NCBI GenBank assembly: GCA_903895695.1 | Contig: CAITUY010000042.1 | Coordinates: 879 to 64,878, forward strand | Length of the DNA: 64,000 bases | Direction of reading: 5' to 3' | Source of the DNA: an uncultured bacterium | GTDB lineage: Bacteria > Verrucomicrobiota > Kiritimatiellia > CAIKKV01 > CAITUY01 | Shown here: piece by piece, positions 1 to 64,000 of the stretch | Position numbering within the stretch: the first letter of the stretch is position 1 | Layout: the number at the start of each line of letters is the position of its first letter | Made by a program: the position numbers and the translations under genes | Notes under the pieces: generated by a model | Database searches by the model: none | Seen by the model: the letters and a program-made list of their open reading frames with translations, nothing else | Told to the model about the DNA's origin: nothing

Positions 1-13
1 CCGCCTCCGGACC

Positions 14-982
14 GTGGATGCCGACCGCCTGGCGCTCCAACAGACGGCTCAGACAGCCGAGGCCACATGGCGCGAGCGCGTGACGCGCCTCGAAAGGGAC
101 GCGGCCGCGCTTACCGCGACTTTGCGCCAGCGCGAGACGGACTTGGAGCTCTTCCGGACCCGCCTGGGCGACACGGAGCGCGAATCCGAACGGCAGGCGC
201 TGGACCTCCAGGCCCAGTTGACCCAGGCGGAGGCCCGTGCCGTCAAGGCCACCGAGGAACTGAGGGCTGTCACGCGGCAACTGGGCGAAGCTCGCGACTC
301 CCAGACGCGCCTCAAGGAGGAGAGCGATCGCAGCCTGTCCGATGCCCAAGCGCGAATCCAGCTCCTCGCCCAGAATGTTGAGGAACAGGATCGCCTCCTC
401 ACTGAAGCCCGGCGACGGCTCGATGGCGCCGAGGATCAGCAACGCGCCATCCGGCAGGAAGCCGCCCAGAATGAACAGGGCCTTCTGCGCCAGATCGAAC
501 GCCTGAAGACTGATGTCCGAAACGCGGGCACGCAGCTAACCGAGGCCCGGCGGCGCGTTGAAATGCAGGAGGAGCAACTCCGCAACTTGCGCCAGCAACG
601 AACGGTAGCCGCGCGCGAGGTGCCCCGCGCCACCGTCATCGAGATCCCGCGCACTCCGGCCAAGACGGAAGAACCGGCGCCCACGCCCCCACCGCCTGCT
701 CTGGCCGCCGAGGTCGTCGACGCGGAAGTCGTATCCAGCCCCTCCATGGCCAGGCCGGCCCCCGACGCGGCACCAGGCGCCGTCCGCCGCGCGGCACGAC
801 CGACACGGCCCCGCGCTGCGAGCGAAGCGCAGCACACGTTGACCAAGCTGGAAGAACAGTTGCAATCGGAATTGCAGGCGTGGGAACAACAACAAAAGAA
901 AGACGCCGACAGCGGAACGTTGTCGAAAATGAAGAGCTGGCTGGGCCTAAAGGACCGGCCGACCGATACCGACAAAACCTAA
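14..982 (+). CDS. Coiled-coil protein (E/R/Q/L-rich heptad-like N-terminal 200 aa, Pro/Ala-rich C-terminus). The frame is open back to the window start, so it may be 5'-partial.
   Basis: Long ORF (GTG start rendered as M). Composition typical of coiled-coil proteins. No recognisable catalytic motif. Antisense ORFs in the same region have R/G-rich junk composition. Confidence 0.5.
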   Translation: MDADRLALQQTAQTAEATWRERVTRLERDAAALTATLRQRETDLELFRTRLGDTERESERQALDLQAQLTQAEARAVKATEELRAVTRQLGEARDSQTRLKEESDRSLSDAQARIQLLAQNVEEQDRLLTEARRRLDGAEDQQRAIRQEAAQNEQGLLRQIERLKTDVRNAGTQLTEARRRVEMQEEQLRNLRQQRTVAAREVPRATVIEIPRTPAKTEEPAPTPPPPALAAEVVDAEVVSSPSMARPAPDAAPGAVRRAARPTRPRAASEAQHTLTKLEEQLQSELQAWEQQQKKDADSGTLSKMKSWLGLKDRPTDTDKT

Positions 983-1006
983 CCGCGCCCCGCACGGCGC
1001 GGACGA

Positions 1007-1915
1007 ATGGGAGGCACTATGGACGCAACCGGACATGACGACAACAAGACTGCGCTGGCACCGGCCGGCGACTCGACGGTCCCCGCCCCGGCAGACCACG
1101 AGATGACGGAAATTGAGAAGCACCTGGGCGACTTGGCCGCATCGCCCCAATTCGTGCCGCTTATGGGGAGTTTCCGCGAACTGCTGGACGCCGAACGGCG
1201 CCGCAACCGCGTGCGAACCCTCCTGATCAGTGCGGGCATGCTCGCCCTGTTGGTCTTGTTCATCTGGGGCCCCCTGCACCTGATCCGGACTTACATCCGC
1301 CTGTCCGAGCAACGCCTGGCAGGCGAACGCGAGTCCCTGCAACGCGTCGAGCACTCGCTCAACGAAAGCATGACCGTGCTCGCGGACGCCTCCCGCGAAC
1401 TGCGGAAGACGTTGGAAGCGTGCCGGCCGACGCCGGCGACGGGAGCCCAACCGGTTGTCGAGCCGGCAACGCCCCAGGTCACAGTGACCACGCCTGCAGC
1501 GGTCGCTCCGGTCGCGCCCCTGCTCATTGCGACGCCCTTGCCTCCGCATCCCGTCGGAGTCGCGACCACGCTCCCGCCTGCCGTTGTTGCCGCCGTGATG
1601 CCGCCCGCTGCTACGCCAACCGGCAAGGTGACCTCTGCTGCCGCGACCCCTGCGAAAGAACAGACGCCGCCCATCGCCAAACAGACCGTCGCGCCCGGCA
1701 TCCCGCCTGACGTCTTCAGGGCAGTGACGTCGACGCCGGCCGTCCCGGTGACCGTGGCGGTGAATCCCCCCATGCCAGCCGCCACCAACCGCGCGGCGTC
1801 AGCCGCGGTGGCCGAAACCCGCTTGGACGATGCGCTCGCGAACGTGGAACGGACCATTCAGGCGATCAAGCAGAAGAACGCTCCGACCAACGCCGCGACA
1901 ACGAAAAAACCATGA
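1007..1915 (+). CDS. Hypothetical single-pass membrane protein with a coiled-coil segment and a long Pro/Ala/Thr/Val-rich low-complexity tail.
   Basis: One clear hydrophobic helix (LLISAGMLALLVLFIWGPL) followed by a PT/PA-rich repeat region. Its stop overlaps the next start (ATGA at 1912). Confidence 0.5.
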   Translation: MGGTMDATGHDDNKTALAPAGDSTVPAPADHEMTEIEKHLGDLAASPQFVPLMGSFRELLDAERRRNRVRTLLISAGMLALLVLFIWGPLHLIRTYIRLSEQRLAGERESLQRVEHSLNESMTVLADASRELRKTLEACRPTPATGAQPVVEPATPQVTVTTPAAVAPVAPLLIATPLPPHPVGVATTLPPAVVAAVMPPAATPTGKVTSAAATPAKEQTPPIAKQTVAPGIPPDVFRAVTSTPAVPVTVAVNPPMPAATNRAASAAVAETRLDDALANVERTIQAIKQKNAPTNAATTKKP

Positions 1916-2157
1916 AGACACGCTGGCTCATCTTGCTGCTTCTGACTGCCGGTTGCGGCCGAGGGTCTGCGCCGGCCCCCGGGTCCAATGCGGCGCCCGC
2001 CGGGTCCGTGACGAACGAGCCCGGCCAGTCCGCGGTCGGCACCGTGGTGGACGGGCTCATCGGCAAGACCGCCGTGGACGCCGGCAAACGGGCGCGTATC
2101 CAACTGGAAAATGTGCGCACGCAGGAGAACCATGCGATCAGCGAAGCCATGCAGTAG
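1912..2157 (+). CDS. Small putative lipoprotein (81 aa).
   Basis: N-terminus MKTRWLILLLLTAGC has a lipobox-like LTAGC. ATGA overlap with the upstream gene. Confidence 0.45.
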   Translation: MKTRWLILLLLTAGCGRGSAPAPGSNAAPAGSVTNEPGQSAVGTVVDGLIGKTAVDAGKRARIQLENVRTQENHAISEAMQ

Positions 2158-3088
2158 ACGTCGCCGCGTCGCCGCGTTCGCCGTCCTTATTGCCGCCGCG
2201 GCTGGCGCGCTGTTCGCGACCCCTGCGACGAACGAGCCCACCCCTAGGCCCGCGTCCCTGCGGGACGACCTGGAGGCCGTGTTGCGCCAGGCCGAGCGGG
2301 GCGATCCCGAGGGCCAGTACCGCATGGGCGTGGTCTACGACGAGGGCATTGGACTCCGACGCGATGCCTCGCAGGCGGCCCGCTGGTATCGTCTCGCAGC
2401 CGAACAAGGCAAGCTCGATGCACAGCTCGACCTGGCCGTGTTGTTGGCCGGCGACGGCATCGCGCGCGACCGGACCGAATCCGTCCGCTGGTACCGCCAG
2501 GCGGCCGGACGCGGCGCCCCCCAAGCCCAGTATGTCCTCGGTCTCATGCTCGCGACCGGCACGGGCGTGGCGACCAACCTGACCGAAGCCGTGAAGTGGC
2601 TTGAGAAGGCGGGGGGTCAAGGCGTCGTTGATGCCCAGTACCAACTGGGCCTGCTTTACGGCGACGGTCGCGGCGTTCCGTGCGACGAGGCCAGGGCGGC
2701 CGCCTGGCTGCGCTTGGCCGCGGACGCCGGCTACGCGCCAGCCGAGTATGAGTTGGCCGTCTTGTACGCCAACGGCGAAGGGGTCCCCGCCTCGTTTGAC
2801 GACGCCTTAAGCTGGTACAGCAAAGCCGCCGAGGGCGGCATTGCCCAAGCGGCCTACAACCTGGCCTTCATGTACGGCCGGGGCCAAGGCGTACCGGTCG
2901 ATATTATCAATGCCTACCTCTGGGCTGAAAGGGCCGTGGCCCTGGGCAGCGAACCGGCCCTTGTCCTTCGGGGGCGACTACTGGAACGGATGCGGCCGGA
3001 AGAGATCGTCGAAGCCCACCGTCGCGACCTGGAGGCGGCCCGGATACGACCGGCGCGGCACTCATCGCCCCCCTCGCCTGCGCGTTAG
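2132..3088 (+). CDS. Sel1-like repeat (TPR-family) protein with an N-terminal signal peptide.
   Basis: At least 6 tandem approx. 36-aa repeats of the Sel1 pattern (AxxWYRxAAEQGxxxAQxxLGxxY). N-terminus RRRRVAAFAVLIAAAAGALFA is signal-like. The start could be 2111 or 2132 (both ATG). Confidence 0.7.
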   Translation: MRSAKPCSRRRRVAAFAVLIAAAAGALFATPATNEPTPRPASLRDDLEAVLRQAERGDPEGQYRMGVVYDEGIGLRRDASQAARWYRLAAEQGKLDAQLDLAVLLAGDGIARDRTESVRWYRQAAGRGAPQAQYVLGLMLATGTGVATNLTEAVKWLEKAGGQGVVDAQYQLGLLYGDGRGVPCDEARAAAWLRLAADAGYAPAEYELAVLYANGEGVPASFDDALSWYSKAAEGGIAQAAYNLAFMYGRGQGVPVDIINAYLWAERAVALGSEPALVLRGRLLERMRPEEIVEAHRRDLEAARIRPARHSSPPSPAR

Positions 3089-3121
3089 CCGCAGGCCGAG
3101 ACCGGATGTCCCAGCCCACGC

Positions 3122-4366
3122 CTAGGCAAGCAGGCGAAGACGCAGCATGTTGAGCGCTGCCTTGGCGGCGCGGTCGCGAACCATATCCCGATCGCCAGGA
3201 AGCTGAAAGTGTTCGGTCGTAGTGCGTGCCGCGCTCGATCCGCCCGCGGCCAATGCGATCCAGACTGTGCCCACGGGCTTCTCGTCGGACCCGCCGTCCG
3301 GCCCGGCGATGCCGGACACGGCCAGCGCATAGTCGGCGTCAGACTTACGCATGGCATTGAGCGCCAGGAGGCGGACGGTTTCCTCGCTCACGGCGCCATG
3401 CGCCGCCAGCACGGATGCGGGAATGTCGAGTTCGTGCTGTTTGAGCGCGTCGGAATAGACAACCCACCCGCCCCGGTAGTAGGCGCTCGCTCCGGGTATG
3501 TCGGTCAACAGACGCGCCACGAGCCCGCCCGTACAACTCTCCGCGGTAGCCACCGTGCGTCCCGCCTGCTTTAGCAGGCGGCCCACCGCTTCCTGGAGCG
3601 TAGTCGGGCCATGGCCAAAGATCAGCGGGCCCAGGCGTTCGGCCGCCGTCTTTTCGACCCGGTTCAGGTGCAGGCGTGCCGGGCCCGGCGTCGGGAAGTC
3701 GCTCCGGATGCGCACCGACACGATGCCGCCCGAGACGGTCGTCCCGACCGTGGGATTGTTGTCGCGCCGCATGAGGTCACCCAGCTTCTCGGCCACGGTC
3801 GATTCGCCCGCCCCGAATGTGTGAAGCGTTTCCGTGAGAATCGTGCGACCCGACTTCGTGGCCAGCGTCGGGAACACGTGGCGGTCGAACATGGGGCTCA
3901 TCTCGCGAGGGACGCCGGGGAAGACGAACACGGATGTTTTGCCGATCCGAATCTTGACGCCCGGCGCTGTGCCCCAATCGTTATCGAGAATCTCGCCGCC
4001 GCGCGGGACCATCGCCTGGATGCGATTGGAGGGCGGCATCTCGCGGCCCAACGACTTGAAAAACTTGCGGATGCGCTCCAGCGATGGCGGATGCAGGTCG
4101 AGGGGCTTGCCGAGCACATCGGCCAGCGCCTGACGCGAGAGATCGTCGGCCGTGGGCCCGAGTCCGCCGGTCACGATGACGAGATCGGCCGCGGCGGCCG
4201 CCTCGCGTACCGCGGCGACAATGGCCGCCTGATCGTCAGCCACGGTCTTATGATAGACCGTCATCACACCGCTGGCGGTCAGCCGCGCGCTAAGCCATGC
4301 CGAGTTCGTGTCCACCGTCTGACCGAGCACCAATTCGTCGCCCACCGAAAGAATCACTGCATTCAT
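3122..4366 (-). CDS. cinA: CinA (competence/damage-inducible protein A: MoCF-biosynthesis-like N-terminal domain plus C-terminal CinA/PncC nicotinamide-nucleotide amidohydrolase domain).
   Basis: N-terminus MNAVILSVGDELVLGQTVDTNSAWL is the canonical CinA start. 414 aa, two-domain length. ATG at 4366. Confidence 0.85.
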   Translation of the reverse strand: MNAVILSVGDELVLGQTVDTNSAWLSARLTASGVMTVYHKTVADDQAAIVAAVREAAAAADLVIVTGGLGPTADDLSRQALADVLGKPLDLHPPSLERIRKFFKSLGREMPPSNRIQAMVPRGGEILDNDWGTAPGVKIRIGKTSVFVFPGVPREMSPMFDRHVFPTLATKSGRTILTETLHTFGAGESTVAEKLGDLMRRDNNPTVGTTVSGGIVSVRIRSDFPTPGPARLHLNRVEKTAAERLGPLIFGHGPTTLQEAVGRLLKQAGRTVATAESCTGGLVARLLTDIPGASAYYRGGWVVYSDALKQHELDIPASVLAAHGAVSEETVRLLALNAMRKSDADYALAVSGIAGPDGGSDEKPVGTVWIALAAGGSSAARTTTEHFQLPGDRDMVRDRAAKAALNMLRLRLLA

Positions 4367-4387
4367 GAATGACCTCGTATAGCAGGC

Positions 4388-5650
4388 CTAGCAAGGAGGA
4401 TTGGGCTTGTTCATGGCGTGGCGATCCGTCCGGACCCACTCCTGGGCGCCGTGGCGCGCCAGGCCCATCTTCAGGTACAGCCCCACTTTCCACAGCACGA
4501 AAAGCGGCGCAAACAGCAGTCGCCGGTACACGACGAATGGCGCGTGGATCAAAACCAGTGAGGCCAACACATAGCTCAGTTCGGCTGCCAATGCTGCGAC
4601 CCAGAGCGCCGCCACCGCGCCCCACACGACGCCGGGCATAAGGCACCACAGGATGCCAACGACCGCCGCCGGCAGCGCTGTGGTCGCCACCAGAAGCGTC
4701 AGGGGCGGCACGAACAGATCCATGGCGCCGTCCAGGCGTGCGCCGTCGCCCAGGCGCAGCCCTTCCTTGAAGAGCGGCCAGGCCTGAGTTCGGATCAATG
4801 CGATGCGCCCGCCTTCCCATCGGACCCGCTGCGTGCCCGCCGATTTGCCGGATACCGCCATCTGCCCGAACACCTGCGCGCCGGGCACGAACTTCACGCG
4901 AATCCCCTGCCGCAGGTAGAACAACGCCAGCTCCACATCCTCGACGACGGAAAAGGCCGGATACGCGTACGCCTCGACCAACCGGCGCGCGAAGCACATG
5001 CCGTTACCCTTGAGTCCGCACGGCAAACCGAGCCGGTCGCGGCCCAATGGTCTCAGGAAATGAAAAGCGGCCAGCGATGCCGTCAGCAGGGAAGTGCGCC
5101 AGTTCTCCAGCGGATTCTGCACCCCGTAGTACCCCTGCAACGCCTCGCGACCCTGGACGATTTGCTCGTCCATGAACCACAGGAAGTCTTCGTTCACCGT
5201 CGAATCGGCATCCAGAATGACCACCGCATCATACGGCTCCCCCAACCCGGCCAGCCGCTCCCGCATGGCCCAGTTCAGGGCCTGCCCCTTGCCGCGGTGC
5301 ACGGGATCCGTCCGCTCCAGGACGATGGCCCCGTGGGTGCGCGCCACCTGCGCCGTGGTGTCCTCGCAGTTGTCGGCGATCACGACAATCCTGAATTTCG
5401 CGGCCGGGTATGACTGGCTCCGCAGTTGATCCACCACGTCGCCCAGGAGCAGCTCTTCGTTGTGGGCAGGAATAAGGATCAGGAACCGGGACGTTGCCTC
5501 GCGCCGTCCGGCAAACCGGCCCGTAATCTGTCGCCGCCCCGGATGCCCGAACGCGGCCACGCTAAGCAACAGCAGGTATAGCGCCATCACCGCGGCCGGC
5601 AACGCCGCGAGCATCAGGAGCCAGTTCAGTACGCAAAGCCCCAGGTTCAT
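4388..5650 (-). CDS. Membrane-embedded family-2 glycosyltransferase of the processive (synthase) type (PgaC/cellulose-synthase-like).
   Basis: Motifs in order: DxD (IADNCED), DAD (ILDADS), ED (VVEDVEL), QRVRW (QxxRW). TM helices flank the catalytic domain. ATGA overlap with the upstream gene at 5647-5650. Confidence 0.8.
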   Translation of the reverse strand: MNLGLCVLNWLLMLAALPAAVMALYLLLLSVAAFGHPGRRQITGRFAGRREATSRFLILIPAHNEELLLGDVVDQLRSQSYPAAKFRIVVIADNCEDTTAQVARTHGAIVLERTDPVHRGKGQALNWAMRERLAGLGEPYDAVVILDADSTVNEDFLWFMDEQIVQGREALQGYYGVQNPLENWRTSLLTASLAAFHFLRPLGRDRLGLPCGLKGNGMCFARRLVEAYAYPAFSVVEDVELALFYLRQGIRVKFVPGAQVFGQMAVSGKSAGTQRVRWEGGRIALIRTQAWPLFKEGLRLGDGARLDGAMDLFVPPLTLLVATTALPAAVVGILWCLMPGVVWGAVAALWVAALAAELSYVLASLVLIHAPFVVYRRLLFAPLFVLWKVGLYLKMGLARHGAQEWVRTDRHAMNKPNPPC

Positions 5651-6189
5651 GCCTTGACCTCGAAGGTGCGAATGACTTTGGCCGGGACGCCGGCCGCCAG
5701 GCAGTTGGCCGGGATATCGCGCGTCACCACGCTACCCGCGCCGATGACGGCATGATCGCCGATGGTGACGCCCTTGAGCACAATCACTCGCACGCCCAGC
5801 CACACGTCCCGGCCCAGAACGATCGGCCGGGATTCGCTCGGTCTATCGCGGTCCTCAACGCTGTGATAGTCGTTATCCATCAAACACGCGTAGGAGCCGA
5901 GTTGGCACCCGTCACCGATTTGCACCAGCTTGTGTGCGGAGATGCTGGCGCCATAGTTAATGAACACGCCGCTCCCGATCTCCAAGCGCGCACCGGGATA
6001 GGTAACGATCTCGGAGGTGACCGTGGTGCTGAAGAACCGGAATTTCTCGCCGATCATGACCTCGCCCAGGTTGGTAATCCGGGGCCGGCCATAGACACGC
6101 GGCAGGCGCCCCACCCGCGTGCAGCGGCGCAGATACCACCGCCCTAGCAGGACATGCCACGCGCTGTCGAGTTTATAGCCCAGGCTCAT
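5647..6189 (-). CDS. Hexapeptide-repeat (LbH) sugar O-acyltransferase.
   Basis: Repeated [LIV]G-x4 hexapeptides and a C-terminal VVTRDIPANCLAAGVPAKVIR motif typical of maltose/galactoside-acetyltransferase-like enzymes. ATGA overlaps on both sides. Confidence 0.8.
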   Translation of the reverse strand: MSLGYKLDSAWHVLLGRWYLRRCTRVGRLPRVYGRPRITNLGEVMIGEKFRFFSTTVTSEIVTYPGARLEIGSGVFINYGASISAHKLVQIGDGCQLGSYACLMDNDYHSVEDRDRPSESRPIVLGRDVWLGVRVIVLKGVTIGDHAVIGAGSVVTRDIPANCLAAGVPAKVIRTFEVKA

Positions 6190-7250
6190 GCTTGGCTCCG
6201 CTTTTCCGCCGCCCGGCAGGCCGCGCCGATGCGGCTGACGAATTGCGCAAGCGTGCGTTCCCGCAGCGCCGATTCGCGGCCGGTCCGGGCGATTGCCGCC
6301 GCCTCGGCCGGATTACCGATTAACCGCTGCACGGCAGCACGCAGGGCCCCGGCATCGCCGCTGGGCACCGTGACCGCCGCCCCGGGATCGATCGAATCCA
6401 GGATGCCTTCCGAGGCGGATATGACCACGGGGCGGCCGCAGGCTTGCGCCTCGAAAAGCGATGTAACGCCCGCCGGCCAATCCACGTTCATCAACGGCAC
6501 GACGACGACAGCCGCACTGCGGTATAAGTCGCGCAGTTCGATGCTCGACAGCCCCTTGCGTAACGTCACGTTGGAAGGAACCCGCCGCCCGGATGTCTGG
6601 TCCTCACGCTTGGACCACGGGCTCGAAGCGACGACGGTCACCGGAATGTCCGTGCCGTCCAGGGCCTGGAACAATGTCGTGTAGTCGCGCAGTTCGCGAC
6701 CCACGCTGACTACGCCGCGACCCGGGCCGGCCGGCTTGCCGGGCGTGAAGAATGCCTCATCAACCTGGAATGCAATCCGGCAGACCTTGCTTGCGGGCAC
6801 GCCAAGGCGCTCCTGGGCGAAGCGTTCCTGTTGGCGGCTGTAGCAGAGCATGACGCCAATCTGGTTGAACAGGCGGAACGCGCGCAACACCCGGCTCTTC
6901 TGGGGCGTCGTGATGCGATGGCCGATCAGGGCCAGGGTCACGCCGCGTCGGAGCTTCAGCATCAGCGCCAGTGGGATCGCGGTATTTTCGGCCGTGACAA
7001 AATAGAAGGAGCCCCGCTTCCAGAACGCCAGCCACGCCAGCGCCACGGCCTTGCCGGCGACCTTCGCCAGCAGGCGCGTTAGGGCCGACCCGCGCGGTAC
7101 ATCGGAAAACGACAGGATTTCGGCATCCAGGGCCCGGGCCAGTTCCACGAAATCCTGCCGCGGCGATTCGGTCTCGCCCTGCAACCGGTTCAGCACGGCG
7201 TCCACATCCGCTGTGACCAGGACAAACCGTTTCCCTTTTTCGACTTTCAT
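6186..7250 (-). CDS. GT4-family (GT-B) glycosyltransferase.
   Basis: C-terminal region PLMNVDWPAGVTSLFEAQACGRPVVISASEG matches the GT4 E-x7-E region. Start trimmed to ATG at 7250 (MKVEKGKRFVLV); the longer track ORF starting at 7448 has an implausible Cys-rich leader. Confidence 0.75.
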   Translation of the reverse strand: MKVEKGKRFVLVTADVDAVLNRLQGETESPRQDFVELARALDAEILSFSDVPRGSALTRLLAKVAGKAVALAWLAFWKRGSFYFVTAENTAIPLALMLKLRRGVTLALIGHRITTPQKSRVLRAFRLFNQIGVMLCYSRQQERFAQERLGVPASKVCRIAFQVDEAFFTPGKPAGPGRGVVSVGRELRDYTTLFQALDGTDIPVTVVASSPWSKREDQTSGRRVPSNVTLRKGLSSIELRDLYRSAAVVVVPLMNVDWPAGVTSLFEAQACGRPVVISASEGILDSIDPGAAVTVPSGDAGALRAAVQRLIGNPAEAAAIARTGRESALRERTLAQFVSRIGAACRAAEKRSQA

Positions 7251-7386
7251 CAAGAGGCGCAGTCTAGCGCCCCGAATTGCCGTGGTCACGCAGAAGTTCA
7301 GCCGCAACTCGCCACAGGCCTCCGACAAGACGATTGCCGATGCCCCCAAAAGGCAGTATGTTGCAGCGCACCTGTGATAGGAGACT

Positions 7387-9039
7387 ATGAGTACGCATCC
7401 GTTGGCCGGGCAACCCGCCCCCGCAGAGTTACTGATTGATGTTGCCAAGCTCGAACGCGAATACCACGAGCGCCAGCCGGACCTTGCCGAGGCCAGTCAA
7501 CTAGTCAGCTTCGGCACCAGCGGCCACCGCGGCACGCCGACCAACGGCACCTTCACGGAAGCGCACATCCTGGCCATTACGCAGGCCATCTGCGACTACA
7601 GGCGCCAGCACGCCATCAGCGGGCCGCTGTTCATCGCCAAGGATACGCACGCCCTTTCAGGTCCCGCGCAACGGTCCGCCATCGAGGTGCTCGCCGCCAA
7701 CGCCGTGGAAACGTTCGTTCAGCGCAACGACGGCTTCACCCCCACCCCGGCACTGTCTTTCGCGATTCTCGACTACAACCGCGGGCGCAAGGACGGCCAC
7801 GCTGACGGCATCGGCATCACGCCCTCGCACAATCCCCCGGCAGACGGCGGCTTCAAGTACAACCCACCCAACGGCGGCCCTGCCGACACCGACGTGACCG
7901 GTTGGATTCAGCGCCGCGCCAACCGCCTTCTCCAGGACGGAAACCACGATGTAAAGCGCACACCGTACGACGCAGCGCTTCACGCGACGACGACACACCA
8001 GCACGACTTCTGTACGCCCTACGTCAATGCACTTGGCTCCGTCATCGACATGGACCTCATTCGGAAATCTGGAGTGAAGATCGGCGTGGACCCGCTGGGC
8101 GGCGCCTCCGTTCATTACTGGGAACCGATCAAGGAACGCTACGGGCTGAATCTCACGGTCGTCAATCCGCGCGTCGACCCGACTTTCAGCTTCATGACGG
8201 TGGATCATGACGGGAAGATCCGCATGGACTGTTCCAGCCCCTATGCCATGGCCAGGCTGGTGCAACTCAAGGACCAGTTCGAGGTGGCGTTCGCCTGCGA
8301 CCCTGATGCCGACCGCCACGGCATCGTCTCGCCCACCGTGGGCCTGATGAACCCGAACCATTACCTCGCCGTTGCCATCGATTACCTGCTGAAGCACCGC
8401 CCGCAGTGGCCCACCGCCGCCGCCATCGGCAAGACCATGGTCAGCAGCAGCCTGATTGACCGGGTCGTGGCAAGTCTGGGCCGTCAACTCTACGAAGTGC
8501 CGGTCGGCTTCAAGTACTTCGTCGATGGTCTCGCCGACGGCTCGCTCTGCTTCGGCGGCGAGGAAAGCGCTGGGGCATCGTTCCTGCGCCGCGACGGCTC
8601 CACATGGGTAACGGAGAAAGACGGGTTACTGCTCTGCCTGTTGTCGGCCGAAATCGTCTCGCGCATCGGCACACTCGCCGCCCACTATCAGGCTCTCACG
8701 GACAAGCTTGGCACGCCCTTCTATACACGCATTGACACGCCCTGTTCCCCGGAGCAAAAGGCGGGATTCAAGAAATTCTTGCCCGAATCCGTTGAGGCCA
8801 AAGAACTGGCAGGAGAGGCAATTACCGCGAAGCTCGTCAATGCCCCCGGCAACAATGCGCCCATCGGCGGGTTGAAAGTGGTCGCGAAGAATGGTTGGTT
8901 CGCGGCAAGGCCCAGCGGCACGGAGAACCTCTACAAGCTCTACGCCGAGAGTTTCCGCGATCCCGCCCACCTGGTGCTTCTGGTTTCACAGGCACAGGCC
9001 ATCATTGCCCGCACTCTGGCCAGTGCGCTTCACGCCTGA
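7387..9039 (+). CDS. pgm: Phosphoglucomutase (alpha-D-glucose-phosphate specific).
   Basis: GTSGHRGT N-terminal motif, phosphoserine loop [15 protein letters not shown] and sugar-binding region are all present. 550 aa. AGGAGA RBS 5 nt upstream of ATG 7387. Confidence 0.9.
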
Positions 9040-9068
9040 AACGCTGAGCCTGCCTGTAGTGTCGCGCG

Positions 9069-10796
9069 TTAGTCCGGGATCGCCCTCTCCAGCCGCCGCA
9101 GGATGCCGTCGGGTTCGGCGATACCGAGTCCGGCGATCTCATCAGCGCGGGCCTGGGTATCCGCCAGGGCGTAGATTCTCAACTCGTCGGCATTCCCGGA
9201 CGGGCGGATGTGCGCCACTTCGCCGTTACTGAAGTGAATACGGACTCCGTCGGTGTAGTCGATCCGGGTGGTGGTGGCAAACCCGAGTGCCGGCGTGAAG
9301 TAGTTCGTCAACGAGTCGCGCAAGCGCTCTGCCCATTCCATCTGCAAGTCGGGCGCGGGCAACTCGTGCCGTTCGGCATCCAGGAAGCCGATCTTTCCGT
9401 CGCCGAAGACCACCTGCCGGATGGTATCTGCGGAGGGCGAGAAGCGCCTGACAATCTGGCGCCCCTTGGCACTTGGGAAGTTGCGCAGCAGTGCGGAACG
9501 GCCGAAACGCTTGGGCAGCGTACCGAACAGTCCGACCAGCGAAAGCCGCGCCTTGCGCATGGCGAACAGCACGCACAAGATTGGCAGCAGCGCATCGCGC
9601 GTCGGCAAGGCCTTCAGGACGTGGCCCGCGTTCTCGATGTCGGAGCCCACAAAGAAGCCGCCGTTGGCTTCCCACCCGCAGACGGCCCGTTTGCCCTTCT
9701 TCCGGGCCGCTTCCATGCCGGCGATCACGTAAGGCGACCCGATCCGCGTCTTCGGTTCGACCACATCCTTCAGACGCCCCCGGTCCACGGCGTCGTTGCA
9801 GTTGACCGGCACGACGACGGCGTCTGCCCCCAGGTACTCGGCTACCAGCATGCCGACCAGATCCCCGGCAAAAAATCGGACCCGGCCGTTTTCGACGCCC
9901 AGGATCAAAGGCCGATCGCTGTCGCCGTCCGTGGAAACCACGGCGTCAATATCCCCCGCCTGCGCGGCCAGGGCCTGGATGGCCGCCAGGCGTTCGGCGT
10001 CGATGTTTTCGGTATCGATGGGCACGAAGGTGTCGCTGCGCCCGGCCGTGATGACCGTGGCGCCGAACGATTGCAGCACCTCCACCAGCAGATCGCGTCC
10101 CACCGCCGAATGCTGGTACACGAGCAGCCGCAGGCCCTTCAGGGCCTGCCCGGCAAAGAAACCGGTGTAACGCCGGCAGTAATGCTCGCGGCCGGCGCTG
10201 GACACAGGGGAGAGTTCCTGGTGACCTGCCTTGAACAGCCCCCGCTCGTTGAAGAGCGACTCCGCCAGCGGCTGATCGTAGATCCGTTTGCGGACCTGCT
10301 CCACGCGCGCGCCGATCGGAAGCTCGTCCTTCTTGAGCAATTCGCTCTTGGTGGTGTAGGTCTTGTAGCCGTTCCGGTCAAAGGGGATGTGGCTGCCGGT
10401 CACCATCATGCAACCCCGGCCGCGTTCAAGCGCGTAGGATGCCAGGGCCGGCGTGGGAATCGGGCCGAGGTTGACCGCCTTCTGGCCCGCATCGCGGATG
10501 GCGCGCTCGACAGCCTGCGCCAACTCGCCCCGCCCCTGCCATTCGGGCACAAACTGCGTCGAACTGGGACGCAGGTCATGGGCGAAAAAGAACTCGTCTC
10601 CCTTGCGGATTCCGCCCTCCTCCACTGGAAGCGACTGCAGGTGCTCGAGTTCCGCCAATGCGGTGAGGTAGAGCTCGAGTTGGGTCAGATGGACGACTTC
10701 ACCGCGCCGTCCGCTGGTTCCGAAGCGCAAGACCTGGGGCTCATAGTCGAGACCGGCCCTGAGAGATTCTCCCGCGTGTGATTGCCCGGATTGCAT
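9069..10796 (-). CDS. Phosphoglucomutase/phosphomannomutase-family protein (second, divergent paralog).
   Basis: FGTSGRRGEV N-terminal motif and variant phosphoserine loop TGSHIPFDRNGYK. Start set to in-frame ATG at 10796 (MQSGQSHAG); the track ORF extends upstream into the preceding gene through an R/P-rich junk leader. Confidence 0.7.
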   Translation of the reverse strand: MQSGQSHAGESLRAGLDYEPQVLRFGTSGRRGEVVHLTQLELYLTALAELEHLQSLPVEEGGIRKGDEFFFAHDLRPSSTQFVPEWQGRGELAQAVERAIRDAGQKAVNLGPIPTPALASYALERGRGCMMVTGSHIPFDRNGYKTYTTKSELLKKDELPIGARVEQVRKRIYDQPLAESLFNERGLFKAGHQELSPVSSAGREHYCRRYTGFFAGQALKGLRLLVYQHSAVGRDLLVEVLQSFGATVITAGRSDTFVPIDTENIDAERLAAIQALAAQAGDIDAVVSTDGDSDRPLILGVENGRVRFFAGDLVGMLVAEYLGADAVVVPVNCNDAVDRGRLKDVVEPKTRIGSPYVIAGMEAARKKGKRAVCGWEANGGFFVGSDIENAGHVLKALPTRDALLPILCVLFAMRKARLSLVGLFGTLPKRFGRSALLRNFPSAKGRQIVRRFSPSADTIRQVVFGDGKIGFLDAERHELPAPDLQMEWAERLRDSLTNYFTPALGFATTTRIDYTDGVRIHFSNGEVAHIRPSGNADELRIYALADTQARADEIAGLGIAEPDGILRRLERAIPD

Positions 10797-10861
10797 TTCG
10801 GTAACGTATCTTGTCGAAGTTGCGAACGCAAGAAGTTGGCGGGAACGCGGCAAGCGCCGTG

Positions 10862-12019
10862 TCACATCACGCTGCTGTACGCTTCGAGCAGGCGATCGGC
10901 CTGCTTCACGCTGTCGAACTCGGCTTCGGCGCGGACGCGGCCGGCGCGGGCCAGTCGCTCGCACTCTCCCGGGTTGTCGAGCAGGCGGCGCATCGCGCCG
11001 GCCAGCGCCAGGAAATCGGACGGCGGCACGAGCAGCGCGGCATCGCCCACGACCTCGGGGATGGAACCATGCAGCGTTGTAATGACGGGCGTGCCCGAAG
11101 CTTGGGCCTCGGCCAACACGTAACCGAACTGCTCCAGCCAACCGGGGCGCGCCGTGGAGCCCAGCAGGAAGACATCGGCGACGTTGTATGCCGTGGGCAT
11201 CCGGTCGTACGGGAAGCGGGTAAACGTCACGCGGTCGGCAAGGCCGATCCGCTCCGCCAGCGCGCGCAATCGCGGCTCCTCCGGACCGGATCCGGCAAAG
11301 ATGAGTTTCAGGGGCCGATTCGTGACATCCAGCGTGAGGCGCTTGAACGCGTGCAGGATATCGTAGACGCCCTTTTCCCATCGAAGGGCCGCGACCGACA
11401 CGAAGACAAAATCATCTCCCGTGAGCCCCAGTCGCTTAAGCTCCTCGGCCGGCTTGGCGCGCGGCTGGAAGCGTTCCAGGTTGATGCCCGGGGCTTGAAT
11501 ACGGATCTTCCGGGCATCGGCACCCTCGAGTTCCAGGCACCGGGCCGCGCGCGGCGTGATGGCCAGCAGCAAGTCCGCGGCCCGCAACACCTCGTACTTC
11601 ATGCGGCGCTTGGCGGCAAAGCGTTCGGCGGCGTAGGGCCGATTCTCCCAGGCGGTGATCACCAGGCGAGTACCGTAGCGCTGCTTGGCCCGCATCGCCT
11701 GCCACGAGAACGCGTTGAACGTCTCCATGGTGTGCGCGATGTCGCAACCCGACAACGCCTTCTCCAACCCGAAGTGATAATAGTCCATGCCGTTGGTGGC
11801 CTGGAGCAGGAGGTCAAAATAGAAGCCCAGTTTCGGGCTGATCACCGTGACCGGATCATCGATGCAGCGCAGGTGCTTGATTGGCACGCGCAGGGTCTTG
11901 GTGGGGAAACGATTGATGCGGATGTGGTACGCCTCAAAGTCCACCCGATCCAGCAAGTGCTCGATCGTCTGGATCTCGAACTGCGACAGATATGCTCCGC
12001 GAATCAGGCCGACTTTCAT
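10862..12019 (-). CDS. GT4-family glycosyltransferase.
   Basis: GYVLAEAQASGTPVITTLHGSIPEVVGDAALLV is a GT4 C-terminal catalytic motif. Start trimmed to ATG 12019 (MKVGLIRG). Confidence 0.8.
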   Translation of the reverse strand: MKVGLIRGAYLSQFEIQTIEHLLDRVDFEAYHIRINRFPTKTLRVPIKHLRCIDDPVTVISPKLGFYFDLLLQATNGMDYYHFGLEKALSGCDIAHTMETFNAFSWQAMRAKQRYGTRLVITAWENRPYAAERFAAKRRMKYEVLRAADLLLAITPRAARCLELEGADARKIRIQAPGINLERFQPRAKPAEELKRLGLTGDDFVFVSVAALRWEKGVYDILHAFKRLTLDVTNRPLKLIFAGSGPEEPRLRALAERIGLADRVTFTRFPYDRMPTAYNVADVFLLGSTARPGWLEQFGYVLAEAQASGTPVITTLHGSIPEVVGDAALLVPPSDFLALAGAMRRLLDNPGECERLARAGRVRAEAEFDSVKQADRLLEAYSSVM

Positions 12020-12085
12020 GCCATCGTCTCTTCCCTTGTGTCGCCGCATCGTACACGGCGGCCGCAAGTTTTCCAAGGGTAATGC

Positions 12086-12335
12086 CCGGTTTGAGTTCTT
12101 GGTTCGTGGTTCTTCGTTCTTGGTTCTTTGCCTTTAGAGCCTATCCGAAAACCTTCCTGCCACAGGGAGCGGAGCTGCTTCCGGCTCCGGCCCTTCGATG
12201 GCACTCAGGGCAGGCCGGCGCGGGAAGCCGCGCCGCTCCGCAAGAGGCAAACAGGTATTCAGATAGGCTCTCGTCGGGCTCGCCAACCGCGAACAAAGAA
12301 CCAGAAACCAAGAACAATGAAACACGAACCGCCCT
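12086..12335. repeat. Imperfect long inverted repeat. Arms are built from degenerate GGTTCTT/AAGAACC heptamer runs (about 12092-12146 versus about 12263-12332) flanking about 115 bp, inside a 318-bp non-coding gap in an otherwise overlapping gene array.
   Basis: Direct reading: left arm ttgagttcttggttcgtggttcttcgttcttggttctttgcctttagagcctatc; right arm gataggctctcg...gaacaaagaaccagaaaccaagaacaatgaaacacgaacc. agagcctatc/gataggctct pair exactly; the heptamer arrays pair imperfectly. Confidence 0.5.
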
Positions 12336-12337
12336 CG

Positions 12338-12874
12338 TCACCGCGGAGCCCGAATAGCCGCCTCCGGCGGCCGCACCTCGGCCCCGGCGGGGACGTCGCG
12401 CGTGACGATGCTGCCGGGATGGATCACGGCGCCTTCCCCGATCGTTACGCCCTTGAGAATCATCGCGCGGCAACCGATCCGGACGTTATCGCCGATGGTC
12501 ACGACCCGGTTCACCAGGGGGCGTCCGCCGACGCTGTGCAGATCGGTATCCATCACGAGCGCGTCCCACCCGAGATAGACGTTCTTCCCGATCGTCACCC
12601 GCGCCCACGCGACGATCTCGACTCCCGCGTCCAGCACCGTGCCGTCCCCGATGGCCAGTTCGCCCCCCTTGTGGGCCCACAGGCGGGTGCCGGCGGCGAG
12701 AAAGACGCGACCCAGCAGCATCCTGCCGGCCTCATTGATGACGAGAGGCGGCGGCGATCCGGAGCCGAACGTCACCTTCGATAGGTCCACGACGCCGCGC
12801 GCGCGCTTGAACCGGAACCGCGACGGCCGGCACTGGGCATCGGGAAGAAGCGGGAAAAGCGTCTCTGTACTCAT
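12338..12874 (-). CDS. Hexapeptide-repeat acyltransferase.
   Basis: GDNVRIGCRAMILKGVTIGEGAVIHPGSIVTRDVPAGAEV LbH motif. ATG at 12874 overlapping the upstream stop. Confidence 0.75.
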   Translation of the reverse strand: MSTETLFPLLPDAQCRPSRFRFKRARGVVDLSKVTFGSGSPPPLVINEAGRMLLGRVFLAAGTRLWAHKGGELAIGDGTVLDAGVEIVAWARVTIGKNVYLGWDALVMDTDLHSVGGRPLVNRVVTIGDNVRIGCRAMILKGVTIGEGAVIHPGSIVTRDVPAGAEVRPPEAAIRAPR

Positions 12875-13410
12875 GTGGCCACCTGTGCCGCCTTGCCGGC
12901 GATGATTGATCCCGCGGGGAATTCCCCTTGCACCACACTGCCGGCAGCCACGACGCAGCCCCGCCCCAGGACCGTGCCGCCCAGGATCACGGCGCGGCTA
13001 CCGACCCACACCTCATCTTCCAACACCACCGGCACGAAGGGCGAGGCGGCGTCAAACCCGGTGGCATCCGTGATGATCGTCTGCCAGGACACCATGCAGT
13101 TCCGGCCCAGCCGCACGGCCTGGCCGGAGAATACCCGGGCCTGCCGGTTAAGAAACGTGCCGTCGCCCACGGCAATCCGACCGTCGCCGCGACAGTGCAG
13201 CCGGACGCCCGGATAGAGTCCCACGTGCCCCAACTCAATCCGGCCGTGCCCGGCACGGATGTCCGGCCGCGGCCAGCCGCGCACCCACGCCACCGGGCCG
13301 GACCCGGTTCGCCGCCCCGGCAACAATACCCCCAACAGATAGGCGACAGGCGAGTAGTTCCGCTCTCCCGAGCGGAGGACGCGCAAGAAGGACAGGACGC
13401 GTTGTTTCAT
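12871..13410 (-). CDS. Hexapeptide-repeat acyltransferase (tandem paralog of the previous gene).
   Basis: GSRAVILGGTVLGRGCVVAAGSVVQGEFPAGSIIAGKAA LbH motif. ATGA overlap with GT4 gene at 13407-13410. Confidence 0.7.
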   Translation of the reverse strand: MKQRVLSFLRVLRSGERNYSPVAYLLGVLLPGRRTGSGPVAWVRGWPRPDIRAGHGRIELGHVGLYPGVRLHCRGDGRIAVGDGTFLNRQARVFSGQAVRLGRNCMVSWQTIITDATGFDAASPFVPVVLEDEVWVGSRAVILGGTVLGRGCVVAAGSVVQGEFPAGSIIAGKAAQVAT

Positions 13411-14588
13411 TTTCGCTGAACGACCTCATCCAATGCCGCATTCAGCTTATCGCCGATCACCGACCAATCGAAATGACGGCGAACGAATTCCAGTCCGGCG
13501 CGGGCCAGCGAGTCTGCCAGCGCCGGTTCGGCCAGCACCCTCAAGACAGCCGCCCCAAACTCGATGGGGCCATCGGCCAGCAGCAGTTCGCGGCCATGCT
13601 CCACGGGAATCCCCTCAGCGCCCAGGCGCGTCGAAACCACCGGGACACCCGCCGCGAACGCTTCGACGATCTTGAACCGCGTGCCGCCGCCCATTCTCAG
13701 GGGCACCGCAAACACCGATGACTGCCACATGAACGGCCTCACGTCGTCAACATAGCCCGTCACCGCCACATTGGCCGACTGGTAGGCGACGATCGAAGGC
13801 GGCGGCCGCCCGCCGACCACCGTGAAATGGAAATTCGGCCGCACGGATCGGATCAACCCCATGACGTCCCGCAAGAAGAAGAGCACTCCGTCCTCATTTG
13901 GAAAATAATGCGTGGCGCCGACGAATACGGCGGTATCGGGCTTGCGCGGACCGTCGGGACGCGTGAAATGCCCGCAATCCACACCATTGGTAATAGTCGC
14001 CGTGCGGATTCCCGCCTCGTGCCGCCGCAGCACCTCGCCGTCCCGTTCCGATGTCACCAGCGTCAGGGCCGCGCGGCGGGCCGCGGCGAGTTCCTCGCGG
14101 CGGAACTTGGCCGCCTCGATCCGGTTGAACGCCTTGCGGAACATGCCGCTCTCGCGGGCCGCCATCCGGTCAAGCAGGTCGAACTCCACGTTGTGTTCAT
14201 CCAGCACGACGGGAACGCCCGCCGGAAACCGGAACCCTGTCATTTGGGAGAACTCCACGAGAATCAGGTCAATGCCCTGCTCACCGACCAACCGGTCGAG
14301 AGCCGCCTGCATCGCGCGGTTGTAATGGAAGCGCAGCTGGAACGACTGCGCCGTGAACAGCGAATGCAGTTGCTGGCGGCGTTTGTCGCCGACGATGCGC
14401 GGAACCACGTTGATTGTCTTGCAGAAGGGCTCGAGTCCGCGGGGATCGCCCGCCCCCGCCTCCTCACGGTAAGTGAGAAGATGCACGGCATGGCGCCGGC
14501 TGAGTTGGCGGATGAGATGATAGATTCGGACCGAGCCGCCGAAGTTGGGCGGATACGGCACGTACGGAGTCATGACGAGAATATTCAT
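13407..14588 (-). CDS. GT4-family glycosyltransferase.
   Basis: N-terminus MNILVMTPYVPYPPNFGGSVRIYHL is typical of GT4 (GT-B) enzymes. 393 aa. Confidence 0.8.
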   Translation of the reverse strand: MNILVMTPYVPYPPNFGGSVRIYHLIRQLSRRHAVHLLTYREEAGAGDPRGLEPFCKTINVVPRIVGDKRRQQLHSLFTAQSFQLRFHYNRAMQAALDRLVGEQGIDLILVEFSQMTGFRFPAGVPVVLDEHNVEFDLLDRMAARESGMFRKAFNRIEAAKFRREELAAARRAALTLVTSERDGEVLRRHEAGIRTATITNGVDCGHFTRPDGPRKPDTAVFVGATHYFPNEDGVLFFLRDVMGLIRSVRPNFHFTVVGGRPPPSIVAYQSANVAVTGYVDDVRPFMWQSSVFAVPLRMGGGTRFKIVEAFAAGVPVVSTRLGAEGIPVEHGRELLLADGPIEFGAAVLRVLAEPALADSLARAGLEFVRRHFDWSVIGDKLNAALDEVVQRK

Positions 14589-14655
14589 AGTGCCTTCCGA
14601 ACTAAGTCACTGCGAGATGTGGACTTAACCATGAAGGGCACAAAGGCGACAAGCA

Positions 14656-17097
14656 TCATGCGTCCCCGCTTTGCTTCGTGTTCTTCGTGACCTTCGTGGT
14701 GGAACCCGAGGGAGCGGCACCCGCCAACTCCAGGTAAACCTGTTCGATGGCGCGTATCTGGCTGGCGGCACTGAAACGCCGCACCACGTTGGCCCGGGCC
14801 GCCGCGCCGACGCGTGCGCGCAGCGCCGGATCACGAACCAGATCCAGCAGGATCGCGGCCAGGGCCGCATCGTCGCGGACGGGAAAGAGGTAGCCATCCT
14901 CGCCGTGCGTAATGATCTCCGGGATGCCGCCGGCGCGCGTACCGACGACCGGCTTCCCGCAGGCGGCGGCCTCAACCACGACCATCCCGAAGGCCTCGCG
15001 CAAGGCGGCGTCAACGACGACGTCCAACCCGTTGCATACAGCCGGCATATCGGTTCGCCGCCCGATGAACGCGGTGCGCTTCTCAATGCCCAGTTCCCGC
15101 GTCAAATCCTTCAGCTTCCCCAGGTAACCGGCATTGTTGCTGGAGATAGAATCGTCGCCCACGATCACGAAGAACGCGTATGCGTCCTGCGCCGCTACCC
15201 GGGCTGCGGCCCGCAGAAACGTCTCCTGGTCCTTTTCCGGCGACACGCGGCAGGTGGTGCCGATCAGCACCTTCTCGGGCGATGCCGCCAGCTCCTGTCG
15301 CAGCGACGAGGGCTTGCCGGGCGCGTATTCGTCCGTGTCCACGGAGTTGTGGATGACCCGGATGCGATCCATGGCCGGGCCCAGGGCGCGGACGAAATCC
15401 TGCTTCATATCGCCCGAATTGGCGATGATCGCCGCCGCATGGGACACCGCCCACCGATTACCCGGGTGGTCCACAAAGCGATCGCGGATATGATAGATGA
15501 ACGGTATCCCGGTCAGCCGGTGCAACAGCGACACAAGCATCACGGAGCGCTTCTTGTCCGAGCTGTGGATGACCTGAATGCCGGCCTGCCGGCAACGCCA
15601 GGCCAACCGCATGGCGGTCCATCCGAGCGGCACGACACTGGCAGCGTCCGCCGCTTTCGCACACCAACCCACGCAGGAGTCCTTGGCTTTGGTACCCGCC
15701 TCGATCGTCCAGATCGTCATCCCCGGAATGGCGCGGAACCGAGGCAGTAGCGCACCGTGACCGAGACAGGCCAGATGCACGTCGAACCGGGTCCGGTCCA
15801 GGGCGCGCAGGATCGTCTTGTGACTCCGGATCACGCCGCCCATCGCATCGTTCGTGTCGAGCAACAGGGTCTTGATACGGGGAGCGCCGCCCACGGCCGT
15901 CGGCACGGGAGCGGGTTCGCTGCGTTTGCGCGCCGTGGACCGGTAGACGGCCTCCATCGCGCGCGCCTGGGCTTCAATGCTGAAGCGACGCAGGACCGTG
16001 GCCCGCCCCGCGGCACCTAGGCGCGCCCTCAGGGCCGGGTCGCGCACCAGGTCCGTCAACAGATCCGCCAGGGCAGCCTCGTCGCGCACCGGGAACAGGA
16101 AGCCATCCTCGCCATGCGTGATGATCTCCGGAATGCCGCCGGCGCGCGTGCCGACGACCGGCTTCTCACACGCGGCCGCCTCTACCACGACCATACCGAA
16201 AGCCTCGCGCCAGGCCGTGTTCACCACGACATCCAGCCCGCCATAAATGTTGACCATGTCACCGCGGCATCCCAAAAAGTGCGCGTGCGACTCCAAACCC
16301 AGTTCGCGCACCAGGCGGTGCAGCATGGGAACGTAATCGGCATTATCGCTAAAGATGGAATCGTCGCCCGCCAGGACGAAGTGGGCACGATCGTCGCGGG
16401 CGACAACCCGCGCCGCCGCGCGAATGAACGTCTCCTGGCCCTTGTCGGGCGCCAGCCGGCTGACCACGCCGATCAGGACCTGGGCGGGAGTGATCTTAAG
16501 CTCAGCACGCAGGCTCGATGGCAGCCCGGGCGCGAACTCGTTCGTGTCCAGACCGTTGTAGACGACTTCAATGCGCTCCAGGTCGGGCCCCCGCTCGCGA
16601 ATGAAGTCGCGCTTCATGTCTTCGGAGTTGGCCACGACAGCCGCCGCCAGCCGCAGGGCGCGCCGATTGGCCGGGAAATCAACGTAGTTGTTGTGAATAT
16701 GGTAGATGAACGGAATGCCGGTCAGCCGATGCAACAGCGTGGTGAGGATCACGGCCCGTTTCTTGTCGGAAGTATGGATGACCTGGATGCCGGCGCGCCG
16801 GCACTGCCGGGCAAGGCCCAGGACGCTCCGGACGAATGGCACCAGGCTGGCCACGTCCGCCAGCTTGGCGCGCCAGCCGGACCCCAGCGCGCGCGGTTTT
16901 GTGCCGACTTCCATGGTCCACAGGGTGATATCCGGGATGGCCTGAAACTGCGGCAACACTTTCCCGTGATCGAGGCAGGCGAGGTACAGATCGAACTGAC
17001 GGCGGTCGAGCGTACGCAGCAGGTTAACATGCACGCGCACCACGCCGCCCATGGCGTCGTTTGTATCCAACAACAGGACTTTGATTCGCTCGCTCAT
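14656..17097 (-). CDS. Tandem double GT4 glycosyltransferase (two complete GT-B GT4 modules in one 813-aa polypeptide).
   Basis: Two near-identical halves: [12 protein letters not shown]... at both N-terminal positions, and [14 protein letters not shown][EG][21 protein letters not shown][FY]LF twice. The antisense junk ORFs are also duplicated, confirming a DNA-level tandem duplication. ATG at 17097 overlaps the upstream stop. Confidence 0.8.
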
Positions 17098-17639
17098 TCG
17101 AACCACGGCTGGAACGAGAGGTCGTAACGCAAATCCCTGGCACGCTCTCCGATGACCTTGGCCGGCACGCCGCCGACCACGGCGTAGGCCGGCACGTCCT
17201 TGGTCACTACGGCGCCGGCGGCCACCACCGCGCCTTTCCCGATTGTCACGCCCGGCAGGATGGTCGCGCGGCTGCCCACCCAGGCGTGGTCCTCAATCAC
17301 GATCGGCTTGTCCTCGACCCCGAAGTCCGGGGCATCCTTGAGATGATTGGAGGTGATCAGCATCACCTCGGGCGAGAGGCTGACGTTGTTGCCGATCCGC
17401 AGGCCGCCGCGACCATCCAGGGTACAACGGCGGTTGATAATCGTGTGGTCGCCAACAATCATCGGCTGCGGATTGCGCCCGAAGGGCCGGTAGAAATACC
17501 AGAAGCACCCCATCAGGACCGAGGCGTCACGACCGAGGCGCACACCGACCACGTGCCGGTACCAGGCGTGCCGGATGGCATAGAAGGGAATGTGACAGAT
17601 GATGTGGTTCGTCCAATAGGCCAGCAACTTGGCGATCAT
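17094..17639 (-). CDS. Hexapeptide-repeat acyltransferase (WcaF/CysE-like, with an N-terminal helical extension).
   Basis: C-terminal LbH repeats [45 protein letters not shown]. Start trimmed to ATG 17639 (MIAKLL), which forms an ATGA overlap with wzx; the upstream part of the track ORF is R/G-rich junk. Confidence 0.75.
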
Positions 17640-19144
17640 GCAGCCCCCTTCCGTGCGGATTTGAGTGCGTGCAGCATATGGTGCAGGTCCTCGCGGGGGA
17701 CCACGCCGATCAGCAACGCCACCGGCAGGTAGAACGCCCCGCCCGCGACGATCAGCAGGACCAGGTTCGAGCTGCCCCACGCGCGCAGCAGCACCACCAT
17801 GGTTATGCCGACTGCCAGGGCCTTGAGCCCGCACACGACGTTACGCCGGCTGAACACGCCCTTGGGCATCAGCCAAAGCGCGCCGAACATCATGAGCACC
17901 TCGGTCAGCAGTGTGGCCGCCGACGCGCCGATACCGCCGTTACCCCATAGCCGCTGTGTGAAGGGAATGGCCCACAGGTTGAGCAGCGGATTGAAGACCG
18001 CGGCAGCCACCGCCATGCCGGCCCAGGGCTTTTCCTTGCCGCGCGCGATCAACGCCGTGCCCAGGACCACGTCAATGCAGACCAGCAGGATGGAGGCGCC
18101 CAGCACCTCCAGATTGGGGCCGGCCTGCATGAAGGGCCCCGGTCCATAGAGCAGACGCACGAAGGGTCGGGCGACGGCGATGGTACCCGCCGCCACCGGT
18201 ACCGCGGCGAACAACAACAGGTTCATGAGCCGCTCTGAGGCGCGGCCGAAGGCCGCTTCATCCCCGGCGTCCGAGCCGAGCCGCATCATGGCCGGGAAGA
18301 TCGACGTCATCAGGATATTGGGGATGAACAGGAGCGTGCCGTAGAGCCGAGTTGCCGCGCCGTACCAGCCGACGACGGCGTCGCTGGTCATGAGCGACAG
18401 CATCAGCACATCGATCCGCACATAGATCTCCCCGAAAATCACCCACACCAGGAACGGGAGCCCGCCGAGAAAGACGCGCCGGATCAACACGCGGTCCCAC
18501 ACCGGGACGAAACGCTCGATGCGCTGCAGCCAGCCGAGCGCAATCAGAAACGCGGCCACGGAGGCCGCCGTATGTGCCCAGCACGCGGCCCTCAGGCCGT
18601 AGCCGTGTGCCAGGAAAAACCAGCACCCGAACGTGACGACGGCCTTCTCGGCAATGAGCGCCACGTTCGAGCCGACCATGGTCTCCAACCCCTGGAACAC
18701 GCCGCCGAGTGTCTGCGTGATGGCGCCCAGACACGTCCCGAGGCCGATAATGAGCACCGCCTCACGGGTGGCGGCGTCATAGGGCAGAACGAAAATCAAC
18801 GCCGACTGAAACGCAAAGACCGCCACGGCGAGCACCAGTTTAAGGGCGAAGACATTCCCGAGCAGTGCGCGCAAGGAGGTGCGGCGCCGCTGGTTCTCGG
18901 CGTCCGGCAGGTCCGGCGCAGGGTGCAGGACGGCCACCTCGCGCACCAGGAAGGTGTTCAGCCCCAGGTTGATGAACTGGCTGAAAATCATGCCGTAACT
19001 GAGGGCAAAAAACAGCTTGCCGAAGCTGGCGTCGCCGAGTTTTCGCGGCAGAATAACGAGCAGAAACCAGGAGAGCGTCCAGGTGACGAGTTGGCTCGCC
19101 GCCTGAATGGCGGTGTTCTTGAGCGCGCGCCGGGTTTTACTCAT
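17636..19144 (-). CDS. wzx: Polysaccharide-repeat-unit flippase (Wzx, MOP/MATE-like superfamily).
   Basis: About 12-14 TM helices. N-terminus [37 protein letters not shown] is the typical Wzx/polysaccharide-biosynthesis-protein start. ATG at 19144. Confidence 0.8.
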
Positions 19145-19188
19145 GGATGGCGTTCCCAATAGCAGAAAGGGGGCCGTGGCTCAACTGT

Positions 19189-20652
19189 TCACTGTTTACC
19201 GGCCTGCGAGGCGATCTCCGCCGCCTCGATGCGGCGAACGCTGGTGCCCAGGGCCATCGCCATGCCGAGGTAGATCATGTTGCGGTAGAAGGTGATCTGC
19301 AGATCGTAGTAGGCGACGATGACCTGCCCGACGATGAACAGGATGACCATCAAGGCGAGGGCCTTGAAATAGGGATCGCGCATGGCGCGGTAGTCGATCA
19401 TGGCTTGCACGATCGCCGTGCCGAAGAACAGCCAGAAGATGGCGAAGCCGACAAACCCGGTCTTGATCCACACCCAATAAAGCGCGCAGTGGGGGATGTA
19501 ACGCCAGAGCGGGAACTCCTCGCCGATGTCGGCGTAGGGCACGACGATCAGGTACTTGTTGCCGAAACCGATGCCGAACGGATAGGCCCGGACGGTCGCC
19601 TTGAGATTGAGCAGTTCCAACTTCCGCCACTCGGTGGACTCGTTATCGACCGTGCCCTCCTGTTTGACGAACATGGACTTGATCTTCTGCGCCGGCATGG
19701 CCAGCCCGCCGCTCTTGTTCCAAAAGGCGGCGGTATAAACGGCGAAAAGCATGGCAACCGGGATCACGACGCGCAACGCCTGGAGCAGGCGTTCGCGCGG
19801 CAGCATGGCCACGACAATGCCCAGGCTGAGGCCGAGCACGCCGTAGGTGATGCGGCGTTGATTGAAAACGAACGTGAGCATGTTGGTGGGCAACGTGGCC
19901 AGCATGAACTTGAACTCCCGGCCGCGGTAGCCGAGGAAATAGCAGGCCGCGAGGAGCACGACGACCGTGACGATGAACAGCGAGTCCTCGTGGCCCAGGA
20001 TCGCGCGCAGGCTCCCCAGATCGCCGTGGCGGGTGATGAAATAGCGCCAGCAACCCTGGAACCCCTTGATGGCCACGCCGACAATGATGATCCACACGCA
20101 GATCCGTACCTGCCGCCGCGTGCGGATGATCTGGGCCGCGATGAAGTAGACGAGGCACAGGTAGTAGAGCGCGCGGATTTCCCACAGCGCCGCCTTCCAG
20201 TCCCCGCCGCGCGCCAGGCCGAAGCCCGTGAAGAACACCATCATCAGCAGAAACACGACGGCAATGCCGACGTTCGGAATCCGGTAGAGATGCCACTCGC
20301 GGCTGACCATGGCACGGAGGAACCAGGCGCCGACGACGACCGCGAGCAGCAACTCGACCGGGTTGAAGACCAGCGGGCCAATACCCGTGCTGCTGTTCAG
20401 GTTGAGGTAGAACGGCACCTTCGTGGTGACCGCGTCCACAAATCCAAAAACACGAAACTGGTCGAGCACCATGGTGGCGCCCAGCAGGATGTACAAGCCC
20501 AGATCCAGGTGACTCACGAGCAGCCACATCGCGAGGACGCCCACGCACAGCGCGGGGATGACGAGGCCGTTGGCGTTGGTCAGCCACAGCAGGCCGGCGC
20601 CGAACGCCGACACCCCAACGGCGGCGATGACGGAGGTGGAGGGCGGGCGCAT
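19189..20652 (-). CDS. Wzy-like polysaccharide polymerase / O-antigen-ligase-family integral membrane protein.
   Basis: 487 aa, about 11-12 TM helices with a large loop near the C-terminal third (Wzy_C-like architecture). Sits between wzx and wzc. Confidence 0.65.
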   Translation of the reverse strand: MRPPSTSVIAAVGVSAFGAGLLWLTNANGLVIPALCVGVLAMWLLVSHLDLGLYILLGATMVLDQFRVFGFVDAVTTKVPFYLNLNSSTGIGPLVFNPVELLLAVVVGAWFLRAMVSREWHLYRIPNVGIAVVFLLMMVFFTGFGLARGGDWKAALWEIRALYYLCLVYFIAAQIIRTRRQVRICVWIIIVGVAIKGFQGCWRYFITRHGDLGSLRAILGHEDSLFIVTVVVLLAACYFLGYRGREFKFMLATLPTNMLTFVFNQRRITYGVLGLSLGIVVAMLPRERLLQALRVVIPVAMLFAVYTAAFWNKSGGLAMPAQKIKSMFVKQEGTVDNESTEWRKLELLNLKATVRAYPFGIGFGNKYLIVVPYADIGEEFPLWRYIPHCALYWVWIKTGFVGFAIFWLFFGTAIVQAMIDYRAMRDPYFKALALMVILFIVGQVIVAYYDLQITFYRNMIYLGMAMALGTSVRRIEAAEIASQAGKQ

Positions 20653-20660
20653 GCGGCAGC

Positions 20661-20795
20661 CTAAAACGTCAGGCGCGTGAAGAGCAGGACGCCCACGATG
20701 GCCAGCATCATGGCCACGATGGTCCAGCGGCCGATCTCGCGCACCACGGCGCCGGTGGTGAAGAAGATCGCCAGCATGAGCAGGATCATCTTCAT
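20661..20795 (-). CDS. Candidate 44-aa hydrophobic micro-protein (two predicted TM helices), absent from the supplied ORF track.
   Basis: Reverse-strand translation by eye: MKMILLMLAIFFTTGAVVREIGRWTIVAMMLAIVGVLLFTRLTF*. ATG lies 4 nt after the wzc stop, in a 147-bp gap between wzy and wzc. Confidence 0.3.
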   Translation of the reverse strand: MKMILLMLAIFFTTGAVVREIGRWTIVAMMLAIVGVLLFTRLTF

Positions 20796-20799
20796 GCGA

Positions 20800-23130
20800 T
20801 CACACCCAGCGATAGAGCCACTCGGGAATCCAGTACTCGGTGTAGTTCACAACCACCCCGACGAGCTTCTCCCGCGGCAGTCTCCGGGCGGCGGCTTCGA
20901 TCACTTTCGCCTTGGTGGCGTACAACTGGCTCACTAGCAGCACCCCGTCGGTCTGCGGCGCGATCAGCAGGCCGTCCGAATGCGACGTAAGGTCGGGGAC
21001 CTCGATCAACACGACGGCGAAACGGTCGCGCGCCTGGTCGAGCAGGCGGCTGAAGGCGGCGGAGTTGAACAGCACCTCGCCATACTCGATCGTCTTGCCG
21101 GCTGGCAGCAGCGAAAGGTTCGGATTCGCGGTCGCCACGATCGCGCCGTCCAGCGCCACGCGACCGTCGAGCACATCCCCCAGCCCCGGCACGCCGCCGG
21201 CCTGGAACAAGGCCGACAAACCCGGGCTCTGCAGGCTGGCATCCACCAACAGCACCGGTTGCCGCAGATCGCTGGCCAGCACCACCCCGAGGTTAGCTGT
21301 CAGCAGCGTCTTGCCCTCCCGAGGCTTCGCGCTGGCGACCATCAGAACCAGCGGCGCGGGGGGCTCATAGGCGGCGCGGACGGCGATGCCGATATGACGG
21401 ACGCGCTCCATGAAGTCATCCAGGGCCTCCTCCTGCGGATCATCCGACGCGCCCGCCCGCTGCACCCGTGCGGCGCTCACGAGGAAGCCGGGCGACACGG
21501 TCCAAGGTAGATCGAAACGGCGGGCGCGGAAGGCCACTCCCAGCCCCGCCTTGAGCCGCGCGGTCGCCTTCCGGGTCCAAGTCCAGCGCGGCCGGCTGGT
21601 CGCCGCCACCAACCGATCCAAGGGCTTCTGCAGCCAGGCCGGCAGGATCAGCGGTGCCTTCCCCCGGTACAGCTTGGGCAGGGCGCCAATCAGCGGCACT
21701 CCCAGCCGCCGGCTCAGGTCGCCCGGCCGGCACAGCCTCGGATCCCCGAACTCCAGCACAAAGACAATCAGGAACCCGAGGCAGAACCCGCCGCCCACGC
21801 CGGCCGCGAGAAAATTCTTGCGGATCGGCTTGTACCGCGACAGCGCGACGAGGGGCGGATCGATGATGGTAAAACGGTTGGTCTGCTGCTCGAACTCGAC
21901 TTCGCGGGAAACGCGAGCCTGCTCCAGCTTCATGCGCAGGTTGTCATAGATCTCCCGCGTCAGCTTGACCTCGCCCTCCATCCGCGCCTGGTCCCGTTCC
22001 AGTTGCGGGACGGCCAGGAGTTTCTGCCGTGTCTCGCCCGCCATGCGGTTGAATTCCTCGACCTTCTGTTCCAGGACCTTGATCTTGATGCGCGCGTCTT
22101 CCCGGCGGGCCGTAACCTCCTGGAAGACCGGCGAGCGTACTTCCTGGGTCTCGGACGCCTGGTTCTTCTCCTTCTCGTGTTCCAGCAGGTCCTTGATGTA
22201 TTCCATCTCGCGCTGGAGCTTGAGCACTTCGGGGTGCGATTTGTCCCGCGTGGCCAGCAGGTTACCCATCCGCAACGACAACTCCTGGTACTGGCGCTGA
22301 TACGGCGTGTTCTGGACGAAAAGGGCCTGCGAGACCACCATCGGCTTCTCGCCGGCCAGCCGTTCGGTCAGCAGCTTTTCGTTCAGGTGCTCCTGCTTGA
22401 GTTCCAGATCGGCGTCCAGCGCCTTGGCGGTGTAGTCGTGCAACTGGCCTCCGAGGCCCAGGAGTTGCTGCAACGTCTCGGCGTTCGCCTGGCGGAAATC
22501 CTGAAGCGCCCCCTCCATGCGCTCAAGTTCCTCGCGATAATGATCGAGTTCCTTCTGGATGAAGTCCACCGCGGCCATCGCCTCGCGCCGGCTGCCGTGC
22601 AGGCTCTTCTCAATGAACAAACGGCTGATGGCATCCACCAGGTCCCGGGCCATCACCGGATCCGCCGCCGAACAGCCGATCTGAAACGAGTCCGCCGCCA
22701 GGCCGATCAGATGAATGTTCGCGCGAATCTGGTTGACCAGTGCCTCAAGTTCCGCGTCGTTCCTGAGCTTCTTGTCCAATCCCAGCTTGCGAATGGTGTC
22801 CTCGATCAGCGGCCGGCTGTAGATAATCTTCTGGAACGAGCCCAGCCGGTTGTAATCGGTCATCGCCACGGCCGTTTCATACCGGACCAGCGGGTTGAGA
22901 ATGTCCTCCTTGCCCAGCAGGATCGTGGTCGAAGACATATAGCTGGGTTTGACGATGAGGCTGGCCAGCAGGCTCAGAATCGGCGTCAGGATCAGCACGA
23001 CCAGAAAAAGTCGCTTCCGGCGGAACACGGTTTCCAGGAGGTAACGCAGACTGAAATCGCCTGCGACGCGCGTCTCCGGCGTCGTGGGCTGGGTCCGTCT
23101 GGGCACCTTGCTGCTCATCCGCGGGATCAA
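20800..23130 (-). CDS. wzc: Wzc-like polysaccharide co-polymerase with C-terminal BY-kinase (tyrosine autokinase) domain.
   Basis: N-terminal TM plus Wzz-like region, a long coiled-coil periplasmic segment and a second TM (FLAAGVGGGFCLGFLIVFVL). Then Walker A VASAKPREGKTLL, Walker A' VLLVDASLQSP and a C-terminal Tyr cluster (NYTEYWIPEWLYRWV). Start is TTG 23130 or ATG 23118. Confidence 0.8.
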   Translation of the reverse strand: MIPRMSSKVPRRTQPTTPETRVAGDFSLRYLLETVFRRKRLFLVVLILTPILSLLASLIVKPSYMSSTTILLGKEDILNPLVRYETAVAMTDYNRLGSFQKIIYSRPLIEDTIRKLGLDKKLRNDAELEALVNQIRANIHLIGLAADSFQIGCSAADPVMARDLVDAISRLFIEKSLHGSRREAMAAVDFIQKELDHYREELERMEGALQDFRQANAETLQQLLGLGGQLHDYTAKALDADLELKQEHLNEKLLTERLAGEKPMVVSQALFVQNTPYQRQYQELSLRMGNLLATRDKSHPEVLKLQREMEYIKDLLEHEKEKNQASETQEVRSPVFQEVTARREDARIKIKVLEQKVEEFNRMAGETRQKLLAVPQLERDQARMEGEVKLTREIYDNLRMKLEQARVSREVEFEQQTNRFTIIDPPLVALSRYKPIRKNFLAAGVGGGFCLGFLIVFVLEFGDPRLCRPGDLSRRLGVPLIGALPKLYRGKAPLILPAWLQKPLDRLVAATSRPRWTWTRKATARLKAGLGVAFRARRFDLPWTVSPGFLVSAARVQRAGASDDPQEEALDDFMERVRHIGIAVRAAYEPPAPLVLMVASAKPREGKTLLTANLGVVLASDLRQPVLLVDASLQSPGLSALFQAGGVPGLGDVLDGRVALDGAIVATANPNLSLLPAGKTIEYGEVLFNSAAFSRLLDQARDRFAVVLIEVPDLTSHSDGLLIAPQTDGVLLVSQLYATKAKVIEAAARRLPREKLVGVVVNYTEYWIPEWLYRWV

Positions 23131-24125
23131 TTCTTCTTGTTGAGGGTCTGCAGGGTCGCGCCGAGCAACACCGTGTTGATCGACGGCGTCAACTGGCCGA
23201 GGTAGTAGTTGAACGTCGCCACGCCCTTGCGCGGCACGTAAACGATGTCGCCGGACTCAATCGCCGGGTTGTCCGTGACTTTGCCGCCCAGCATGCCCTG
23301 CATGTTCACGGTCAGGACCGTGGCCTTCCCGGACTTGTCGCGTCGGACCACGCGCACCTTGCTCAATTGCGCATCATGCGTTTCGCCGCCCGCGAGCGCT
23401 ACTGCCCGGACCACGTCCACGTCCTGGCCCCGGGCGAACACGCCGGGCCGAGCCACTTCACCGAGCACGTAGAAGGTGTGTTCCTCGTCGGCCTTGACGT
23501 AGACGGCATCCTCCGGCAACAGGGGGATGTTCAACGTACGATCGCCTTTGCGCAGCAGGTCATAGAGATTGATCTCGATCACCGTGCCGCGCCCGCGCAC
23601 CACCGTGCAACCGCGCATATCCGCCTTGTCCGTCAGTCCTTCCGCCCGCGCCAGGGCACTGAGCAGCAACGGCCGGCCCGGGAAGTTGTACTGACCCGGC
23701 TTGCGCACCTCGCCGAGCACGAAAATGCGGTTGTTGTTGTACTCCTGAACGATGATGTTGACCGTCGGGTTCAGGTAGGCGGGCTTCAGCAAGGCCTCGA
23801 TCTTCGCCTCCGCCTGCTCCCGGGTCAAGCCGTCCAGGCTCACCACCCCCACGCCCGGCACCGTGATCTTGCCGTCGGGGCCGATGACGTAATTGCGGTT
23901 CAGTTCCGCCACGTCCATGGCATAAAGTTGCACCACGTCGCCGGCGCCCAGCAGGTAGTCGCCGGCACCGATCTCCAGCGTCTTGAGCTGTTCAGCCGTC
24001 AGCCCCATGGAGGGCTGGTTTGTCGCCTCCGAGGGCGCCCCGCCGGCCTCGGGAGCGGCCCGCGGCGGGACGGTCACGCAGGCGGACAGGCCGAGAAGCA
24101 GTAAGATAGAGGCCGCTTTGTTCAT
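23127..24125 (-). CDS. wza: Wza-like outer-membrane polysaccharide export lipoprotein (OPX family).
   Basis: Lipobox LLLLGLSAC. Poly_export/SLBB-type segments (DYLLGAGDVVQL..., PGQYNFPG). 332 aa. Confidence 0.8.
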   Translation of the reverse strand: MNKAASILLLLGLSACVTVPPRAAPEAGGAPSEATNQPSMGLTAEQLKTLEIGAGDYLLGAGDVVQLYAMDVAELNRNYVIGPDGKITVPGVGVVSLDGLTREQAEAKIEALLKPAYLNPTVNIIVQEYNNNRIFVLGEVRKPGQYNFPGRPLLLSALARAEGLTDKADMRGCTVVRGRGTVIEINLYDLLRKGDRTLNIPLLPEDAVYVKADEEHTFYVLGEVARPGVFARGQDVDVVRAVALAGGETHDAQLSKVRVVRRDKSGKATVLTVNMQGMLGGKVTDNPAIESGDIVYVPRKGVATFNYYLGQLTPSINTVLLGATLQTLNKKN

Positions 24126-25756
24126 GACTTTTGCGGAAATCTCAGGTGATAGATGCTGCGAGGCGCCAGGGCCCGTCGCACGCCATCTCTTTGCACCGGA
24201 ACCGGTTCCTTCGTCGCTTCAATGCCGTCCCCCTGTTCGCCGACACGGTATTCATTCCCCGGAAGCAGGTCAATGCCTTTGAACTCGACCCTGAGGGTTT
24301 GCGTCAACGCCGACTTGTTGACGACGATGAGGGTGACGACCTTCCGCTCCTCGTCGCGAGCGGCATACACAGACAGGCGCTCATGGCCCTCGGCCGGGGT
24401 CGTCCAAGCGACATCGAGGCGCGCGTTGCCGAAGGCGGCCTCGTGGCCGTCCGCGTTCCGATACAAAGCGTAGGCTGCCGCCGTCGGCGACCCTTCCTGC
24501 GGATAGGTCCAGTAGCAGGCCAGATCGAGCCCTTCGCGGCCGAAGATGCCCAGGATGTCGGCCAGCGCCAGCGCGCCGCTGATATCCTCCTCACCGCCCC
24601 AGTTGTACTCAGTGATGCCGGTCTTCAAGCCCGGATAGTACCGCCCCACCCAGCGCTGCAACCGCGGGATCAACGTGATTCGGTCGTTGATCCACGAAGG
24701 ATCCCGGTAGGCCGGATCGAAAAGCGAGCGTGTTGTCTCGACCCGCAGGGCCGTCGCCTTCACATCGACGGACGCGGAGTGCACGCCTTCGGCTTGCGGA
24801 TAGAAGTGAACCGTCACGACGTCCAGCAGCCGTTCGCCCGTACGATCCTCGTGCGCCTTCAGTTGTTTGAGGAACCAGGGCAGGAAGTCCTCTCCGCCGT
24901 GACTGGCCCGATCGCGGTTGCTCCCGGTCTCGCGGTCCAGGGCGGACTGGGCATAGGCCGGCCAGCCCCATAGATCCGGGCCGGTAATGGGAGCGCCCGG
25001 CGCGGCCTGACGGACCGCGTGTGCCATGGCGACGAATTTCTCCAGATACTCGTCGTAGGACACCGGGTTGGGATGCACGTCGCGATGCGTGACGTTCCAC
25101 AGCATGGGCTCGTTGCCCAGCGCGAACAGCACCCGGTGCTCTTCGAATAGCTTCGGGAACTCCTGCTCCATTTGGCGGATCCACTCGGCCACAAAGGACG
25201 GGTCGGCCACCACGGAGGTATCGGAACGATCATTCCCAGTCACGGGCTTCCCATCCGGCCGTAATCCGTTGCCGGCATCCGGACGGCCCGGGTCGGTCTT
25301 CTCCTGCGGCCCGTATTTGCGCACGGAAAACGATGTCGAATGCGTGTCTTTAGCCACAAATCCCACCAGCGGCAGCGTCACCAGTGCCCGTCCACCGGAC
25401 TGTTCGGCCCGCCGCAGGAAGCCCTGCCAGGCGTTATGCTCGACGGCCACGTTTTCGAAGAACCAGTCGTTACCGGTGTTCCACGCGTCGCCCAGCTTCC
25501 AGTTGTACCGGCAGGCCGTATTGCCCCCCCAGCGGTTCAGCGGTACGCAGGCATTGGTTAGCAATCGCAGCGGCGCCGCGGCCATGCCGTATATGTCAGG
25601 CGAAATCTGCTGGGGCTTCGCCGGGAGACTGATCCGGCACGTCGGCATCGGTGCAAGCAAGTCCGCGGCGTCCACGCGCCCGGCCGAGGCCGCCATGAGC
25701 CCGGCGATGCTGGCGGCGCCAAGTGCTCCGGCTATCCGCCATCGCTGTCGCGTCAT
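24122..25756 (-). CDS. Secreted glycoside-hydrolase-like protein (TIM-barrel GH; family not assignable by eye).
   Basis: Signal peptide [26 protein letters not shown]. Conserved block [28 protein letters not shown]. Start trimmed to ATG 25756 (ATGA overlap with the upstream gene); the track's 81-aa [10 protein letters not shown] extension is rejected. Confidence 0.6.
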
Positions 25757-26307
25757 GTGGCTTCCAGGGCTCGCAGCATACGGGCGGGCACGCCCGCGGC
25801 GAGCACGTTGGGCGGGATATCGCGCGTCACGACGGCCCCGGCGCCGACCACGGCCCCTTCCCCGATACTCACGCCCGGCAGCACCGTGACCCGCGCGCCC
25901 AGCCACGCGCCGCAGCCGACGCGAACCGGCTTGCACTCCGACTGGCCCGCACGGAACGTGGGCCGGCCGATCGCATGGGTGACCGTGAGAAACAGGCATT
26001 CCATCCCGACCGAAACGCCATCCTCCAGCACAATGTCACCGCCCAGGTTGAAGGCCACGCCTTCATTGAGGTAACAGTTCTGTCCAATGCTGAGGCACTT
26101 GGCTGGAGAGCCGTTTCCCGTGAGATGCAACGACCCGGAAAGAACCGTGCCGCGGCCGATCCGCAAGCCACCGAGCCGGTACAGACGCGGGCGCAACCGC
26201 AACCCGGTTCCCGACGGGATCAGCGCCCCCAGAAGCCGAACCAGCCTCCACCGCGGGTGCAGACCTTCGATTTCGCTTACGAACAGGGATTTCACAGAAC
26301 CATTCAT
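25753..26307 (-). CDS. Hexapeptide-repeat acyltransferase.
   Basis: [52 protein letters not shown] LbH motif. First gene of the minus-strand array, facing a divergent promoter gap at 26308-26429. Confidence 0.7.
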
Positions 26308-26429
26308 GGCGGAAATACCCTTGCACAACGCCAGGGCTGAATCAAGCCTTGCAGCGGGCAGAATTGGAACTTCTCAGGCGTCAGGACGTGGCCTATAGTG
26401 GCCGAAACCGCGTGACTTGGGGGACATTC

Positions 26430-27932
26430 ATGGGCGAAGGGCAGACACCGCAACCATCGACCGTCGTTGTACTGGGAATCCCCTTCCACAACGTCAGCTT
26501 CGAAGAAACGGTGGCTTGGGCGCGCGACCGGATTCGATCGCGGAAGCCCGGTTACATTGCCACGGCGAACATCGACTTCGTCATGCAGGCCCGGCGCGAC
26601 CCGGAACTGCAACGCATTCTTCTCGAAGCCGACCTGGTAGTGGCCGATGGCATTCCCATTGTGTGGCTCTCGGGCTGGCTCGGCCCGCGCCTCAAGGCCC
26701 GCGTGACAGGCAGCGACCTGGTCCCCCTGTTTGCCGAGATGGCCCGCGACAATGGGTTCTCGCTCTTCAACCTCGGCGGAGCGCCGGGCGTGGCAGAGAA
26801 GGCGGCTGAAGTCCTGGTGCAACGCTTCCCCGGCCTGCGGATCGCCGGCTGCTACTCGCCGCCCAAGGCGGACGTACTGAACATGAACCACGCCGAAATC
26901 CTGGCGAGGCTTGAGGCAGCCCAGCCCGACCTGCTGCTCGTGGCCTTCGGCGCGCCCAAGCAGGAGAAATGGGTCAACTTCAATCTCGGGCGCTTGAAGG
27001 TTCCGGTCTCCATCGGCATCGGCGGCTCGCTAGATTTTCTGGCGGGCGCCCAGACACGGGCGCCGAAGCTCGTGCAGCGGCTGGCCCTGGAGTGGCTCTG
27101 GCGCATGCTGAGCGACCCCCCCCGCCTTTTCCGCCGCTACGTGGGGAACATCGGGTTCCTGTTTTCGGCCGTCATGAAACTGCTGGCCGCCCGACTCGGC
27201 GCGGATCGGGCTGAAGAGCCGCTGGCCGGCTCGGCGGCCGCCGCGGAACTGGGCCGGCTCGCACTCGTCGAGGCCTACGTGCGCATCCGCGACGCCGTCG
27301 AAGCGGAGGCGTTTCAGGCCCGCCTCGCCGCCCTGCCGGACAGCCGTCCCATTGTATTGGACCTGGCCGGGGTGCCCTGGTTGTCGAGCCTCGAGCTGGG
27401 CGTGCTCCTGCGCCTCACCACGTTCTGCCGCGGTCGCAACCAGGGCCTGCTCCTGACCGGCATCGGCACGCGTGTACGGCGCCTGCTGGCCCTGTACCGC
27501 CTGACGGAGTACCTGGAGCTTACGGACGCGGCCGGGGCGATTGCCGCAGCAACCAAGGCCTGTGACGCGTCCGCCCGCGAAGGCCGGATCGACCGCGCCG
27601 AACAGGGCCGGCTGACGGCGAGCTTGCCGACCGAGCTGATGGCGGCCAACCTGGACGGGTTCAAGCGACTCTGGGAGGCAAACCCCGACCTGCCGTCGGC
27701 TCGCGAATGGATTCTTGACGCGTCGCTGACGCGCTTTGTGGACAGTGCGGCGCTGGGTTTCTTCGTTGGCCTGAAGAAACGCGCGACCGATGCGGGCATT
27801 GCGCTCCGTTTTACGGGTGTCCAGGCGCGCGTCCGCCAGACGTGCCGTATCGCCAGGGTGGAGTCCGTGTTGCTGGAGCCAGAAATCCCGCCCGCGGACG
27901 CTACGACGTCGCGCCCGCCAGCACCTCGCTAA
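26430..27932 (+). CDS. Fusion protein: GT26 (WecG/TagA/CpsF-type) glycosyltransferase domain plus two tandem STAS (anti-sigma-factor-antagonist) domains.
   Basis: N-terminal 250 aa: VVVLGIPFHNVSFEET...YIATANIDFVMQA...ADGIPIVWLS...KQEKWV...GIGGSLDFLAG is the GT26 signature pattern. C-terminus: IVLDLAGVPWLSSLELGVLLRL...GLLLTGIGTRVRRLLALYRL and ILDASLTRFVDSAALGFFVGLKKRATDAGIALRFTGVQARVRQTCRIARV are two SpoIIAA-like STAS units, each with the DSS/DSA phospho-serine position. GGGGGA RBS before ATG 26430. Confidence 0.75.
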   Translation: MGEGQTPQPSTVVVLGIPFHNVSFEETVAWARDRIRSRKPGYIATANIDFVMQARRDPELQRILLEADLVVADGIPIVWLSGWLGPRLKARVTGSDLVPLFAEMARDNGFSLFNLGGAPGVAEKAAEVLVQRFPGLRIAGCYSPPKADVLNMNHAEILARLEAAQPDLLLVAFGAPKQEKWVNFNLGRLKVPVSIGIGGSLDFLAGAQTRAPKLVQRLALEWLWRMLSDPPRLFRRYVGNIGFLFSAVMKLLAARLGADRAEEPLAGSAAAAELGRLALVEAYVRIRDAVEAEAFQARLAALPDSRPIVLDLAGVPWLSSLELGVLLRLTTFCRGRNQGLLLTGIGTRVRRLLALYRLTEYLELTDAAGAIAAATKACDASAREGRIDRAEQGRLTASLPTELMAANLDGFKRLWEANPDLPSAREWILDASLTRFVDSAALGFFVGLKKRATDAGIALRFTGVQARVRQTCRIARVESVLLEPEIPPADATTSRPPAPR

Positions 27933-28278
27933 GCGTGGCGAGCAGTTCCTCACGACGGATCGGTTTGAGCAAGGCCTTGGCCGCGCCCAGGTGCATCGCC
28001 GCTTTCAATATCCCCACGTTACTGTGAGTACCGCCGCCCGACATGGCCACAATTTTCGCATTCACGTCGAGGAGCCGGAGATCGCGAATCGTTTCGAGCC
28101 CGTCCTTGACGGGCATGAACAGATCCAACAGAACAACGTCGGCCGGCTGAGCCGCGTACTGCTTCAGCCCCTGGACGCCATCCTCCGCCTCGCAAACCTC
28201 GTAGCCCGCCGGCTCCAACTGCCGCCGTATGACCACCCGGATATCCGCCCTGTCTTCGATGATCAGTACTTTAGGCAT
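27901..28278 (-). CDS. Single-domain response regulator (CheY-like REC).
   Basis: KVLIIEDRADIRVVIRRQLEPAGYEV...DVVLLDLFMPVKDGLETIRDLR has the acidic pocket and phospho-acceptor Asp. Start is ATG 28278 or 28287. Confidence 0.8.
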   Translation of the reverse strand: MPKVLIIEDRADIRVVIRRQLEPAGYEVCEAEDGVQGLKQYAAQPADVVLLDLFMPVKDGLETIRDLRLLDVNAKIVAMSGGGTHSNVGILKAAMHLGAAKALLKPIRREELLATLSEVLAGATS

Positions 28279-29707
28279 GGTTTGCATCCTCTCCGAGCAA
28301 TGACAGCGCCCGCCCCACGAACGTTCCCCAAAGAATCCTCAGGTCCTCGTGCCAGCTACGGCGGAAGGCATAGTAGCGGGCCTCCACGGCGGCCACAGCC
28401 GGTTCGCTCTCGCCGTTCCGGGGCGTGGCATAACTGAAGACGGCGGCGAAATACGCGGGTAAGCTCTCGCGCAGCGCGTTATCCTCCGGGGCCCGCAGCG
28501 GCTCGTGACCGCACAGCCAGAGACGTCCTGCGGCGGCACTGGCCAGGCGCGGCAGCAGGTCCAACCCCAGGGCGCGAAACAGTCGCACTGACGGACACAT
28601 ACGCCCGCCCGCCGACGGCCGAAACGTACTCAGCATCCTCACCTTCCGGCCCGTTCCATGGAAGGCGCGCCGCTCGAAACGCGCCAGCCTCCGCGTTCGC
28701 AGCCAGCCATACAACAGGATGAAGGGCACGATCTGCACGGCAAGCAGGAGCAGCGCCAGCAACCAGCCCGCCACGCCGCTCCACACATCGCGAAGACGGA
28801 ACGGCCGCTTCACGTTGGCCAGCAGCAACGAGTCCTCCAAGTCCACGACCATGCCATCCTGCGGATCGATAAGCCGGCGCCCGGCCGCAATCTTGTCCCG
28901 CAGTTCGACGCCCCGCCCCACGTACGTACCGTCCAGAACCACACAACGCTTGAGATCGGCCTGACGATCGATGACCGTGTGATTTCCGATCACGGCCGCC
29001 GGCCCCACCGATGCAAGCACGCCGATGCGGCACTCGTTGCCGATGACGACCGGCGGCGTCACGCGGGCCGAAGGAGGAATGATGACGTTGTAGCCCACCC
29101 AGGACCCGTCCGTGGCGCCGTAACCCGGGGTCACGTACCGGCCCGCCTCGCCCTGGGCCAGTTGCATATTCAAGTCGAAGAACGCCCTGACCGAGTCGAC
29201 GGTCGCCATGTCGATGCCAAGGTCCCGGAAGGACCGCGGCTCGGCCGTCGGGCGTGTGCCGGCCAAATACGCGTCCAGGAAAACCGGGTCCTGGCTCAAC
29301 AGGCAGGCCGCCCCGCCGGGCAACCCGCACCCATAAGTCCGATCGGCCGCCGGCGCGTCGGGCTTCCGTTCGAAACGCCGCCGTGGGAACATGGGGCCAG
29401 TCAAGAAGAGCAATCCGTCCCGCCACTCCGCGGGATTGCGCTGCAGAAAAGTCGCGGGCAGTCGATCGTCCCGCAAGAAGCTGTAGGTAATGCGCAGCCC
29501 CCACCGGCGGCCGTCCTCGGCATAGGCTTCCACCCGGTCCGAGCCGTCGCCCAGCACCAGCCGCACCTCCGCCACGCCGAGATCCAGGCACCATTCCATC
29601 CAGTAGTCGAGCAGCGGCCGGTTGGCCACCGGCGCCAATGGCCAGGGAATGCCGCCCAGCGAGCGAGTCCAGCCCGGATTCTCCCCCGTGTAGATGACCG
29701 CTTTCAT
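28271..29707 (-). CDS. Membrane-anchored sugar-nucleotidyltransferase-like plus LbH-domain protein of unknown function.
   Basis: N-terminus MKAVIYTGENPGWTRSLGGIPWPLAPVANRPLLDY resembles an NTP-transferase fold with a degenerate G-x-G-T-R loop. A central LbH region (VIGNECRIGVLASVGPAAVIGNHTVID) is followed by a TM helix (GVAGWLLALLLLAVQIVPFILLYGWL) and a 130-aa C-terminal domain. Start trimmed to ATG 29707 (ATGA overlap). Confidence 0.6.
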   Translation of the reverse strand: MKAVIYTGENPGWTRSLGGIPWPLAPVANRPLLDYWMEWCLDLGVAEVRLVLGDGSDRVEAYAEDGRRWGLRITYSFLRDDRLPATFLQRNPAEWRDGLLFLTGPMFPRRRFERKPDAPAADRTYGCGLPGGAACLLSQDPVFLDAYLAGTRPTAEPRSFRDLGIDMATVDSVRAFFDLNMQLAQGEAGRYVTPGYGATDGSWVGYNVIIPPSARVTPPVVIGNECRIGVLASVGPAAVIGNHTVIDRQADLKRCVVLDGTYVGRGVELRDKIAAGRRLIDPQDGMVVDLEDSLLLANVKRPFRLRDVWSGVAGWLLALLLLAVQIVPFILLYGWLRTRRLARFERRAFHGTGRKVRMLSTFRPSAGGRMCPSVRLFRALGLDLLPRLASAAAGRLWLCGHEPLRAPEDNALRESLPAYFAAVFSYATPRNGESEPAVAAVEARYYAFRRSWHEDLRILWGTFVGRALSLLGEDANHA

Positions 29708-30045
29708 CCGCAGGCTTTGACGGCTTCCTCCACGGTGTCGAGGATGTCGAAGACCTTGTACGCCCGCGTGATCTCGAACACCATGCGGGCCTTCTTCTGC
29801 AAACGCGCGATCTTCAGGTCGCCGCCGCGTTCCGAGACGCGCTTCAGCAGGGCGATCAGCGTGCCCAGTCCAGCGCTGTCGAGGAATTCGACGCCGCCCA
29901 GATCCACCACCACGTTGCGCAGTTCCGGCGCGCCCTGCCACCAGCTCCCGAACTGGTCGCGAAAGGAGTCCACCCCGGCGGCCGTCAGCGGCCCGTTCAC
30001 CGTCACAACCCCCACGCCCTGCATCACCCCGAACGTCGTTTCCAT
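29704..30045 (-). CDS. STAS-domain anti-sigma-factor antagonist (SpoIIAA/RsbV/HsbA-like).
   Basis: VVDLGGVEFLDSAGLGTLIALLKRVSERGGDLKIARLQKKARMVFEITRAYKVFDIL is the canonical STAS pattern with the phosphorylatable Ser in DSAGLG. GGAG RBS 6 nt upstream of ATG 30045. Confidence 0.8.
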   Translation of the reverse strand: METTFGVMQGVGVVTVNGPLTAAGVDSFRDQFGSWWQGAPELRNVVVDLGGVEFLDSAGLGTLIALLKRVSERGGDLKIARLQKKARMVFEITRAYKVFDILDTVEEAVKACG

Positions 30046-30071
30046 GTTTCTCCTTGTCCTCCGGCCCCGGC

Positions 30072-30806
30072 TCAGTAGGCCCCGCGCCCCAACAACACGG
30101 CCGGCACCGTCTTCAGAATGATCACAATATCCTTCCAGATGCTCTGACTGTGGATGTACTCCAGATCCAGCCGCACCTGCTGGGCAAACGGAATCTCGGA
30201 GCGTCCCTGAATCTGCCACAGGCAGGTCAGCCCGGACTTCACGTGCAGCCGCTTGCGGTCGGCCAGCGTGTACTGCGCGACCTCCCGCGGCACGGGCGGC
30301 CGCGGCCCCACCACGGCCAGGTCGCCGACGAGTACATTCAGCACCTGCGGCGCCTCGTCAATACTGTACCGGCGGATGAAGCGGCCGACGCGCGTCACGC
30401 GCGGGTCGTTCTTCATCTTGAAGATTACGCCACCGGTAGACTCGTTCTGCGCCAGCAGGGCGTCCTTGCGCTTTTCGGCATCGCGATACATGGAACGGAA
30501 TTTATAGAAACGGAAGAGGCGGCCATTGAGGCCGACGCGATCCTGGGCGAAGAACACGGGCCAGCCGTCCTCCAGCACGATCGCCAGCGCGACGCCCAGA
30601 AACAGCGGCGAAAAGAGGATCAAGGCGGTGAGCGACACCGCGACATCCATGAAGCGCTTGAGGACAAAAAGACTGGTCAGACCCGCTTCCCAGATCCGCA
30701 ACCGGATCCTCTGCCTGACCTGCAATACGCGCATGCCGGTACGCGAAGCCGGCAGGTTCAGCGAATCGAAGAGTTCCCGTCGTGCTTGGTAGATGGCTTC
30801 GTTCAT
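30072..30806 (-). CDS. Initiating sugar-phosphate transferase (polyprenyl-phosphate hexose-1-phosphate transferase, bacterial sugar transferase family; WbaP/WcaJ C-terminal-domain or PglC-like).
   Basis: LKRFMDVAVSLTALILFSPLF...KFRSMYRDAE...DPRVTRVGRFIRRYSIDEAPQVLNVLVGDLAVVGPRP are the diagnostic motifs. 244 aa. Confidence 0.9.
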   Translation of the reverse strand: MNEAIYQARRELFDSLNLPASRTGMRVLQVRQRIRLRIWEAGLTSLFVLKRFMDVAVSLTALILFSPLFLGVALAIVLEDGWPVFFAQDRVGLNGRLFRFYKFRSMYRDAEKRKDALLAQNESTGGVIFKMKNDPRVTRVGRFIRRYSIDEAPQVLNVLVGDLAVVGPRPPVPREVAQYTLADRKRLHVKSGLTCLWQIQGRSEIPFAQQVRLDLEYIHSQSIWKDIVIILKTVPAVLLGRGAY

Positions 30807-32470
30807 CAGGGTCTCCCCGACCGTTCAGCCAGCACCCTACCAAAGTCCCGATCCACGGCAAAGAACGCAATGTTCTCGCTTTCGCGCCGGTAGAACTCGG
30901 CGTGGACGGAAACCGACTGGATGATACCCAGGCCACGCCCGTGTTCGCGGTCCTCAGGCTGGCGGCGGGTCGCGGCCAGTTGGCTCGCGAAATCCCAGGC
31001 GCGGCCCTGATCACGGAATAGCACCCGGCACACGGAACCGGTCAGCCGCACCTGGAACCCGATGGCGGCCCCGGCGGGCGGCCGGCCGTGAGTGACGATG
31101 TTGGTGCCGTGCTCCATGACTGCCAGTTGCACGGCCCCGGCCGACTCCTCGGACCAACCTCGCGCCTGCAGCAGGCGGTCCGCCTGCGCCGCGACATCGG
31201 CCATGGCCGCCAACTCGGGCGCCAGGGAAGTTTCCAGCAACACCGAAGCGGGATCGATCCGTTGCACGGCCAGCGCGCTGCAGTCGTCCTCGCCCAGCTC
31301 GAAACCCTCCTGGCGTAGCACTGCCAGCACGCTGGCCGCCGGGTCGATCGTGCGCGGGTCCCCGACGATGCGGCGCACCAGTTCGCCCAGCCGTGCCACC
31401 CCGCAGGGCTCGCCGCTTGTGCGGTGCCGGGCTTCCAGGAGGCCGTCCGTGACCAGGAACAGGGTCGACCCCTGTTCCGCCTCTGCCCCAGTCTGCTGTC
31501 CGGCCTCGTACGGCGGCGTTTCAAGAAACGAAAACCCGATCGGCACGTCGCCGCCGCCGCTCAACCGCCCGGACACGTCCGTGCCGTCGGCTCGCACCAG
31601 GAGCGGCTCGGGATGTCCACAGTTCATACAGATCCACTGCCAGCGAGTCGTGTCCAGGATCGCCAGGAACAGGGTGGCGTATAGCTCCGGGTTCTCGACG
31701 TGGTACCGGAACCGGGAGTGTATCTCGCGGCACACGGCGGCGGGCCCCAGCGCGGCGAAACCACGGGCGGCCTCCGTAATGACGGCTTTGAGGAGAGATG
31801 AAACGATGGCCGGCGCCACGCCATGGCCGGCCACATCCCCCGCGTAAACGCACAGCCGGCCATCCGGCAGCGGCAGGGCATCGAACACGTCGCCGCCAAT
31901 AGTCAGGCTGGGCTGATAGGTCATGGTGACCTCGTAGCCGTTGCCGAACAGGGGGTACGTGGAGAAGAGCTTGCGCTGCAGCGAACCGGCCACCTCCAGT
32001 TCACGCGACATCTTTTGCTGCCACAACCGCAATTCGTCCGTGCTGCGTTTCAAGGCCAGGGCGTTGCGCACGCGGGCCAGCAGTTCCCGGGCATAGTACG
32101 GCTTACGGATGTAGTCGAAGGCGCCCAGGACCAGCCCGCGCTCCACCTCTTCGATCTCCTTGCGGGCCGTCACGAGGATCACGCTGATGTCCCGCGTGCG
32201 AGGATCCTGCTTGAGGCGCTCCAACACTTCGTGACCGGTAAGCCCGGGCATCATGACATCCACCAGGGCCAGATCCGGAAGATGCTGCTGCGCGAGTTGC
32301 AGGGCGCTGGTGCCATCCGCCGCCTCGAGCACCTCGCAGCCGCGCTGGGTCAGTAGCTTGCGAAGCACGGCCCGATTGGGCAGATCGTCGTCGGCAATCA
32401 GCACCCGGCCGTGAAGGGCCTCCAAGGTCCGGAGCGGTTCAGCGACGGGCGCGGGGGGACGGTCAGCCAT
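30806..32470 (-). CDS. Three-domain partner-switching regulator: REC receiver, PP2C/SpoIIE-type Ser phosphatase, and GHKL anti-sigma-factor-type Ser kinase (HsbR-like architecture).
   Basis: REC: RVLIADDDLPNRAVLRKLL...LALVDVMMPGLTGHEVL. PP2C: TIGGDVFDALPLPDGRLCVYAGDVAGHGVAPAIVSSL...FLVTDGLLE. HATPase: AVMEHGTNIVTHGRPPAGAAIGFQVRLTGSVCRVLFRDQGRAWD (N-box-like E..TN..H). Confidence 0.8.
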   Translation of the reverse strand: MADRPPAPVAEPLRTLEALHGRVLIADDDLPNRAVLRKLLTQRGCEVLEAADGTSALQLAQQHLPDLALVDVMMPGLTGHEVLERLKQDPRTRDISVILVTARKEIEEVERGLVLGAFDYIRKPYYARELLARVRNALALKRSTDELRLWQQKMSRELEVAGSLQRKLFSTYPLFGNGYEVTMTYQPSLTIGGDVFDALPLPDGRLCVYAGDVAGHGVAPAIVSSLLKAVITEAARGFAALGPAAVCREIHSRFRYHVENPELYATLFLAILDTTRWQWICMNCGHPEPLLVRADGTDVSGRLSGGGDVPIGFSFLETPPYEAGQQTGAEAEQGSTLFLVTDGLLEARHRTSGEPCGVARLGELVRRIVGDPRTIDPAASVLAVLRQEGFELGEDDCSALAVQRIDPASVLLETSLAPELAAMADVAAQADRLLQARGWSEESAGAVQLAVMEHGTNIVTHGRPPAGAAIGFQVRLTGSVCRVLFRDQGRAWDFASQLAATRRQPEDREHGRGLGIIQSVSVHAEFYRRESENIAFFAVDRDFGRVLAERSGRP

Positions 32471-32876
32471 GAGGATGTCCTCCGGCCGGGTTCAAGGTGT
32501 CGACCCAGCGGCTCAGTTGCTCCGCAAATGCCGCACAGCGAGTCCACTCCTCGGTGCGCGCCGCGTGGCTGAGTTCCCGGCCGACAACCGAGATCTCGGG
32601 AAATCCGAGGGTACCACCCATGCCTTCCAGCGAATGCCCCTTGTCCCGGATGGCTTGCGCATCGCGCCGCGCGCACGCCGCGGTCAGTGTGTCCGCGGTC
32701 GTCCGCATCTTCTCTGCGAACAGTCCGAGAATCTCGGAATCGATCACGTCCGTATCCACCTGATACTCGGCCGCCTGGATGACGATGTCGGGCACGAGCG
32801 AGAGGAACAACTCTCGCGCCGCCGCCGCGGCCACCCGCGTGGCGCTGCCTCCGCCGACGTGTTCAGGCTGGGTCAC
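32463..32876 (-). CDS. Histidine phosphotransfer (Hpt) protein (HptB-like).
   Basis: AIRDKGHSLEGMGGTLGFPEI carries the Hpt phospho-His in the H-x-L-K/E-G motif within an approx. 110-aa helical domain. Start is probably a GTG just downstream of the glgP stop; the longer track ORF would overlap glgP. Stop overlaps the HsbR-like start by 8 nt. Confidence 0.65.
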   Translation of the reverse strand: MTQPEHVGGGSATRVAAAAARELFLSLVPDIVIQAAEYQVDTDVIDSEILGLFAEKMRTTADTLTAACARRDAQAIRDKGHSLEGMGGTLGFPEISVVGRELSHAARTEEWTRCAAFAEQLSRWVDTLNPAGGHPHG

Positions 32877-32878
32877 GG

Positions 32879-35410
32879 TCAGGAGCCTTTCCGCCGACGC
32901 TTGGGTACGTCGGCCGGCGCCATTCGAATCGGCACGGGTTGCAGGCCCCAGATCTCGCCTGCGTACTCCCGGATCGTACGATCGCTGGAAAAATGGCCCG
33001 TCCGGGCCACGTTGAGAACCGCCTTGCGCGCCCACTCCCCGGGCCGGCCAAACAGGTCCGCCGCCCGGGCCTGCGTCTCGACGTAATCCCGGTAATCCGC
33101 CAAATGAAAATAGCGATCACCCCACTCCGTCAGCGCGCGATACACGTCCTCGAACAGGCCGGGGCTCGACCTGCAAAACGTATTGGCCTGCAGCATCCCG
33201 ACGACGGCCCACAGTTCGGGGTCCCGGGCCAGCCAGGCCCACGGATCGTAGCCGCCGGCACGCAGGGCTTCCAGTTCCTCGGCCTTGTGGCCGAAGATGA
33301 AAATGTTGTCGGCCCCCACCGCCTCGGCAATCTCAATGGTGGCGCCATCCCAGGTGCCGATGGTCAACGCGCCGTTCAAGGCCAGCTTCATGTTTCCCGT
33401 CCCCGACGCTTCGGTGCCGGCCGCGGAAATCTGCTCGGAAAGGTCGGCCGCCGGCACGATCTGCTCGGCCAGGGAGACGCAGTAGTCGGGCAGAAACACG
33501 ACCTTCAGGCGGTCGCCGACCTGGGGGTCGTTGTTGATGGTCGCGGCCAGCTCGTTGATCAGCTTGATGATGCGCTTGGCCATGTGATAACCCGGGGCCG
33601 CCTTGGCGCCGAAGAGACAGACGCGCGGCGTCGAGCTGAACCCGGGTTGTTCCTTAATGCGTCGGTACAGCGTCATGATGTGCAGCGCATTCAACAACTG
33701 CCGCTTGTACTCGTGCAGCCGCTTGATCTGCACATCGAACAGCGCCGCCGGATCCACCTGCACGCCGGTCCGCTCGCGGATCACTTGCGCCAACGCCTGC
33801 TTCTGACTGCGCTTGACGGCGAGAAAGGCTTCGCAGAATGCCGGGTCGTCTGCCTGGGGCTCCAATTCCTGCAGGTGCTCGGGTTCGCGCAACCAGCGGT
33901 CGCCGATGGCCCCGGTCACCAGCGCCGCGAGGCCGGGATTGCATTGCAGCAGCCAGCGCCGCTGGGTCACGCCGTTGGTCTTGTTGTTGAATCGTTCCGG
34001 CCACAAAGAGGCGAAGTCCGGCACCAGCCGGGTCTTCACCAGCTCGGTATGAAGGCGCGCAACGCCGTTGACGGAATGGCTGCCCACGATGCCCAGGTGC
34101 GCCATGCGGACCTGCTTGACATCACCTTCCTCGATCACCGACATGCGGCGCAGCCGGTCCGTGTCGCCTGGATAGACTTCGGCGACCTGGGTGAGAAAGC
34201 GGCGGTTGATCTCGTAAATGATCTGCAAATGTCGCGGCAGCACCCGTTCCATGAGCGGCACCGGCCATTTCTCCAGTGCCTCGGGCAGCAGCGTGTGGTT
34301 GGTGTACCCCAGCGTACGCACCGTCTGCTCCCAGGCTGGCTCCCACGGCATGTCGTGCTCGTCCACGAACAGGCGCATCAGTTCCGCCACGGCCAGCACC
34401 GGGTGCGTATCGTTCATCTGGATGGCGTTGCGTTCGGCAAAACGCTCCGTCGTGCGGTGATTCTTGAGATGACGGCGCAGGAGGTCACGCAGCGAGCAGG
34501 CCACCAGGAAATATTCCTGCAGCAGCCGCAACTCGCGGCCCGCGCTCGTGTTGTCCGAGGGATACAGGACTTTGCTGATGTTCTCGGCCCAGTTCTTCTC
34601 CTCCACGGCCCGCACGTAATCGCCCTGGTTGAACACATCCAGGCGGAAGCCCTGGGTCGCGCGCGAACTCCAGAGTCGAAGAAAGTTGACCGTGTTCACG
34701 CCGTAGCCGAGCACCGGCAGATCGTAAGGAATGCCCTCGAACATCTGCCAATCGAGCCAGACCGGGCGCGCGGGGCCGCCATGGGCGCCGGCCACGTTCT
34801 CGATCCGGCCGTACGCCAGCACCGGGACGGCATACTCGGGACGCACCATTTCCCACGGGCAGCCGTACTTCAGCCAGTCATCCGGCGACTCCTGCTGCCA
34901 GCCATTGGCGAACTCCTGGCGGAACATACCGTGCTCGTAGCGGATCCCGTAGCCGTAGCCGGGGTACTCCTGTGTCGCCAGGGAATCGAGGAAGCAGGCG
35001 GCCAGCCGCCCCAGGCCGCCGTTGCCCAGGCCGGCGTCGGGCTCGAGCGCCGCCAGCCGCGCCGGGGCGAGGTCGAGCAGCTGCAGCGCCTCGACGACGG
35101 CCGGCCCCAAATTCAGGGCCAGGGCGTTCGAGGTCAGCAACCGGCCGATGAGGAATTCCAGCGACAGGTAATACATCCGCTTTACATCCCGCGCCAGATA
35201 CTCGTTCTGGGTGGCAATCATGCGGTCCACGACCAGGTCATTGAGGGCCTTGGAAAGCCCGACCAGTTTGTCGTAATCCGTGGCGACCGCCCAGTCCTTG
35301 CAGCGTGAGTAGCGCACGTGGTGGCGAATGCTTTCGGCTAATTGTTCGGCCGTCATCGGCGGACGTGTGGTCATGTCTTTGGCTCCTTCATCCCGGATAA
35401 ATACATTCAA
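32879..35410 (-). CDS. glgP: Glycogen/alpha-glucan phosphorylase.
   Basis: EPDAGLGNGGLGRLAACFLDSLAT and the PLP-lysine region ISAAGTEASGTGNMKLALNGALTIGTWDGA are diagnostic. 843 aa. The track start is TTG; an internal ATG (MTTRPPMTAEQL) is an alternative. Confidence 0.9.
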   Translation of the reverse strand: MNVFIRDEGAKDMTTRPPMTAEQLAESIRHHVRYSRCKDWAVATDYDKLVGLSKALNDLVVDRMIATQNEYLARDVKRMYYLSLEFLIGRLLTSNALALNLGPAVVEALQLLDLAPARLAALEPDAGLGNGGLGRLAACFLDSLATQEYPGYGYGIRYEHGMFRQEFANGWQQESPDDWLKYGCPWEMVRPEYAVPVLAYGRIENVAGAHGGPARPVWLDWQMFEGIPYDLPVLGYGVNTVNFLRLWSSRATQGFRLDVFNQGDYVRAVEEKNWAENISKVLYPSDNTSAGRELRLLQEYFLVACSLRDLLRRHLKNHRTTERFAERNAIQMNDTHPVLAVAELMRLFVDEHDMPWEPAWEQTVRTLGYTNHTLLPEALEKWPVPLMERVLPRHLQIIYEINRRFLTQVAEVYPGDTDRLRRMSVIEEGDVKQVRMAHLGIVGSHSVNGVARLHTELVKTRLVPDFASLWPERFNNKTNGVTQRRWLLQCNPGLAALVTGAIGDRWLREPEHLQELEPQADDPAFCEAFLAVKRSQKQALAQVIRERTGVQVDPAALFDVQIKRLHEYKRQLLNALHIMTLYRRIKEQPGFSSTPRVCLFGAKAAPGYHMAKRIIKLINELAATINNDPQVGDRLKVVFLPDYCVSLAEQIVPAADLSEQISAAGTEASGTGNMKLALNGALTIGTWDGATIEIAEAVGADNIFIFGHKAEELEALRAGGYDPWAWLARDPELWAVVGMLQANTFCRSSPGLFEDVYRALTEWGDRYFHLADYRDYVETQARAADLFGRPGEWARKAVLNVARTGHFSSDRTIREYAGEIWGLQPVPIRMAPADVPKRRRKGS

Positions 35411-35491
35411 CTACGAAACACGCGAAAGGCGCGAAAGAAATCCCGCTTGCCTAATGATGCATAGCTTTCGCGAATTTCGCGTGTTTCGTAG
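35411..35491. promoter_or_regulatory. Perfect 17-bp inverted repeat (ctacgaaacacgcgaaa / tttcgcgtgtttcgtag) separated by about 47 bp, with internal CGCGAAAG direct repeats and a TTCGCGAA palindrome. It lies between the HK stop and the glgP start.
   Basis: Read directly from the sequence. The 3' arm abuts the annotated glgP start codon. Confidence 0.4.
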
Positions 35492-35496
35492 TGGCT

Positions 35497-38400
35497 TCAA
35501 ACAGTCTTGCTTTCGATTCCGCCGCCCCAGCGTGCCAGAACCCTTTTGAGATCGTCCAGGCGGATGGGCTTGGCCACGTAATCATCCATCCCGGCCGACA
35601 GGCACTTTTCGCGGTCCCCTTCCAAGGCATGCGCTGTCATGGCGACAATGGGAAGCCGGCCACCCGCCGCCGTCTCGCTCGCGCGGATGCGCCGCGTGGC
35701 TTCATAGCCGTCCATGTCGGGCATCTGGCAATCCATGAAGACCATGGCATACGACATCCGCTTTACGGCTTCCAGAGCTTCGAGGCCGTTGGCGGCCGCG
35801 TCGACGCACCCATAGCCCAGCTTGGCGAGCTGTCGCAGCGCCACCTTCTGGTTCACGGGGTTGTCTTCCACGAGAAGCAGACGCGCCGGGTTGGACGCCA
35901 AGACGGCCTGATCGCCGTCCGCCCGGGGCACTTCGTGGGCCGGCGCGGCTTTCGACGGGGGCTCGAGCGCTGTCGCCAACGCATCCCACAGCAGGGACTG
36001 TTTCACGGGCTTGTTCAGGACCTGGACGCCCCGGATCCCGCGAATACGCTCGGTTTCCGCCGACGGTCCCCAGGACGTCATCACGATCAGGCGCAAGGAT
36101 TCCAGGGCGGGGTCGGCCCTGATGGCTTGGGCGAGCTGGGCGCCGTCCATGTCGGGCATCATCATGTCCAGCAGGAGCAAATCGTAGGGATGGCCGTCGG
36201 CAGCGGCCTGGCGCAACGCATCCAGCGCGGCCTGCCCGCGGCCGAACTGATCCGGTTTCAGCCCCCACGACTCCAGTTGGCGATCGAGAATCAAGAGGTT
36301 TGTCTCGTTGTCGTCCAGCAGCAACACGCGCAAACCCTGCAGGGCGACAGGTCGCACCGGGCTCCGGGGTTGCGGTTCCTCCGTGGTCTGCACCGGAATC
36401 ACAAACCAGAAGACTGAGCCCCGTTCCGGCTGGCTTTCCACGCCCATGCTCCCGCCCATCAGCGACACGAGACGCCTGCAGATGGCCAGGCCCAGTCCGG
36501 TGCCGCCGTAGCGCCGGGCCGCCGAATTGTCGACCTGCGTGAACGGCTGAAAGAGTCGGGCCTGGTCTTCCGGCGCGATGCCGATACCCGTGTCCCGCAC
36601 CTCGAAGCGCAGCCAGGCGGTGGCGTCCTCCCGGCGATCGAGCGCCACCTTCACGACCACCTCTCCACTCTCGGTAAACTTGATGGCGTTGGTGATCAGG
36701 TTGATCAGGATCTGGCGGATACGGCCGGCATCGCCGCGCAGCCCGGCCGGGACCTCGGGCGCGATGCTCGACATCGTCTCCAGCCGTTTGGCCGCCGCCC
36801 GTTGCGCCAGCAGGTCGAGAGCGCTTTCCACGGTGCCGACCAGATCGAACGCCTCCGACTCGATCGTCATCTTCCCCGCCTCGATCTTGGAAAAGTCCAG
36901 GATGTCGTTGATCAGCGTCAATAGGGCTTCGCCGCTGCCGCTGATCGTCTCGACGTAGTCGCGCTGTTCGTCCGTCAGTTGAGTCTGCAGCAGCAATCCG
37001 GTCAGGCCGATAACGGCGTTCATGGGCGTTCGGATCTCGTGGCTCATGTTGGCCAGAAAGTCGCTCTTGGCCTGATTGGCGGCCTCGGCCGCCACGGCCA
37101 GGCGGTTGGCGCGCTCGATGGCCTGCTGCAGCTCGGCATGGGATTCTTCCAGGCTGGCGCTGGATTTCTCGAGATCTTCCAGCATGCGGCGGTTGAGATG
37201 CAGACCCGCAAACAGAGCCAGCACGAGCAAGGTCAGGACGAAGGAAAGGCCCAGTCCCGCGAGCCGGTGACGCGCGATAGCGCCTTGGATTAGCCGGTGA
37301 TCCACGTCCATGCCCAGGACCGCCTCGACGCGCCCCCCCGCTGGATCCTTGAGCGGCGCAAAGCCGCTCATCCAGACACCCCACCGGTCCTTCAGCGGAT
37401 CCTCGGCAAATGACGCGCCCGAATCGAGCAAGGCACCCAGCCGCGGGACGGCCTCGTCGTACACCTGCCCCGGCGGCGACCGATCAGGCGAGTCGGCCGG
37501 CTCAGAGTCGGCAAGAAAGACGACCTTGCCCGCGCGACGCACCATGACGTAGACGAAACGCACGTCGAGACTCGTCAGGCGGATCCGCTGGAGGCGCTCG
37601 CACAGGCGACGATAGCTCGGGCTGCTTTCATCCGCCGCCGCCCCTTTCAACTCGGTCAGCCAGGTCTGGTCGATCGCGGCCGCGGCCGTTTCCACGCGCG
37701 ACAGTAGCATCTGGCTCTGTGTGCGGTGGCCATAGGCGCCAACGAGGTTCGTCAATTTCAGGCAGGCTAACAAGGTGAGCCCGACGGCCAACAGCCCCCA
37801 CAACATGAGGTTGCCGCTGCGCGCGCCTGACGGACGCAGGGCGGCGGTCGCGTGATCGTCGTTCAGGACGACGACGAGCATGACCAGGAAACCGGCGGCC
37901 AAGAGCGGCTGGAACAGCGCCGAAATGGTATCCAGGACGATGCGCGGCGGCCAGGTGGCAGTCGGCACGGCGCTCGCGATGGTAGGCACAGACCATGCCA
38001 CACTGCAAAGGGCCAGCAATGACGCCGCCGCGTACAAACGCCATCGCCCGACGGCCGGCGATTGGCCGGCAACCCAATACAGGCGGACCGCGCCCCACAG
38101 GCCCGCCACCAACTGCAGCGCGCCCAGCGAGATGCGGTCGGCGCCGGGGTACTTCTGGAGCACCCCCACAACGACGGCCGCGCCCTGGGGAATCAGGACG
38201 CCGGCGACGAACCGGCCGCGCGGATGGGCTTCGCCATGGCAGGCAAACTGGAGCAGCCCGAGAAAGGCGAGGAGTTGGGCGATCACCGCCATCGTCAGAA
38301 GGTGGGGCTCGTCGGCCAACACCGACGCCGTAAGCTCCAAGCCGCGGCTGACGCCCAGGAGCCCTCCGAATACCACCAGCCACCACCACCCCAAGCCGAA

Positions 38401-38520
38401 GCGACGGCGACCGAGGGTTGCACACGCCACGCTCAACGTGATGAGAATCATCCCGTTGGCGAAAAGCAGCCAGTCAGCCTGAGCAGCCAGAAAGGTTGTC
38501 ATCACGCCTGCTTCTATCAC
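35497..38520 (-). CDS. Hybrid sensor histidine kinase with two C-terminal receiver domains and a large N-terminal multi-TM sensor region.
   Basis: At least 7 N-terminal TM helices plus an extracytoplasmic segment. HisKA H-box [20 protein letters not shown], HATPase_c ([24 protein letters not shown]). REC1 [14 protein letters not shown]...[17 protein letters not shown]2 [14 protein letters not shown]...[20 protein letters not shown]. Confidence 0.85.
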
Positions 38521-38570
38521 GCGCCGCCGCGCCGATCAAGCCGCAGGGCTGATGACGGGGGCCCCGGGTG

Positions 38571-41500
38571 TCAAGGCGTCAAGGGAGTCGTGACGACTCG
38601 CACGCGATAATCGCGGGTTGCGACGCCGCCCGGAACGGTGTCAGACACCTGTGCCGCCGTATTGGTGGCCGTCACCGGCGCGCCAACAGCGTCCCAGACC
38701 GATTGCGTCATCCCGCCCGCGCATTCGACCTGATAGGTCACTCCGGGCTGAGCCGTCCAGGTCACGGCCATGCCCCCTGCTCCATCCGGTTGGAGCGCGA
38801 TCGCGCGCAGGACGGAAGCCGGGGCATTCGGGTCGGTGCCGGACAGGTACTCGACCAGATCCGACATGCCATCGCCATCGCTGTCCGCCGTGCCGTCGTG
38901 AATCGTGCTTCCGAAGTAGTAACGTTCCCACTGGTCCGGCATCCCATCGTGATCAGCATCGGTAGTTAGGACGACGTCACAGGACGCCACGTTATTGCCC
39001 TTGTCGCTTTCCAGAATGAGGTTGTCAGGATCCACAACCGCGTCCAGCCGCGTCGGCATGTTTGTGAAGATCGTCCCATCCCATGTGGTTTGAGTGATTT
39101 CGGCGTCCATGCCCGGCAAGATGCCGCCGATGGTGGTCCGCGCGAATTCAACGCCATCGGCCCGGAAGACTATCGCGATATTCGTCGCCAGGATGGCCCC
39201 GTTATTGCGAACTCGTGTTGTGATGTCGACTTGTCCATTACCGCGCTCATCCACCCACACTTGCTTAGTCTGGAGATCGGGCAGGAGAAATGAAAGTGTG
39301 GCGGCATTGTTGGCCAGGTCGCTTTCGGTCACCCCGCTGCCAGCGTCCGCAACGGCCGTCAACTGGAAGACGCTGATATCAGAGGGAATACTCCAATCCA
39401 GCGCGGCCGTGGCCGTATCTCCGGCCTGCAGAAGGGGCTTATCCACAGAGCCCGTGCCGATCAACGTTCCTCCGTTGGCCGGGTCTCCCAGATAGAACGA
39501 CACTTGCGCGCCGGCCACGGGCAGGTCGCCGGCATTGCCAACCTGACAGGCCAGGGTCACAGCTTGCCCGGGCACCGGGTTGGAGGGCGACAATGCCAAC
39601 GCATTGGTCGCCAGAGCAAGGTCGGTCCGTAGCGTGTAGGTCGTGTGATATAGGTCCGTAAGGTCCTGCGCGACATCCTTCTTGATGTAGGCCATATGCA
39701 GCGTGCCGCCGGTGTCGAACGCACTGACCGCAGCTTTCTCTACGAGGGAGTCGTGCGTCAGGCGCAGAGGCAAGCTCCAGGCATCATGCGCCGGATCGTA
39801 AACCCGGTAAAACAAGTCCGGGCCCTGAGTATCCGCATCCTGCCAGCTCAATAGCAACCGCCCCTGCGGATCGCTGACGAGTTGGAAATCCGAGAAGGTG
39901 AACGACCCGCCGCCGGGCGCGACAATTCCCGCCGTGCCGCTGAGCCCGCTGCTCAACCGCATGAGGTTCGTGCCCTGCAACCAAAGCAGGTCCGGCATGC
40001 CCGCCGCGCGGTAGACCACCCGCGGACACACATCAGCCACACCGTTGCTGGTCAGTTGCACAGCCGCGCTCCAGTTGGTGCCGTCGTAATGCTGCGTAAA
40101 AAGTTCCACGTCGTCCGGGGTCGCCAGATCGCCATCCCCATCCTGCGCATACACCAGGGTCGCCTCCGTGCCATCGTAGGCCAGGCTTATGTCCCAGACA
40201 TTGGTCAGCGCATTCGACAGCGTGCCGACCGGGCCAAAGGCGCCGGTCGCCGCATCCCACTTTGCATAATGGAGCCAGGTGGGCGAGTTCGTCGTCCCGA
40301 TGATTTCACTGCCGGGGTTGCTTTGCCAGGCCAGCAGAATGTTGCCGTTCAAGCCCCGACACAGCATCGGCGCCTGGTCCAGACAGTCGTTGTCGGTCAG
40401 GGCCTGGGGTGCCGTCCAGGTGCCTGTGACGGGGTCAAAAGCGGCACACACAATCTCGAGGCGCGGCAGCATATCCTCAAGGTTGGTGCTGGTGAAGGCG
40501 TCGTCCTTCACGCGTTCCCAGGCGCAGATCACGCGGTTGCTGGCATCAAAGGCGATCGACGGCGAGTACTCCGCCTTGGTATTGGCCTCCACATACACAG
40601 GAGGGGAGTAGTTAGTGCCGTCAAACCAGACCAAACCAATATCCGTATCCTGGAGCGATGCGTTGGTCGGATTGGAATAGACAAAGGCGATGGCGGCTTT
40701 GCCGTCCTGCACGGCCAAACTGGGTTGCGCGTACGGGTAGACGTTCTGGATCAAGCGATTCTCGGCCGCCGCGGCTGACAGGGCCATACTTCTCGCGCCC
40801 GAGCGTTGCGCCGCGAATCGGCTGTATGTGCCCCTGGCGAGAAAATCGCGGGATATAGGCGCAAAACCATGCACCTCGGCAGCACTCGCGCTCATGTTCC
40901 CCTGCGACTCCGCAGATAGCAGCGACAGACCCGTTGCCGAGCCAGCGGCAGTCGGGTAGGCAAACGTAACCTTGCTCTCAAACTCCCGCTTAAAGCTCTT
41001 CACTGCCACGCCGACCTTGACCGACAACTCGCTTTCGGCCTTATCCAGATGCAGATCGAAGCCAGATTTGCTCGCCCAGATGATTTTCGCGCTTCCTGAA
41101 CCAGTCAATTCCGACTCGATTCCGTGGATGATGTTGGCGGACAGCGTAATACCGACACCCACCTGGATCTCCGGCTGAAAGCTGCTAACCCAGGGAAAGT
41201 CATTGGTGCTGTCAACCACGAAGGTCGACCCGCCGCCGACCGTCGTAAAGGTCTTCACACGCGCAGCGCCGGTCCACAGAACGATCACGCGCCCCACCAC
41301 CGGCAACTGCGCCGCCGCGGCGATCGCCGGCACCAGGTCGACAATGCCCAGTTCTCGTTCCACCCGACCCTCAATCGTCAGATTGACTTCCTTGGCCGAC
41401 CAGACCAGACCAGATCCCGGCTTGTAGGCGATCTTGCCCGTTCCCTTGAACTTGCCGAGAACCGACTTGTCGGCCGCAACGATACCGCTCTGCCCACCCA

Positions 41501-43457
41501 GGAAGACACTGCCCGTATTGTCGGTCTTGTACTCCGCCCCCATGGACAGCTGGGTTTGCAGCAGCGCATAATCACCACCAATAATGGGGATCGTTTTCCA
41601 GGTATTCCAGATCCAATCGGGCATCATGCTCTTCAGCGAAACCGACCAGGGCGGTTCAGGGAACGCACCCGACACCGAGTACGCGGCATCAAACTCAAGC
41701 CCGGGAATAAGCGTGAACGTTGGGGCCAAAAACCGCAGCCAAGCGGGCCTGGGCGCGACGGTCGGCCTGATCGGCCAGGGCGACGATAGCCCTCCCTGGC
41801 TGTTCTGAGCGACGATCGTCAAAAGGTTAAACCCCGGATCGACGCTGGGGATGAAGTCCTTACCCATGTCGACAGCAAAATCCCCGCCGCTGGCGAGTGC
41901 AGTCACCGACGAAATCTGGCCGTTCCGATTCACCACAAGGCTCCCCGGCTGAGAACCGTTCCAATCCACCGCCACCGTGTAGACATTCCGAAGTGGGACG
42001 CCATCCACAAAGAAATGCCCGTAAGGCGATCTCACGCTCGTAATGACGGGCACATTCGACGTTATGGCCGCCAGGGACTGAAGGGAAAAATTCACGGTGG
42101 CGAACAGACTGGAGTACAAATCGGCCTGCTTCACGGCATGTGAATAACCATCCAGAGTCACCGCCACGTCCACGGGTGCCGAGAAATCAGAGGAAGCAAT
42201 CTCGGCCCGGTAGTACCCATTTCCGTCCGCGGTAACAACCACGCCGTCCGCGGTTACGGTGGCGCCGGGCAGCGGGTATCCGGTGCCCTTCTCGCTGACC
42301 GAGCCGCACACCAGTCGGGTACCCCCCGTGGGTTTGGGATAGGCGGCCGGCTCCGGATAGTTAAGGTCAGGGCCGAGGTCCTGATGCGACCACGATACCC
42401 GCCCATCGCGAAGGTACCTCACCGAGTAGGTCCACAGCCCATACACGCATCCGTTGTCCTCGGGACCGGCCGAATAGCAAATCTGGGCGCCATCCCACTC
42501 GTTCGAGACGTCGACCCACGCCTGCACGACACCCTGAACCCGACCATTCACATAGGGCACGATGCTTAGGGGTTGCCCCTGGGCATCCCAACTTGTCGCC
42601 ACTCCGTTCAGCCGGCCTTGGTCGTCATAAAAGGCAATGCTGCCCAACTGCCCGCTCGGATACCAAGTCATGGCCGCGCCCTTCAGATTGCCGCTCTTGT
42701 ACGTCACCTTCGACCTCATCGCGCCGCTCGCGTACCATTGCTGATCCAGGCCGTCTCGAAGACCATCCACGTAGTTAATCTCTTCCGACAGGGCGCCCGA
42801 GTCATAGTAGGTGCGCCAGGCGCCATCGGGAAGGCCGTTCTTGTAGGTTTCGCACGAACTCATGATCCCGTTCGTGTAGTAAGTGACCGCCGTGAGCAAG
42901 ATATTGCCGTCGGCCCACTCAGTGTGATTCTTGGAGAGCAACGGCCCGGACAAGTAATAGCCGTAATCCGTTTCCCAGATCAGCAGGTTCATCGCGTATT
43001 GCTTTTCGTTTTCCAGATGACCCGAACCGTCCCACATCGACCACAACCCGTTGGTGACTCCCGCCAGATAGCTCTGTTGGCTGACGAGGGTTCCGTCACT
43101 GGTCCAATACGACCACTGGCCGTCGTACAGGTCATTGGTGAAGTTACCTTGGGACGACTTGGTGCCGTTTGGCCACCAGCTCAGCCACAGCCCCTGCCGG
43201 TGGTTGTTGCCAAACTGCCCCCCTACCTGTCGGGTTCCATCCTCGTAGAAAGCCGAATAAGGTCCCTGCTGAATGAAGTTGTCATTCGTGTCGATATAGT
43301 ACCAGAGGTCGTAGTGGATGACCCCGTTGCCGTAGTACCCGACGTATTCCTGAAGAGTCTGCGACTTCGCTGTGTCGCCGCCGCGGCCGAGCCACAAGAC
43401 GGCAGCCAGCATCAGGACGCTGGGGTCGAGCGCGAGACGCAGACGTGAACGGTTCAT
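38571..43457 (-). CDS. Giant (1628 aa) secreted multi-domain repeat protein: signal peptide, N-terminal YwqK/MORN-like repeats, beta-rich (propeller/Ig-like) regions, C-terminal Asp-rich calcium-binding-like repeats.
   Basis: Signal peptide MNRSRLRLALDPSVLMLAAVLWLG. Repeated G-x-W-x-x-W/Y-x-N-G motifs (GLWLSWWPNGTKSSQGNF, GQWSYWTSDGTLVSQQSY, GLWSMWDGSGHLENEKQY). Thrombospondin-type-3-like DADHDGMPDQWE...DSDGDGMSDLVEY near the C-terminus. Confidence 0.7.
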   Translation of the reverse strand: MNRSRLRLALDPSVLMLAAVLWLGRGGDTAKSQTLQEYVGYYGNGVIHYDLWYYIDTNDNFIQQGPYSAFYEDGTRQVGGQFGNNHRQGLWLSWWPNGTKSSQGNFTNDLYDGQWSYWTSDGTLVSQQSYLAGVTNGLWSMWDGSGHLENEKQYAMNLLIWETDYGYYLSGPLLSKNHTEWADGNILLTAVTYYTNGIMSSCETYKNGLPDGAWRTYYDSGALSEEINYVDGLRDGLDQQWYASGAMRSKVTYKSGNLKGAAMTWYPSGQLGSIAFYDDQGRLNGVATSWDAQGQPLSIVPYVNGRVQGVVQAWVDVSNEWDGAQICYSAGPEDNGCVYGLWTYSVRYLRDGRVSWSHQDLGPDLNYPEPAAYPKPTGGTRLVCGSVSEKGTGYPLPGATVTADGVVVTADGNGYYRAEIASSDFSAPVDVAVTLDGYSHAVKQADLYSSLFATVNFSLQSLAAITSNVPVITSVRSPYGHFFVDGVPLRNVYTVAVDWNGSQPGSLVVNRNGQISSVTALASGGDFAVDMGKDFIPSVDPGFNLLTIVAQNSQGGLSSPWPIRPTVAPRPAWLRFLAPTFTLIPGLEFDAAYSVSGAFPEPPWSVSLKSMMPDWIWNTWKTIPIIGGDYALLQTQLSMGAEYKTDNTGSVFLGGQSGIVAADKSVLGKFKGTGKIAYKPGSGLVWSAKEVNLTIEGRVERELGIVDLVPAIAAAAQLPVVGRVIVLWTGAARVKTFTTVGGGSTFVVDSTNDFPWVSSFQPEIQVGVGITLSANIIHGIESELTGSGSAKIIWASKSGFDLHLDKAESELSVKVGVAVKSFKREFESKVTFAYPTAAGSATGLSLLSAESQGNMSASAAEVHGFAPISRDFLARGTYSRFAAQRSGARSMALSAAAAENRLIQNVYPYAQPSLAVQDGKAAIAFVYSNPTNASLQDTDIGLVWFDGTNYSPPVYVEANTKAEYSPSIAFDASNRVICAWERVKDDAFTSTNLEDMLPRLEIVCAAFDPVTGTWTAPQALTDNDCLDQAPMLCRGLNGNILLAWQSNPGSEIIGTTNSPTWLHYAKWDAATGAFGPVGTLSNALTNVWDISLAYDGTEATLVYAQDGDGDLATPDDVELFTQHYDGTNWSAAVQLTSNGVADVCPRVVYRAAGMPDLLWLQGTNLMRLSSGLSGTAGIVAPGGGSFTFSDFQLVSDPQGRLLLSWQDADTQGPDLFYRVYDPAHDAWSLPLRLTHDSLVEKAAVSAFDTGGTLHMAYIKKDVAQDLTDLYHTTYTLRTDLALATNALALSPSNPVPGQAVTLACQVGNAGDLPVAGAQVSFYLGDPANGGTLIGTGSVDKPLLQAGDTATAALDWSIPSDISVFQLTAVADAGSGVTESDLANNAATLSFLLPDLQTKQVWVDERGNGQVDITTRVRNNGAILATNIAIVFRADGVEFARTTIGGILPGMDAEITQTTWDGTIFTNMPTRLDAVVDPDNLILESDKGNNVASCDVVLTTDADHDGMPDQWERYYFGSTIHDGTADSDGDGMSDLVEYLSGTDPNAPASVLRAIALQPDGAGGMAVTWTAQPGVTYQVECAGGMTQSVWDAVGAPVTATNTAAQVSDTVPGGVATRDYRVRVVTTPLTP

Positions 43458-43675
43458 GGACGGCCACTCCTTCTATCCGCGTGCAGGCTTACTCCATCAC
43501 GCATCATGCCGAAGTGTGCCTCTTCTAGCATCGGGCCCCTGACAATTCAAGTTCGAAGCAGGCAGCGTGCACCGCACGGCCAGACACGCCACCAGAAGCC
43601 GCTTGCGCCCAGACAAAGGGCGGCATAACCTACGCCCCCAATACATCGCAATCGACGAGAAAGAGATAACTCCAT

Positions 43676-45685
43676 ATGTCAAAGAAAATGGTTCGGTGGG
43701 GCTTATTGGCGGCGGGTGGGATTGCCGGGGCTTTTGCCCACGGGCTCAAGCAGACAAGCTCGGGCAAGGCCATGGCGGTGGCCAGTCGATCGCTCGACAA
43801 GGCGCGGGAGTTCGCGAAAAAGAACGGCATTCCCAAAGCCTACGGCAGTTATGAGGCGCTTCTGGCCGACCCCGGGATCGATGCCGTGTATGTCTCCACG
43901 CCCCACCCGATGCACGCCGAATGGGTCATCAAGGCGGCAGAGGCCGGGAAACACATCCTGTGCGAAAAGCCGCTGGCGATGAACCAGTTCGACGTGCAGA
44001 CCATGATTGAAGCGGCCCGCCGCAACGACGTGTTCCTGATGGAAGCCTTCATGTTCCGCTGCAATCCGCAAACGAAGCGGATCGTGGACCTGATCCGCGA
44101 AGGCGCCATTGGCCAGGTGCGCATGATCCGGACGACGTTCAGCTTTCAGTGCGGATACGGCAATCTCGGCGGCCGGCTGATGAACCCGGCCCTGGGCGGC
44201 GGCGGCATCCTGGACGTGGGATGCTACGCGGTTTCGTTCGCCCGCCTGGTGGCGGGTGCCGCCCTGGGACGGGACATCGCCGAGCCGCTGTCCGTCCAGG
44301 GCGCGGCGCACTTGGGCCAGACCGGCGTGGACGAGTGGGCTTCCGCCTTGCTGAAGTTCGAAGGCGATATCATTGCCCAGTGCTCGACCGGCGTGCAACT
44401 CAACCAGGACGGCAACGTCATCTACGGCAGCGAAGGCGCGATCACCATCCCCTCGCCCTGGTTCTGCCAGGGTCGCGAGGCCGGGCAGACGCGTTTCACG
44501 CTCGCGCGGCAGGGCAAAGACGCGCAGGAAATCGTCGTGGACGTTCCCAAGGGCATCTACACCCTGGAGGCGGACGTTGTGGCGGCCAATATTCCCAAGC
44601 GCCAGGCGCCCTCGCCGGCGATGAGCTGGGCGGACTCCCTCGGCCAGGCCGCCACGCTCGATGCCTGGCGCGCCGCCATCGGCCTAACATACCCCTGCGA
44701 GACCGCTGAGGCCTACGCTCTGCCCGTGGACCGGCGCCCGCTCGCGGTGCGCAAACCCAACCGCATGCGGTACGATGAAGTGCCCGGCGTCGGTAAGAAG
44801 ATCTCGCGCCTGGTCATGGGCACCATGGTGCAGCGCAATCCGGCCCACGCCACGGCGCTCTTCGACGAATTCTTTGCCCGCGGGGGCAACTGCTTCGACA
44901 CGGCCTACATCTACGGCGGCGGCAGCACCGAGCGCCTGCTGGGACAGTGGATCAAAGCCCGCAACCTGCGCGAGGCCGTGGTCATCGCCGCGAAGGGCGC
45001 CCACCCGCCGCACTGCACGCCCGAGGCAATCCGCCGCCAGCTTTCCGAGACCCTGGAGCGGCTCCAGACAGACTACGTGGATCTGTATTTCATGCACCGC
45101 GACAACCTGGATATCCCGGTCGGGGAGTTCGTGGACGTGCTGAACGAATTTAAGGCCGAGGGTAAGCTGCGGGCATTCGGCGGATCGAACTGGACCTTGC
45201 AGCGCTTCGACGAGGCGAACACGTACGCCCGGAAGCATCGTAAGACGCCTTTCGCGGCGCTGAGCAACAACTTCAGCCTGGCCCGGATGGTTAACCCGCT
45301 CTGGCAGGGCTGCATTGCGGTATCGGACCCCGCCAGCATCAAGTGGCACGTCAAGAAACAGGTGCCGAACTTCGCCTGGTCAAGCCAGGCGCGCGGCTTC
45401 TTCGTCCCGGAGCTCTCCGCGCCGGACAAGCGCGGCGACAGTCTCCTCGTGAACTCGTGGTACAGCGACGATAACTTCGAACGCCAGCAGCGTTGTTTTG
45501 CGCTTGCGAAAAAGCGGAGCGTCCACCCGATAACCATCGCGCTCGCCTATGTGCTGGCGCAGCCCTTCCCGATGTGGGCACTGATCGGCCCGGCCACCGT
45601 TGCCGAAGGCCTGGCGTCTTACGCGGCCCTCGATGTCAAGCTGACGCCGCGTGAAGTCGCGTGGTTGAACCTGGAACGGGAGTAA
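43676..45685 (+). CDS. Fusion oxidoreductase: N-terminal Gfo/Idh/MocA-family NAD(P)-dependent dehydrogenase plus C-terminal aldo/keto reductase (AKR) domain.
   Basis: N-terminus: MVRWGLLAAGGIAGAFAHG (Rossmann GxxGxxG), EKPLAMN (Gfo/Idh/MocA catalytic region). C-terminus: GTMVQ...LFDEFFARGGNCFDTAYIYGGGSTERLLG...AAKGAH matches the AKR catalytic D-Y-K pattern. 669 aa. Confidence 0.75.
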   Translation: MSKKMVRWGLLAAGGIAGAFAHGLKQTSSGKAMAVASRSLDKAREFAKKNGIPKAYGSYEALLADPGIDAVYVSTPHPMHAEWVIKAAEAGKHILCEKPLAMNQFDVQTMIEAARRNDVFLMEAFMFRCNPQTKRIVDLIREGAIGQVRMIRTTFSFQCGYGNLGGRLMNPALGGGGILDVGCYAVSFARLVAGAALGRDIAEPLSVQGAAHLGQTGVDEWASALLKFEGDIIAQCSTGVQLNQDGNVIYGSEGAITIPSPWFCQGREAGQTRFTLARQGKDAQEIVVDVPKGIYTLEADVVAANIPKRQAPSPAMSWADSLGQAATLDAWRAAIGLTYPCETAEAYALPVDRRPLAVRKPNRMRYDEVPGVGKKISRLVMGTMVQRNPAHATALFDEFFARGGNCFDTAYIYGGGSTERLLGQWIKARNLREAVVIAAKGAHPPHCTPEAIRRQLSETLERLQTDYVDLYFMHRDNLDIPVGEFVDVLNEFKAEGKLRAFGGSNWTLQRFDEANTYARKHRKTPFAALSNNFSLARMVNPLWQGCIAVSDPASIKWHVKKQVPNFAWSSQARGFFVPELSAPDKRGDSLLVNSWYSDDNFERQQRCFALAKKRSVHPITIALAYVLAQPFPMWALIGPATVAEGLASYAALDVKLTPREVAWLNLERE

Positions 45686-45690
45686 CCCTT

Positions 45691-47061
45691 ATGGCTTCGG
45701 CGACAGTGGCATCGGTTCCTTCCTCTGCGGGGGGCCGTGTGGTCATGCTCCCGCGCGGCGCCGTGCGCCGCGCGGTGCGCCTGTCGTTCGTGCAGGCCAT
45801 GCTGGGCGCGGTCTACGGGGCCTCCACGGGGGGCATGTTCCTGATCGGCTACGCGTTGCAGCTCGGGGCCACGAACGTCCAGATCGGGCTGATGAGCACC
45901 ATCCCCATGCTCTGCATCGGGGTGCAGTTGGGCACGGCGGCGCTGATCGAGCGCGGTGTGAACCGCCGCCGCCTGACCGTCGTCGCATCGCTGCTGAACG
46001 TCGCGTTCTGGCTCCCGGTCATCCTCATCCCCTTTGTGGCGCCCGCCGCGCCCACTTCCGTCAAGGTCGGCTTCCTGATCGCGGCGCTCACGGCCATCAC
46101 GTTCTTCGCCTACGTGGCCGGCAACGCCCGTGGAAGCTGGGTGGGCGACCTGATCCCCGCGCGGTTTCGCGGCACGTTCTTCGGCCGGGCCGCCATGTAC
46201 GCCGGCATTGTCGCCAGCCTGTTCGCGATCGGCGAAGGCGCCTTTCTCGACGTCGTCAAGCGCCACGGCATGGCCGCCTACAGCCTGCTCTTCGGGTTCG
46301 GCATCGTCTTCGGCGTGGCGGGCGCCCTGCTCTTCCTGCCGCAGGCCGACATCCCCGCCCCGCGCCACAAGGACGGCTCGAATCTGCCGCGACTGGTACG
46401 CGAAACGCTCACGAACCGCGCTCTGCTCATGGTCATTCTCTTCGCCGTGCTTTGGTCGCTGCAGGCCATTGCCGGCCCGTTCTACGTCACGTACATGCTA
46501 CGCGACCTCGGCATGCCGTTCCTCGGCATCGGCATCATCAACGCCTTCCTGATGCTCGCCTTCCTCTTGTCCTCCCCGCTGTGGGGCCGCGCGGTGGACC
46601 GCTGGGGCTGTCGCCCCGTGCTCACGGCGTGCGCGACGGCGCTGGGGGCGTTGCAGTTCGTGTGGCTGTGGCTCGATACCGCCCACGCCGTCTACCTGGT
46701 AGTGCCCGTCGCCAACCTCGTGGCGGGCGTGAGCGTCGGCGGCGTCAGCGTCGCGCTCAACACGCTGCTCTACAAAGTAACGCCGACGCGGGGCCGCTCC
46801 GTCCAATTGGCGATCTATTCGATCGTGGTCGTGCTGGCAGCCGCGCCGCTGCCCTCCCTGGGCGGGCACTTGCCGGCCTGGTTCGGCGGGCTCCACCTGC
46901 CCGCCGACCTGCGGCTCACGTTCTACGCGGCCGGGTTCTTCATGCTGCTTTCAGCGCTTGTCGCGCGCCGCATCCACGAGCCGGGGGCGCGCCCCGCGCG
47001 TGACATGCTGCGGGATCTCGGCGCGCAGGGGCTCGCGCCCATCCTGCGCTGGTGGGACTGA
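45691..47061 (+). CDS. MFS-family transporter (12 TM).
   Basis: Twelve hydrophobic segments. GRAVDRWGCRP-like MFS loop motif. ATG 45691 preceded by GGGAG. The track's GTG start would overlap the upstream stop. Confidence 0.75.
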   Translation: MASATVASVPSSAGGRVVMLPRGAVRRAVRLSFVQAMLGAVYGASTGGMFLIGYALQLGATNVQIGLMSTIPMLCIGVQLGTAALIERGVNRRRLTVVASLLNVAFWLPVILIPFVAPAAPTSVKVGFLIAALTAITFFAYVAGNARGSWVGDLIPARFRGTFFGRAAMYAGIVASLFAIGEGAFLDVVKRHGMAAYSLLFGFGIVFGVAGALLFLPQADIPAPRHKDGSNLPRLVRETLTNRALLMVILFAVLWSLQAIAGPFYVTYMLRDLGMPFLGIGIINAFLMLAFLLSSPLWGRAVDRWGCRPVLTACATALGALQFVWLWLDTAHAVYLVVPVANLVAGVSVGGVSVALNTLLYKVTPTRGRSVQLAIYSIVVVLAAAPLPSLGGHLPAWFGGLHLPADLRLTFYAAGFFMLLSALVARRIHEPGARPARDMLRDLGAQGLAPILRWWD

Positions 47062-47064
47062 TTT

Positions 47065-47232
47065 CGGCTCCGGGACTAGCAGTCTGTCGGGCTTAAACGC
47101 TACGAGAGGCCGCAACCGTCGCTACCGGCGGAGGACCGCCGGCTCCAGTTCGCTTTTGGGGCGCTTTGGAGCCGGCCGTCTCGGCCGGTAGCAGGCGTGG
47201 TGCCCTTCGGGTCGTAAGTCCGACAGGCTGCT
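47065..47232. terminator. About 165-nt nested, imperfect long hairpin (three tiers of pairing) between convergent genes. Bidirectional terminator or small structured RNA.
   Basis: ctagcagtctgtcgg...ccgacaggctgctag outer stem; gctaccggc/gccggtagc middle stem; gccggctcca/tggagccggc inner stem with a gttcgcttttggggcg loop. Confidence 0.35.
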
Positions 47233-48790
47233 AGGCGCACGAGCGATCCAGGATCCGGCCGTCCTTGATCTCCAGGATCCGCGTGGCGAGCGAACCGATC
47301 AGCCGATGATCGTGTGAAACGAAGATAACGGTGGTCGCGGTCTCCGACAGCGCGAAGTTGAGCGCCTCAATGGACTCCAGGTCCAGGTGGTTCGTGGGCT
47401 CGTCCAAAATAGCCACATTCCCGCCCTCCAGCATCATCTTGGCCAGGATAAGCCGGGCTTTCTCCCCACCGCTCAGAACCTGGACGGGCTTGAAGACATC
47501 GTCCTTGCTGAACAGCATGCGGCCCATGAATGACCGAAGCTCGGTTTCGGAAATATCCTTGTCGTCGGCGAACTGCCGGAGCCAGGTCAGCGCCTGGCTC
47601 TGCGGGTCCAGCGCTTCCGCGGGATCCTGGGGAAAGACGCTGAACTGGATGGTGTCACCGAGGACCACGGTGCCCGTGTCCGGGGGCAGAAGCCCGCATA
47701 GGATCTTCAGGAGGGTCGTCTTCCCGACGCCATTCTTCCCGATGATCGCGATCTTCTCCTTCGGCTCGATCTTGCAGGAGAAATCCGAGAAGAGCGGGCG
47801 GTCGTAACTCTTGGAGACGCGATCGAGCTGAATGACCTTGTCGCCGAGCCGCTTCTTGGGAGTAAACCGGATATAGGGCGATACGCGCGAACTGGGCTTC
47901 ACCTCTTCCAGTTCCAGTTTGCCCAGCAGCTTCTGCCGGGAGGTCGCCTGCCTGGCTTTGGACGCGTTGGCGCTGAAGCGACTGATGAAGGTCTTCAGGT
48001 CGTGAATCTGCTTCTCCAGCTTCTTGTTCGACTTCTCCCGCCGTTCGCGGGCCTCCAGGCTCGCAATGGTGAAGTCATCATAGTTGCCGGTGAACATGCG
48101 GATTTCATGGTAGTCCAGATCGGCGATATGCGTGCAGACCTGGTTCAGGAAGAAACGGTCATGCGATATGACAATGACGGTGCCTTCGTACCGCTTCAAC
48201 AACTCGACCAACCACTCGATGGATTCGAGATCCAGATGGTTGGTGGGTTCGTCCAGCAGGAGAACGTCGGGATGGGCGAACAACACCTGGGCCAGCAACA
48301 CCCTGAGTTTGAAGCCGCCCTGCAAGGTCCGCAATTCCTTGGCAAAAACGTCTTCGGTGAACCCGAGGCCCGCCAGCAACTTGGCGGCATCGGCTTCCAT
48401 GGTGTAGCCGCCCGCCGCGCCGAATTCCTCCTCGACCAGGCCGCTGCGATCATGTTCGGCCTCGGTAAGATCCGTCTTGGAATAGAGGGCCTCCCGCTCG
48501 TTATGGAGATCCCAGAGCCTCTTGTTCCCCATGTAAACGGTATCGAGGATCGCAACGTCGTCGAATTCGGCATGATCCTGGCGCAGGTAGCCCAGCGTGC
48601 AGTCCCGTCCGACGATCACTTCGCCCTGGCTGGCCGGGACGAGGCCGGCCAGGATCTTGACGAAAGTCGACTTTCCTGACCCGTTGGCGCCGATCAAGCC
48701 ATAGCAGTTCCCAGGGGTGAACTGGACAGAGACGTCCTCGAACAACACATCCTGCCCAAATCGTTTAGTAAGCCTAGAAGTAGAAATCAC
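47231..48790 (-). CDS. ABC-F family ATPase (two ABC ATPase cassettes, no TM domain; EttA/Uup-like translation factor type).
   Basis: Walker A GANGSGKST and GKNGVGKTT. Signature LSGG motifs. Inter-domain linker. 519 aa. GTG start. Confidence 0.85.
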   Translation of the reverse strand: MISTSRLTKRFGQDVLFEDVSVQFTPGNCYGLIGANGSGKSTFVKILAGLVPASQGEVIVGRDCTLGYLRQDHAEFDDVAILDTVYMGNKRLWDLHNEREALYSKTDLTEAEHDRSGLVEEEFGAAGGYTMEADAAKLLAGLGFTEDVFAKELRTLQGGFKLRVLLAQVLFAHPDVLLLDEPTNHLDLESIEWLVELLKRYEGTVIVISHDRFFLNQVCTHIADLDYHEIRMFTGNYDDFTIASLEARERREKSNKKLEKQIHDLKTFISRFSANASKARQATSRQKLLGKLELEEVKPSSRVSPYIRFTPKKRLGDKVIQLDRVSKSYDRPLFSDFSCKIEPKEKIAIIGKNGVGKTTLLKILCGLLPPDTGTVVLGDTIQFSVFPQDPAEALDPQSQALTWLRQFADDKDISETELRSFMGRMLFSKDDVFKPVQVLSGGEKARLILAKMMLEGGNVAILDEPTNHLDLESIEALNFALSETATTVIFVSHDHRLIGSLATRILEIKDGRILDRSCA

Positions 48791-48832
48791 GCAGTTGTTC
48801 CAATCCGGGGGTCAGGCCCATACCAGAGGGCG

Positions 48833-49900
48833 TCAATCTTCGCGCACGGCTCGCATCATGGCCCGGACATTGGCCAGCGGCACGTCCGGGTTGATCGTGT
48901 TTGCCGTGAACAGCACCAGGTCGGCGTTGCCCCGCGACACCTCGATGGCATGCCGGACCTTCGCGACGATTTCATCAGGCGTGCAAACCGGCAGTTCGGT
49001 GGTCACGGAAAGCGGGCCGAAAATGAGCAGCGGTTTTCCGTCGCGGGTTCGGCGTTCGACCATGTTGTCGATGGTCAGGCCGCATTCCGGTTGAAAACCC
49101 TGGAAGCCCTGGACCCCGCAATCGATCAACATGTCCAGCAGCGGGCGAACGTCGCCGTCGCAATGCCACACGGGCCTGCACCCCGCCTCAAGCAACGGTT
49201 CCAGTCCGTACTTCAGTTGGGGCGCGTAATACTGTTCCAGAAACTTGGGCGACACCATGGGTCCCCGCTGGGTGCAGATATCCTCGCCGAGCAGCACGGC
49301 ATGGGGAAAGAGGCCTTCCTTGACCGCGCGGGCCACCATCCGGCCGTGGCACCGGCCGTGTGCGCCGCCCATCTCCATCAGCTTGCGGGCGGCCTCGGGG
49401 TACATCCCGACGATCGTAAAGTAGTTCTCGTAGCCGAAATCGAAATACCAACTGGCCTTTGCCCCGGCATTCCATATGGCCGGCATCCACACCAGGTCGC
49501 CGCAGGACGTCTGCATGCCGACGAGCTCCGACCTGAACTTCGCATACTCGGCCTCGAAATCGAAATCGCGTTCGATCGCCGCGGCATCGGGCATCTGCTC
49601 GATCCGGGCCACGGCATCCTCCACCGATTCACCACGGTCGGCGTGGGCGTACGAATGCTCGTCGACGATCCGGTAGTCGCCATCCGCCTTGGGCAGGGCC
49701 AGGCTAATGAGACCATCCACGCCCAGCGCGTGGTACGCCCGCAAGGCGACGGCCTTGGGTGCGGCCCGATAGTCATCGAGGGTCGCGCCTGCCAGTTCGA
49801 TCAGATGCGGGGCGCAGCAGATCCACCCGCCCAGCACCGGGGTCCGATCCGCCGCTTTTCCTGAGAATACGGTCTCAAGCCGTTGACGAGTATTCATCAT
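48833..49900 (-). CDS. Uroporphyrinogen-decarboxylase-like (URO-D/MtaA-fold) protein of unknown substrate.
   Basis: 355 aa after trimming to ATG-ATG at 49900 (MMNTRQRLETVF). Overall URO-D-like (beta/alpha)8 pattern; assignment is by resemblance, not a diagnostic motif. Confidence 0.5.
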   Translation of the reverse strand: MMNTRQRLETVFSGKAADRTPVLGGWICCAPHLIELAGATLDDYRAAPKAVALRAYHALGVDGLISLALPKADGDYRIVDEHSYAHADRGESVEDAVARIEQMPDAAAIERDFDFEAEYAKFRSELVGMQTSCGDLVWMPAIWNAGAKASWYFDFGYENYFTIVGMYPEAARKLMEMGGAHGRCHGRMVARAVKEGLFPHAVLLGEDICTQRGPMVSPKFLEQYYAPQLKYGLEPLLEAGCRPVWHCDGDVRPLLDMLIDCGVQGFQGFQPECGLTIDNMVERRTRDGKPLLIFGPLSVTTELPVCTPDEIVAKVRHAIEVSRGNADLVLFTANTINPDVPLANVRAMMRAVRED

Positions 49901-49905
49901 CGGAC

Positions 49906-52900
49906 CTATTTCAGGGCGTGCGCGCCTTGGTATTGGACGCCCGCCGCCGGCAAACCGTTCTCGTCGGTCACTCGGAAATAGAGCCGCCAGGATTCGTGGC
50001 CGTGGCTCAGTTTGACCAAGACCGGGTTCTCGCCCTTCTTCAACTTCACCGGCGCCCAATCCTGGTCGCGATAGGCCAGCCGCCAGCCACGGCTGAAGAT
50101 CAGGCGTTCGTCGTTGACCCATACCCCGAGACGCTCGTCGCTGCCGGTGCGCAGGTAGACCGTCCGGTCGGCGTCCGATATGAGGGAGGCCGCGAGATAG
50201 GCTATGACGCCGCGCGAAGGGTCGAAGTGCTCGCCCAGGGACAACTGCTGTTCCGACAAGGCCGGCTGCCCTTCAGCCAGAATCGGCCGCCACTTCACCG
50301 TCGTGGCCACGAAGCCGTTCGTTCCCTGCGCGACCCCTTGGTAGGTGGCTTTCAAGTCCAGTCCTTTTTCCGGGCCGAAATCCTTCAACTGGAAGTTCGA
50401 ACCCGCAAAGTCGCTGTTGTCAAAGGGACCGACGGCATACCAGTCCTGGAAGAAGGCCGGCATCGCTTCGGTATCCGTCTTGGTCCAGAGCGCATCGGCG
50501 GCCACGAGACGTTCGGCAACTGCCGGGCCCCGGACTCCGTCCCGCAGCGGGACGAACCAACCCTTGCGGCCGCTCAGTTCGACGCGCCCCGGCTTTCCAA
50601 CCGGCTTATCGTTCAGGACCACGCTGGGCGCGTCACTGAAGCCCTCCAGCACCAGGGCCTGGGCCATATCGGTCCGCTGTTCCTGGCCCGGCTTGAGACA
50701 ATAGTCGATCCACAGCTTGTTTTCCTGGGGACGCGCCCTGACGCGCAGGAGCCCCACGCGCCCATCGGCCCGAACCTTGGCCCCGCCCGGCAGCGTCAAC
50801 CGCCAGAAAATAAGATCGGGCAAAGGATTGTACCCCGTGTAGGTCCCGCTCTTGGTTTCCGCCAGTAGGTACGTGCGATGGTTCTTCTCCGACTCTACCA
50901 CGGCGCCGGCTTTCTCGATCCGCCCGCCCATGCCCTGAACGCTCCACGGTGAGTCGCGCTGAATGCTCAGCGGATAGCCGTAGTCCTCGTGCCCGTTGAC
51001 GCGGATGTACTTGGGACCGGCGTCTCCGCCTGTAAAGGTCTTGCCTTCATCCCACACGCGGAAGCCCATTTCGAGGGTGTCCTTGCCGCTGTGATAGGCC
51101 ATGTCGTAGCAACGCTTGTCGGTGTTCCAGGCGCAGTCCAGTTTCGCCTCCGCCACGTGTTTACGGAAGTTGTCAAAAGACCCGTATTCGGTTTCGTCGC
51201 CGACCTCGATGGCGAATCCCCCCGTGGCCCGGCGGTCCTTGTCCGTATACCAATCGTCAAGGTTCATCCCCTTCGAACTGCGATAAATAAAGGCATAGAC
51301 GTAGATGACCGGCCATTCATAGGCCACCTCGATTTGCTGGTCGCGGTCCATGGGATCGAGCACGACCGGCCGGATCGCGGCATAGCTGACGCCGTCCCTG
51401 ACAAGGATTGTTTCGCCGTCCTTTGCGAACACGGAATTAGATCCGCTCACCAAATAGCGATCCCACATGTACTTGGGATCGGGGTTGACGGGCGAAGCAT
51501 TGCCGGAGAGCTGGTCGACCTTGCGATCCCCGATCCACACTTCGCGTTTCGACACGTCGCCGAAGCTGGTGATCGTAACGGCCGCACCTGCGGCGTTGAC
51601 CGACGTCGGGTTGTAGCTCGCATCCTTTGCACGCCAACCGCCGGCATAGTCGGGATTGGGCAGCGCGCGCATGGTGTTGCGCCAGGGCTGGGCCGCCATG
51701 GCCAGAATCTTGCCGCCCTGCTGCACGGCGGCCGCCTGGAGCATCGCCTGCGCGAACACCCCGTTGACGGTGAAACTCATCTGGAGCGTGGAAAGCTGTT
51801 CCATGTTCGTCACCGTGCCGGCCTCGCGTCGCCACTGGGCCGTCACCGGCGTGATGCCCGAATTGCCGTGCTGCTCCACGCGGGATCCGAGCGCGTAGTG
51901 ATGACCGAGCGATTGCACATGCCAACCCGAGGGCAAGTTGTCGGGCGCGAAGTGCCACCACCGGGCGTAGGTCGTCCACGGCAGCGACTTGTCGTCCACA
52001 ATGTTGGCCCACTCGTCCGGGCCCCAAGGCATGAGCAGCGCATAGCGGGCCGGCGGCCCTTCGCCGCCAAAGACCTGGATGTGGTGCATGCTCTCCTCAT
52101 TCTTGGTCATGTCGAGATGAATCAGCGCGCCCTTGCGCGAAAGCGAGTGAACCGCATGGTACGGGCCATCCTGGTACAGCATCTGGTACTTCAACTCGCC
52201 GCGACCCATAGGATACGTCAGCCGCCGCAGGCCGGGATGGAACACGCTGATCAACTGTTCCACCTGGCGGTCGCGGGCGATCTCGCCCATCAGCCGGTCA
52301 AAGGGATCATCCGCGTACTTGGCGATGATCCCGAGACCTGCCACCGAAAGCGCCTGGTAGTAGGTGTCGCCCACCTCCTGGTTGGCGCCGCCGTAGAAAC
52401 CCCAGTTGCGGAGCACGAGATTTTCGATGCCGTACTGGGCATCGGCCTGGACCCACGGCGCCTGGAGCATGTCGCCGGCCAGCGTGCAACCCGCGATGGA
52501 ATTGATGCTGAAATTCTGCGTGCCAATGCTGCGCGGGTAGGACCGGAAGTAGGAACGCTGCCGCGGGTTCTCGATATCTTCCGTCTCCGGGTGCGTCCAG
52601 CCCTTCCAGTAGACCTTGGCATAGTCGAGCGCAGCCGGCGGGAAGAATTCGGCCAGAGCCCGGGGGGCCAGGGCGAAATCGGTCGTGAGATGCCCTTCCC
52701 ACTGATGCGGGGCGAGGTAAAGATAAGATGACATTTCGCGGAAAAACAAATTCGTGTCGCCGTTGACCAACCCGTCGGCCCTGAACCGTCCCAGGTTCCA
52801 ACCCCAGATGCCGGCCAATTCGTTGTGGCGCGTCCACATCCAGTCCGGCATGTCAGCCGGCTTGGTGTGGAACCTCTGGATCTTGGCGGTCCAGTCGTCG

Positions 52901-53766
52901 GGTACGCGCATGGCCGGGCGCCCCTCGGGTGCGGCCTTCAGTTTCGCAGTCAGCGCCTCGAAGTCGAGGGCGGGCGGAAGGTTCACGGCGCCGGCCTTGT
53001 CGGCTTTCCGGAAAACAATGCGCAACGACGGCGGGCGCACCCAGATCTTCATGTAGCCGGTGCTGACACGCCAGGAGTATACATCAAACCAGCCGCCTTC
53101 CTGGCTGTTATACTTGTCATCGACAAGTTCCAGCTTCTGCACGGCAAAGCCCTGTTGCTCCAGCGAACGCAAACGGGCGCCCAGGTCGCGACCGTAGAGC
53201 AGATCCGCAAGGGCGGTGGTGACGTCAATCGCCGCCTCAGGGCTCTTGGCGTGGAGCGGAAGGGGACCGCAGACCGTAGCCAGGCGGTCCTTGCCGTCCG
53301 ACCAACCGCAAATCTTGTCCCAAAAGCCGCCCCCCTTAACGTACGCATTGGCCGTGGGCGCACTGTTGCTGCTGGCCGCGCTCCACGGTTTCAGGACTCC
53401 CCGAGCCAGGGCCGACCATTCGCCGGGATGCTGGGTGTAGTCGGCCTCGGATCCCCAACCCGCTCGTCCGCGTTCGGGTCCGGCCCCCTCCTGCTTTGCC
53501 CAGTCGAGCACCAGTTCCACTTTGTCGACCGCGTAACCCGCGTGCACTTTGGCGAGAATGACTTCCGCGGCGCCCGGGAAACGCACCAGCATCGGCCGGA
53601 TCGCATCGAAATACCGTTCGCCGGGAAAGCCCTTGTCCCAATTCACTGGATCCAACACCGCGGTCTCGACGTTCGTGATCGTGATCACCGGCAGGTCAGC
53701 GGACGCGGCCGCTGCCGACGCCGCAAGAAGCGCACCGATGGCTATAATACGACTAGCTGATTTCAT
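49906..53766 (-). CDS. Large (1286 aa) secreted protein, probably a carbohydrate-active enzyme (hydrolase or lyase) with a C-terminal beta-sandwich domain.
   Basis: Signal peptide MKSASRIIAIGALLAASAAAASA. Many W/Y-rich blocks typical of glycan-binding enzymes. C-terminal 200 aa (DWYAVGPFDNSDF...WRLYFRVTDENG) resembles the sugar-binding sandwich domains appended to GHs. Confidence 0.55.
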   Translation of the reverse strand: MKSASRIIAIGALLAASAAAASADLPVITITNVETAVLDPVNWDKGFPGERYFDAIRPMLVRFPGAAEVILAKVHAGYAVDKVELVLDWAKQEGAGPERGRAGWGSEADYTQHPGEWSALARGVLKPWSAASSNSAPTANAYVKGGGFWDKICGWSDGKDRLATVCGPLPLHAKSPEAAIDVTTALADLLYGRDLGARLRSLEQQGFAVQKLELVDDKYNSQEGGWFDVYSWRVSTGYMKIWVRPPSLRIVFRKADKAGAVNLPPALDFEALTAKLKAAPEGRPAMRVPDDWTAKIQRFHTKPADMPDWMWTRHNELAGIWGWNLGRFRADGLVNGDTNLFFREMSSYLYLAPHQWEGHLTTDFALAPRALAEFFPPAALDYAKVYWKGWTHPETEDIENPRQRSYFRSYPRSIGTQNFSINSIAGCTLAGDMLQAPWVQADAQYGIENLVLRNWGFYGGANQEVGDTYYQALSVAGLGIIAKYADDPFDRLMGEIARDRQVEQLISVFHPGLRRLTYPMGRGELKYQMLYQDGPYHAVHSLSRKGALIHLDMTKNEESMHHIQVFGGEGPPARYALLMPWGPDEWANIVDDKSLPWTTYARWWHFAPDNLPSGWHVQSLGHHYALGSRVEQHGNSGITPVTAQWRREAGTVTNMEQLSTLQMSFTVNGVFAQAMLQAAAVQQGGKILAMAAQPWRNTMRALPNPDYAGGWRAKDASYNPTSVNAAGAAVTITSFGDVSKREVWIGDRKVDQLSGNASPVNPDPKYMWDRYLVSGSNSVFAKDGETILVRDGVSYAAIRPVVLDPMDRDQQIEVAYEWPVIYVYAFIYRSSKGMNLDDWYTDKDRRATGGFAIEVGDETEYGSFDNFRKHVAEAKLDCAWNTDKRCYDMAYHSGKDTLEMGFRVWDEGKTFTGGDAGPKYIRVNGHEDYGYPLSIQRDSPWSVQGMGGRIEKAGAVVESEKNHRTYLLAETKSGTYTGYNPLPDLIFWRLTLPGGAKVRADGRVGLLRVRARPQENKLWIDYCLKPGQEQRTDMAQALVLEGFSDAPSVVLNDKPVGKPGRVELSGRKGWFVPLRDGVRGPAVAERLVAADALWTKTDTEAMPAFFQDWYAVGPFDNSDFAGSNFQLKDFGPEKGLDLKATYQGVAQGTNGFVATTVKWRPILAEGQPALSEQQLSLGEHFDPSRGVIAYLAASLISDADRTVYLRTGSDERLGVWVNDERLIFSRGWRLAYRDQDWAPVKLKKGENPVLVKLSHGHESWRLYFRVTDENGLPAAGVQYQGAHALK

Positions 53767-53857
53767 GCTTCTCCCTATCTCAATCTATGGGCGACTCGAA
53801 GATCCAGAAATTTGCGGGAAGCAGTTTAGCATCCCGGTTGCGGCCGATACAGCACCA

Positions 53858-55549
53858 TCACGATTCCGGCTCAAGAATAACCGCCCGTAGATTCATCAGA
53901 ATCCCGGGATCCAGGACGGTGGGCTTCAATGTCAGGGTGTGGGTGCCGCGCGCGAGTCGGAACGCGCCCGCCATCGGGTAGCGAGCGTACTGGCCATGGC
54001 GTCCGCTTAATGGGACGCTGGCGCGCACAGCCTGGCCCGCCACGGCCATCTCCAGCCGCCGCCCGTAGCAGTTCAGGGATTCGGGTTGGTTGAATTCGAA
54101 TGACGGGCGGAAGCGGCCCGGTCGATCGACGCGGAACGTCCACTCGACATAGTCCTCGACGCGCTTCCATCCCATAATCCGCCCGCCCAGGGCATCGGGC
54201 GAAAGGAACAAGGCCGGTTTGCCGTCTGCGTGGGCGGTCCGCAGGGCGGCTTGATTGGCCGTGAGAATCGCGCTCCCGTCCAGACGCTGACGGATGCCCT
54301 CCGGTTCGAACCGGGGCGTCTCGTCAAATTCCAGCGCCACGACCTGCGGCAGCATCCGGGTGGACGGCAGCGCAAGAACAAGGTTTGCACCTTTCTGGCT
54401 GAAGCGCACCGCCCGGCCGGTTTCCAGCAGCCGCGCCGACCGGACTCGAGAAGCGAAACCGCGCACAGCCAGCTTTTCGGCCGGCCGGAAAACATGCAGA
54501 TACACCGTCACGCCGCCCTCTGACTTCTGCCCTCTGACCTCTGACTTCTGACTGCTCACCCCCCACTCCTGTCGCCCGGTCGGCCCGGCCTGCGCGCCGT
54601 AGATCGCCTCTTTGTTCTTGCGCATCCACGCACCGATCACCTGAAGCTGTTCCAAACTGGGCGCCGCGAACGCGCCGTCGGCCTGCGGACCGAAGTTCAA
54701 CAGCAGGTTGCCGCCCAGCGCCACGGCGTCGGACAGCAGTCCCAGCAGTTCTGACGATGGCGCAAACAGGGCGAGATCGTCGAACGGCACCGTCCACGTG
54801 GTGAACGCCGCCGAGCACTGGCACAACTCCCAGGCACGCGCCGAGCCCTCGGTCGGCATCAGGCCTTCCGGATTGCCAAAGTCGCCGGGAACGCCTCCGC
54901 GGTCGTTGATGAGCATCTGCGGTTGCAGACGGCCCATCTCCGCCAGCAGTTCGCGGGACCGGTATTGCTCGGCCGTCAGGAACCCGCCGTCAAACCAGAA
55001 AACGTCGATCGGGCCATAGTGGGTCATTAACTCCCGCACCTGGGCATGCAAATACTTCACCATGCGCTCGTGTTTGGCCGGGTCCGCGAACGGCCGCCGC
55101 CATTGATTCAGGTCCGACCAGATGAACTCCTTCGCCCAGTCGGGATAGTTCCAGTCCACCCACGACCAATACAATCCGACCCGCAACCCGTGCCGGCGGC
55201 AGGCGTCGACGAACTCCCGCACCACGTCCCGCCGCGGACCGATTTTCGCCGCGTTGAACCCGGTGGTCTTCGTGTCCCAAAGGCAGAACCCGTCATGGTG
55301 CTTGGTGGTCAGGACCATGTACTTCATGCCGGCGCGCTTGGCCGTGCGCGCCCAGGCATCGGCATCGAACTGTTCGGCGCGGAACTGCCGCGCCAGTTCG
55401 AGATAGTCCTTCACGGAAATCGAGTCGGCGTTCATGGCCCACTCGCCGTTTCGCAGGAGCGAATAGACGCCCCAGTGTATGAACATGCCGAATCGCGCTT
55501 CTCGAAACCATTGCAGTCGGTCGGTGGGTTGGGTCAGGGTGTCAGTCAT
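53858..55549 (-). CDS. Alpha-L-fucosidase (GH29).
   Basis: RLQWFREARFGMFIHWGVYS...KYMVLTTKHHDGFCLWDTK is the GH29 N-terminal signature including the catalytic-nucleophile region. Start trimmed to ATG 55549 with an AAGGAA RBS. Confidence 0.85.
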   Translation of the reverse strand: MTDTLTQPTDRLQWFREARFGMFIHWGVYSLLRNGEWAMNADSISVKDYLELARQFRAEQFDADAWARTAKRAGMKYMVLTTKHHDGFCLWDTKTTGFNAAKIGPRRDVVREFVDACRRHGLRVGLYWSWVDWNYPDWAKEFIWSDLNQWRRPFADPAKHERMVKYLHAQVRELMTHYGPIDVFWFDGGFLTAEQYRSRELLAEMGRLQPQMLINDRGGVPGDFGNPEGLMPTEGSARAWELCQCSAAFTTWTVPFDDLALFAPSSELLGLLSDAVALGGNLLLNFGPQADGAFAAPSLEQLQVIGAWMRKNKEAIYGAQAGPTGRQEWGVSSQKSEVRGQKSEGGVTVYLHVFRPAEKLAVRGFASRVRSARLLETGRAVRFSQKGANLVLALPSTRMLPQVVALEFDETPRFEPEGIRQRLDGSAILTANQAALRTAHADGKPALFLSPDALGGRIMGWKRVEDYVEWTFRVDRPGRFRPSFEFNQPESLNCYGRRLEMAVAGQAVRASVPLSGRHGQYARYPMAGAFRLARGTHTLTLKPTVLDPGILMNLRAVILEPES

Positions 55550-55578
55550 CTGGGTTCCTTCGGTTGGTGGTGGCAGTT

Positions 55579-57207
55579 TCAAGTACAGGGTGTCAGGACG
55601 ATCCGGCGCAGGCACATCAGCCCGCCGGCGCCCATGTTTACAGGGGTGAGGATCAACGTTTGTTCGCCGGCGGCCAGGTCCAACTCGCCGACATCGTCGC
55701 GGCGGAACCGCAGCCACGAGCCGCTGCTCTGTGCGACCGCCTCGATCCGGCCGCCGGTCACGGCGACGGCAAAGCGGCTGCCCGCCGCAGCAGGTATATT
55801 CGAGTATTCGACCTGCACGGCAAATCGGCCGGCGACCGGCGCCTCGAACTGCCAACGCGCGGTATCCGCGGCCTCGCTCCAGAAACAAAGCCGTCCGCCC
55901 AGCGCATCGCAGTTGCAGTATAGCTTCGTGCCGGTGATCTGCGCACGGTTCGCCGTCAGCACGATCCGCCCGTCGGATTCCGACGCCGGGAGCCCCGGCC
56001 GCACAACCGGGGGTTCGGCGAGCGTCAATGCCACCACGGTCGCCATCGGGTCCAGGCGCGGCAATTCCAGGTCCAGCCCGGCCGTGCCCTGGCGGAATCC
56101 GACCGGCGCGCCGCCATCGATCAGGCGCGCGTCGCGGATGCGGCTCTGCCAGCCGGGCACCCGAAGCGTCCGAACCCCTTCAAAGCTGATCGCGTAAACC
56201 GTCTCGTCGCGCTGCGTGGTGACACCCCAACTCTGCCGGCCGGTCGGCCCGGCCACGGTGCCGTAGATCGCGTCCCCGTGCCGGCCCAGCCACTGGCCCA
56301 CTTCGCGGAGTTGTTCATTGACGCGCGGGGGAAACAGACCGTCGGCTTGCGGACCGACGTTGAGCAGAAAGTTGCCGCCAGCCCCGGCGCAGTCGGCCAG
56401 CCGGCCGACCAAATCCTGTGCCGTCGAGTAGAGCGCCGGATCGTCCGCCTCAATGCCCCAGCCGATGTGCGTGCTGTCGCACAGTTCCCAGGTGCGGGAC
56501 GGCGCCGACGGGGACAACACGCCTTCGGGCGTGGCATAGTCTTCGGGCAGGCCGCTGCGGTCGTTGATCACGATCTGCGGCTGCAACGACCGCACCATGG
56601 CCACCAACTCTGCCGACCGCATCGCCTGCGGGCCGAGATAGTTGCCATCGAACCACAAAAGGTCCACCGGGCCATACTGCGTCATCAATTCGCGGACCTG
56701 GCGATGATGCAGGTCCACGTACCGTGCCATGGCCGCGGGATCAGGCATCGGCTTGGACCAGGCGGCGACATCGGTCGGGTCGTAGTGGTCGACAAAATCC
56801 GGATGGTGCCAGTCGCAGAGCGAGAAGTAGAACCCGACCTTGAGCCCGTGCCGACGGCAGGCGGCGACATAGGGCTCGATCAAGTCCCGCCCCGGCCCGC
56901 GGCGCGGCGCGCAGAAATCGGTGGTCGCCGTGGGGAACAGGCAGAACCCGTCGCAGTGTTTAGTCGTCAACACGACGTAGCGCATGCCGGCGGCGACGGC
57001 GGTGCGTGCCCAGACATCGGGATCGTACGCCTCGGCCCGCCAACCGGAGGCCATCCGGGTATAGTCCGCATCGGGTATCCGGTCACGGACCTTGACCCAT
57101 TCACCCCGGCGCAGTTGCGAGTACGGGCCCCAGTGCATGAACAGCCCGAATCGGGCGTCGCGGAACCATTGCAGTCGATCGGTATGTTTGTGCGTGGTGT
57201 CGGTCAT
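55579..57207 (-). CDS. Alpha-L-fucosidase (GH29), second paralog.
   Basis: RLQWFRDARFGLFMHWGPYS...RYVVLTTKHCDGFCLFPT. ATG 57207 with a GAGGAA RBS. Confidence 0.85.
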   Translation of the reverse strand: MTDTTHKHTDRLQWFRDARFGLFMHWGPYSQLRRGEWVKVRDRIPDADYTRMASGWRAEAYDPDVWARTAVAAGMRYVVLTTKHCDGFCLFPTATTDFCAPRRGPGRDLIEPYVAACRRHGLKVGFYFSLCDWHHPDFVDHYDPTDVAAWSKPMPDPAAMARYVDLHHRQVRELMTQYGPVDLLWFDGNYLGPQAMRSAELVAMVRSLQPQIVINDRSGLPEDYATPEGVLSPSAPSRTWELCDSTHIGWGIEADDPALYSTAQDLVGRLADCAGAGGNFLLNVGPQADGLFPPRVNEQLREVGQWLGRHGDAIYGTVAGPTGRQSWGVTTQRDETVYAISFEGVRTLRVPGWQSRIRDARLIDGGAPVGFRQGTAGLDLELPRLDPMATVVALTLAEPPVVRPGLPASESDGRIVLTANRAQITGTKLYCNCDALGGRLCFWSEAADTARWQFEAPVAGRFAVQVEYSNIPAAAGSRFAVAVTGGRIEAVAQSSGSWLRFRRDDVGELDLAAGEQTLILTPVNMGAGGLMCLRRIVLTPCT

Positions 57208-57236
57208 CGCAAATTCCTCAGTCTCAGAGTTCAAGA

Positions 57237-58385
57237 TTACGTCTTCAGGCAGAGCAGCATGCCCTGGCCAGCCGCGAGCCAACAATCTTCGCCGCCCCAC
57301 GGATCCGTCTTGCCGGTATACGCGCTCACCCGCTCGACCTGGCCCGCGGCCTTGAACTGGACGCCAAACGCCGTGGACTTATGCAGGTCTTTGTTTACTA
57401 CCATCACGAACGGCTGCCCTCCCGGCCCATTAAACTCGCCGACCAGGAGTTTCCCGCCGGATACCGAAGTCAGGAGCTTGCTGCTCTCGATCCCCGAGCA
57501 GCCGGCCGGCAACTCGCCGTGGTGGAAGACGTTCAGGCTCTTGAGGCCGATATACACCGGCCCGAGGCGGTGGATCTGCAGGTTAACATCGCGGAGCATG
57601 CACCAGGTCGGCGTCTTGTGCCCGAACTGATCGATCGGGGCCAGGCGGTAGTTGCCTATGGTGGGTGCGAAGTAGGTGAAGTAGCTGATGCCCCGAGCGC
57701 CGTAGGCCAGCGTCGTATACGCCTGGAAACGGAGCCCGGCCGGCGTGGGCTCGGCATAGTTGAAGTGCGAGTTGGACAACACGATATTCCAGAAAGGCAG
57801 GTTGTGGCGCAGCGCCGCCGCGCGCACGGCCTCCAGGTTCTGGAAGTAGCCGCCCCGCAGCGATCCGTCGTCCATCAGCGCGTAGTGATCGTAGCTGATG
57901 AACCTGGGCTTGGCGTTCCCGACGAACGACTCGAGATACTCCTCATAGGTAGCGACGTTCATCTGCTTGGGCGAGGCGTAGTTCGGGAACAGGTTGATAT
58001 AGGCGAGCGCCGTGGGTGCGGCCTTGTTGAACGCCGCGGCCCACCTCCCCAGACCCGAGAACGCCTTCGCGCCCGGCTCGTCGCGCAGATAATATCCGTA
58101 AGTGGCCTTGTGATCGCCGACGCGTTTGACCAGCGCCTGCACCCTCCGGTCGATCTCTGCCGAGGGCAACTGTGCCTCGGCGTCGCCGACGTGGGTAGTG
58201 TCGTCATACACCAAACACTGAAGTCCGGCCTGGCTCACGAGGCCAAGGTTCTCCGGCTTCACGAATCCCGCGAGGTTGAACCCGCCTTCGCGGATATCCT
58301 TGAACACGTCCAAGTCGCCTCCCGTGTTTCCCCACGGCAGGATGGCAAACTCCGATGGCTTGAGCATTGGGTTCTCTTCCGTCAT
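57237..58385 (-). CDS. Hypothetical TIM-barrel glycoside-hydrolase-like protein (no signal peptide).
   Basis: 382 aa after trimming to ATG 58385. Alternating hydrophobic/acidic barrel-like pattern and NEP-like acidic motifs. Family unassignable by eye. Confidence 0.45.
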   Translation of the reverse strand: MTEENPMLKPSEFAILPWGNTGGDLDVFKDIREGGFNLAGFVKPENLGLVSQAGLQCLVYDDTTHVGDAEAQLPSAEIDRRVQALVKRVGDHKATYGYYLRDEPGAKAFSGLGRWAAAFNKAAPTALAYINLFPNYASPKQMNVATYEEYLESFVGNAKPRFISYDHYALMDDGSLRGGYFQNLEAVRAAALRHNLPFWNIVLSNSHFNYAEPTPAGLRFQAYTTLAYGARGISYFTYFAPTIGNYRLAPIDQFGHKTPTWCMLRDVNLQIHRLGPVYIGLKSLNVFHHGELPAGCSGIESSKLLTSVSGGKLLVGEFNGPGGQPFVMVVNKDLHKSTAFGVQFKAAGQVERVSAYTGKTDPWGGEDCWLAAGQGMLLCLKT

Positions 58386-58452
58386 GGCGGCTGAACGCGG
58401 GACCTCTGTCGAATGACAAAAGCAAGCTTCCCCCAGCAAAACCGCGGCGACA

Positions 58453-60036
58453 TCATACGCCGAACGGCGGCGAACGCAACTGCCGCCGCCCGACTCCGGC
58501 CAGCAGCATCGGCAGGAGGAACACCGACGCCCACAGGACGGCTTTGGCGAGGTCGCCCATTGAGACCCCGTGTTCGAAGGCCGGCAGCCAACCGTAGTAG
58601 GGCTGAAGCAGGCGATAGCCGAACAAGGGGTGATAGGCGCGGAACCAGTAACCGGGGTGCCCGCCAACGCAAAGCCCCAAGACAACGGTAACCGCCACCA
58701 GCCATAAAAATGTGGCCAGGTATGGCCGCGTAAACGGGGCGTTGTCTGGCCTGGCCGCCGCCAAAATCGGCAAAGCGCAGAGGAACGCGGGAATCACTTG
58801 AAAACGGCCGGCCGGACATGAGCCGGCGCGGAACTCGGGGTAGAGGGCGACAGAGACTACCGATCCGGCAAACATGAGCGCCCATAGACAGGAAGCCCGG
58901 CGCTGGCCCCTGACCTTCCATCCCCTGACGGCCAGTACGATCGACCACAGTGTAATCGGGCAAAGGAACACCAGTCCGATATCCCTGCCGAAGAGGACCC
59001 TTAGAACCCCCTGCGCCAGGGAGGAAGCTCTTTGCAGCAAAAGTCCTGAAACGGACCCTCCCTGCGTTGCCCCTGCGAAAAGGAAATTCTTCAGGAATGA
59101 CGACCCCATGGGCGGGAAGAATGTGCCCCATACGGAAAGCGCGAAGAGCACAAAACAGCCCCAGACGGCGCTGCTTCCTGCGACCAACAACAGACTCTTG
59201 CGCCACCCGTCGGATCGGCAGGCATCGAGCAGCATGAATAGCTGCAGGGCCAGGACAACGGGCGCGGTTCGCGGCGTCGCCAGCAAGGCCAATATTTGCA
59301 GCACAAGCGCCGCGATCCGGAACCTTGCTCCGCCGGCAAGAGCCAGTGCACCCGCGGCAAGAACAGCCGCGCCACCGAGGATCTCGGGATAGAGTTGGGT
59401 CGTGTAGTAACCAACGGGGATACCCCCGAAGAGCGCCGCCATTCCAAACGCAGGAACCCAGACGCGCTGTGCAGGGAGGTGGAGGAACGGTCGCATCAGT
59501 GCCCAGAAGAGCAAACCGGTGAGAATAGACTGAAGCAAGCCGGTAAGCCAACGGACACACTCCACCCGGTCGACATAGGGCGCCATGAACAGAGGCAGCA
59601 GGGGCGTGAACTGCATCTTCTGGGCAGCCTGCCATTGCGACGATCGATCGAGTGCGGGGACAATCCAGCCCGAGCCGAAATAGTAGGACCAGGTATCCTG
59701 CTCGGGGGAGATCACCGGGTGACTGTAGAAACGTCGATAGGCGCCGCTCTCGATGATAGGACGCACGTTCAGCCCATGGCCACCCGCGATCGCCTGTGCC
59801 ATCAGAATGTAGCTCGGTTCGTCCCCTGTCAGCAGGACCCGGCGCCGGTCGTAATCCGCGTGGCGCGGCACCAAGTGGTTCCGATACTGAGCCTGCATAC
59901 AAAAGACGACCGCCACGCCAACGACCGAGAGAAGCAGGCCGGGCAAACGCCAGCGTGACGGCAGGCCAGACCCCGCCCGAGCGCCCTCGGGCTGGGCTGA
60001 CTGACCTGCAGCGTCCTTCTCGCATTGACTAGTCAT
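58453..60036 (-). CDS. Polytopic membrane protein, possibly a GT-C-fold glycosyltransferase (ArnT/PMT-like).
   Basis: About 11-12 TM helices. DEPSY acidic motif in the first extracytoplasmic loop. 527 aa. The out-of-frame 547-aa overlapping ORF is rejected. Confidence 0.45.
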   Translation of the reverse strand: MTSQCEKDAAGQSAQPEGARAGSGLPSRWRLPGLLLSVVGVAVVFCMQAQYRNHLVPRHADYDRRRVLLTGDEPSYILMAQAIAGGHGLNVRPIIESGAYRRFYSHPVISPEQDTWSYYFGSGWIVPALDRSSQWQAAQKMQFTPLLPLFMAPYVDRVECVRWLTGLLQSILTGLLFWALMRPFLHLPAQRVWVPAFGMAALFGGIPVGYYTTQLYPEILGGAAVLAAGALALAGGARFRIAALVLQILALLATPRTAPVVLALQLFMLLDACRSDGWRKSLLLVAGSSAVWGCFVLFALSVWGTFFPPMGSSFLKNFLFAGATQGGSVSGLLLQRASSLAQGVLRVLFGRDIGLVFLCPITLWSIVLAVRGWKVRGQRRASCLWALMFAGSVVSVALYPEFRAGSCPAGRFQVIPAFLCALPILAAARPDNAPFTRPYLATFLWLVAVTVVLGLCVGGHPGYWFRAYHPLFGYRLLQPYYGWLPAFEHGVSMGDLAKAVLWASVFLLPMLLAGVGRRQLRSPPFGV

Positions 60037-60097
60037 CGAAGTCTTTCACAGAAAAACCGTTTGACGATGTCGTAGGAGTCGCCAAAAAACTTAGGAT

Positions 60098-61612
60098 TCA
60101 TAAGCCTGCCTCCCGACGGGCCGCCAACGAGCCCAGGATGGGCGCCAGTGCGGGGTTGACCTGACGAAAGAGGGCCGCGTTCTCCCGGTAAATCGCGTGG
60201 CGCCGCGCGTCCGGATCGAACACGCGGTCCCGGCGGACATACAAGTCCACCGCTTCCGCAGGCGTATGATAAACCCCCGTTCCAAGGCCCGCCAGCATCG
60301 CCGCGCCGGCGACGCCCCCTTCGGAGCCGCTCAGGCGCACGAACGGAACCCCGAAAATGTCGGCTTTGATCTGGAGCCACGCGTCGGACCGGGCGCCGCC
60401 GCCCGAGGCTACGAACTCGGTCGTATCGATGCCCATGCGGCGCAACGCCTCGATGCTATCCACGAAGTAATAGGTAGCCCCCTCCATGATGGCCTTGAGG
60501 ATTTCGCCGCGCGTGGTACTGCTCTTGAGGCCGAGGATGGCCCCGGCGCTGTCGGGCAGGTACGCCGGCCAGAGCGGTGGATCGAAATGCGGCAGAACCA
60601 GCAACCGTGTGGGCTCAAGCGGCAGTTCGGCGTTGAGCCGCGCATACACGTCGCCGGCACCCGCAGCCTCGGCGGCGGCAAACGTGTCGCGGAACCACCG
60701 GACCAGGCTGCCCGAGTGGTTGAACAGGAAGGAAACATACAGGCCCGGCAGCACGTGGTGCTCGATGTTGAGCTGCTCCCGCAACATGGCGAGCGGGTCC
60801 CGTGGTTTGGCGAAAACAGGCGTAAGGCACTCGTACGTGCCGATGCCGCACACCGCCTTGCCCGCCGCAATACACCCGCAGCCCAAGGCGTTGGGGCACT
60901 GATCGTGCCCGCCGGCCGCGACCTGCACGCCGTTGGGCAAGCCCAGGTCCGCCGCGACCGGGCCGGCAACGGTCCCGACCACGGCCCCCCCGCTCACCAC
61001 CCGCCCGAACCGACTCCGCTCCAGCCCGGCCCACGCCAACAGACGGTCCGACCAGTCGTTGGCGTCGAGATCGAACAGCAAGGTCCGGTTCGCATGGGAA
61101 TTGTTGCAGGTGGGCTCGCAGCCGAGCATGAAGTTGACCAGGTCGCTCCACAGCAGGAACAAGTCGGCCCGGGCGAACAGCTCGGGTTCGTGTTCCCGCA
61201 GCCAGAGCAGCTTCGGCAGCGCGTACTGGGGCCCCAGGATATTAGGGTTGATCCGGTAGAAGGCCTCCTGGCCGAAGTCGCGGCGCAACGCCTCGGCCAC
61301 CTCCGCGCCGCGCGGGTCGCTACTCGGGATGCTCGCGCCCAGGATCTCCCGCCGACGGGATACCGGCACCAGGGCCTCGCCCATCGCGCTCACGCACAAG
61401 GCCGTGACGGGATCGCGCCCGGCGGCCGCCGCGACTTCGCGGATCGTCTCCCGGACCTTGCCCCAGACGTCGTGGGCATCAAACTCCGACCAGGCCGGCG
61501 CCGGATGCCGCATGCGATATTCTCGTGTGGCGAATGCAAGCGACCGGCCTTCCGCGGTGAAGACCGAGGCCTTGCATTGCGACGTACCGATATCGATCCC
61601 GAGCAGGCTCAT
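60098..61612 (-). CDS. FGGY-family carbohydrate kinase (L-fuculokinase/xylulokinase-like).
   Basis: N-terminus MSLLGIDIGTSQCKASVF (FGGY phosphate-1 motif). 504 aa. C-terminal GGGARS motif. ATGA overlap with the isomerase gene. Confidence 0.85.
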   Translation of the reverse strand: MSLLGIDIGTSQCKASVFTAEGRSLAFATREYRMRHPAPAWSEFDAHDVWGKVRETIREVAAAAGRDPVTALCVSAMGEALVPVSRRREILGASIPSSDPRGAEVAEALRRDFGQEAFYRINPNILGPQYALPKLLWLREHEPELFARADLFLLWSDLVNFMLGCEPTCNNSHANRTLLFDLDANDWSDRLLAWAGLERSRFGRVVSGGAVVGTVAGPVAADLGLPNGVQVAAGGHDQCPNALGCGCIAAGKAVCGIGTYECLTPVFAKPRDPLAMLREQLNIEHHVLPGLYVSFLFNHSGSLVRWFRDTFAAAEAAGAGDVYARLNAELPLEPTRLLVLPHFDPPLWPAYLPDSAGAILGLKSSTTRGEILKAIMEGATYYFVDSIEALRRMGIDTTEFVASGGGARSDAWLQIKADIFGVPFVRLSGSEGGVAGAAMLAGLGTGVYHTPAEAVDLYVRRDRVFDPDARRHAIYRENAALFRQVNPALAPILGSLAARREAGL

Positions 61613-63003
61613 AGGGGCGTGGGCGTATACCCCAGGTAGCGGGTAAAGGCTTCGCGGACGGGAGTCGCCACGTGGTCAAACGTGACGCCGACGTGGTGGC
61701 GATAGCCTTCCTGGCCGATAACCTGGAGCTTGCTTTGCAGCCCGTCGATCTGGGCCACGCCGGCACAGCCGAAGAAATCCTTGGCGATCCGGTCGCCCGT
61801 GAAGCGCCCCTCGCCCAGGTAGAAACCGAGCTTGCCGTCGACCGTCTTCGTGCTGGCAAAGGTCATGGGCGCCTTGGCGATGCGGCCCACGTTGCAGCCG
61901 TACCCGCAGCCGGCGCCAAGCGCCTTGGCGAACATTGGGTGTTCGATCACCCGGCCTTTCGCGGACATCATCGTCTGAGGCACCGGCCCGCAGTGGAACA
62001 GGATGCACTTGTCCGGGTCGTCCCCGTAATTGTTGTTCCAGTCCAGGCAGGTGGCGGCCTTCCCCGAGGCCTGAGCGAGGGCGCTCATGGCCACCGCGTT
62101 GCAGACGTCCAACTCGCAAGCCGCCGGGATGCCGCGGTCGTTCATTTCGCCCAGAAGCACGCAGGGCGCAATGCCCAGTTGCTTTTCGAGCTCGAGCCAG
62201 CAGCGCAAAGCGATCGCATCCAGCCCGTTCTCGCGCACCATGTCATCCAGGGCCACGGCCGTCTTGACCAGGTTGGCGACCTTCACTTCCGGAACGCCTT
62301 TCCAGCCGGTGTAGGCCTTGAGCCGCACGGCCTTGGCGCGGCAGGCGACGGACGACAACTTGATGTCGCCCACGCGCTGAAAGAGCTCCGACAGGTCGAA
62401 TGTCTCGGTTGTAATACCGTAGCGCTGCAGGGTGAGTTCATCGAAACGGATGGTCTTGAAGGCCGTGGTGCGCGCACCGATGGCGCCGACGGTCAGGCGG
62501 CGCATCCGCTTCACAATCCGGCACACGGCGGCAAACCAGTCCAAGTGCTGCCGGAAGTCGGCGCTCGCCGGATGCACGGTGTGGGGAGGGAACGCCGTAA
62601 ACTTCACGCCGTACTGACAGAAGACGTCCATCACGGAGAACTTGCCGCAGAAGGCGTCGCGGCGTTGCTTGAATCCCATCCGGTTCAGTTCGTCGGGGTA
62701 GGCCTGGACGAGGATGGGGACCCCCGCATCCTGCAAGGCCGCCACGGCGCCGGTCTCGTCCCCGAAGTTGGGCAGGCAGAGAATCACGCCGTCATAGCGG
62801 CCCTGGTGTTCCGCGAGGAATTTCGCGTAGCGGCGCCCCTCCTCCTGAGTCTCCACCGCGCCGTAGCGCGTGGCCTCGGCATCGAGCGTGAGGACTCCGT
62901 GCCCCTGCCGCTTGAGAACGGCCGCCATTTCCCGGCGGGCTCCCGCAATTAGTGTCTCCGGAAAGAAGCCGCGGTTCCCAAAATAGAGCGCGAACGTGAG
63001 CAT
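61609..63003 (-). CDS. L-fucose-isomerase-family (FucI/AraA-like) sugar isomerase.
   Basis: 464 aa. N-terminus MLTFALYFGNRGFFPE and internal segments characteristic of the short L-fucose-isomerase-related family. Strong AGGAGG RBS 7 nt upstream of ATG 63003. Confidence 0.7.
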   Translation of the reverse strand: MLTFALYFGNRGFFPETLIAGARREMAAVLKRQGHGVLTLDAEATRYGAVETQEEGRRYAKFLAEHQGRYDGVILCLPNFGDETGAVAALQDAGVPILVQAYPDELNRMGFKQRRDAFCGKFSVMDVFCQYGVKFTAFPPHTVHPASADFRQHLDWFAAVCRIVKRMRRLTVGAIGARTTAFKTIRFDELTLQRYGITTETFDLSELFQRVGDIKLSSVACRAKAVRLKAYTGWKGVPEVKVANLVKTAVALDDMVRENGLDAIALRCWLELEKQLGIAPCVLLGEMNDRGIPAACELDVCNAVAMSALAQASGKAATCLDWNNNYGDDPDKCILFHCGPVPQTMMSAKGRVIEHPMFAKALGAGCGYGCNVGRIAKAPMTFASTKTVDGKLGFYLGEGRFTGDRIAKDFFGCAGVAQIDGLQSKLQVIGQEGYRHHVGVTFDHVATPVREAFTRYLGYTPTPL

Positions 63004-63105
63004 TCTCAGCCTCCTATGATTCAGTGAACACTAAACGGTGAACAGTGAACAGCAACCGCTAACCGATCAGTAAACTGTTTACTGTTTACTGTTCACCGTT
63101 TACTA
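63004..63105. promoter_or_regulatory. Array of GTGAACA/TGTTTAC/TGTTCAC repeats forming an approx. 20-bp imperfect inverted repeat, between the aldolase stop and the isomerase RBS.
   Basis: cagtgaacactaaacggtgaacagtgaacag...cagtaaactgtttactgtttactgttcaccgtttact. The distal arm overlaps the last aldolase codons. Confidence 0.4.
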
Positions 63106-64000
63106 AACTCCCCGCGTTTCCGGCGATCTCCAGTTCGTCGCGGATGATCGCCGTGGTCGTCGCATACACGGCCTCCTGGGCGCGGGCCACGGAATCCTGC
63201 ATGGACTGCTCGTAGGGCTGGCGGATGGCGGTCCCCACGTTGATCTTGGCGATGCCCTCGCGAATGGCGGCCTGTACATCTGATTTGCGGATGCCCGAGC
63301 CGCCGTGCAGGACCAGCGGCACGCCGGTTTGCTCACGGATGCGGCGCAGGTGCTCCAGGTTCAGCCGGGCCTGGACTTTCTGCCGGCCCCGGGCCGCGCC
63401 CGAGATGGCGCCATGGATGTTGCCGATGGCCACAGACAGCCAATCCACGCCCGTCCCGCGCCCGAACCGCGCGGCCTCGTCGGGATCGGTGAAACCGCGT
63501 CCGGACGCGAAAAGCTCCTCGTAAGGCGGCAGCGGCCCGGCCTCGTGGCCGAGGACCGCACCGAGTTCGCCTTCCACGGCTACGCCGGCCGCGTGCGCCA
63601 TATCCACGACGCGCCGCGTGGCGGCGATATTCTCGTCCAGCGGGAGACGCGAACCGTCGAGCATCACGGAGGCGTAGCCCAACGCCAGCGCCTCACGAAA
63701 GACGGGCACGTAGTCCACCCGCAGGTTATCCTCGTCAATCACCGGCACATGGTCGAGGTGCAGCCGGGTGTGGCGTGCATCCCCCACCCGCGCGTACTCC
63801 GTCTGCACCGCCGCCAGGCTGCCGGACTGGAATTTCATCCACTCCAGGCGCGCAACCGCAATCAGCCCGAAACTGCGCGTGTCGCGCAGCGCCCGGACCA
63901 CTGGTTCCATCATCGGCAGATAGGGAATGTTGAACGCGGGAACCACGGTCTTCGCCTGCCAGGCGCGGCGGACAATCGTTTGGGTATCGGGCGACGGTAT
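63086..64000 (-). CDS. Class II (metal-dependent) ketose-bisphosphate aldolase (FbaA/GatY/KbaY family). 5' end lies beyond the window.
   Basis: VPAFNIPYLP, HLDHVP, LHGGSGI motifs. The reading frame remains open to position 64000. Confidence 0.8.
   Translation of the reverse strand: MPSPDTQTIVRRAWQAKTVVPAFNIPYLPMMEPVVRALRDTRSFGLIAVARLEWMKFQSGSLAAVQTEYARVGDARHTRLHLDHVPVIDEDNLRVDYVPVFREALALGYASVMLDGSRLPLDENIAATRRVVDMAHAAGVAVEGELGAVLGHEAGPLPPYEELFASGRGFTDPDEAARFGRGTGVDWLSVAIGNIHGAISGAARGRQKVQARLNLEHLRRIREQTGVPLVLHGGSGIRKSDVQAAIREGIAKINVGTAIRQPYEQSMQDSVARAQEAVYATTTAIIRDELEIAGNAGSLVNGEQ

Follow-up and report, generated by a model that had tools for sequence, protein, structure and literature searches.

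An old tandem duplication and fusion underlie a probably bifunctional double-GT4 glycosyltransferase in a Wzx/Wzy-type polysaccharide locus

The window analysed here, a 64,000-nucleotide stretch of DNA from an uncultured bacterium, encodes an 813-aa protein in which two GT4 glycosyltransferase modules, related by an old tandem duplication and joined by fusion, follow one another in one polypeptide, and it is probable that this protein acts as a bifunctional enzyme of the Wzx/Wzy pathway. A GT4 gene of ~390 aa, flanked in a Wzx/Wzy-type operon by an O-acetyltransferase gene and by a further GT4 gene unrelated to it, was duplicated in tandem, and the two copies merged into one reading frame through a flexible linker of ~15 aa. 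The N module stayed near the ancestral single-copy enzyme, and the C module underwent fast early divergence before coming under purifying selection, with fixed changes at or beside motif positions that the GT4 literature ties to donor binding: Arg for His135, Ser for the Gly following Asn181, and Asp for the Gly following Lys219. The resulting protein is predicted to contain two independent retaining GT-B active sites, which would work at the cytoplasmic face of the membrane to add two successive sugars to a lipid-linked repeat unit before it is flipped by Wzx and polymerised by Wzy; the two sugars or linkages would probably differ.

Organization of the protein and its locus

As a reading made earlier from the sequence alone (hereafter the sequence-only reading) had described, two complete GT4 modules lie within a single open reading frame (ORF) of 813 aa (Table 1). 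The GT4-related Pfam families each match it twice (Glycos_transf_1, 6.1e-69; Glyco_transf_4, 4.4e-31), with scores above the curated thresholds for PF00534 (231 bits), PF13439 (109 bits) and PF13692 (209 bits), in two stretches each, and a gap-free alignment of its halves spans 382 residues, the two being offset by 403 aa (1209 nt), with a BLASTP E of 3e-160 that lies well outside what chance would give. Tandem Repeats Finder gave no report at the locus, the longest period run being 500 nt and a 1209-nt repeat lying beyond that range.

Table 1. Features of the double-GT4 ORF and its operon (positions are those of the window).
Feature	Position	Strand	Remark
Whole double-GT4 ORF	14656..17097	minus	813 aa from ATG, plus stop; database protein P0001 identical
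N module, aa 1-390	15928..17097	minus	complete GT4/GT-B unit; conservative copy
Inter-module linker, aa 391-405	15883..15927	minus	predicted disordered; length kept, sequence variable among orthologues
C module, aa 406-794	14716..15882	minus	complete GT4/GT-B unit; divergent copy
C-terminal tail, aa 795-813, plus stop codon	14656..14715	minus	specific to the window
E-x7-E, N module (E298...E306)	16180..16206	minus	
E-x7-E, C module (E701...E709)	14971..14997	minus	
H133-I-H135, N module	16693..16701	minus	
H536-I-R538, C module	15484..15492	minus	His-to-Arg fixed in 6/6 C modules
Downstream GT4, 393 aa	13407..14588	minus	different GT4 family resembling TIGR03087 'stp1'; adjoins the slot in all related loci
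Hexapeptide-repeat O-acetyltransferase, upstream	17094..17639	minus	181 aa in orthologues; translationally coupled to the double GT4
Upstream operon part	17636..25999	minus	exopolysaccharide genes
Wzx flippase	17636-19159	minus	
Wzy-like polymerase	19189-20652	minus	
44-aa micro-ORF	20661-20795	minus	
Wzc-like chain-length/tyrosine-kinase protein	20800-23130	minus	
Wza exporter	23127-24125	minus	
GH44 hydrolase	24122-25999	minus	

The start codon (ATG, 17095-17097) and the TGA that ends the upstream acetyltransferase gene share bases (ATGA), as they do in orthologous loci; the mechanical ORF reaches back to a GTG at 17106. At the other end, the orthologues (793-806 aa) stop about 7-20 aa sooner and share 4 nt with the gene that follows, whereas the window ORF has a gap of 67 nt after it. 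Between the modules, the linker differs in sequence among the window and loci L005 and L007, and the 403-aa offset is identical in all three.

An AlphaFold model of the protein (mean pLDDT 89) contains two GT-B units, the alternating strand/helix pattern occurring twice, with values mostly >85 in the N module and <50 in linker residues 395-403 and tail residues 795-813. When compared with the structures of HepE, BshA and MshA by Foldseek, each module gave a TM of 0.85-0.87, with one module aligned per match. A pseudo-dimer in which the two modules pack in a fixed way was also considered and is unsupported, since the linker is predicted to be disordered and the pTM is 0.55.

The order of the upstream operon is the same in loci L001, L004, L005 and L013, and the position occupied by the double-GT4 gene, referred to here as the slot, varies in content. 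The sequence-only reading had asked whether orthologues have one module or two, and the answer is mixed: they have two in at least five assemblies, whereas the syntenic relatives have a single module, a tandem pair or a single gene without the C module. For example, L001 and L004, which are identical in gene order, carry a single module gene of ~390 aa in the slot; another lineage has two separate tandem genes, encoding P0088 and P0098, which are 7 nt apart, 81% identical and have identical motifs; L011 contains two separate paralogues; L013 encodes P0102 as the sole member of this GT4 family in a locus that is otherwise intact; and some relatives with the same gene order have a single gene from which the C module has been lost.

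The N module is orthologous to the widespread single-module slot gene, being 78% identical to the stand-alone proteins P0065 and P0066 and 50-68% identical to >80 other single-module proteins. By comparison, an exhaustive search of 1.84 billion cluster representatives found no stand-alone C-like protein. Origin by tandem duplication in situ is therefore indicated, because syntenic loci carry a single gene in the slot and, of all stand-alone proteins, those of the N-type family come closest to the C module. A foreign GT4 family as the source of the C module was rejected, as its nearest stand-alone relatives (55-66%) belong to the same N-type family and the exhaustive search found nothing closer. 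A word-index search with a single-module query missed double proteins that are 78-100% identical, so the absence of doubles from that search is no evidence. Unequal crossing-over between modules was likewise discarded as a source of P0065 or P0066, since P0066 is N-like over its entire length and P0065 is N-like except at aa 121-180, a segment that resembles both modules to the same degree.

Divergence of the C module and its probable function

Both modules retain the core motifs of the family, namely the Gly-Gly loop, the Arg/Lys pair and E-x7-E (G17 G18, R214, K219, E298 and E306 in the N module; G420 G421, R617, K622, E701 and E709 in the C module), and each of these sets is conserved in 6/6 orthologues. 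The earlier observation of an E-x7-E motif in both halves is thus borne out, and the stronger claim that both are catalytically intact has to be qualified: 71/73 family-conserved columns are kept in the N module and 66/73 in the C module, and the C clade has nine fixed replacements, including H135R, G182S and G220D, at sites conserved in >=85% of single-module relatives. The dN/dS between orthologues is 0.07-0.08 for the N module and 0.10-0.14 for the C module, values that show purifying selection on both.

The C modules group as one monophyletic clade (bootstrap 1.0) that sits on a long stem, and the topology of this clade mirrors that of the N clade. In a neighbor-joining tree, the C clade falls outside a group of the N modules, P0065 and P0066 (bootstrap 1.0) and is joined to it at 0.62 support, a placement that could reflect long-branch attraction.

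His135 is invariant in 77/78 single-module relatives and, from the motif pattern and a survey of HMM columns, is probably the conserved N-domain His of GT4 enzymes, corresponding to His118 of PimB'. The N-domain profile mapping of His135 to solved GT4 structures is ambiguous by two residues, in that the 7mi0 alignment and the HMM column survey place the canonical His at column 135, whereas the BshA alignment places it at column 133. In PimB', the substitution H118S leaves the enzyme inactive, and the closed state modelled by the authors of that study shows this His in contact with the C6 hydroxyl of the donor sugar (PMC2988379). For GumH, a computational model has the donor mannose contacted by His118 and Asn174 (PMC13104830). 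Given the reported contact with the C6 hydroxyl, the change to Arg might, as one part of the tentative proposal set out below, retarget the donor pocket to a sugar modified at C6, for instance a uronic acid or a 6-deoxy sugar. A paper on TviE, a GT4 enzyme that takes a uronic-acid donor, yielded no relevant His or carboxylate contacts.

Some glycosyltransferase pairs consist of one active and one inactive subunit. The C module might accordingly be a catalytically dead pseudo-glycosyltransferase kept to provide a scaffold, to bind the acceptor or the membrane, or to activate the N module, a reading that we consider unlikely. It draws on the presence of Arg in place of the family-invariant His135 in 6/6 C modules, on the essential role of the equivalent His in PimB' (PMC2988379), on the fixed changes adjoining Asn181 and Lys219, and on a dN/dS somewhat above that of the N module; if column 135 is the canonical His, the C module could, given the replacement result in PimB', be inactive. 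Nevertheless, it would be unusual for a dead enzyme to keep E-x7-E, the Arg/Lys pair, the Gly-Gly loop and 66 of the 73 conserved columns, and the same His-to-Arg change, which arose independently in P0102, is found there in the sole family enzyme of an otherwise intact locus. Arg is also frequent at column 135 of other GT4 modules (76/236 modules of the other multi-GT4 proteins retrieved, a set biased to relatives of the query), often beside a His-type module but in some proteins in both modules, and if the alignment of the His is indeed two residues off, the C module would retain the canonical His as H536. On balance, the C-module substitutions are better explained by altered specificity than by inactivation.

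It is equally improbable, in our estimate, that both modules catalyse the same reaction, the fusion raising the local dose of enzyme or adding the same sugar twice running. The two modules do derive from one gene and have all core motifs in common, and the separate copies P0088 and P0098, with their identical motifs, illustrate that an increase in copy number does happen in the slot. However, several of the nine replacements fixed in the C clade lie at or beside positions linked to donor binding, a long stem followed by strong constraint is what would be expected had the function changed, and the copies remain distinct, with gene conversion not seen. A bifunctional enzyme whose modules differ in specificity is the reading that we prefer to either of these.

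The donor and acceptor specificity of GT4 enzymes is still unpredictable from sequence, and this pair of modules, which differs at few family-invariant positions that lie at or beside motifs linked to donor binding, offers a compact test set for this problem. The change from His to Arg at column 135 arose at least two times within the one family to which the slot genes belong, and it is found in roughly one third of the modules surveyed from other multi-GT4 proteins. A broader proposal, that this replacement is a general, reusable specificity switch of GT4 enzymes and, jointly, that it retargets the donor and that the slot is a series of edits, is tentative and on balance rather doubtful. If true, the slot would form a natural series in which the duplication, fusion, switch or deletion of one GT4 module edits the chemistry of the repeat unit, running through a single His-type module, a single Arg-type module, two separate copies, a fused His-plus-Arg protein and secondary loss. 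At the level of gene content, closely related uncultured bacteria have a single gene, two tandem genes, a fused two-module gene, or a single gene again after module loss in the slot, so the locus is a clean worked example of the diversification of a polysaccharide cluster.

Age of the duplication and recurrence of the fused gene

The sequence-only reading had described the two halves as near-identical over long stretches and the duplication as recent, and neither description survives measurement. Identity between the halves is 64% for protein and 67% for DNA; because third codon positions are only 48% identical and dS is about 1.1 and saturated (1.14 in the window ORF, about 1.1-4.4 overall), the duplication must be old. 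Among fused orthologues, N modules are 78-90% identical to each other and C modules 77-85%, whereas N and C modules are only 63-65% identical, and these comparisons place the duplication before the split of orthologues that today are only 77-81% identical.

The most similar stretch between the modules, 61 codons around E-x7-E, is 85% identical in amino acids and 82% in nucleotides. Between N and C modules of different genomes this stretch is 79-89% identical in amino acids, and it is also the most conserved part of the whole family; the equal similarity across genomes and the family-wide conservation point to constraint, not to recency or gene conversion. Gene conversion at this stretch was rejected on the ground that the within-genome identity is not above the cross-genome values. 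The antisense ORFs of the two halves (14671-15750 and 16114-17127), whose duplication had been offered as a sign of a recent event, are indeed similar (41% over 281 aa), but this is a by-product of homologous GC-rich DNA.

At least five further assemblies, all of them independent, also contain the fused ORF, in sequences that differ by 13-23% (JGI 3300022555; JGI 3300009175, with two variants; ENA ERZ27245846 and ERZ1426818; and Logan). L012, an independent assembly of the same strain (99.94% identical), begins within the C module, leaving the junction uncovered. The possibility raised in the sequence-only reading, that an assembly artefact merged two tandem paralogues, is excluded for practical purposes, since independent JGI, ENA and Logan assemblies all contain this fused ORF, in which the linker keeps its length and varies in sequence. 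A merger of this kind, or a recent duplication at the DNA level, could appeal to one 261-nt stretch at 79% nucleotide identity and to the two separate tandem genes that do occupy the slot in other lineages, yet it is extremely improbable in view of the saturated synonymous sites, the fusion at the same 403-aa offset in all of these divergent assemblies, and a conserved stretch that is equally similar between genomes. For annotation, this means that such double-GT4 ORFs should be neither split nor flagged as misassemblies.

Comparison with known systems

A multi-GT4 architecture is not new, as such proteins are abundant and the layout is common in bacteria. For example, WbdA has two GT4 domains, which has been taken to imply two transfer reactions (PMC7820976). 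Like the protein described here, WbdA (E. coli O9a; the CPA locus of Pseudomonas syringae) combines two GT4/GT-B modules in one polypeptide of about 800 aa, but it is a chain-extending polymerase of an ABC-transporter (Wzm/Wzt) pathway with the terminator WbdD, whereas the window gene lies in a Wzx/Wzy/Wzc/Wza cluster and its modules are recent enough to be 64% identical and can be traced to a gene that occupies this slot as a single copy. Within the set of window ORFs that was scanned, the cluster comprises Wzx, Wzy, a Wzc-like protein and Wza, with neither a Wzm/Wzt transporter nor a WbdD-like terminator associated with it; the only ABC protein in this set (47231-48790) is of the soluble two-ATPase type and lies 30 kb off.

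The best solved relative of each module is Alr3699/HepE of Anabaena (PDB 4XSO/4XSR), a GT4 glucosyltransferase of the heterocyst envelope polysaccharide, which matches the family profile over its full length (E = 2.4e-63) and shares the Y-H-x-H-D motif of the N module. It differs in being a single-module enzyme of about 26% identity that uses UDP-glucose as donor.

There is also a resemblance to the PEP-CTERM/exosortase (XrtA) exopolysaccharide loci, in that TIGR03007, TIGR03018, TIGR03087 'stp1' and TIGR03088 'stp2' are the best NCBIfam matches of the neighbouring genes. All of these fall below cut-off, so that no NCBIfam model supplies a name: the N and C modules score 122 and 126 bits against the 409 bits required for TIGR03088 'stp2', the Wzc-like protein 259 where 279 is needed, and the neighbouring GT4 234 where 317 is needed. 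The scanned ORFs, which cover the window apart from ~20 long ORFs near its two ends (about 1-3.1 kb and 55-64 kb), include no exosortase gene; in the orthologous locus L005, genes for an EpsH exosortase and EpsI adjoin the cluster.

Finally, more than 100 of the best 150 representatives in the exhaustive search are uncharacterised metagenomic proteins of 700-1600 aa with 2-5 GT4 stretches, many of which pair His-type with Arg-type modules. These proteins are 25-35% identical to the window protein, and their own halves are mostly only 25-47% identical to each other. The fused clade of the window is thus a younger, separately arisen example of a multi-GT4 protein, in which the single-copy ancestral state is still observable.

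Two homologous GT4 modules in one reading frame

The double GT4 is encoded by an uninterrupted minus-strand ORF that runs from an ATG at 17097 to a stop at 14656, and its 813-aa product is identical to the database protein P0001. The mechanically called ORF starts at a GTG three codons ahead of this ATG (17106); the upstream gene ends in a TGA that shares bases with this ATG (ATGA), an arrangement that recurs in orthologous loci. Every GT4-related Pfam family matches the protein twice, and its N module (aa 1-390) and C module (aa 406-794) can be aligned gap-free across 382 residues, with the C module displaced by exactly 403 aa (1209 nt), at 64% identity and a BLASTP E value of 3e-160, so the duplication is real and well past chance. 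The module limits match whole-gene limits: the first residue of the C module corresponds to residue 4 of the stand-alone proteins, and the N module stops where these proteins stop, with ~15 variable residues following.

A sequence-only reading of this DNA had proposed a double enzyme formed by recent tandem duplication of near-identical halves, or else an assembly artefact. Its observation was partly confirmed and its interpretation partly supported: two GT4 modules, tandem duplication and a double enzyme hold, and recency, near-identity and artefact do not. Nucleotide identity between the halves is 67% (75% at first, 79% at second and 48% at third codon positions), with dN = 0.28 and dS = 1.14 (NG86), and the sole strongly alike stretch spans 61 codons around E-x7-E (85% amino acid and 82% nucleotide identity). 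The antisense ORFs of the two halves are indeed similar (41% over 281 aa), but this likeness, which had been read as a sign of recency, is a trivial consequence of homologous, GC-rich DNA (65% GC, 81% GC3).

The fused layout in other assemblies

ORFs with the same fusion, 793-806 aa long and sharing 77-87% identity with that of the window, occur in JGI 3300022555, JGI 3300009175 (which holds two different variants), ENA ERZ27245846, ENA ERZ1426818 and Logan. The ORFs of the first four assemblies share the same gene neighbourhood; the Logan ORF lies on a short contig of 3.5 kb. Linker length is equal in the window and in the related loci L005 and L007, and linker sequence differs. Because independent assemblies repeat the fusion with a linker of constant length and differing sequence, the fused ORF is not an artefact that merged paralogs. 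L012, an independent assembly of essentially the same strain (99.94% identical), starts inside the C module, and the junction lies outside its range. Named relatives comprise Kiritimatiella glycovorans (53%), a 'Kiritimatiellia bacterium' MAG and an 'uncultured Lentisphaerae bacterium', and the samples that gave near-identical contigs carry the label BUCK21; the window probably stems from an uncultured member of the PVC group in a metagenome.

Age and origin of the C module

Orthologous modules are 78-90% (N-N) or 77-85% (C-C) identical, and N-C identity is always 63-65%; dS between N and C is saturated (1.0-4.4, vs 0.7-1.7 for orthologous modules). Modules from six fused orthologues were placed in a neighbour-joining tree together with one from the partial double protein P0007 and with 78 single-module relatives. 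There the C modules make up a single clade with bootstrap 1.0 and a long stem, and they branch in the same order as the N modules do. This pairing, the saturated dS and the mirrored tree show that the duplication is older than the divergence of all known fused orthologues, and refute a recent one; the reading as a recent duplication or an assembly artefact has a negligible probability.

Orthologues proved to be both double- and single-module, and the duplication occurred in place. In L001 (P0065) and L004 (P0066), which have the same gene order, the slot between the O-acetyltransferase gene and the unrelated 393-aa GT4 gene holds one gene of 390 or 397 aa, 78% identical to N, and >80 more single-module relatives are 50-68% identical to N, all nearer N than C. 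A word-index search with the C module gave no stand-alone protein nearer to it than the N-type family, and when 1.84 billion cluster representatives were scanned exhaustively with HMMER, nothing exceeded 60% apart from the representative of the fused clade itself. Since neither search found a stand-alone C-like protein, the C module is the divergent daughter of a local duplication rather than an import. The simplest history would be that the whole gene was duplicated in tandem and the stop codon then lost; duplication of the complete ORF in frame fits the same data and is indistinguishable from it. The tree places C outside the clade of N, P0065 and P0066 (bootstrap 1.0), joined to it with a support of only 0.62, so that either the duplication is older than P0065, whose C module would then also have been lost, or the long C branch was drawn outward. 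As a whole, we regard this evolutionary account as very likely correct.

Other states of the slot are visible in other lineages. P0066 nests within the N modules of the fused clade (with P0005_N and P0184_N, bootstrap 1.0), is 87.7% identical to the N module of L005 and is N-like over its full length; it has thus lost its C module secondarily. In one lineage (ENA ERZ1426841; L014 1203-2384) the slot is filled by P0088 and P0098, separate genes in tandem (81% identical, 7 nt apart), and L011 6052-8655 contains two separate paralogues (54% identical, 174-nt spacer), so tandem duplication of this GT4 gene is recurrent. P0007, a 585-aa sequence on a 3-kb JGI contig, belongs to another branch of the GT4 family; its two halves share 54% identity, and only 44-49% with the window modules, and it may represent an independent duplication and fusion.

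Constraint and activity of the two modules

Both modules are strongly constrained (dN/dS across orthologues of 0.07-0.08 for N and 0.10-0.14 for C). An AlphaFold model (mean pLDDT 89.2) contains two complete GT-B units, each matching HepE, BshA, MshA and PimB' structures, plus a disordered linker (395-403) and tail (795-813); its pTM is only 0.55, so the modules resemble two beads on a string without a fixed pseudo-dimer. The 78 single-module relatives have 73 columns with a conservation of at least 95%; of these, 71 are kept in every N module and 66 in every C module, and the Gly-Gly loop and the Arg214/Lys219 and Glu298/Glu306 columns are kept by both alike. The proposal that both halves are catalytically intact is favoured by these core motifs and by the constraint, but needs qualifying: in the C clade, nine replacements are fixed at sites with at least 85% conservation among single-module relatives (V20I, H135R, G182S, S213C, A216S, G220D, Y285C, M308A and I374A). 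On balance, both sites are probably active.

In PimB', the conserved N-domain His reaches the C6 hydroxyl of the donor sugar in a closed state modelled by the authors, and the H118S mutant lacks activity (PMC2988379). In a computational model of GumH, the donor mannose is touched by His118 and Asn174 (PMC13104830). With the C changes placed on motif positions by motif comparison alone, without structural superposition, H135R would lie at the position of the canonical N-domain His (GumH His118). G182S adjoins the invariant Asn181, which may be the counterpart of GumH Asn174, and G220D adjoins Lys219 of the Arg/Lys pair. An HMM survey and 7mi0 align the canonical His with column 135; BshA aligns it with column 133, which C keeps as H536.

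The same His135-to-Arg change arose independently in P0102 (L013 6001-7224), a single-copy protein that shares 60% identity with N and has eight member sequences from three contigs. It is this GT4 family's sole gene in the L013 slot, in a locus that is otherwise intact, and has none of the other eight replacements. In the other multi-GT4 proteins retrieved, a sample biased to query relatives, 123 modules have His and 76 have Arg at column 135, and the pairs are His-His (17), Arg-His (15), His-Arg (15) and Arg-Arg (8). P0102, this survey and the constraint on C argue that Arg is a working variant and no lesion. Whichever column holds the canonical His, C is more likely to be active than dead, and a dead scaffold is unlikely. 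That the donor pocket is altered in C is a weaker proposal than that C is active.

Operon setting and proposed role

The double GT4 sits in a long co-directional minus-strand operon, within what is a Wzx/Wzy-dependent exopolysaccharide (EPS) cluster. This cluster resembles exosortase-associated EPS loci, yet all NCBIfam scores fall below the curated cut-off.

Features of the window discussed in the text
Feature	Position	Strand	Remark
1286-aa ORF	49906-53766	-	no Pfam match at all
1628-aa protein	38571-43457	-	CARDB, MORN-variant and bacterial TSP3 repeats
Candidate regulatory pair, one member	30806-32470	-	~3 kb from the other
Candidate regulatory pair, other member	26349-27932	+	
GH44 hydrolase	24122-25999	-	upstream end of operon as listed
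Wza-type exporter	23127-24125	-	
Wzc-like chain-length/tyrosine-kinase protein	20800-23130	-	
44-aa hydrophobic micro-ORF	20661-20795	-	between Wzc-like and Wzy-like genes
Wzy-like polymerase	19189-20652	-	
Wzx flippase	17636-19159	-	
Hexapeptide O-acetyltransferase	17094-17639	-	directly upstream of double GT4
Double GT4	14656-17097	-	
393-aa GT4	13407-14588	-	unrelated to, and downstream of, double GT4
Hexapeptide acetyltransferase	12871-13410	-	
Hexapeptide acetyltransferase	12338-12874	-	
Additional transferases	below 12338	-	
GT4 gene	10862-12076		
Mechanical 770-aa ORF	9069-11381		overlaps GT4 gene 10862-12076; gene called as 575 aa in L012
Phosphoglucomutase/phosphomannomutase-like	9069-about 10796	-	downstream of a 385-aa GT4
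Phosphoglucomutase/phosphomannomutase-like	7387-9039	+	convergent with preceding entry and likewise downstream of that GT4
Hexapeptide-repeat acyltransferase	5647-6189	-	

The double GT4 would be a soluble or membrane-peripheral protein whose two sites add two successive sugars to a lipid-linked repeat unit, which would then be flipped by Wzx, polymerised by Wzy and exported via Wzc/Wza. The N site might perform the ancestral reaction of the slot and the C site a derived one, with a changed donor or linkage preference. The chance that N and C differ in specificity is roughly even; that they perform the same activity twice, as their shared motifs might suggest and the replacements fixed in C might not, is as improbable as a dead C module.

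The double-GT4 layout is already known and very common, since WbdA uses two GT4 domains to extend O-antigen or CPA chains (PMC7820976) and proteins with two to five GT4 modules make up >100 of the best 150 representatives in the exhaustive search. The likeness to WbdA is one of layout and not of pathway context, as WbdA works with Wzm/Wzt and WbdD, whereas the window protein has Wzx/Wzy neighbours. Halves of other multi-GT4 proteins are mostly 25-47% identical to each other; unusual here is only that the halves retain 64% identity and that one slot can be seen in its single, tandem, fused and reverted forms.

Other features of the cluster and window

The very hydrophobic, conserved micro-ORF (MKMILLMLAIFFTTGAVVREIGRWTIVAMMLAIVGVLLFTRLTF) has no Pfam match on record; its counterparts at L005 4772-4906 and L013 2278-2412 are clearly similar, and in L001 a 44-aa gene occupies the corresponding position (2740-2874). 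The presence of four hexapeptide-repeat acyltransferase genes in one EPS cluster suggests a heavily O-acylated polysaccharide. In the window (14589-14715), the C-terminal tail of the double GT4 extends ~7-20 aa past the orthologue ends and the next gene follows after a gap of 67 nt; in L005 and L007 these two genes overlap by 4 nt, which suggests a small local alteration at the window gene's 3' end. At the place of the two mutase-like genes, L005 has exosortase EpsH and EpsI genes.

The candidate regulatory pair consists of a WecG/TagA-family glycosyltransferase fused to two STAS (anti-sigma-antagonist-like) domains, whose best NCBIfam match, 'EpsA', is below cut-off, and a single protein combining a response-regulator receiver, a PP2C/SpoIIE phosphatase and an RsbW-like HATPase_c_2 kinase domain. 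From their domains, the two look like a partner-switching module wired to an EPS glycosyltransferase.

Follow-up and report, generated by a model that had tools for sequence, protein, structure and literature searches.

The window analyzed here, a 64,000-nucleotide stretch of DNA from an uncultured Kiritimatiellia bacterium, encodes a protein in which a complete GT26 glycosyltransferase is fused to two tandem STAS domains. This architecture was proposed in an earlier sequence-only reading and is borne out by a continuous open reading frame, Pfam and PDB profile matches, and structure models. The fusion is real and widespread. Its gene is laid out as follows.

26430..27932, + strand: GT26-STAS1-STAS2 fusion coding sequence, 500 aa (open reading frame list, Pfam, identical database protein)
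26457..27197, + strand: GT26 (GT-E fold) catalytic domain including the C-terminal appendage helices, aa 10 to 256
27198..27233, + strand: variable linker from the appendage helix to STAS1, aa 257 to 268
27234..27569, + strand: STAS1, degenerate, aa 269 to 380 (Pfam, PDB profile, isolated model)
27582..27875, + strand: STAS2, canonical anti-sigma-antagonist type, aa 385 to 482 (Pfam, PDB profile)

The open reading frame runs continuously over 26349..27932 (+ strand) from a TTG codon. This TTG was dropped as the start in favor of ATG 26430, which yields 500 aa and is backed by an identical 500-aa database protein (P0001), an RBS-like GGGGA 5 to 9 nt upstream, and a promoter-like TTCTCA-17-TATAGT at 26371 to 26399. 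The fusion gene is the sole plus-strand gene of its stretch, with a divergent promoter region of its own. An artefactual origin of the fusion (by frameshift, by a stop codon that was missed, or by chimeric assembly of a GT26 gene with separate STAS genes) was weighed solely because the assembly comes from an uncultured organism, found no support, and has a negligible chance of being true: the frame is unbroken, the identical 500-aa protein is present on two other contigs, 115 full-length homologues from independent assemblies in several phyla share its length and architecture, and most tandem-STAS modules checked elsewhere are GT26-linked as well.

The full-length homologues carry the same GT26-STAS-STAS layout at 46 to 82% identity. 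The tandem-STAS module, searched alone, returned 276 representative clusters; eight of the ten checked are GT26-linked, and the other two are short and contain STAS only. At about 205 aa, these two matches may be fragments. Matches of 270 to 390 aa, considered as stand-alone tandem-STAS proteins, proved to be N-terminally truncated GT26 genes with a WecG match from position 85, 118, 126, or 146, and a 762-aa match, considered as the module on another enzyme, is a double-GT26 version. A scan of genome contigs found two loci only, in an unclassified MAG and a Lentisphaerae MAG. Among the hosts, Desulfonatronum was identified from cluster look-ups and Kiritimatiellia from source names in the homologue table; Desulfonatronum parangueonense (GCA_054656975.1) is an example of a carrier with a complete genome.

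The GT26 domain of the fusion is complete and conserves the TagA catalytic residues. Pfam places Glyco_tran_WecG at aa 67 to 237 (E = 2.7e-57), the PF03808 match reaches 193.7 bits against a cutoff of 27.4, TIGR00696 reaches 122.7 bits against 69, and the protein has the GT-E fold of the GT26 family. There was no NCBIfam match at equivalog level, with EpsA at 154 bits against a cutoff of 500 and TarA at 126 against 350. In TagA, Thr37 and Asp65 are catalytic and Arg214, Arg221, and Arg224 belong to the appendage (PMC6493773). Alignment identifies T45, N47, and D73 of the fusion as the equivalents of TagA T37, N39, and D65, and R225, R232, and R236, in the appendage, as those of R214, R221, and R224; T45, D73, and all three arginines are invariant across the 115 homologues. 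The C-terminal helices of TagA and WecG are needed for catalysis and membrane binding (PMC6493773; PMC9804384). In TagA, these appendage helices contribute R221 to complete the active site and also attach to the membrane, and the protein passes between inactive oligomers and active membrane-bound monomers (PMC6493773). The linker that follows the appendage in the fusion consists of gapped, poorly conserved columns and is without regular secondary structure in the model.

Both units of the C-terminal half score and model as STAS, as the earlier reading had predicted. Scanned alone, aa ~253 to 380 gave 38.1 bits for STAS_2 and 30.7 bits for STAS, and aa ~375 to 500 gave 38.3 and 32.2 bits; all four scores exceed the gathering cutoffs of 29.2 (STAS_2, PF13466) and 22.6 (STAS, PF01740). 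Family profiles run against the PDB matched TM1442 and SpoIIAA, with E-values of 1.7e-10 and 1.6e-8 for STAS1 and 4.6e-13 and 3.3e-10 for STAS2, and hhalign relates the two domains to each other with 95.7% probability. The full-length model has a pTM of 0.90, which indicates that the three domains are predicted to adopt a defined, compact arrangement. In this model, STAS2 shows beta-alpha topology with STAS fold matches. An isolated model of STAS1 has fold matches almost exclusively to STAS structures, the nearest over the whole domain being the SulP-type STAS domains 3oir and 3mgl (TMq 0.68 to 0.71).

The profile alignments place "WLsSlELG" of STAS1 and "FiDSaalG" of STAS2 on the "YMDSAGLG"/"FMDSSGLG" of anti-sigma antagonists. 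On the basis of these alignments to TM1442 and SpoIIAA, S320 and S439 occupy the phospho-Ser column, and the window protein does keep a Ser in both units, as had been claimed. S320 (codon 27387 to 27389, within W-L-S319-S320-L-E-L-G at the start of helix alpha2) is Ser in 88 of the 115 homologues and Ile in 24; STAS1 and STAS2 are therefore not equivalent. STAS1 also has Glu at the Gly position of canonical STAS domains, its first beta strand is replaced by an N-terminal helix, and it matches the motif of the phosphorylatable subclass only in part (S-S320-L-E-L-G). STAS2 carries F436-V-D438-S439-A-A-L-G443 (S439 codon, 27744 to 27746) and a second motif, L399-P-x-E-L-[T/M]-A-A-N407. According to the model and the profile alignment, S439 starts helix alpha2, as in SpoIIAA, and STAS2 has the motif of the phosphorylatable SpoIIAA/RsbV/HsbA/SypA domains, with Ser at the N terminus of helix alpha2 in a D-S-x-G-L-G-like sequence. 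Both motifs are kept despite a mean pairwise identity of 38% for the domain: in F-x-D-S-[AS]-[AG]-L-G, S439 is retained in 113, D438 in 114, and G443 in 111 of the 115 homologues, and L-P-x-E-L-T-A-A-N is nearly invariant, with Met at T404 in the window protein.

The genes around the fusion belong to an exopolysaccharide locus and a signaling module, all on the minus strand.

10862..26328, - strand: rest of the Wzx/Wzy-type exopolysaccharide locus, with three GT4 genes and three hexapeptide acyltransferases (checked genes, Pfam)
17636-19159, - strand: Wzx
19189-20652, - strand: Wzy-like
20800-23130, - strand: PCP/Wzz
23127-24125, - strand: OPX/Wza
24122-25999, - strand: GH44
27901..28287, - strand: REC single-domain response regulator (Pfam Response_reg, 6.1e-23)
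28271..29707, - strand: 478-aa protein with a nucleotidyltransferase-like N terminus, LbH, a TM segment, and a weakly Bac_transf-like C terminus
29704..30045, - strand: stand-alone STAS, 113 aa, HsbA/SypA-like, with F-L-D-S-A-G-L-G (Pfam STAS, 1.4e-19; TIGR00377, 66.8 bits)
30072..30806, - strand: small Bac_transf phosphoglycosyl transferase, the pathway priming enzyme (Pfam PF02397, 2.4e-64)
30806..32470, - strand: REC-PP2C(SpoIIE)-HATPase_c_2 bifunctional Ser phosphatase/kinase of HsbR architecture (Pfam)
32463..33035, - strand: Hpt phosphotransfer protein, HptB-like (Pfam Hpt, 5.2e-9)
35497..38520, - strand: hybrid histidine kinase, HisKA-HATPase_c-REC-REC

A partner-switching set is thus co-encoded with the fusion, comprising an HATPase_c_2 Ser kinase and a PP2C/SpoIIE phosphatase in the 30806-32470 protein, whose PDB sequence matches are 3eq2 (a REC-PP2C chain) and 3ke6 (Rv1364c), and the stand-alone STAS. 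The earlier description of the kinase/phosphatase gene as neighboring was too generous; it lies ~2.9 kb off, with four genes between. By domain architecture alone, the Hpt, REC-PP2C-kinase, and STAS proteins with the hybrid kinase form a module of the HptB-HsbR-HsbA type. The hybrid kinase is likely the input to the Hpt relay, and its homologues adjoin the fusion gene in four related loci (L001, L006, L002, and L004). Judging from the L006 orthologue, which has 128 aa, translation of the Hpt gene probably begins downstream of the GTG listed. Pfam scans of 49 window ORFs, all but a few small ones, revealed no domain of a sigma or anti-sigma factor, although such a factor may be encoded elsewhere in the genome.

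The gene nearest to the fusion, encoding the single-domain REC protein, is convergent with it and shares 32 nt with its 3' end; tblastn and the L006 gene list show that it is absent from the syntenic relatives. The 478-aa protein has orthologues of 44 to 45% identity in L001 and L006. It may be a degenerate phosphoglycosyl transferase, an idea whose sole support is a sub-threshold Pfam Bac_transf match at its C terminus (E = 0.033); pairwise BLAST of this C terminus against the priming transferase of the locus gave no match.

The whole signaling module is syntenic in L001 and L006, relatives at 77% identity that hold orthologues of both the 30806-32470 protein and the stand-alone STAS. A further orthologue of the stand-alone STAS occurs in the Lentisphaerae locus (L002), where its gene adjoins the fusion gene and no kinase is present in the stretch examined. 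In five of eight related loci (L003, L004, L005, L007, and L008), no Ser kinase or PP2C was found within 10 kb. The partner-switching linkage is confined to the close clade of the window. STAS2 aligns with the stand-alone STAS at 30% identity over 94 aa (E = 1e-10), both motifs included, consistent with one shared kinase/phosphatase; no similarity to that protein was found for STAS1.

Our best reading of the observed domains, conserved catalytic and phospho-site residues, broad conservation, and gene neighborhood, which we hold to be somewhat on the probable side, is phospho-control of a committed lipid-linked step through S439. Judged by its sequence, the GT26 domain is predicted to be catalytically competent, and its most likely role is to attach the second sugar to the undecaprenyl-PP-sugar delivered by the Bac_transf priming enzyme, a transfer that would constitute the first committed step of Wzx/Wzy exopolysaccharide synthesis. 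The tandem STAS domains would form a built-in regulatory switch at the C terminus of the enzyme. An RsbW/SpoIIAB-type Ser kinase would add a phosphate to S439 in STAS2, and a PP2C phosphatase would remove it again. Both activities would reside in the REC-PP2C-kinase protein, with their balance set by a phosphorelay from hybrid kinase to Hpt to REC, as in HptB/HsbR/HsbA and RscS/SypE/SypA. STAS1 would serve mainly as a degenerate adaptor between STAS2 and the enzyme. Because the STAS module directly follows the helices that complete the active site in TagA, we propose that folding of the appendage and its engagement with the membrane, and hence activity, probably depend on the phosphorylation state. 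If All4160 and SypA are a guide, the enzyme would be active when unphosphorylated.

The idea that the nearby Ser kinase/phosphatase has the fusion enzyme as its substrate or partner, first suggested from the sequence, is plausible by motif and by analogy. It is supported by the canonical STAS2 motif with its nearly invariant S439, the similarity of STAS2 to the stand-alone STAS, the synteny of the module in the 77% relatives, and the precedent of All4160 of Anabaena, in which the STAS Ser is phosphorylated by Alr3423 and which acts genetically downstream of the REC-SpoIIE phosphatase HenR, with S74A bypassing it (PMC13555669). It is qualified by the five loci lacking a kinase or phosphatase within 10 kb and by the loss of the STAS1 Ser in 24 homologues. 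The missing linkage weakens the phospho-model but does not refute it, since the genes for the All4160 kinase and phosphatase are also unlinked to All4160 (PMC13555669) and SypA orthologues occur without SypE (PMC4517449). The Glu in the STAS1 motif and the Met at the otherwise near-invariant T404 of the window protein also speak against this model.

The same loci would fit a phosphorylation-independent role, in which the tandem STAS module acts as a scaffold for docking to the priming enzyme, flippase, or PCP, controls oligomerization, or provides a binding site for a small ligand. The STAS domains of MlaB and SulP/SLC26 work in such ways independently of a kinase. STAS1 is degenerate at its Ser and is nearest to SulP-type structures, STAS2 has a weak NCBIfam MlaB match, and the toggle of TagA between oligomer and monomer is a point at which an oligomerization module could act. 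We nevertheless consider such a role rather unlikely, given that D-S-x-x-L-G is complete in STAS2 of ~98% of the 115 diverged homologues, that STAS2 best matches TM1442 and SpoIIAA and not MlaB (E ~0.1) or SulP STAS domains, and that it resembles the HsbA-like stand-alone STAS nearby. A true partner switch, which we regard as quite improbable, would make the fusion the output partner, besides or instead of a substrate: its STAS module would form a stoichiometric complex with the kinase domain or the stand-alone STAS, and the phospho-state of the stand-alone STAS would sequester or release the enzyme. SypA and HsbA do act through partner binding (PMC4517449; PMC5085249), kinase-facing motifs are common to the stand-alone STAS and STAS2, which could therefore compete for one kinase domain, and their genes adjoin in the Lentisphaerae locus too. 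Most loci, however, have no stand-alone STAS within 10 kb, and direct phosphorylation explains the invariant STAS2 Ser more simply.

Phospho-control through S439 can also be extended into a broader proposal, which is possible and offered tentatively: a widespread non-cyanobacterial switch in which phosphorylation of STAS2 would determine whether the GT-E appendage folds at the membrane, and thereby control the committed Wzx/Wzy step, with STAS1 as an intramolecular partner. In this proposal, the stand-alone STAS would compete with the enzyme for the bifunctional kinase/phosphatase and perhaps also regulate the priming transferase in trans. Exopolysaccharide output is usually ascribed to transcription, c-di-GMP, or tyrosine-kinase co-polymerases; the architecture described here suggests that the cell may start and stop slime production at the level of this enzyme. 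For Ser phosphorylation acting directly on a biosynthetic glycosyltransferase via a fused STAS, there is one experimental example, from 2026, in cyanobacterial priming enzymes. The GT26 fusion would represent the same design, arisen independently on the enzyme class of the next step in PVC-group and Desulfobacterota lineages and in several hundred metagenomic clusters; STAS switches carried by enzymes would then be a general strategy. Since the module comes directly after the TagA-type appendage needed to complete the active site, a specific structural mechanism that is open to testing suggests itself. If true, this Rosetta-stone fusion would point to early lipid-linked glycosyltransferases as the long-sought targets of orphan STAS proteins in exopolysaccharide loci such as SypA, for which no mechanism had yet been established in papers of 2015 and 2021, and the fusion would be a candidate target class for orphan STAS regulators in polysaccharide loci.

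STAS-Bac_transf fusions (All4160, All2285, and XssP) have been noted since 2007 (PMC13555669; PMC8256260), and the initial impression that no glycosyltransferase-STAS fusion had been described was overstated: a 2026 study showed that Ser phosphorylation switches All4160, and its authors see the STAS-enzyme strategy as largely lineage-specific (PMC13555669). Our literature search found no published description of GT26 with tandem STAS domains. Literature on tandem or two STAS domains was limited to SLC26 dimers and the stressosome, and that on partner-switching STAS phosphorylation of an exopolysaccharide glycosyltransferase to the Anabaena study. New here are the other enzyme family, the C-terminal tandem STAS arrangement, and the non-cyanobacterial hosts.

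Among known systems, TagA/TarA and WecG share with the fusion the catalytic domain, the catalytic Thr and Asp, the appendage Arg residues, and the C-terminal helices. They stop after the appendage (~245 aa), whereas the fusion has ~245 further residues of STAS-STAS, and they serve teichoic acid and ECA synthesis rather than a Wzx/Wzy exopolysaccharide pathway. All4160, All2285, and XssP likewise join a lipid-carrier enzyme at the start of a pathway covalently to an anti-sigma-antagonist-type STAS with a conserved Ser, and in All4160 the REC-SpoIIE phosphatase HenR and a kinase of the RsbW type set its activity, the output being enzyme activity and not a sigma factor. The enzyme of All4160 is a priming phosphoglycosyl transferase (Bac_transf), in contrast to the Leloir-type, second-step GT26; its STAS is single and N-terminal, in contrast to a C-terminal tandem with one degenerate copy; and its hosts are cyanobacteria, in contrast to PVC and Desulfobacterota lineages. 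With PF03808 rather than PF02397 and STAS domains that are C-terminal and duplicated, the fusion falls outside the All4160/XssP type, yet we propose that it shares the same working principle.

SypE/SypA controls the Syp polysaccharide (PMC4517449), and HptB/HsbR/HsbA follows the same switching logic (PMC5085249). Like these two systems, the genes near the fusion comprise a hybrid histidine kinase, an Hpt protein, a REC-bearing Ser kinase/PP2C phosphatase, and a small STAS protein, and the module lies within a polysaccharide locus, as is the case for syp; unlike either system, the fusion locus has an extra, enzyme-borne STAS pair. The REC-PP2C-kinase order of the 30806-32470 protein is that of HsbR and not that of SypE, which is kinase-REC-PP2C. 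Finally, Rv1364c of M. tuberculosis, a single-chain PP2C-kinase-STAS protein, also has partner-switching parts fused into a larger polypeptide, but there the regulators are fused to each other and the target is a sigma factor, whereas the fusion described here joins STAS to the regulated enzyme.

The fusion gene (26430-27932, + strand) encodes a GT26 member. Pfam places Glyco_tran_WecG at residues 67-237 (E 2.7e-57), NCBIfam assigns the protein to the wecG_tagA_cpsF superfamily (122.7 bits), and residues 1-237 align with Thermoanaerobacter TagA (7mpk, 3.5e-33). From this alignment and the TagA papers (PMC6493773), TagA T37, N39, and D65 correspond to T45, N47, and D73, and the alignment likewise matches the TagA appendage residues R214, R221, and R224 to R225, R232, and R236; these residues are invariant across 115 homologues. 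D65 is the catalytic base of TagA, whose C-terminal appendage is needed for catalysis and membrane binding (PMC6493773). In the fusion protein, a long appendage helix (residues 230-256) leads directly into the STAS pair.

Pfam detects two STAS stretches C-terminal to Glyco_tran_WecG, each C-terminal half scanned separately passes the gathering cut-offs for the two STAS models, and NCBIfam finds ant_ant_sig in two stretches. Profiles were built from 28 diverse homologues each for STAS1 (A2, residues 262-382) and STAS2 (A3, residues 381-486). The first matches TM1442 (1.7e-10) and SpoIIAA (1.6e-8), the second matches both more strongly (4.6e-13 and 3.3e-10), and S320 in STAS1 and S439 in STAS2 align with the phosphorylated Ser of these proteins. 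The two domains are homologous to one another (hhalign 95.7%). STAS1 modelled in isolation reaches a pLDDT of 87.4 and retrieves almost exclusively STAS structures, and in both models the Ser lies at the start of helix alpha2. The protein thus holds two bona fide STAS domains: the sequence-only reading, which had proposed a GT26 domain with two Ser-bearing STAS units, is borne out, and the non-STAS C terminus that it named as the refuting outcome was not found in either half by Pfam, profile, or model.

A word-indexed protein search with the fusion protein returned 732 matches, and nearly all of the best 120 are 470 to 510 residues long, carry PF03808, PF01740, and PF13466, and are 46 to 82% identical. 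NCBI proteins in the family come from Desulfonatronum parangueonense and Kiritimatiellia MAGs, and a genome scan adds one unclassified and one Lentisphaerae MAG; database labels name only WecB/TagA/CpsF glycosyltransferases or TagA-type enzymes. Searched alone against 1.84 billion representatives, the tandem-STAS region gave 276 matches at E<=1e-3 (42 at E<=1e-10). Among ten of unusual length that were checked, seven are N-terminally truncated GT26 genes, one (P0197, 762 residues) is a tandem-GT26 version in which the two STAS domains come after a pair of WecG stretches, and two, of about 205 residues, show only STAS. Because these ten are mostly GT26-linked, this particular STAS pair seems to go with GT26. 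Pairwise identity averages 71% in the GT26 core, 58% in the C-terminal appendage, 31% in STAS1, and 38% in STAS2. The fusion thus represents a conserved family rather than a one-off, with a conserved enzyme and faster-evolving, putatively regulatory domains.

The two STAS domains are not equivalent. STAS2 carries F436-x-D438-S439-[AS]-[AG]-L-G443, with Ser in 113 of 115 homologues, and a nearly invariant L-P-x-E-L-T-A-A-N at the beta2-alpha1 turn; as in the SpoIIAA-SpoIIAB complex, the two motifs would form the kinase-binding face. In the STAS1 motif, W-L-[SND]-S320-L-E-L-G, Ile replaces Ser in 24 of the 115, and Glu occupies the position of Gly in canonical proteins. STAS2 is 30% identical over 94 residues (E=1e-10), both motifs included, to a stand-alone 113-residue STAS protein encoded nearby, whereas no pairwise similarity to it was found for STAS1. 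At codon 404 of the fusion protein (27639-27641), within the L-P-x-E-L-T-A-A-N motif of STAS2, Thr is present in 113 of 115 homologues but is replaced by Met in the window protein, the sole such substitution seen.

The fusion gene lies in a Wzx/Wzy-type exopolysaccharide (EPS) locus (about 10862-30806) with three GT4 genes, hexapeptide acyltransferases, Wzx, a Wzy-like polymerase, PCP/Wzz, OPX/Wza, a GH44 hydrolase, and a small Bac_transf priming enzyme. Features of the window include:

24122-25999 (-), GH44 glycoside hydrolase
27901-28287 (-), single-domain receiver
28271-29707 (-), 478-residue protein
29704-30045 (-), stand-alone STAS, signalling set, adjoining the EPS locus
30806-32470, REC-PP2C-HATPase_c_2 protein, signalling set
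32463-33035, Hpt protein, signalling set
32879-35410 (-), glycogen phosphorylase, between the Hpt and hybrid kinase genes
35497-38520, hybrid histidine kinase, signalling set
38571-43457 (-), 1628 residues with CARDB, MORN_2, and bacterial TSP3 repeats, probably a surface protein
49906-53766 (-), 1286 residues, no Pfam match
55579-63946 (-), alpha-L-fucosidase, FGGY sugar kinase, fucose-isomerase-like protein, and class II aldolase

The last run looks like fucose catabolism, in keeping with a PVC-type organism that degrades polysaccharides. The scanned ORFs of the window yielded no sigma or anti-sigma gene.

The entire arrangement is syntenic in L001 and L006, two relatives at 77% identity; in L006, no gene separates the Hpt gene from that of the hybrid kinase. 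The receiver gene, whose 3' end overlaps that of the convergent fusion gene by 32 nt, is absent from both and is therefore a recent insertion; its product could be a phosphate sink of the relay. The 478-residue protein, encoded between the fusion gene and the stand-alone STAS and conserved in both (44 to 45% identity), has a nucleotidyltransferase-like N terminus, an LbH/hexapeptide domain, a TM segment, and a sub-threshold C-terminal Bac_transf match (E=0.033). It carries 'LDLLPRL...GRLWLCGHEPL' at the place of 'LDELPQL...VGPRP' in active enzymes, and could be a priming-transferase paralogue that has lost its catalytic activity. The GH44 enzyme, kept in both, may trim the polymer of the pathway; the long, Arg/Gly-rich N-terminal extension of its listed ORF is probably untranslated, because the L006 orthologue has 545 residues.

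In more distant loci (L003 from Desulfonatronum, L004, L005, L007, and L008), the fusion gene is invariably part of an EPS locus, and no Ser kinase or phosphatase was found within 10 kb of it. In the Lentisphaerae locus L002, a convergent stand-alone STAS (12071-12385, - strand; motif ILDSSGIG) lies directly downstream of the fusion gene, and the sequence covered there encodes no Ser kinase. Immediately 5' of the fusion gene, L002 (5800-7850) and L004 (5934-8048, adjoining the exosortase genes EpsH and EpsI) each encode a hybrid kinase that shares 45% identity with the one in the window, and the REC-PP2C-kinase protein is absent from the sequence at both loci. The arrangement raises the possibility of a conserved link between hybrid kinase and enzyme.

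GT26 enzymes use lipid-PP-sugar from a priming transferase, and their C-terminal helices complete the active site and anchor the enzyme at the membrane (PMC6493773; PMC9804384). The most economical reading, which we consider somewhat probable, is that the STAS pair acts as a phospho-switch on the enzyme. An RsbW-type kinase would phosphorylate S439, a PP2C would remove the phosphate, and the resulting change would alter appendage and membrane engagement; here, the phosphorelay-controlled REC-PP2C-kinase protein is the obvious candidate for both activities, with the stand-alone STAS as a parallel or competing substrate. We infer phosphorylation, the direction of its effect, and the structural coupling alike. 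A docking or oligomerisation role independent of phosphorylation is a doubtful alternative, against which the near-invariant phospho-motif counts, and a stoichiometric partner switch with the enzyme as the sequestered partner seems unlikely.

An artefactual origin of the fusion is exceedingly improbable: the frameshift or assembly join considered earlier is contradicted by P0001, an identical 500-residue protein in public collections from other contigs, and by the conserved family. The gene occupies a single uninterrupted + strand ORF (26349..27932 in the window ORF list), in which the ATG at 26430 yields 500 residues and is likely the start, because of the identical protein, a GGGGA element 5 to 9 nt 5' of it, and a promoter-like TTCTCA-17-TATAGT at 26371-26399. 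It is the sole + strand gene within a long minus-strand run, divergent from a hexapeptide acyltransferase gene and convergent with the small receiver gene.

The claim that no GT-STAS fusion had been described proved too strong, because STAS-Bac_transf fusions in polysaccharide synthesis have been known since 2007, according to a citation in PMC8256260, and the mechanism was shown in 2026 (PMC13555669). All4160 of Anabaena, such a fusion, is phosphorylated on Ser74 by Alr3423 and needs the REC-SpoIIE phosphatase HenR, a need that S74A rescues (PMC13555669). The gene for All4160 is not linked to those for its kinase and phosphatase (PMC13555669), so the missing kinase linkage in distant relatives weighs less. 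Our literature search found no paper on the GT26 plus tandem STAS architecture. The window signalling set has the HptB/HsbR/HsbA architecture (PMC5085249) and, like SypE/SypA, sits within a polysaccharide locus (PMC4517449). The fusion protein differs from the All4160/XssP family in enzyme, domain order, and copy number and is not a member, although we propose the same working principle. The GT26-tandem-STAS family would be an independent version, in phyla other than cyanobacteria, of a STAS-enzyme design that the 2026 authors regarded as essentially cyanobacterial (PMC13555669).
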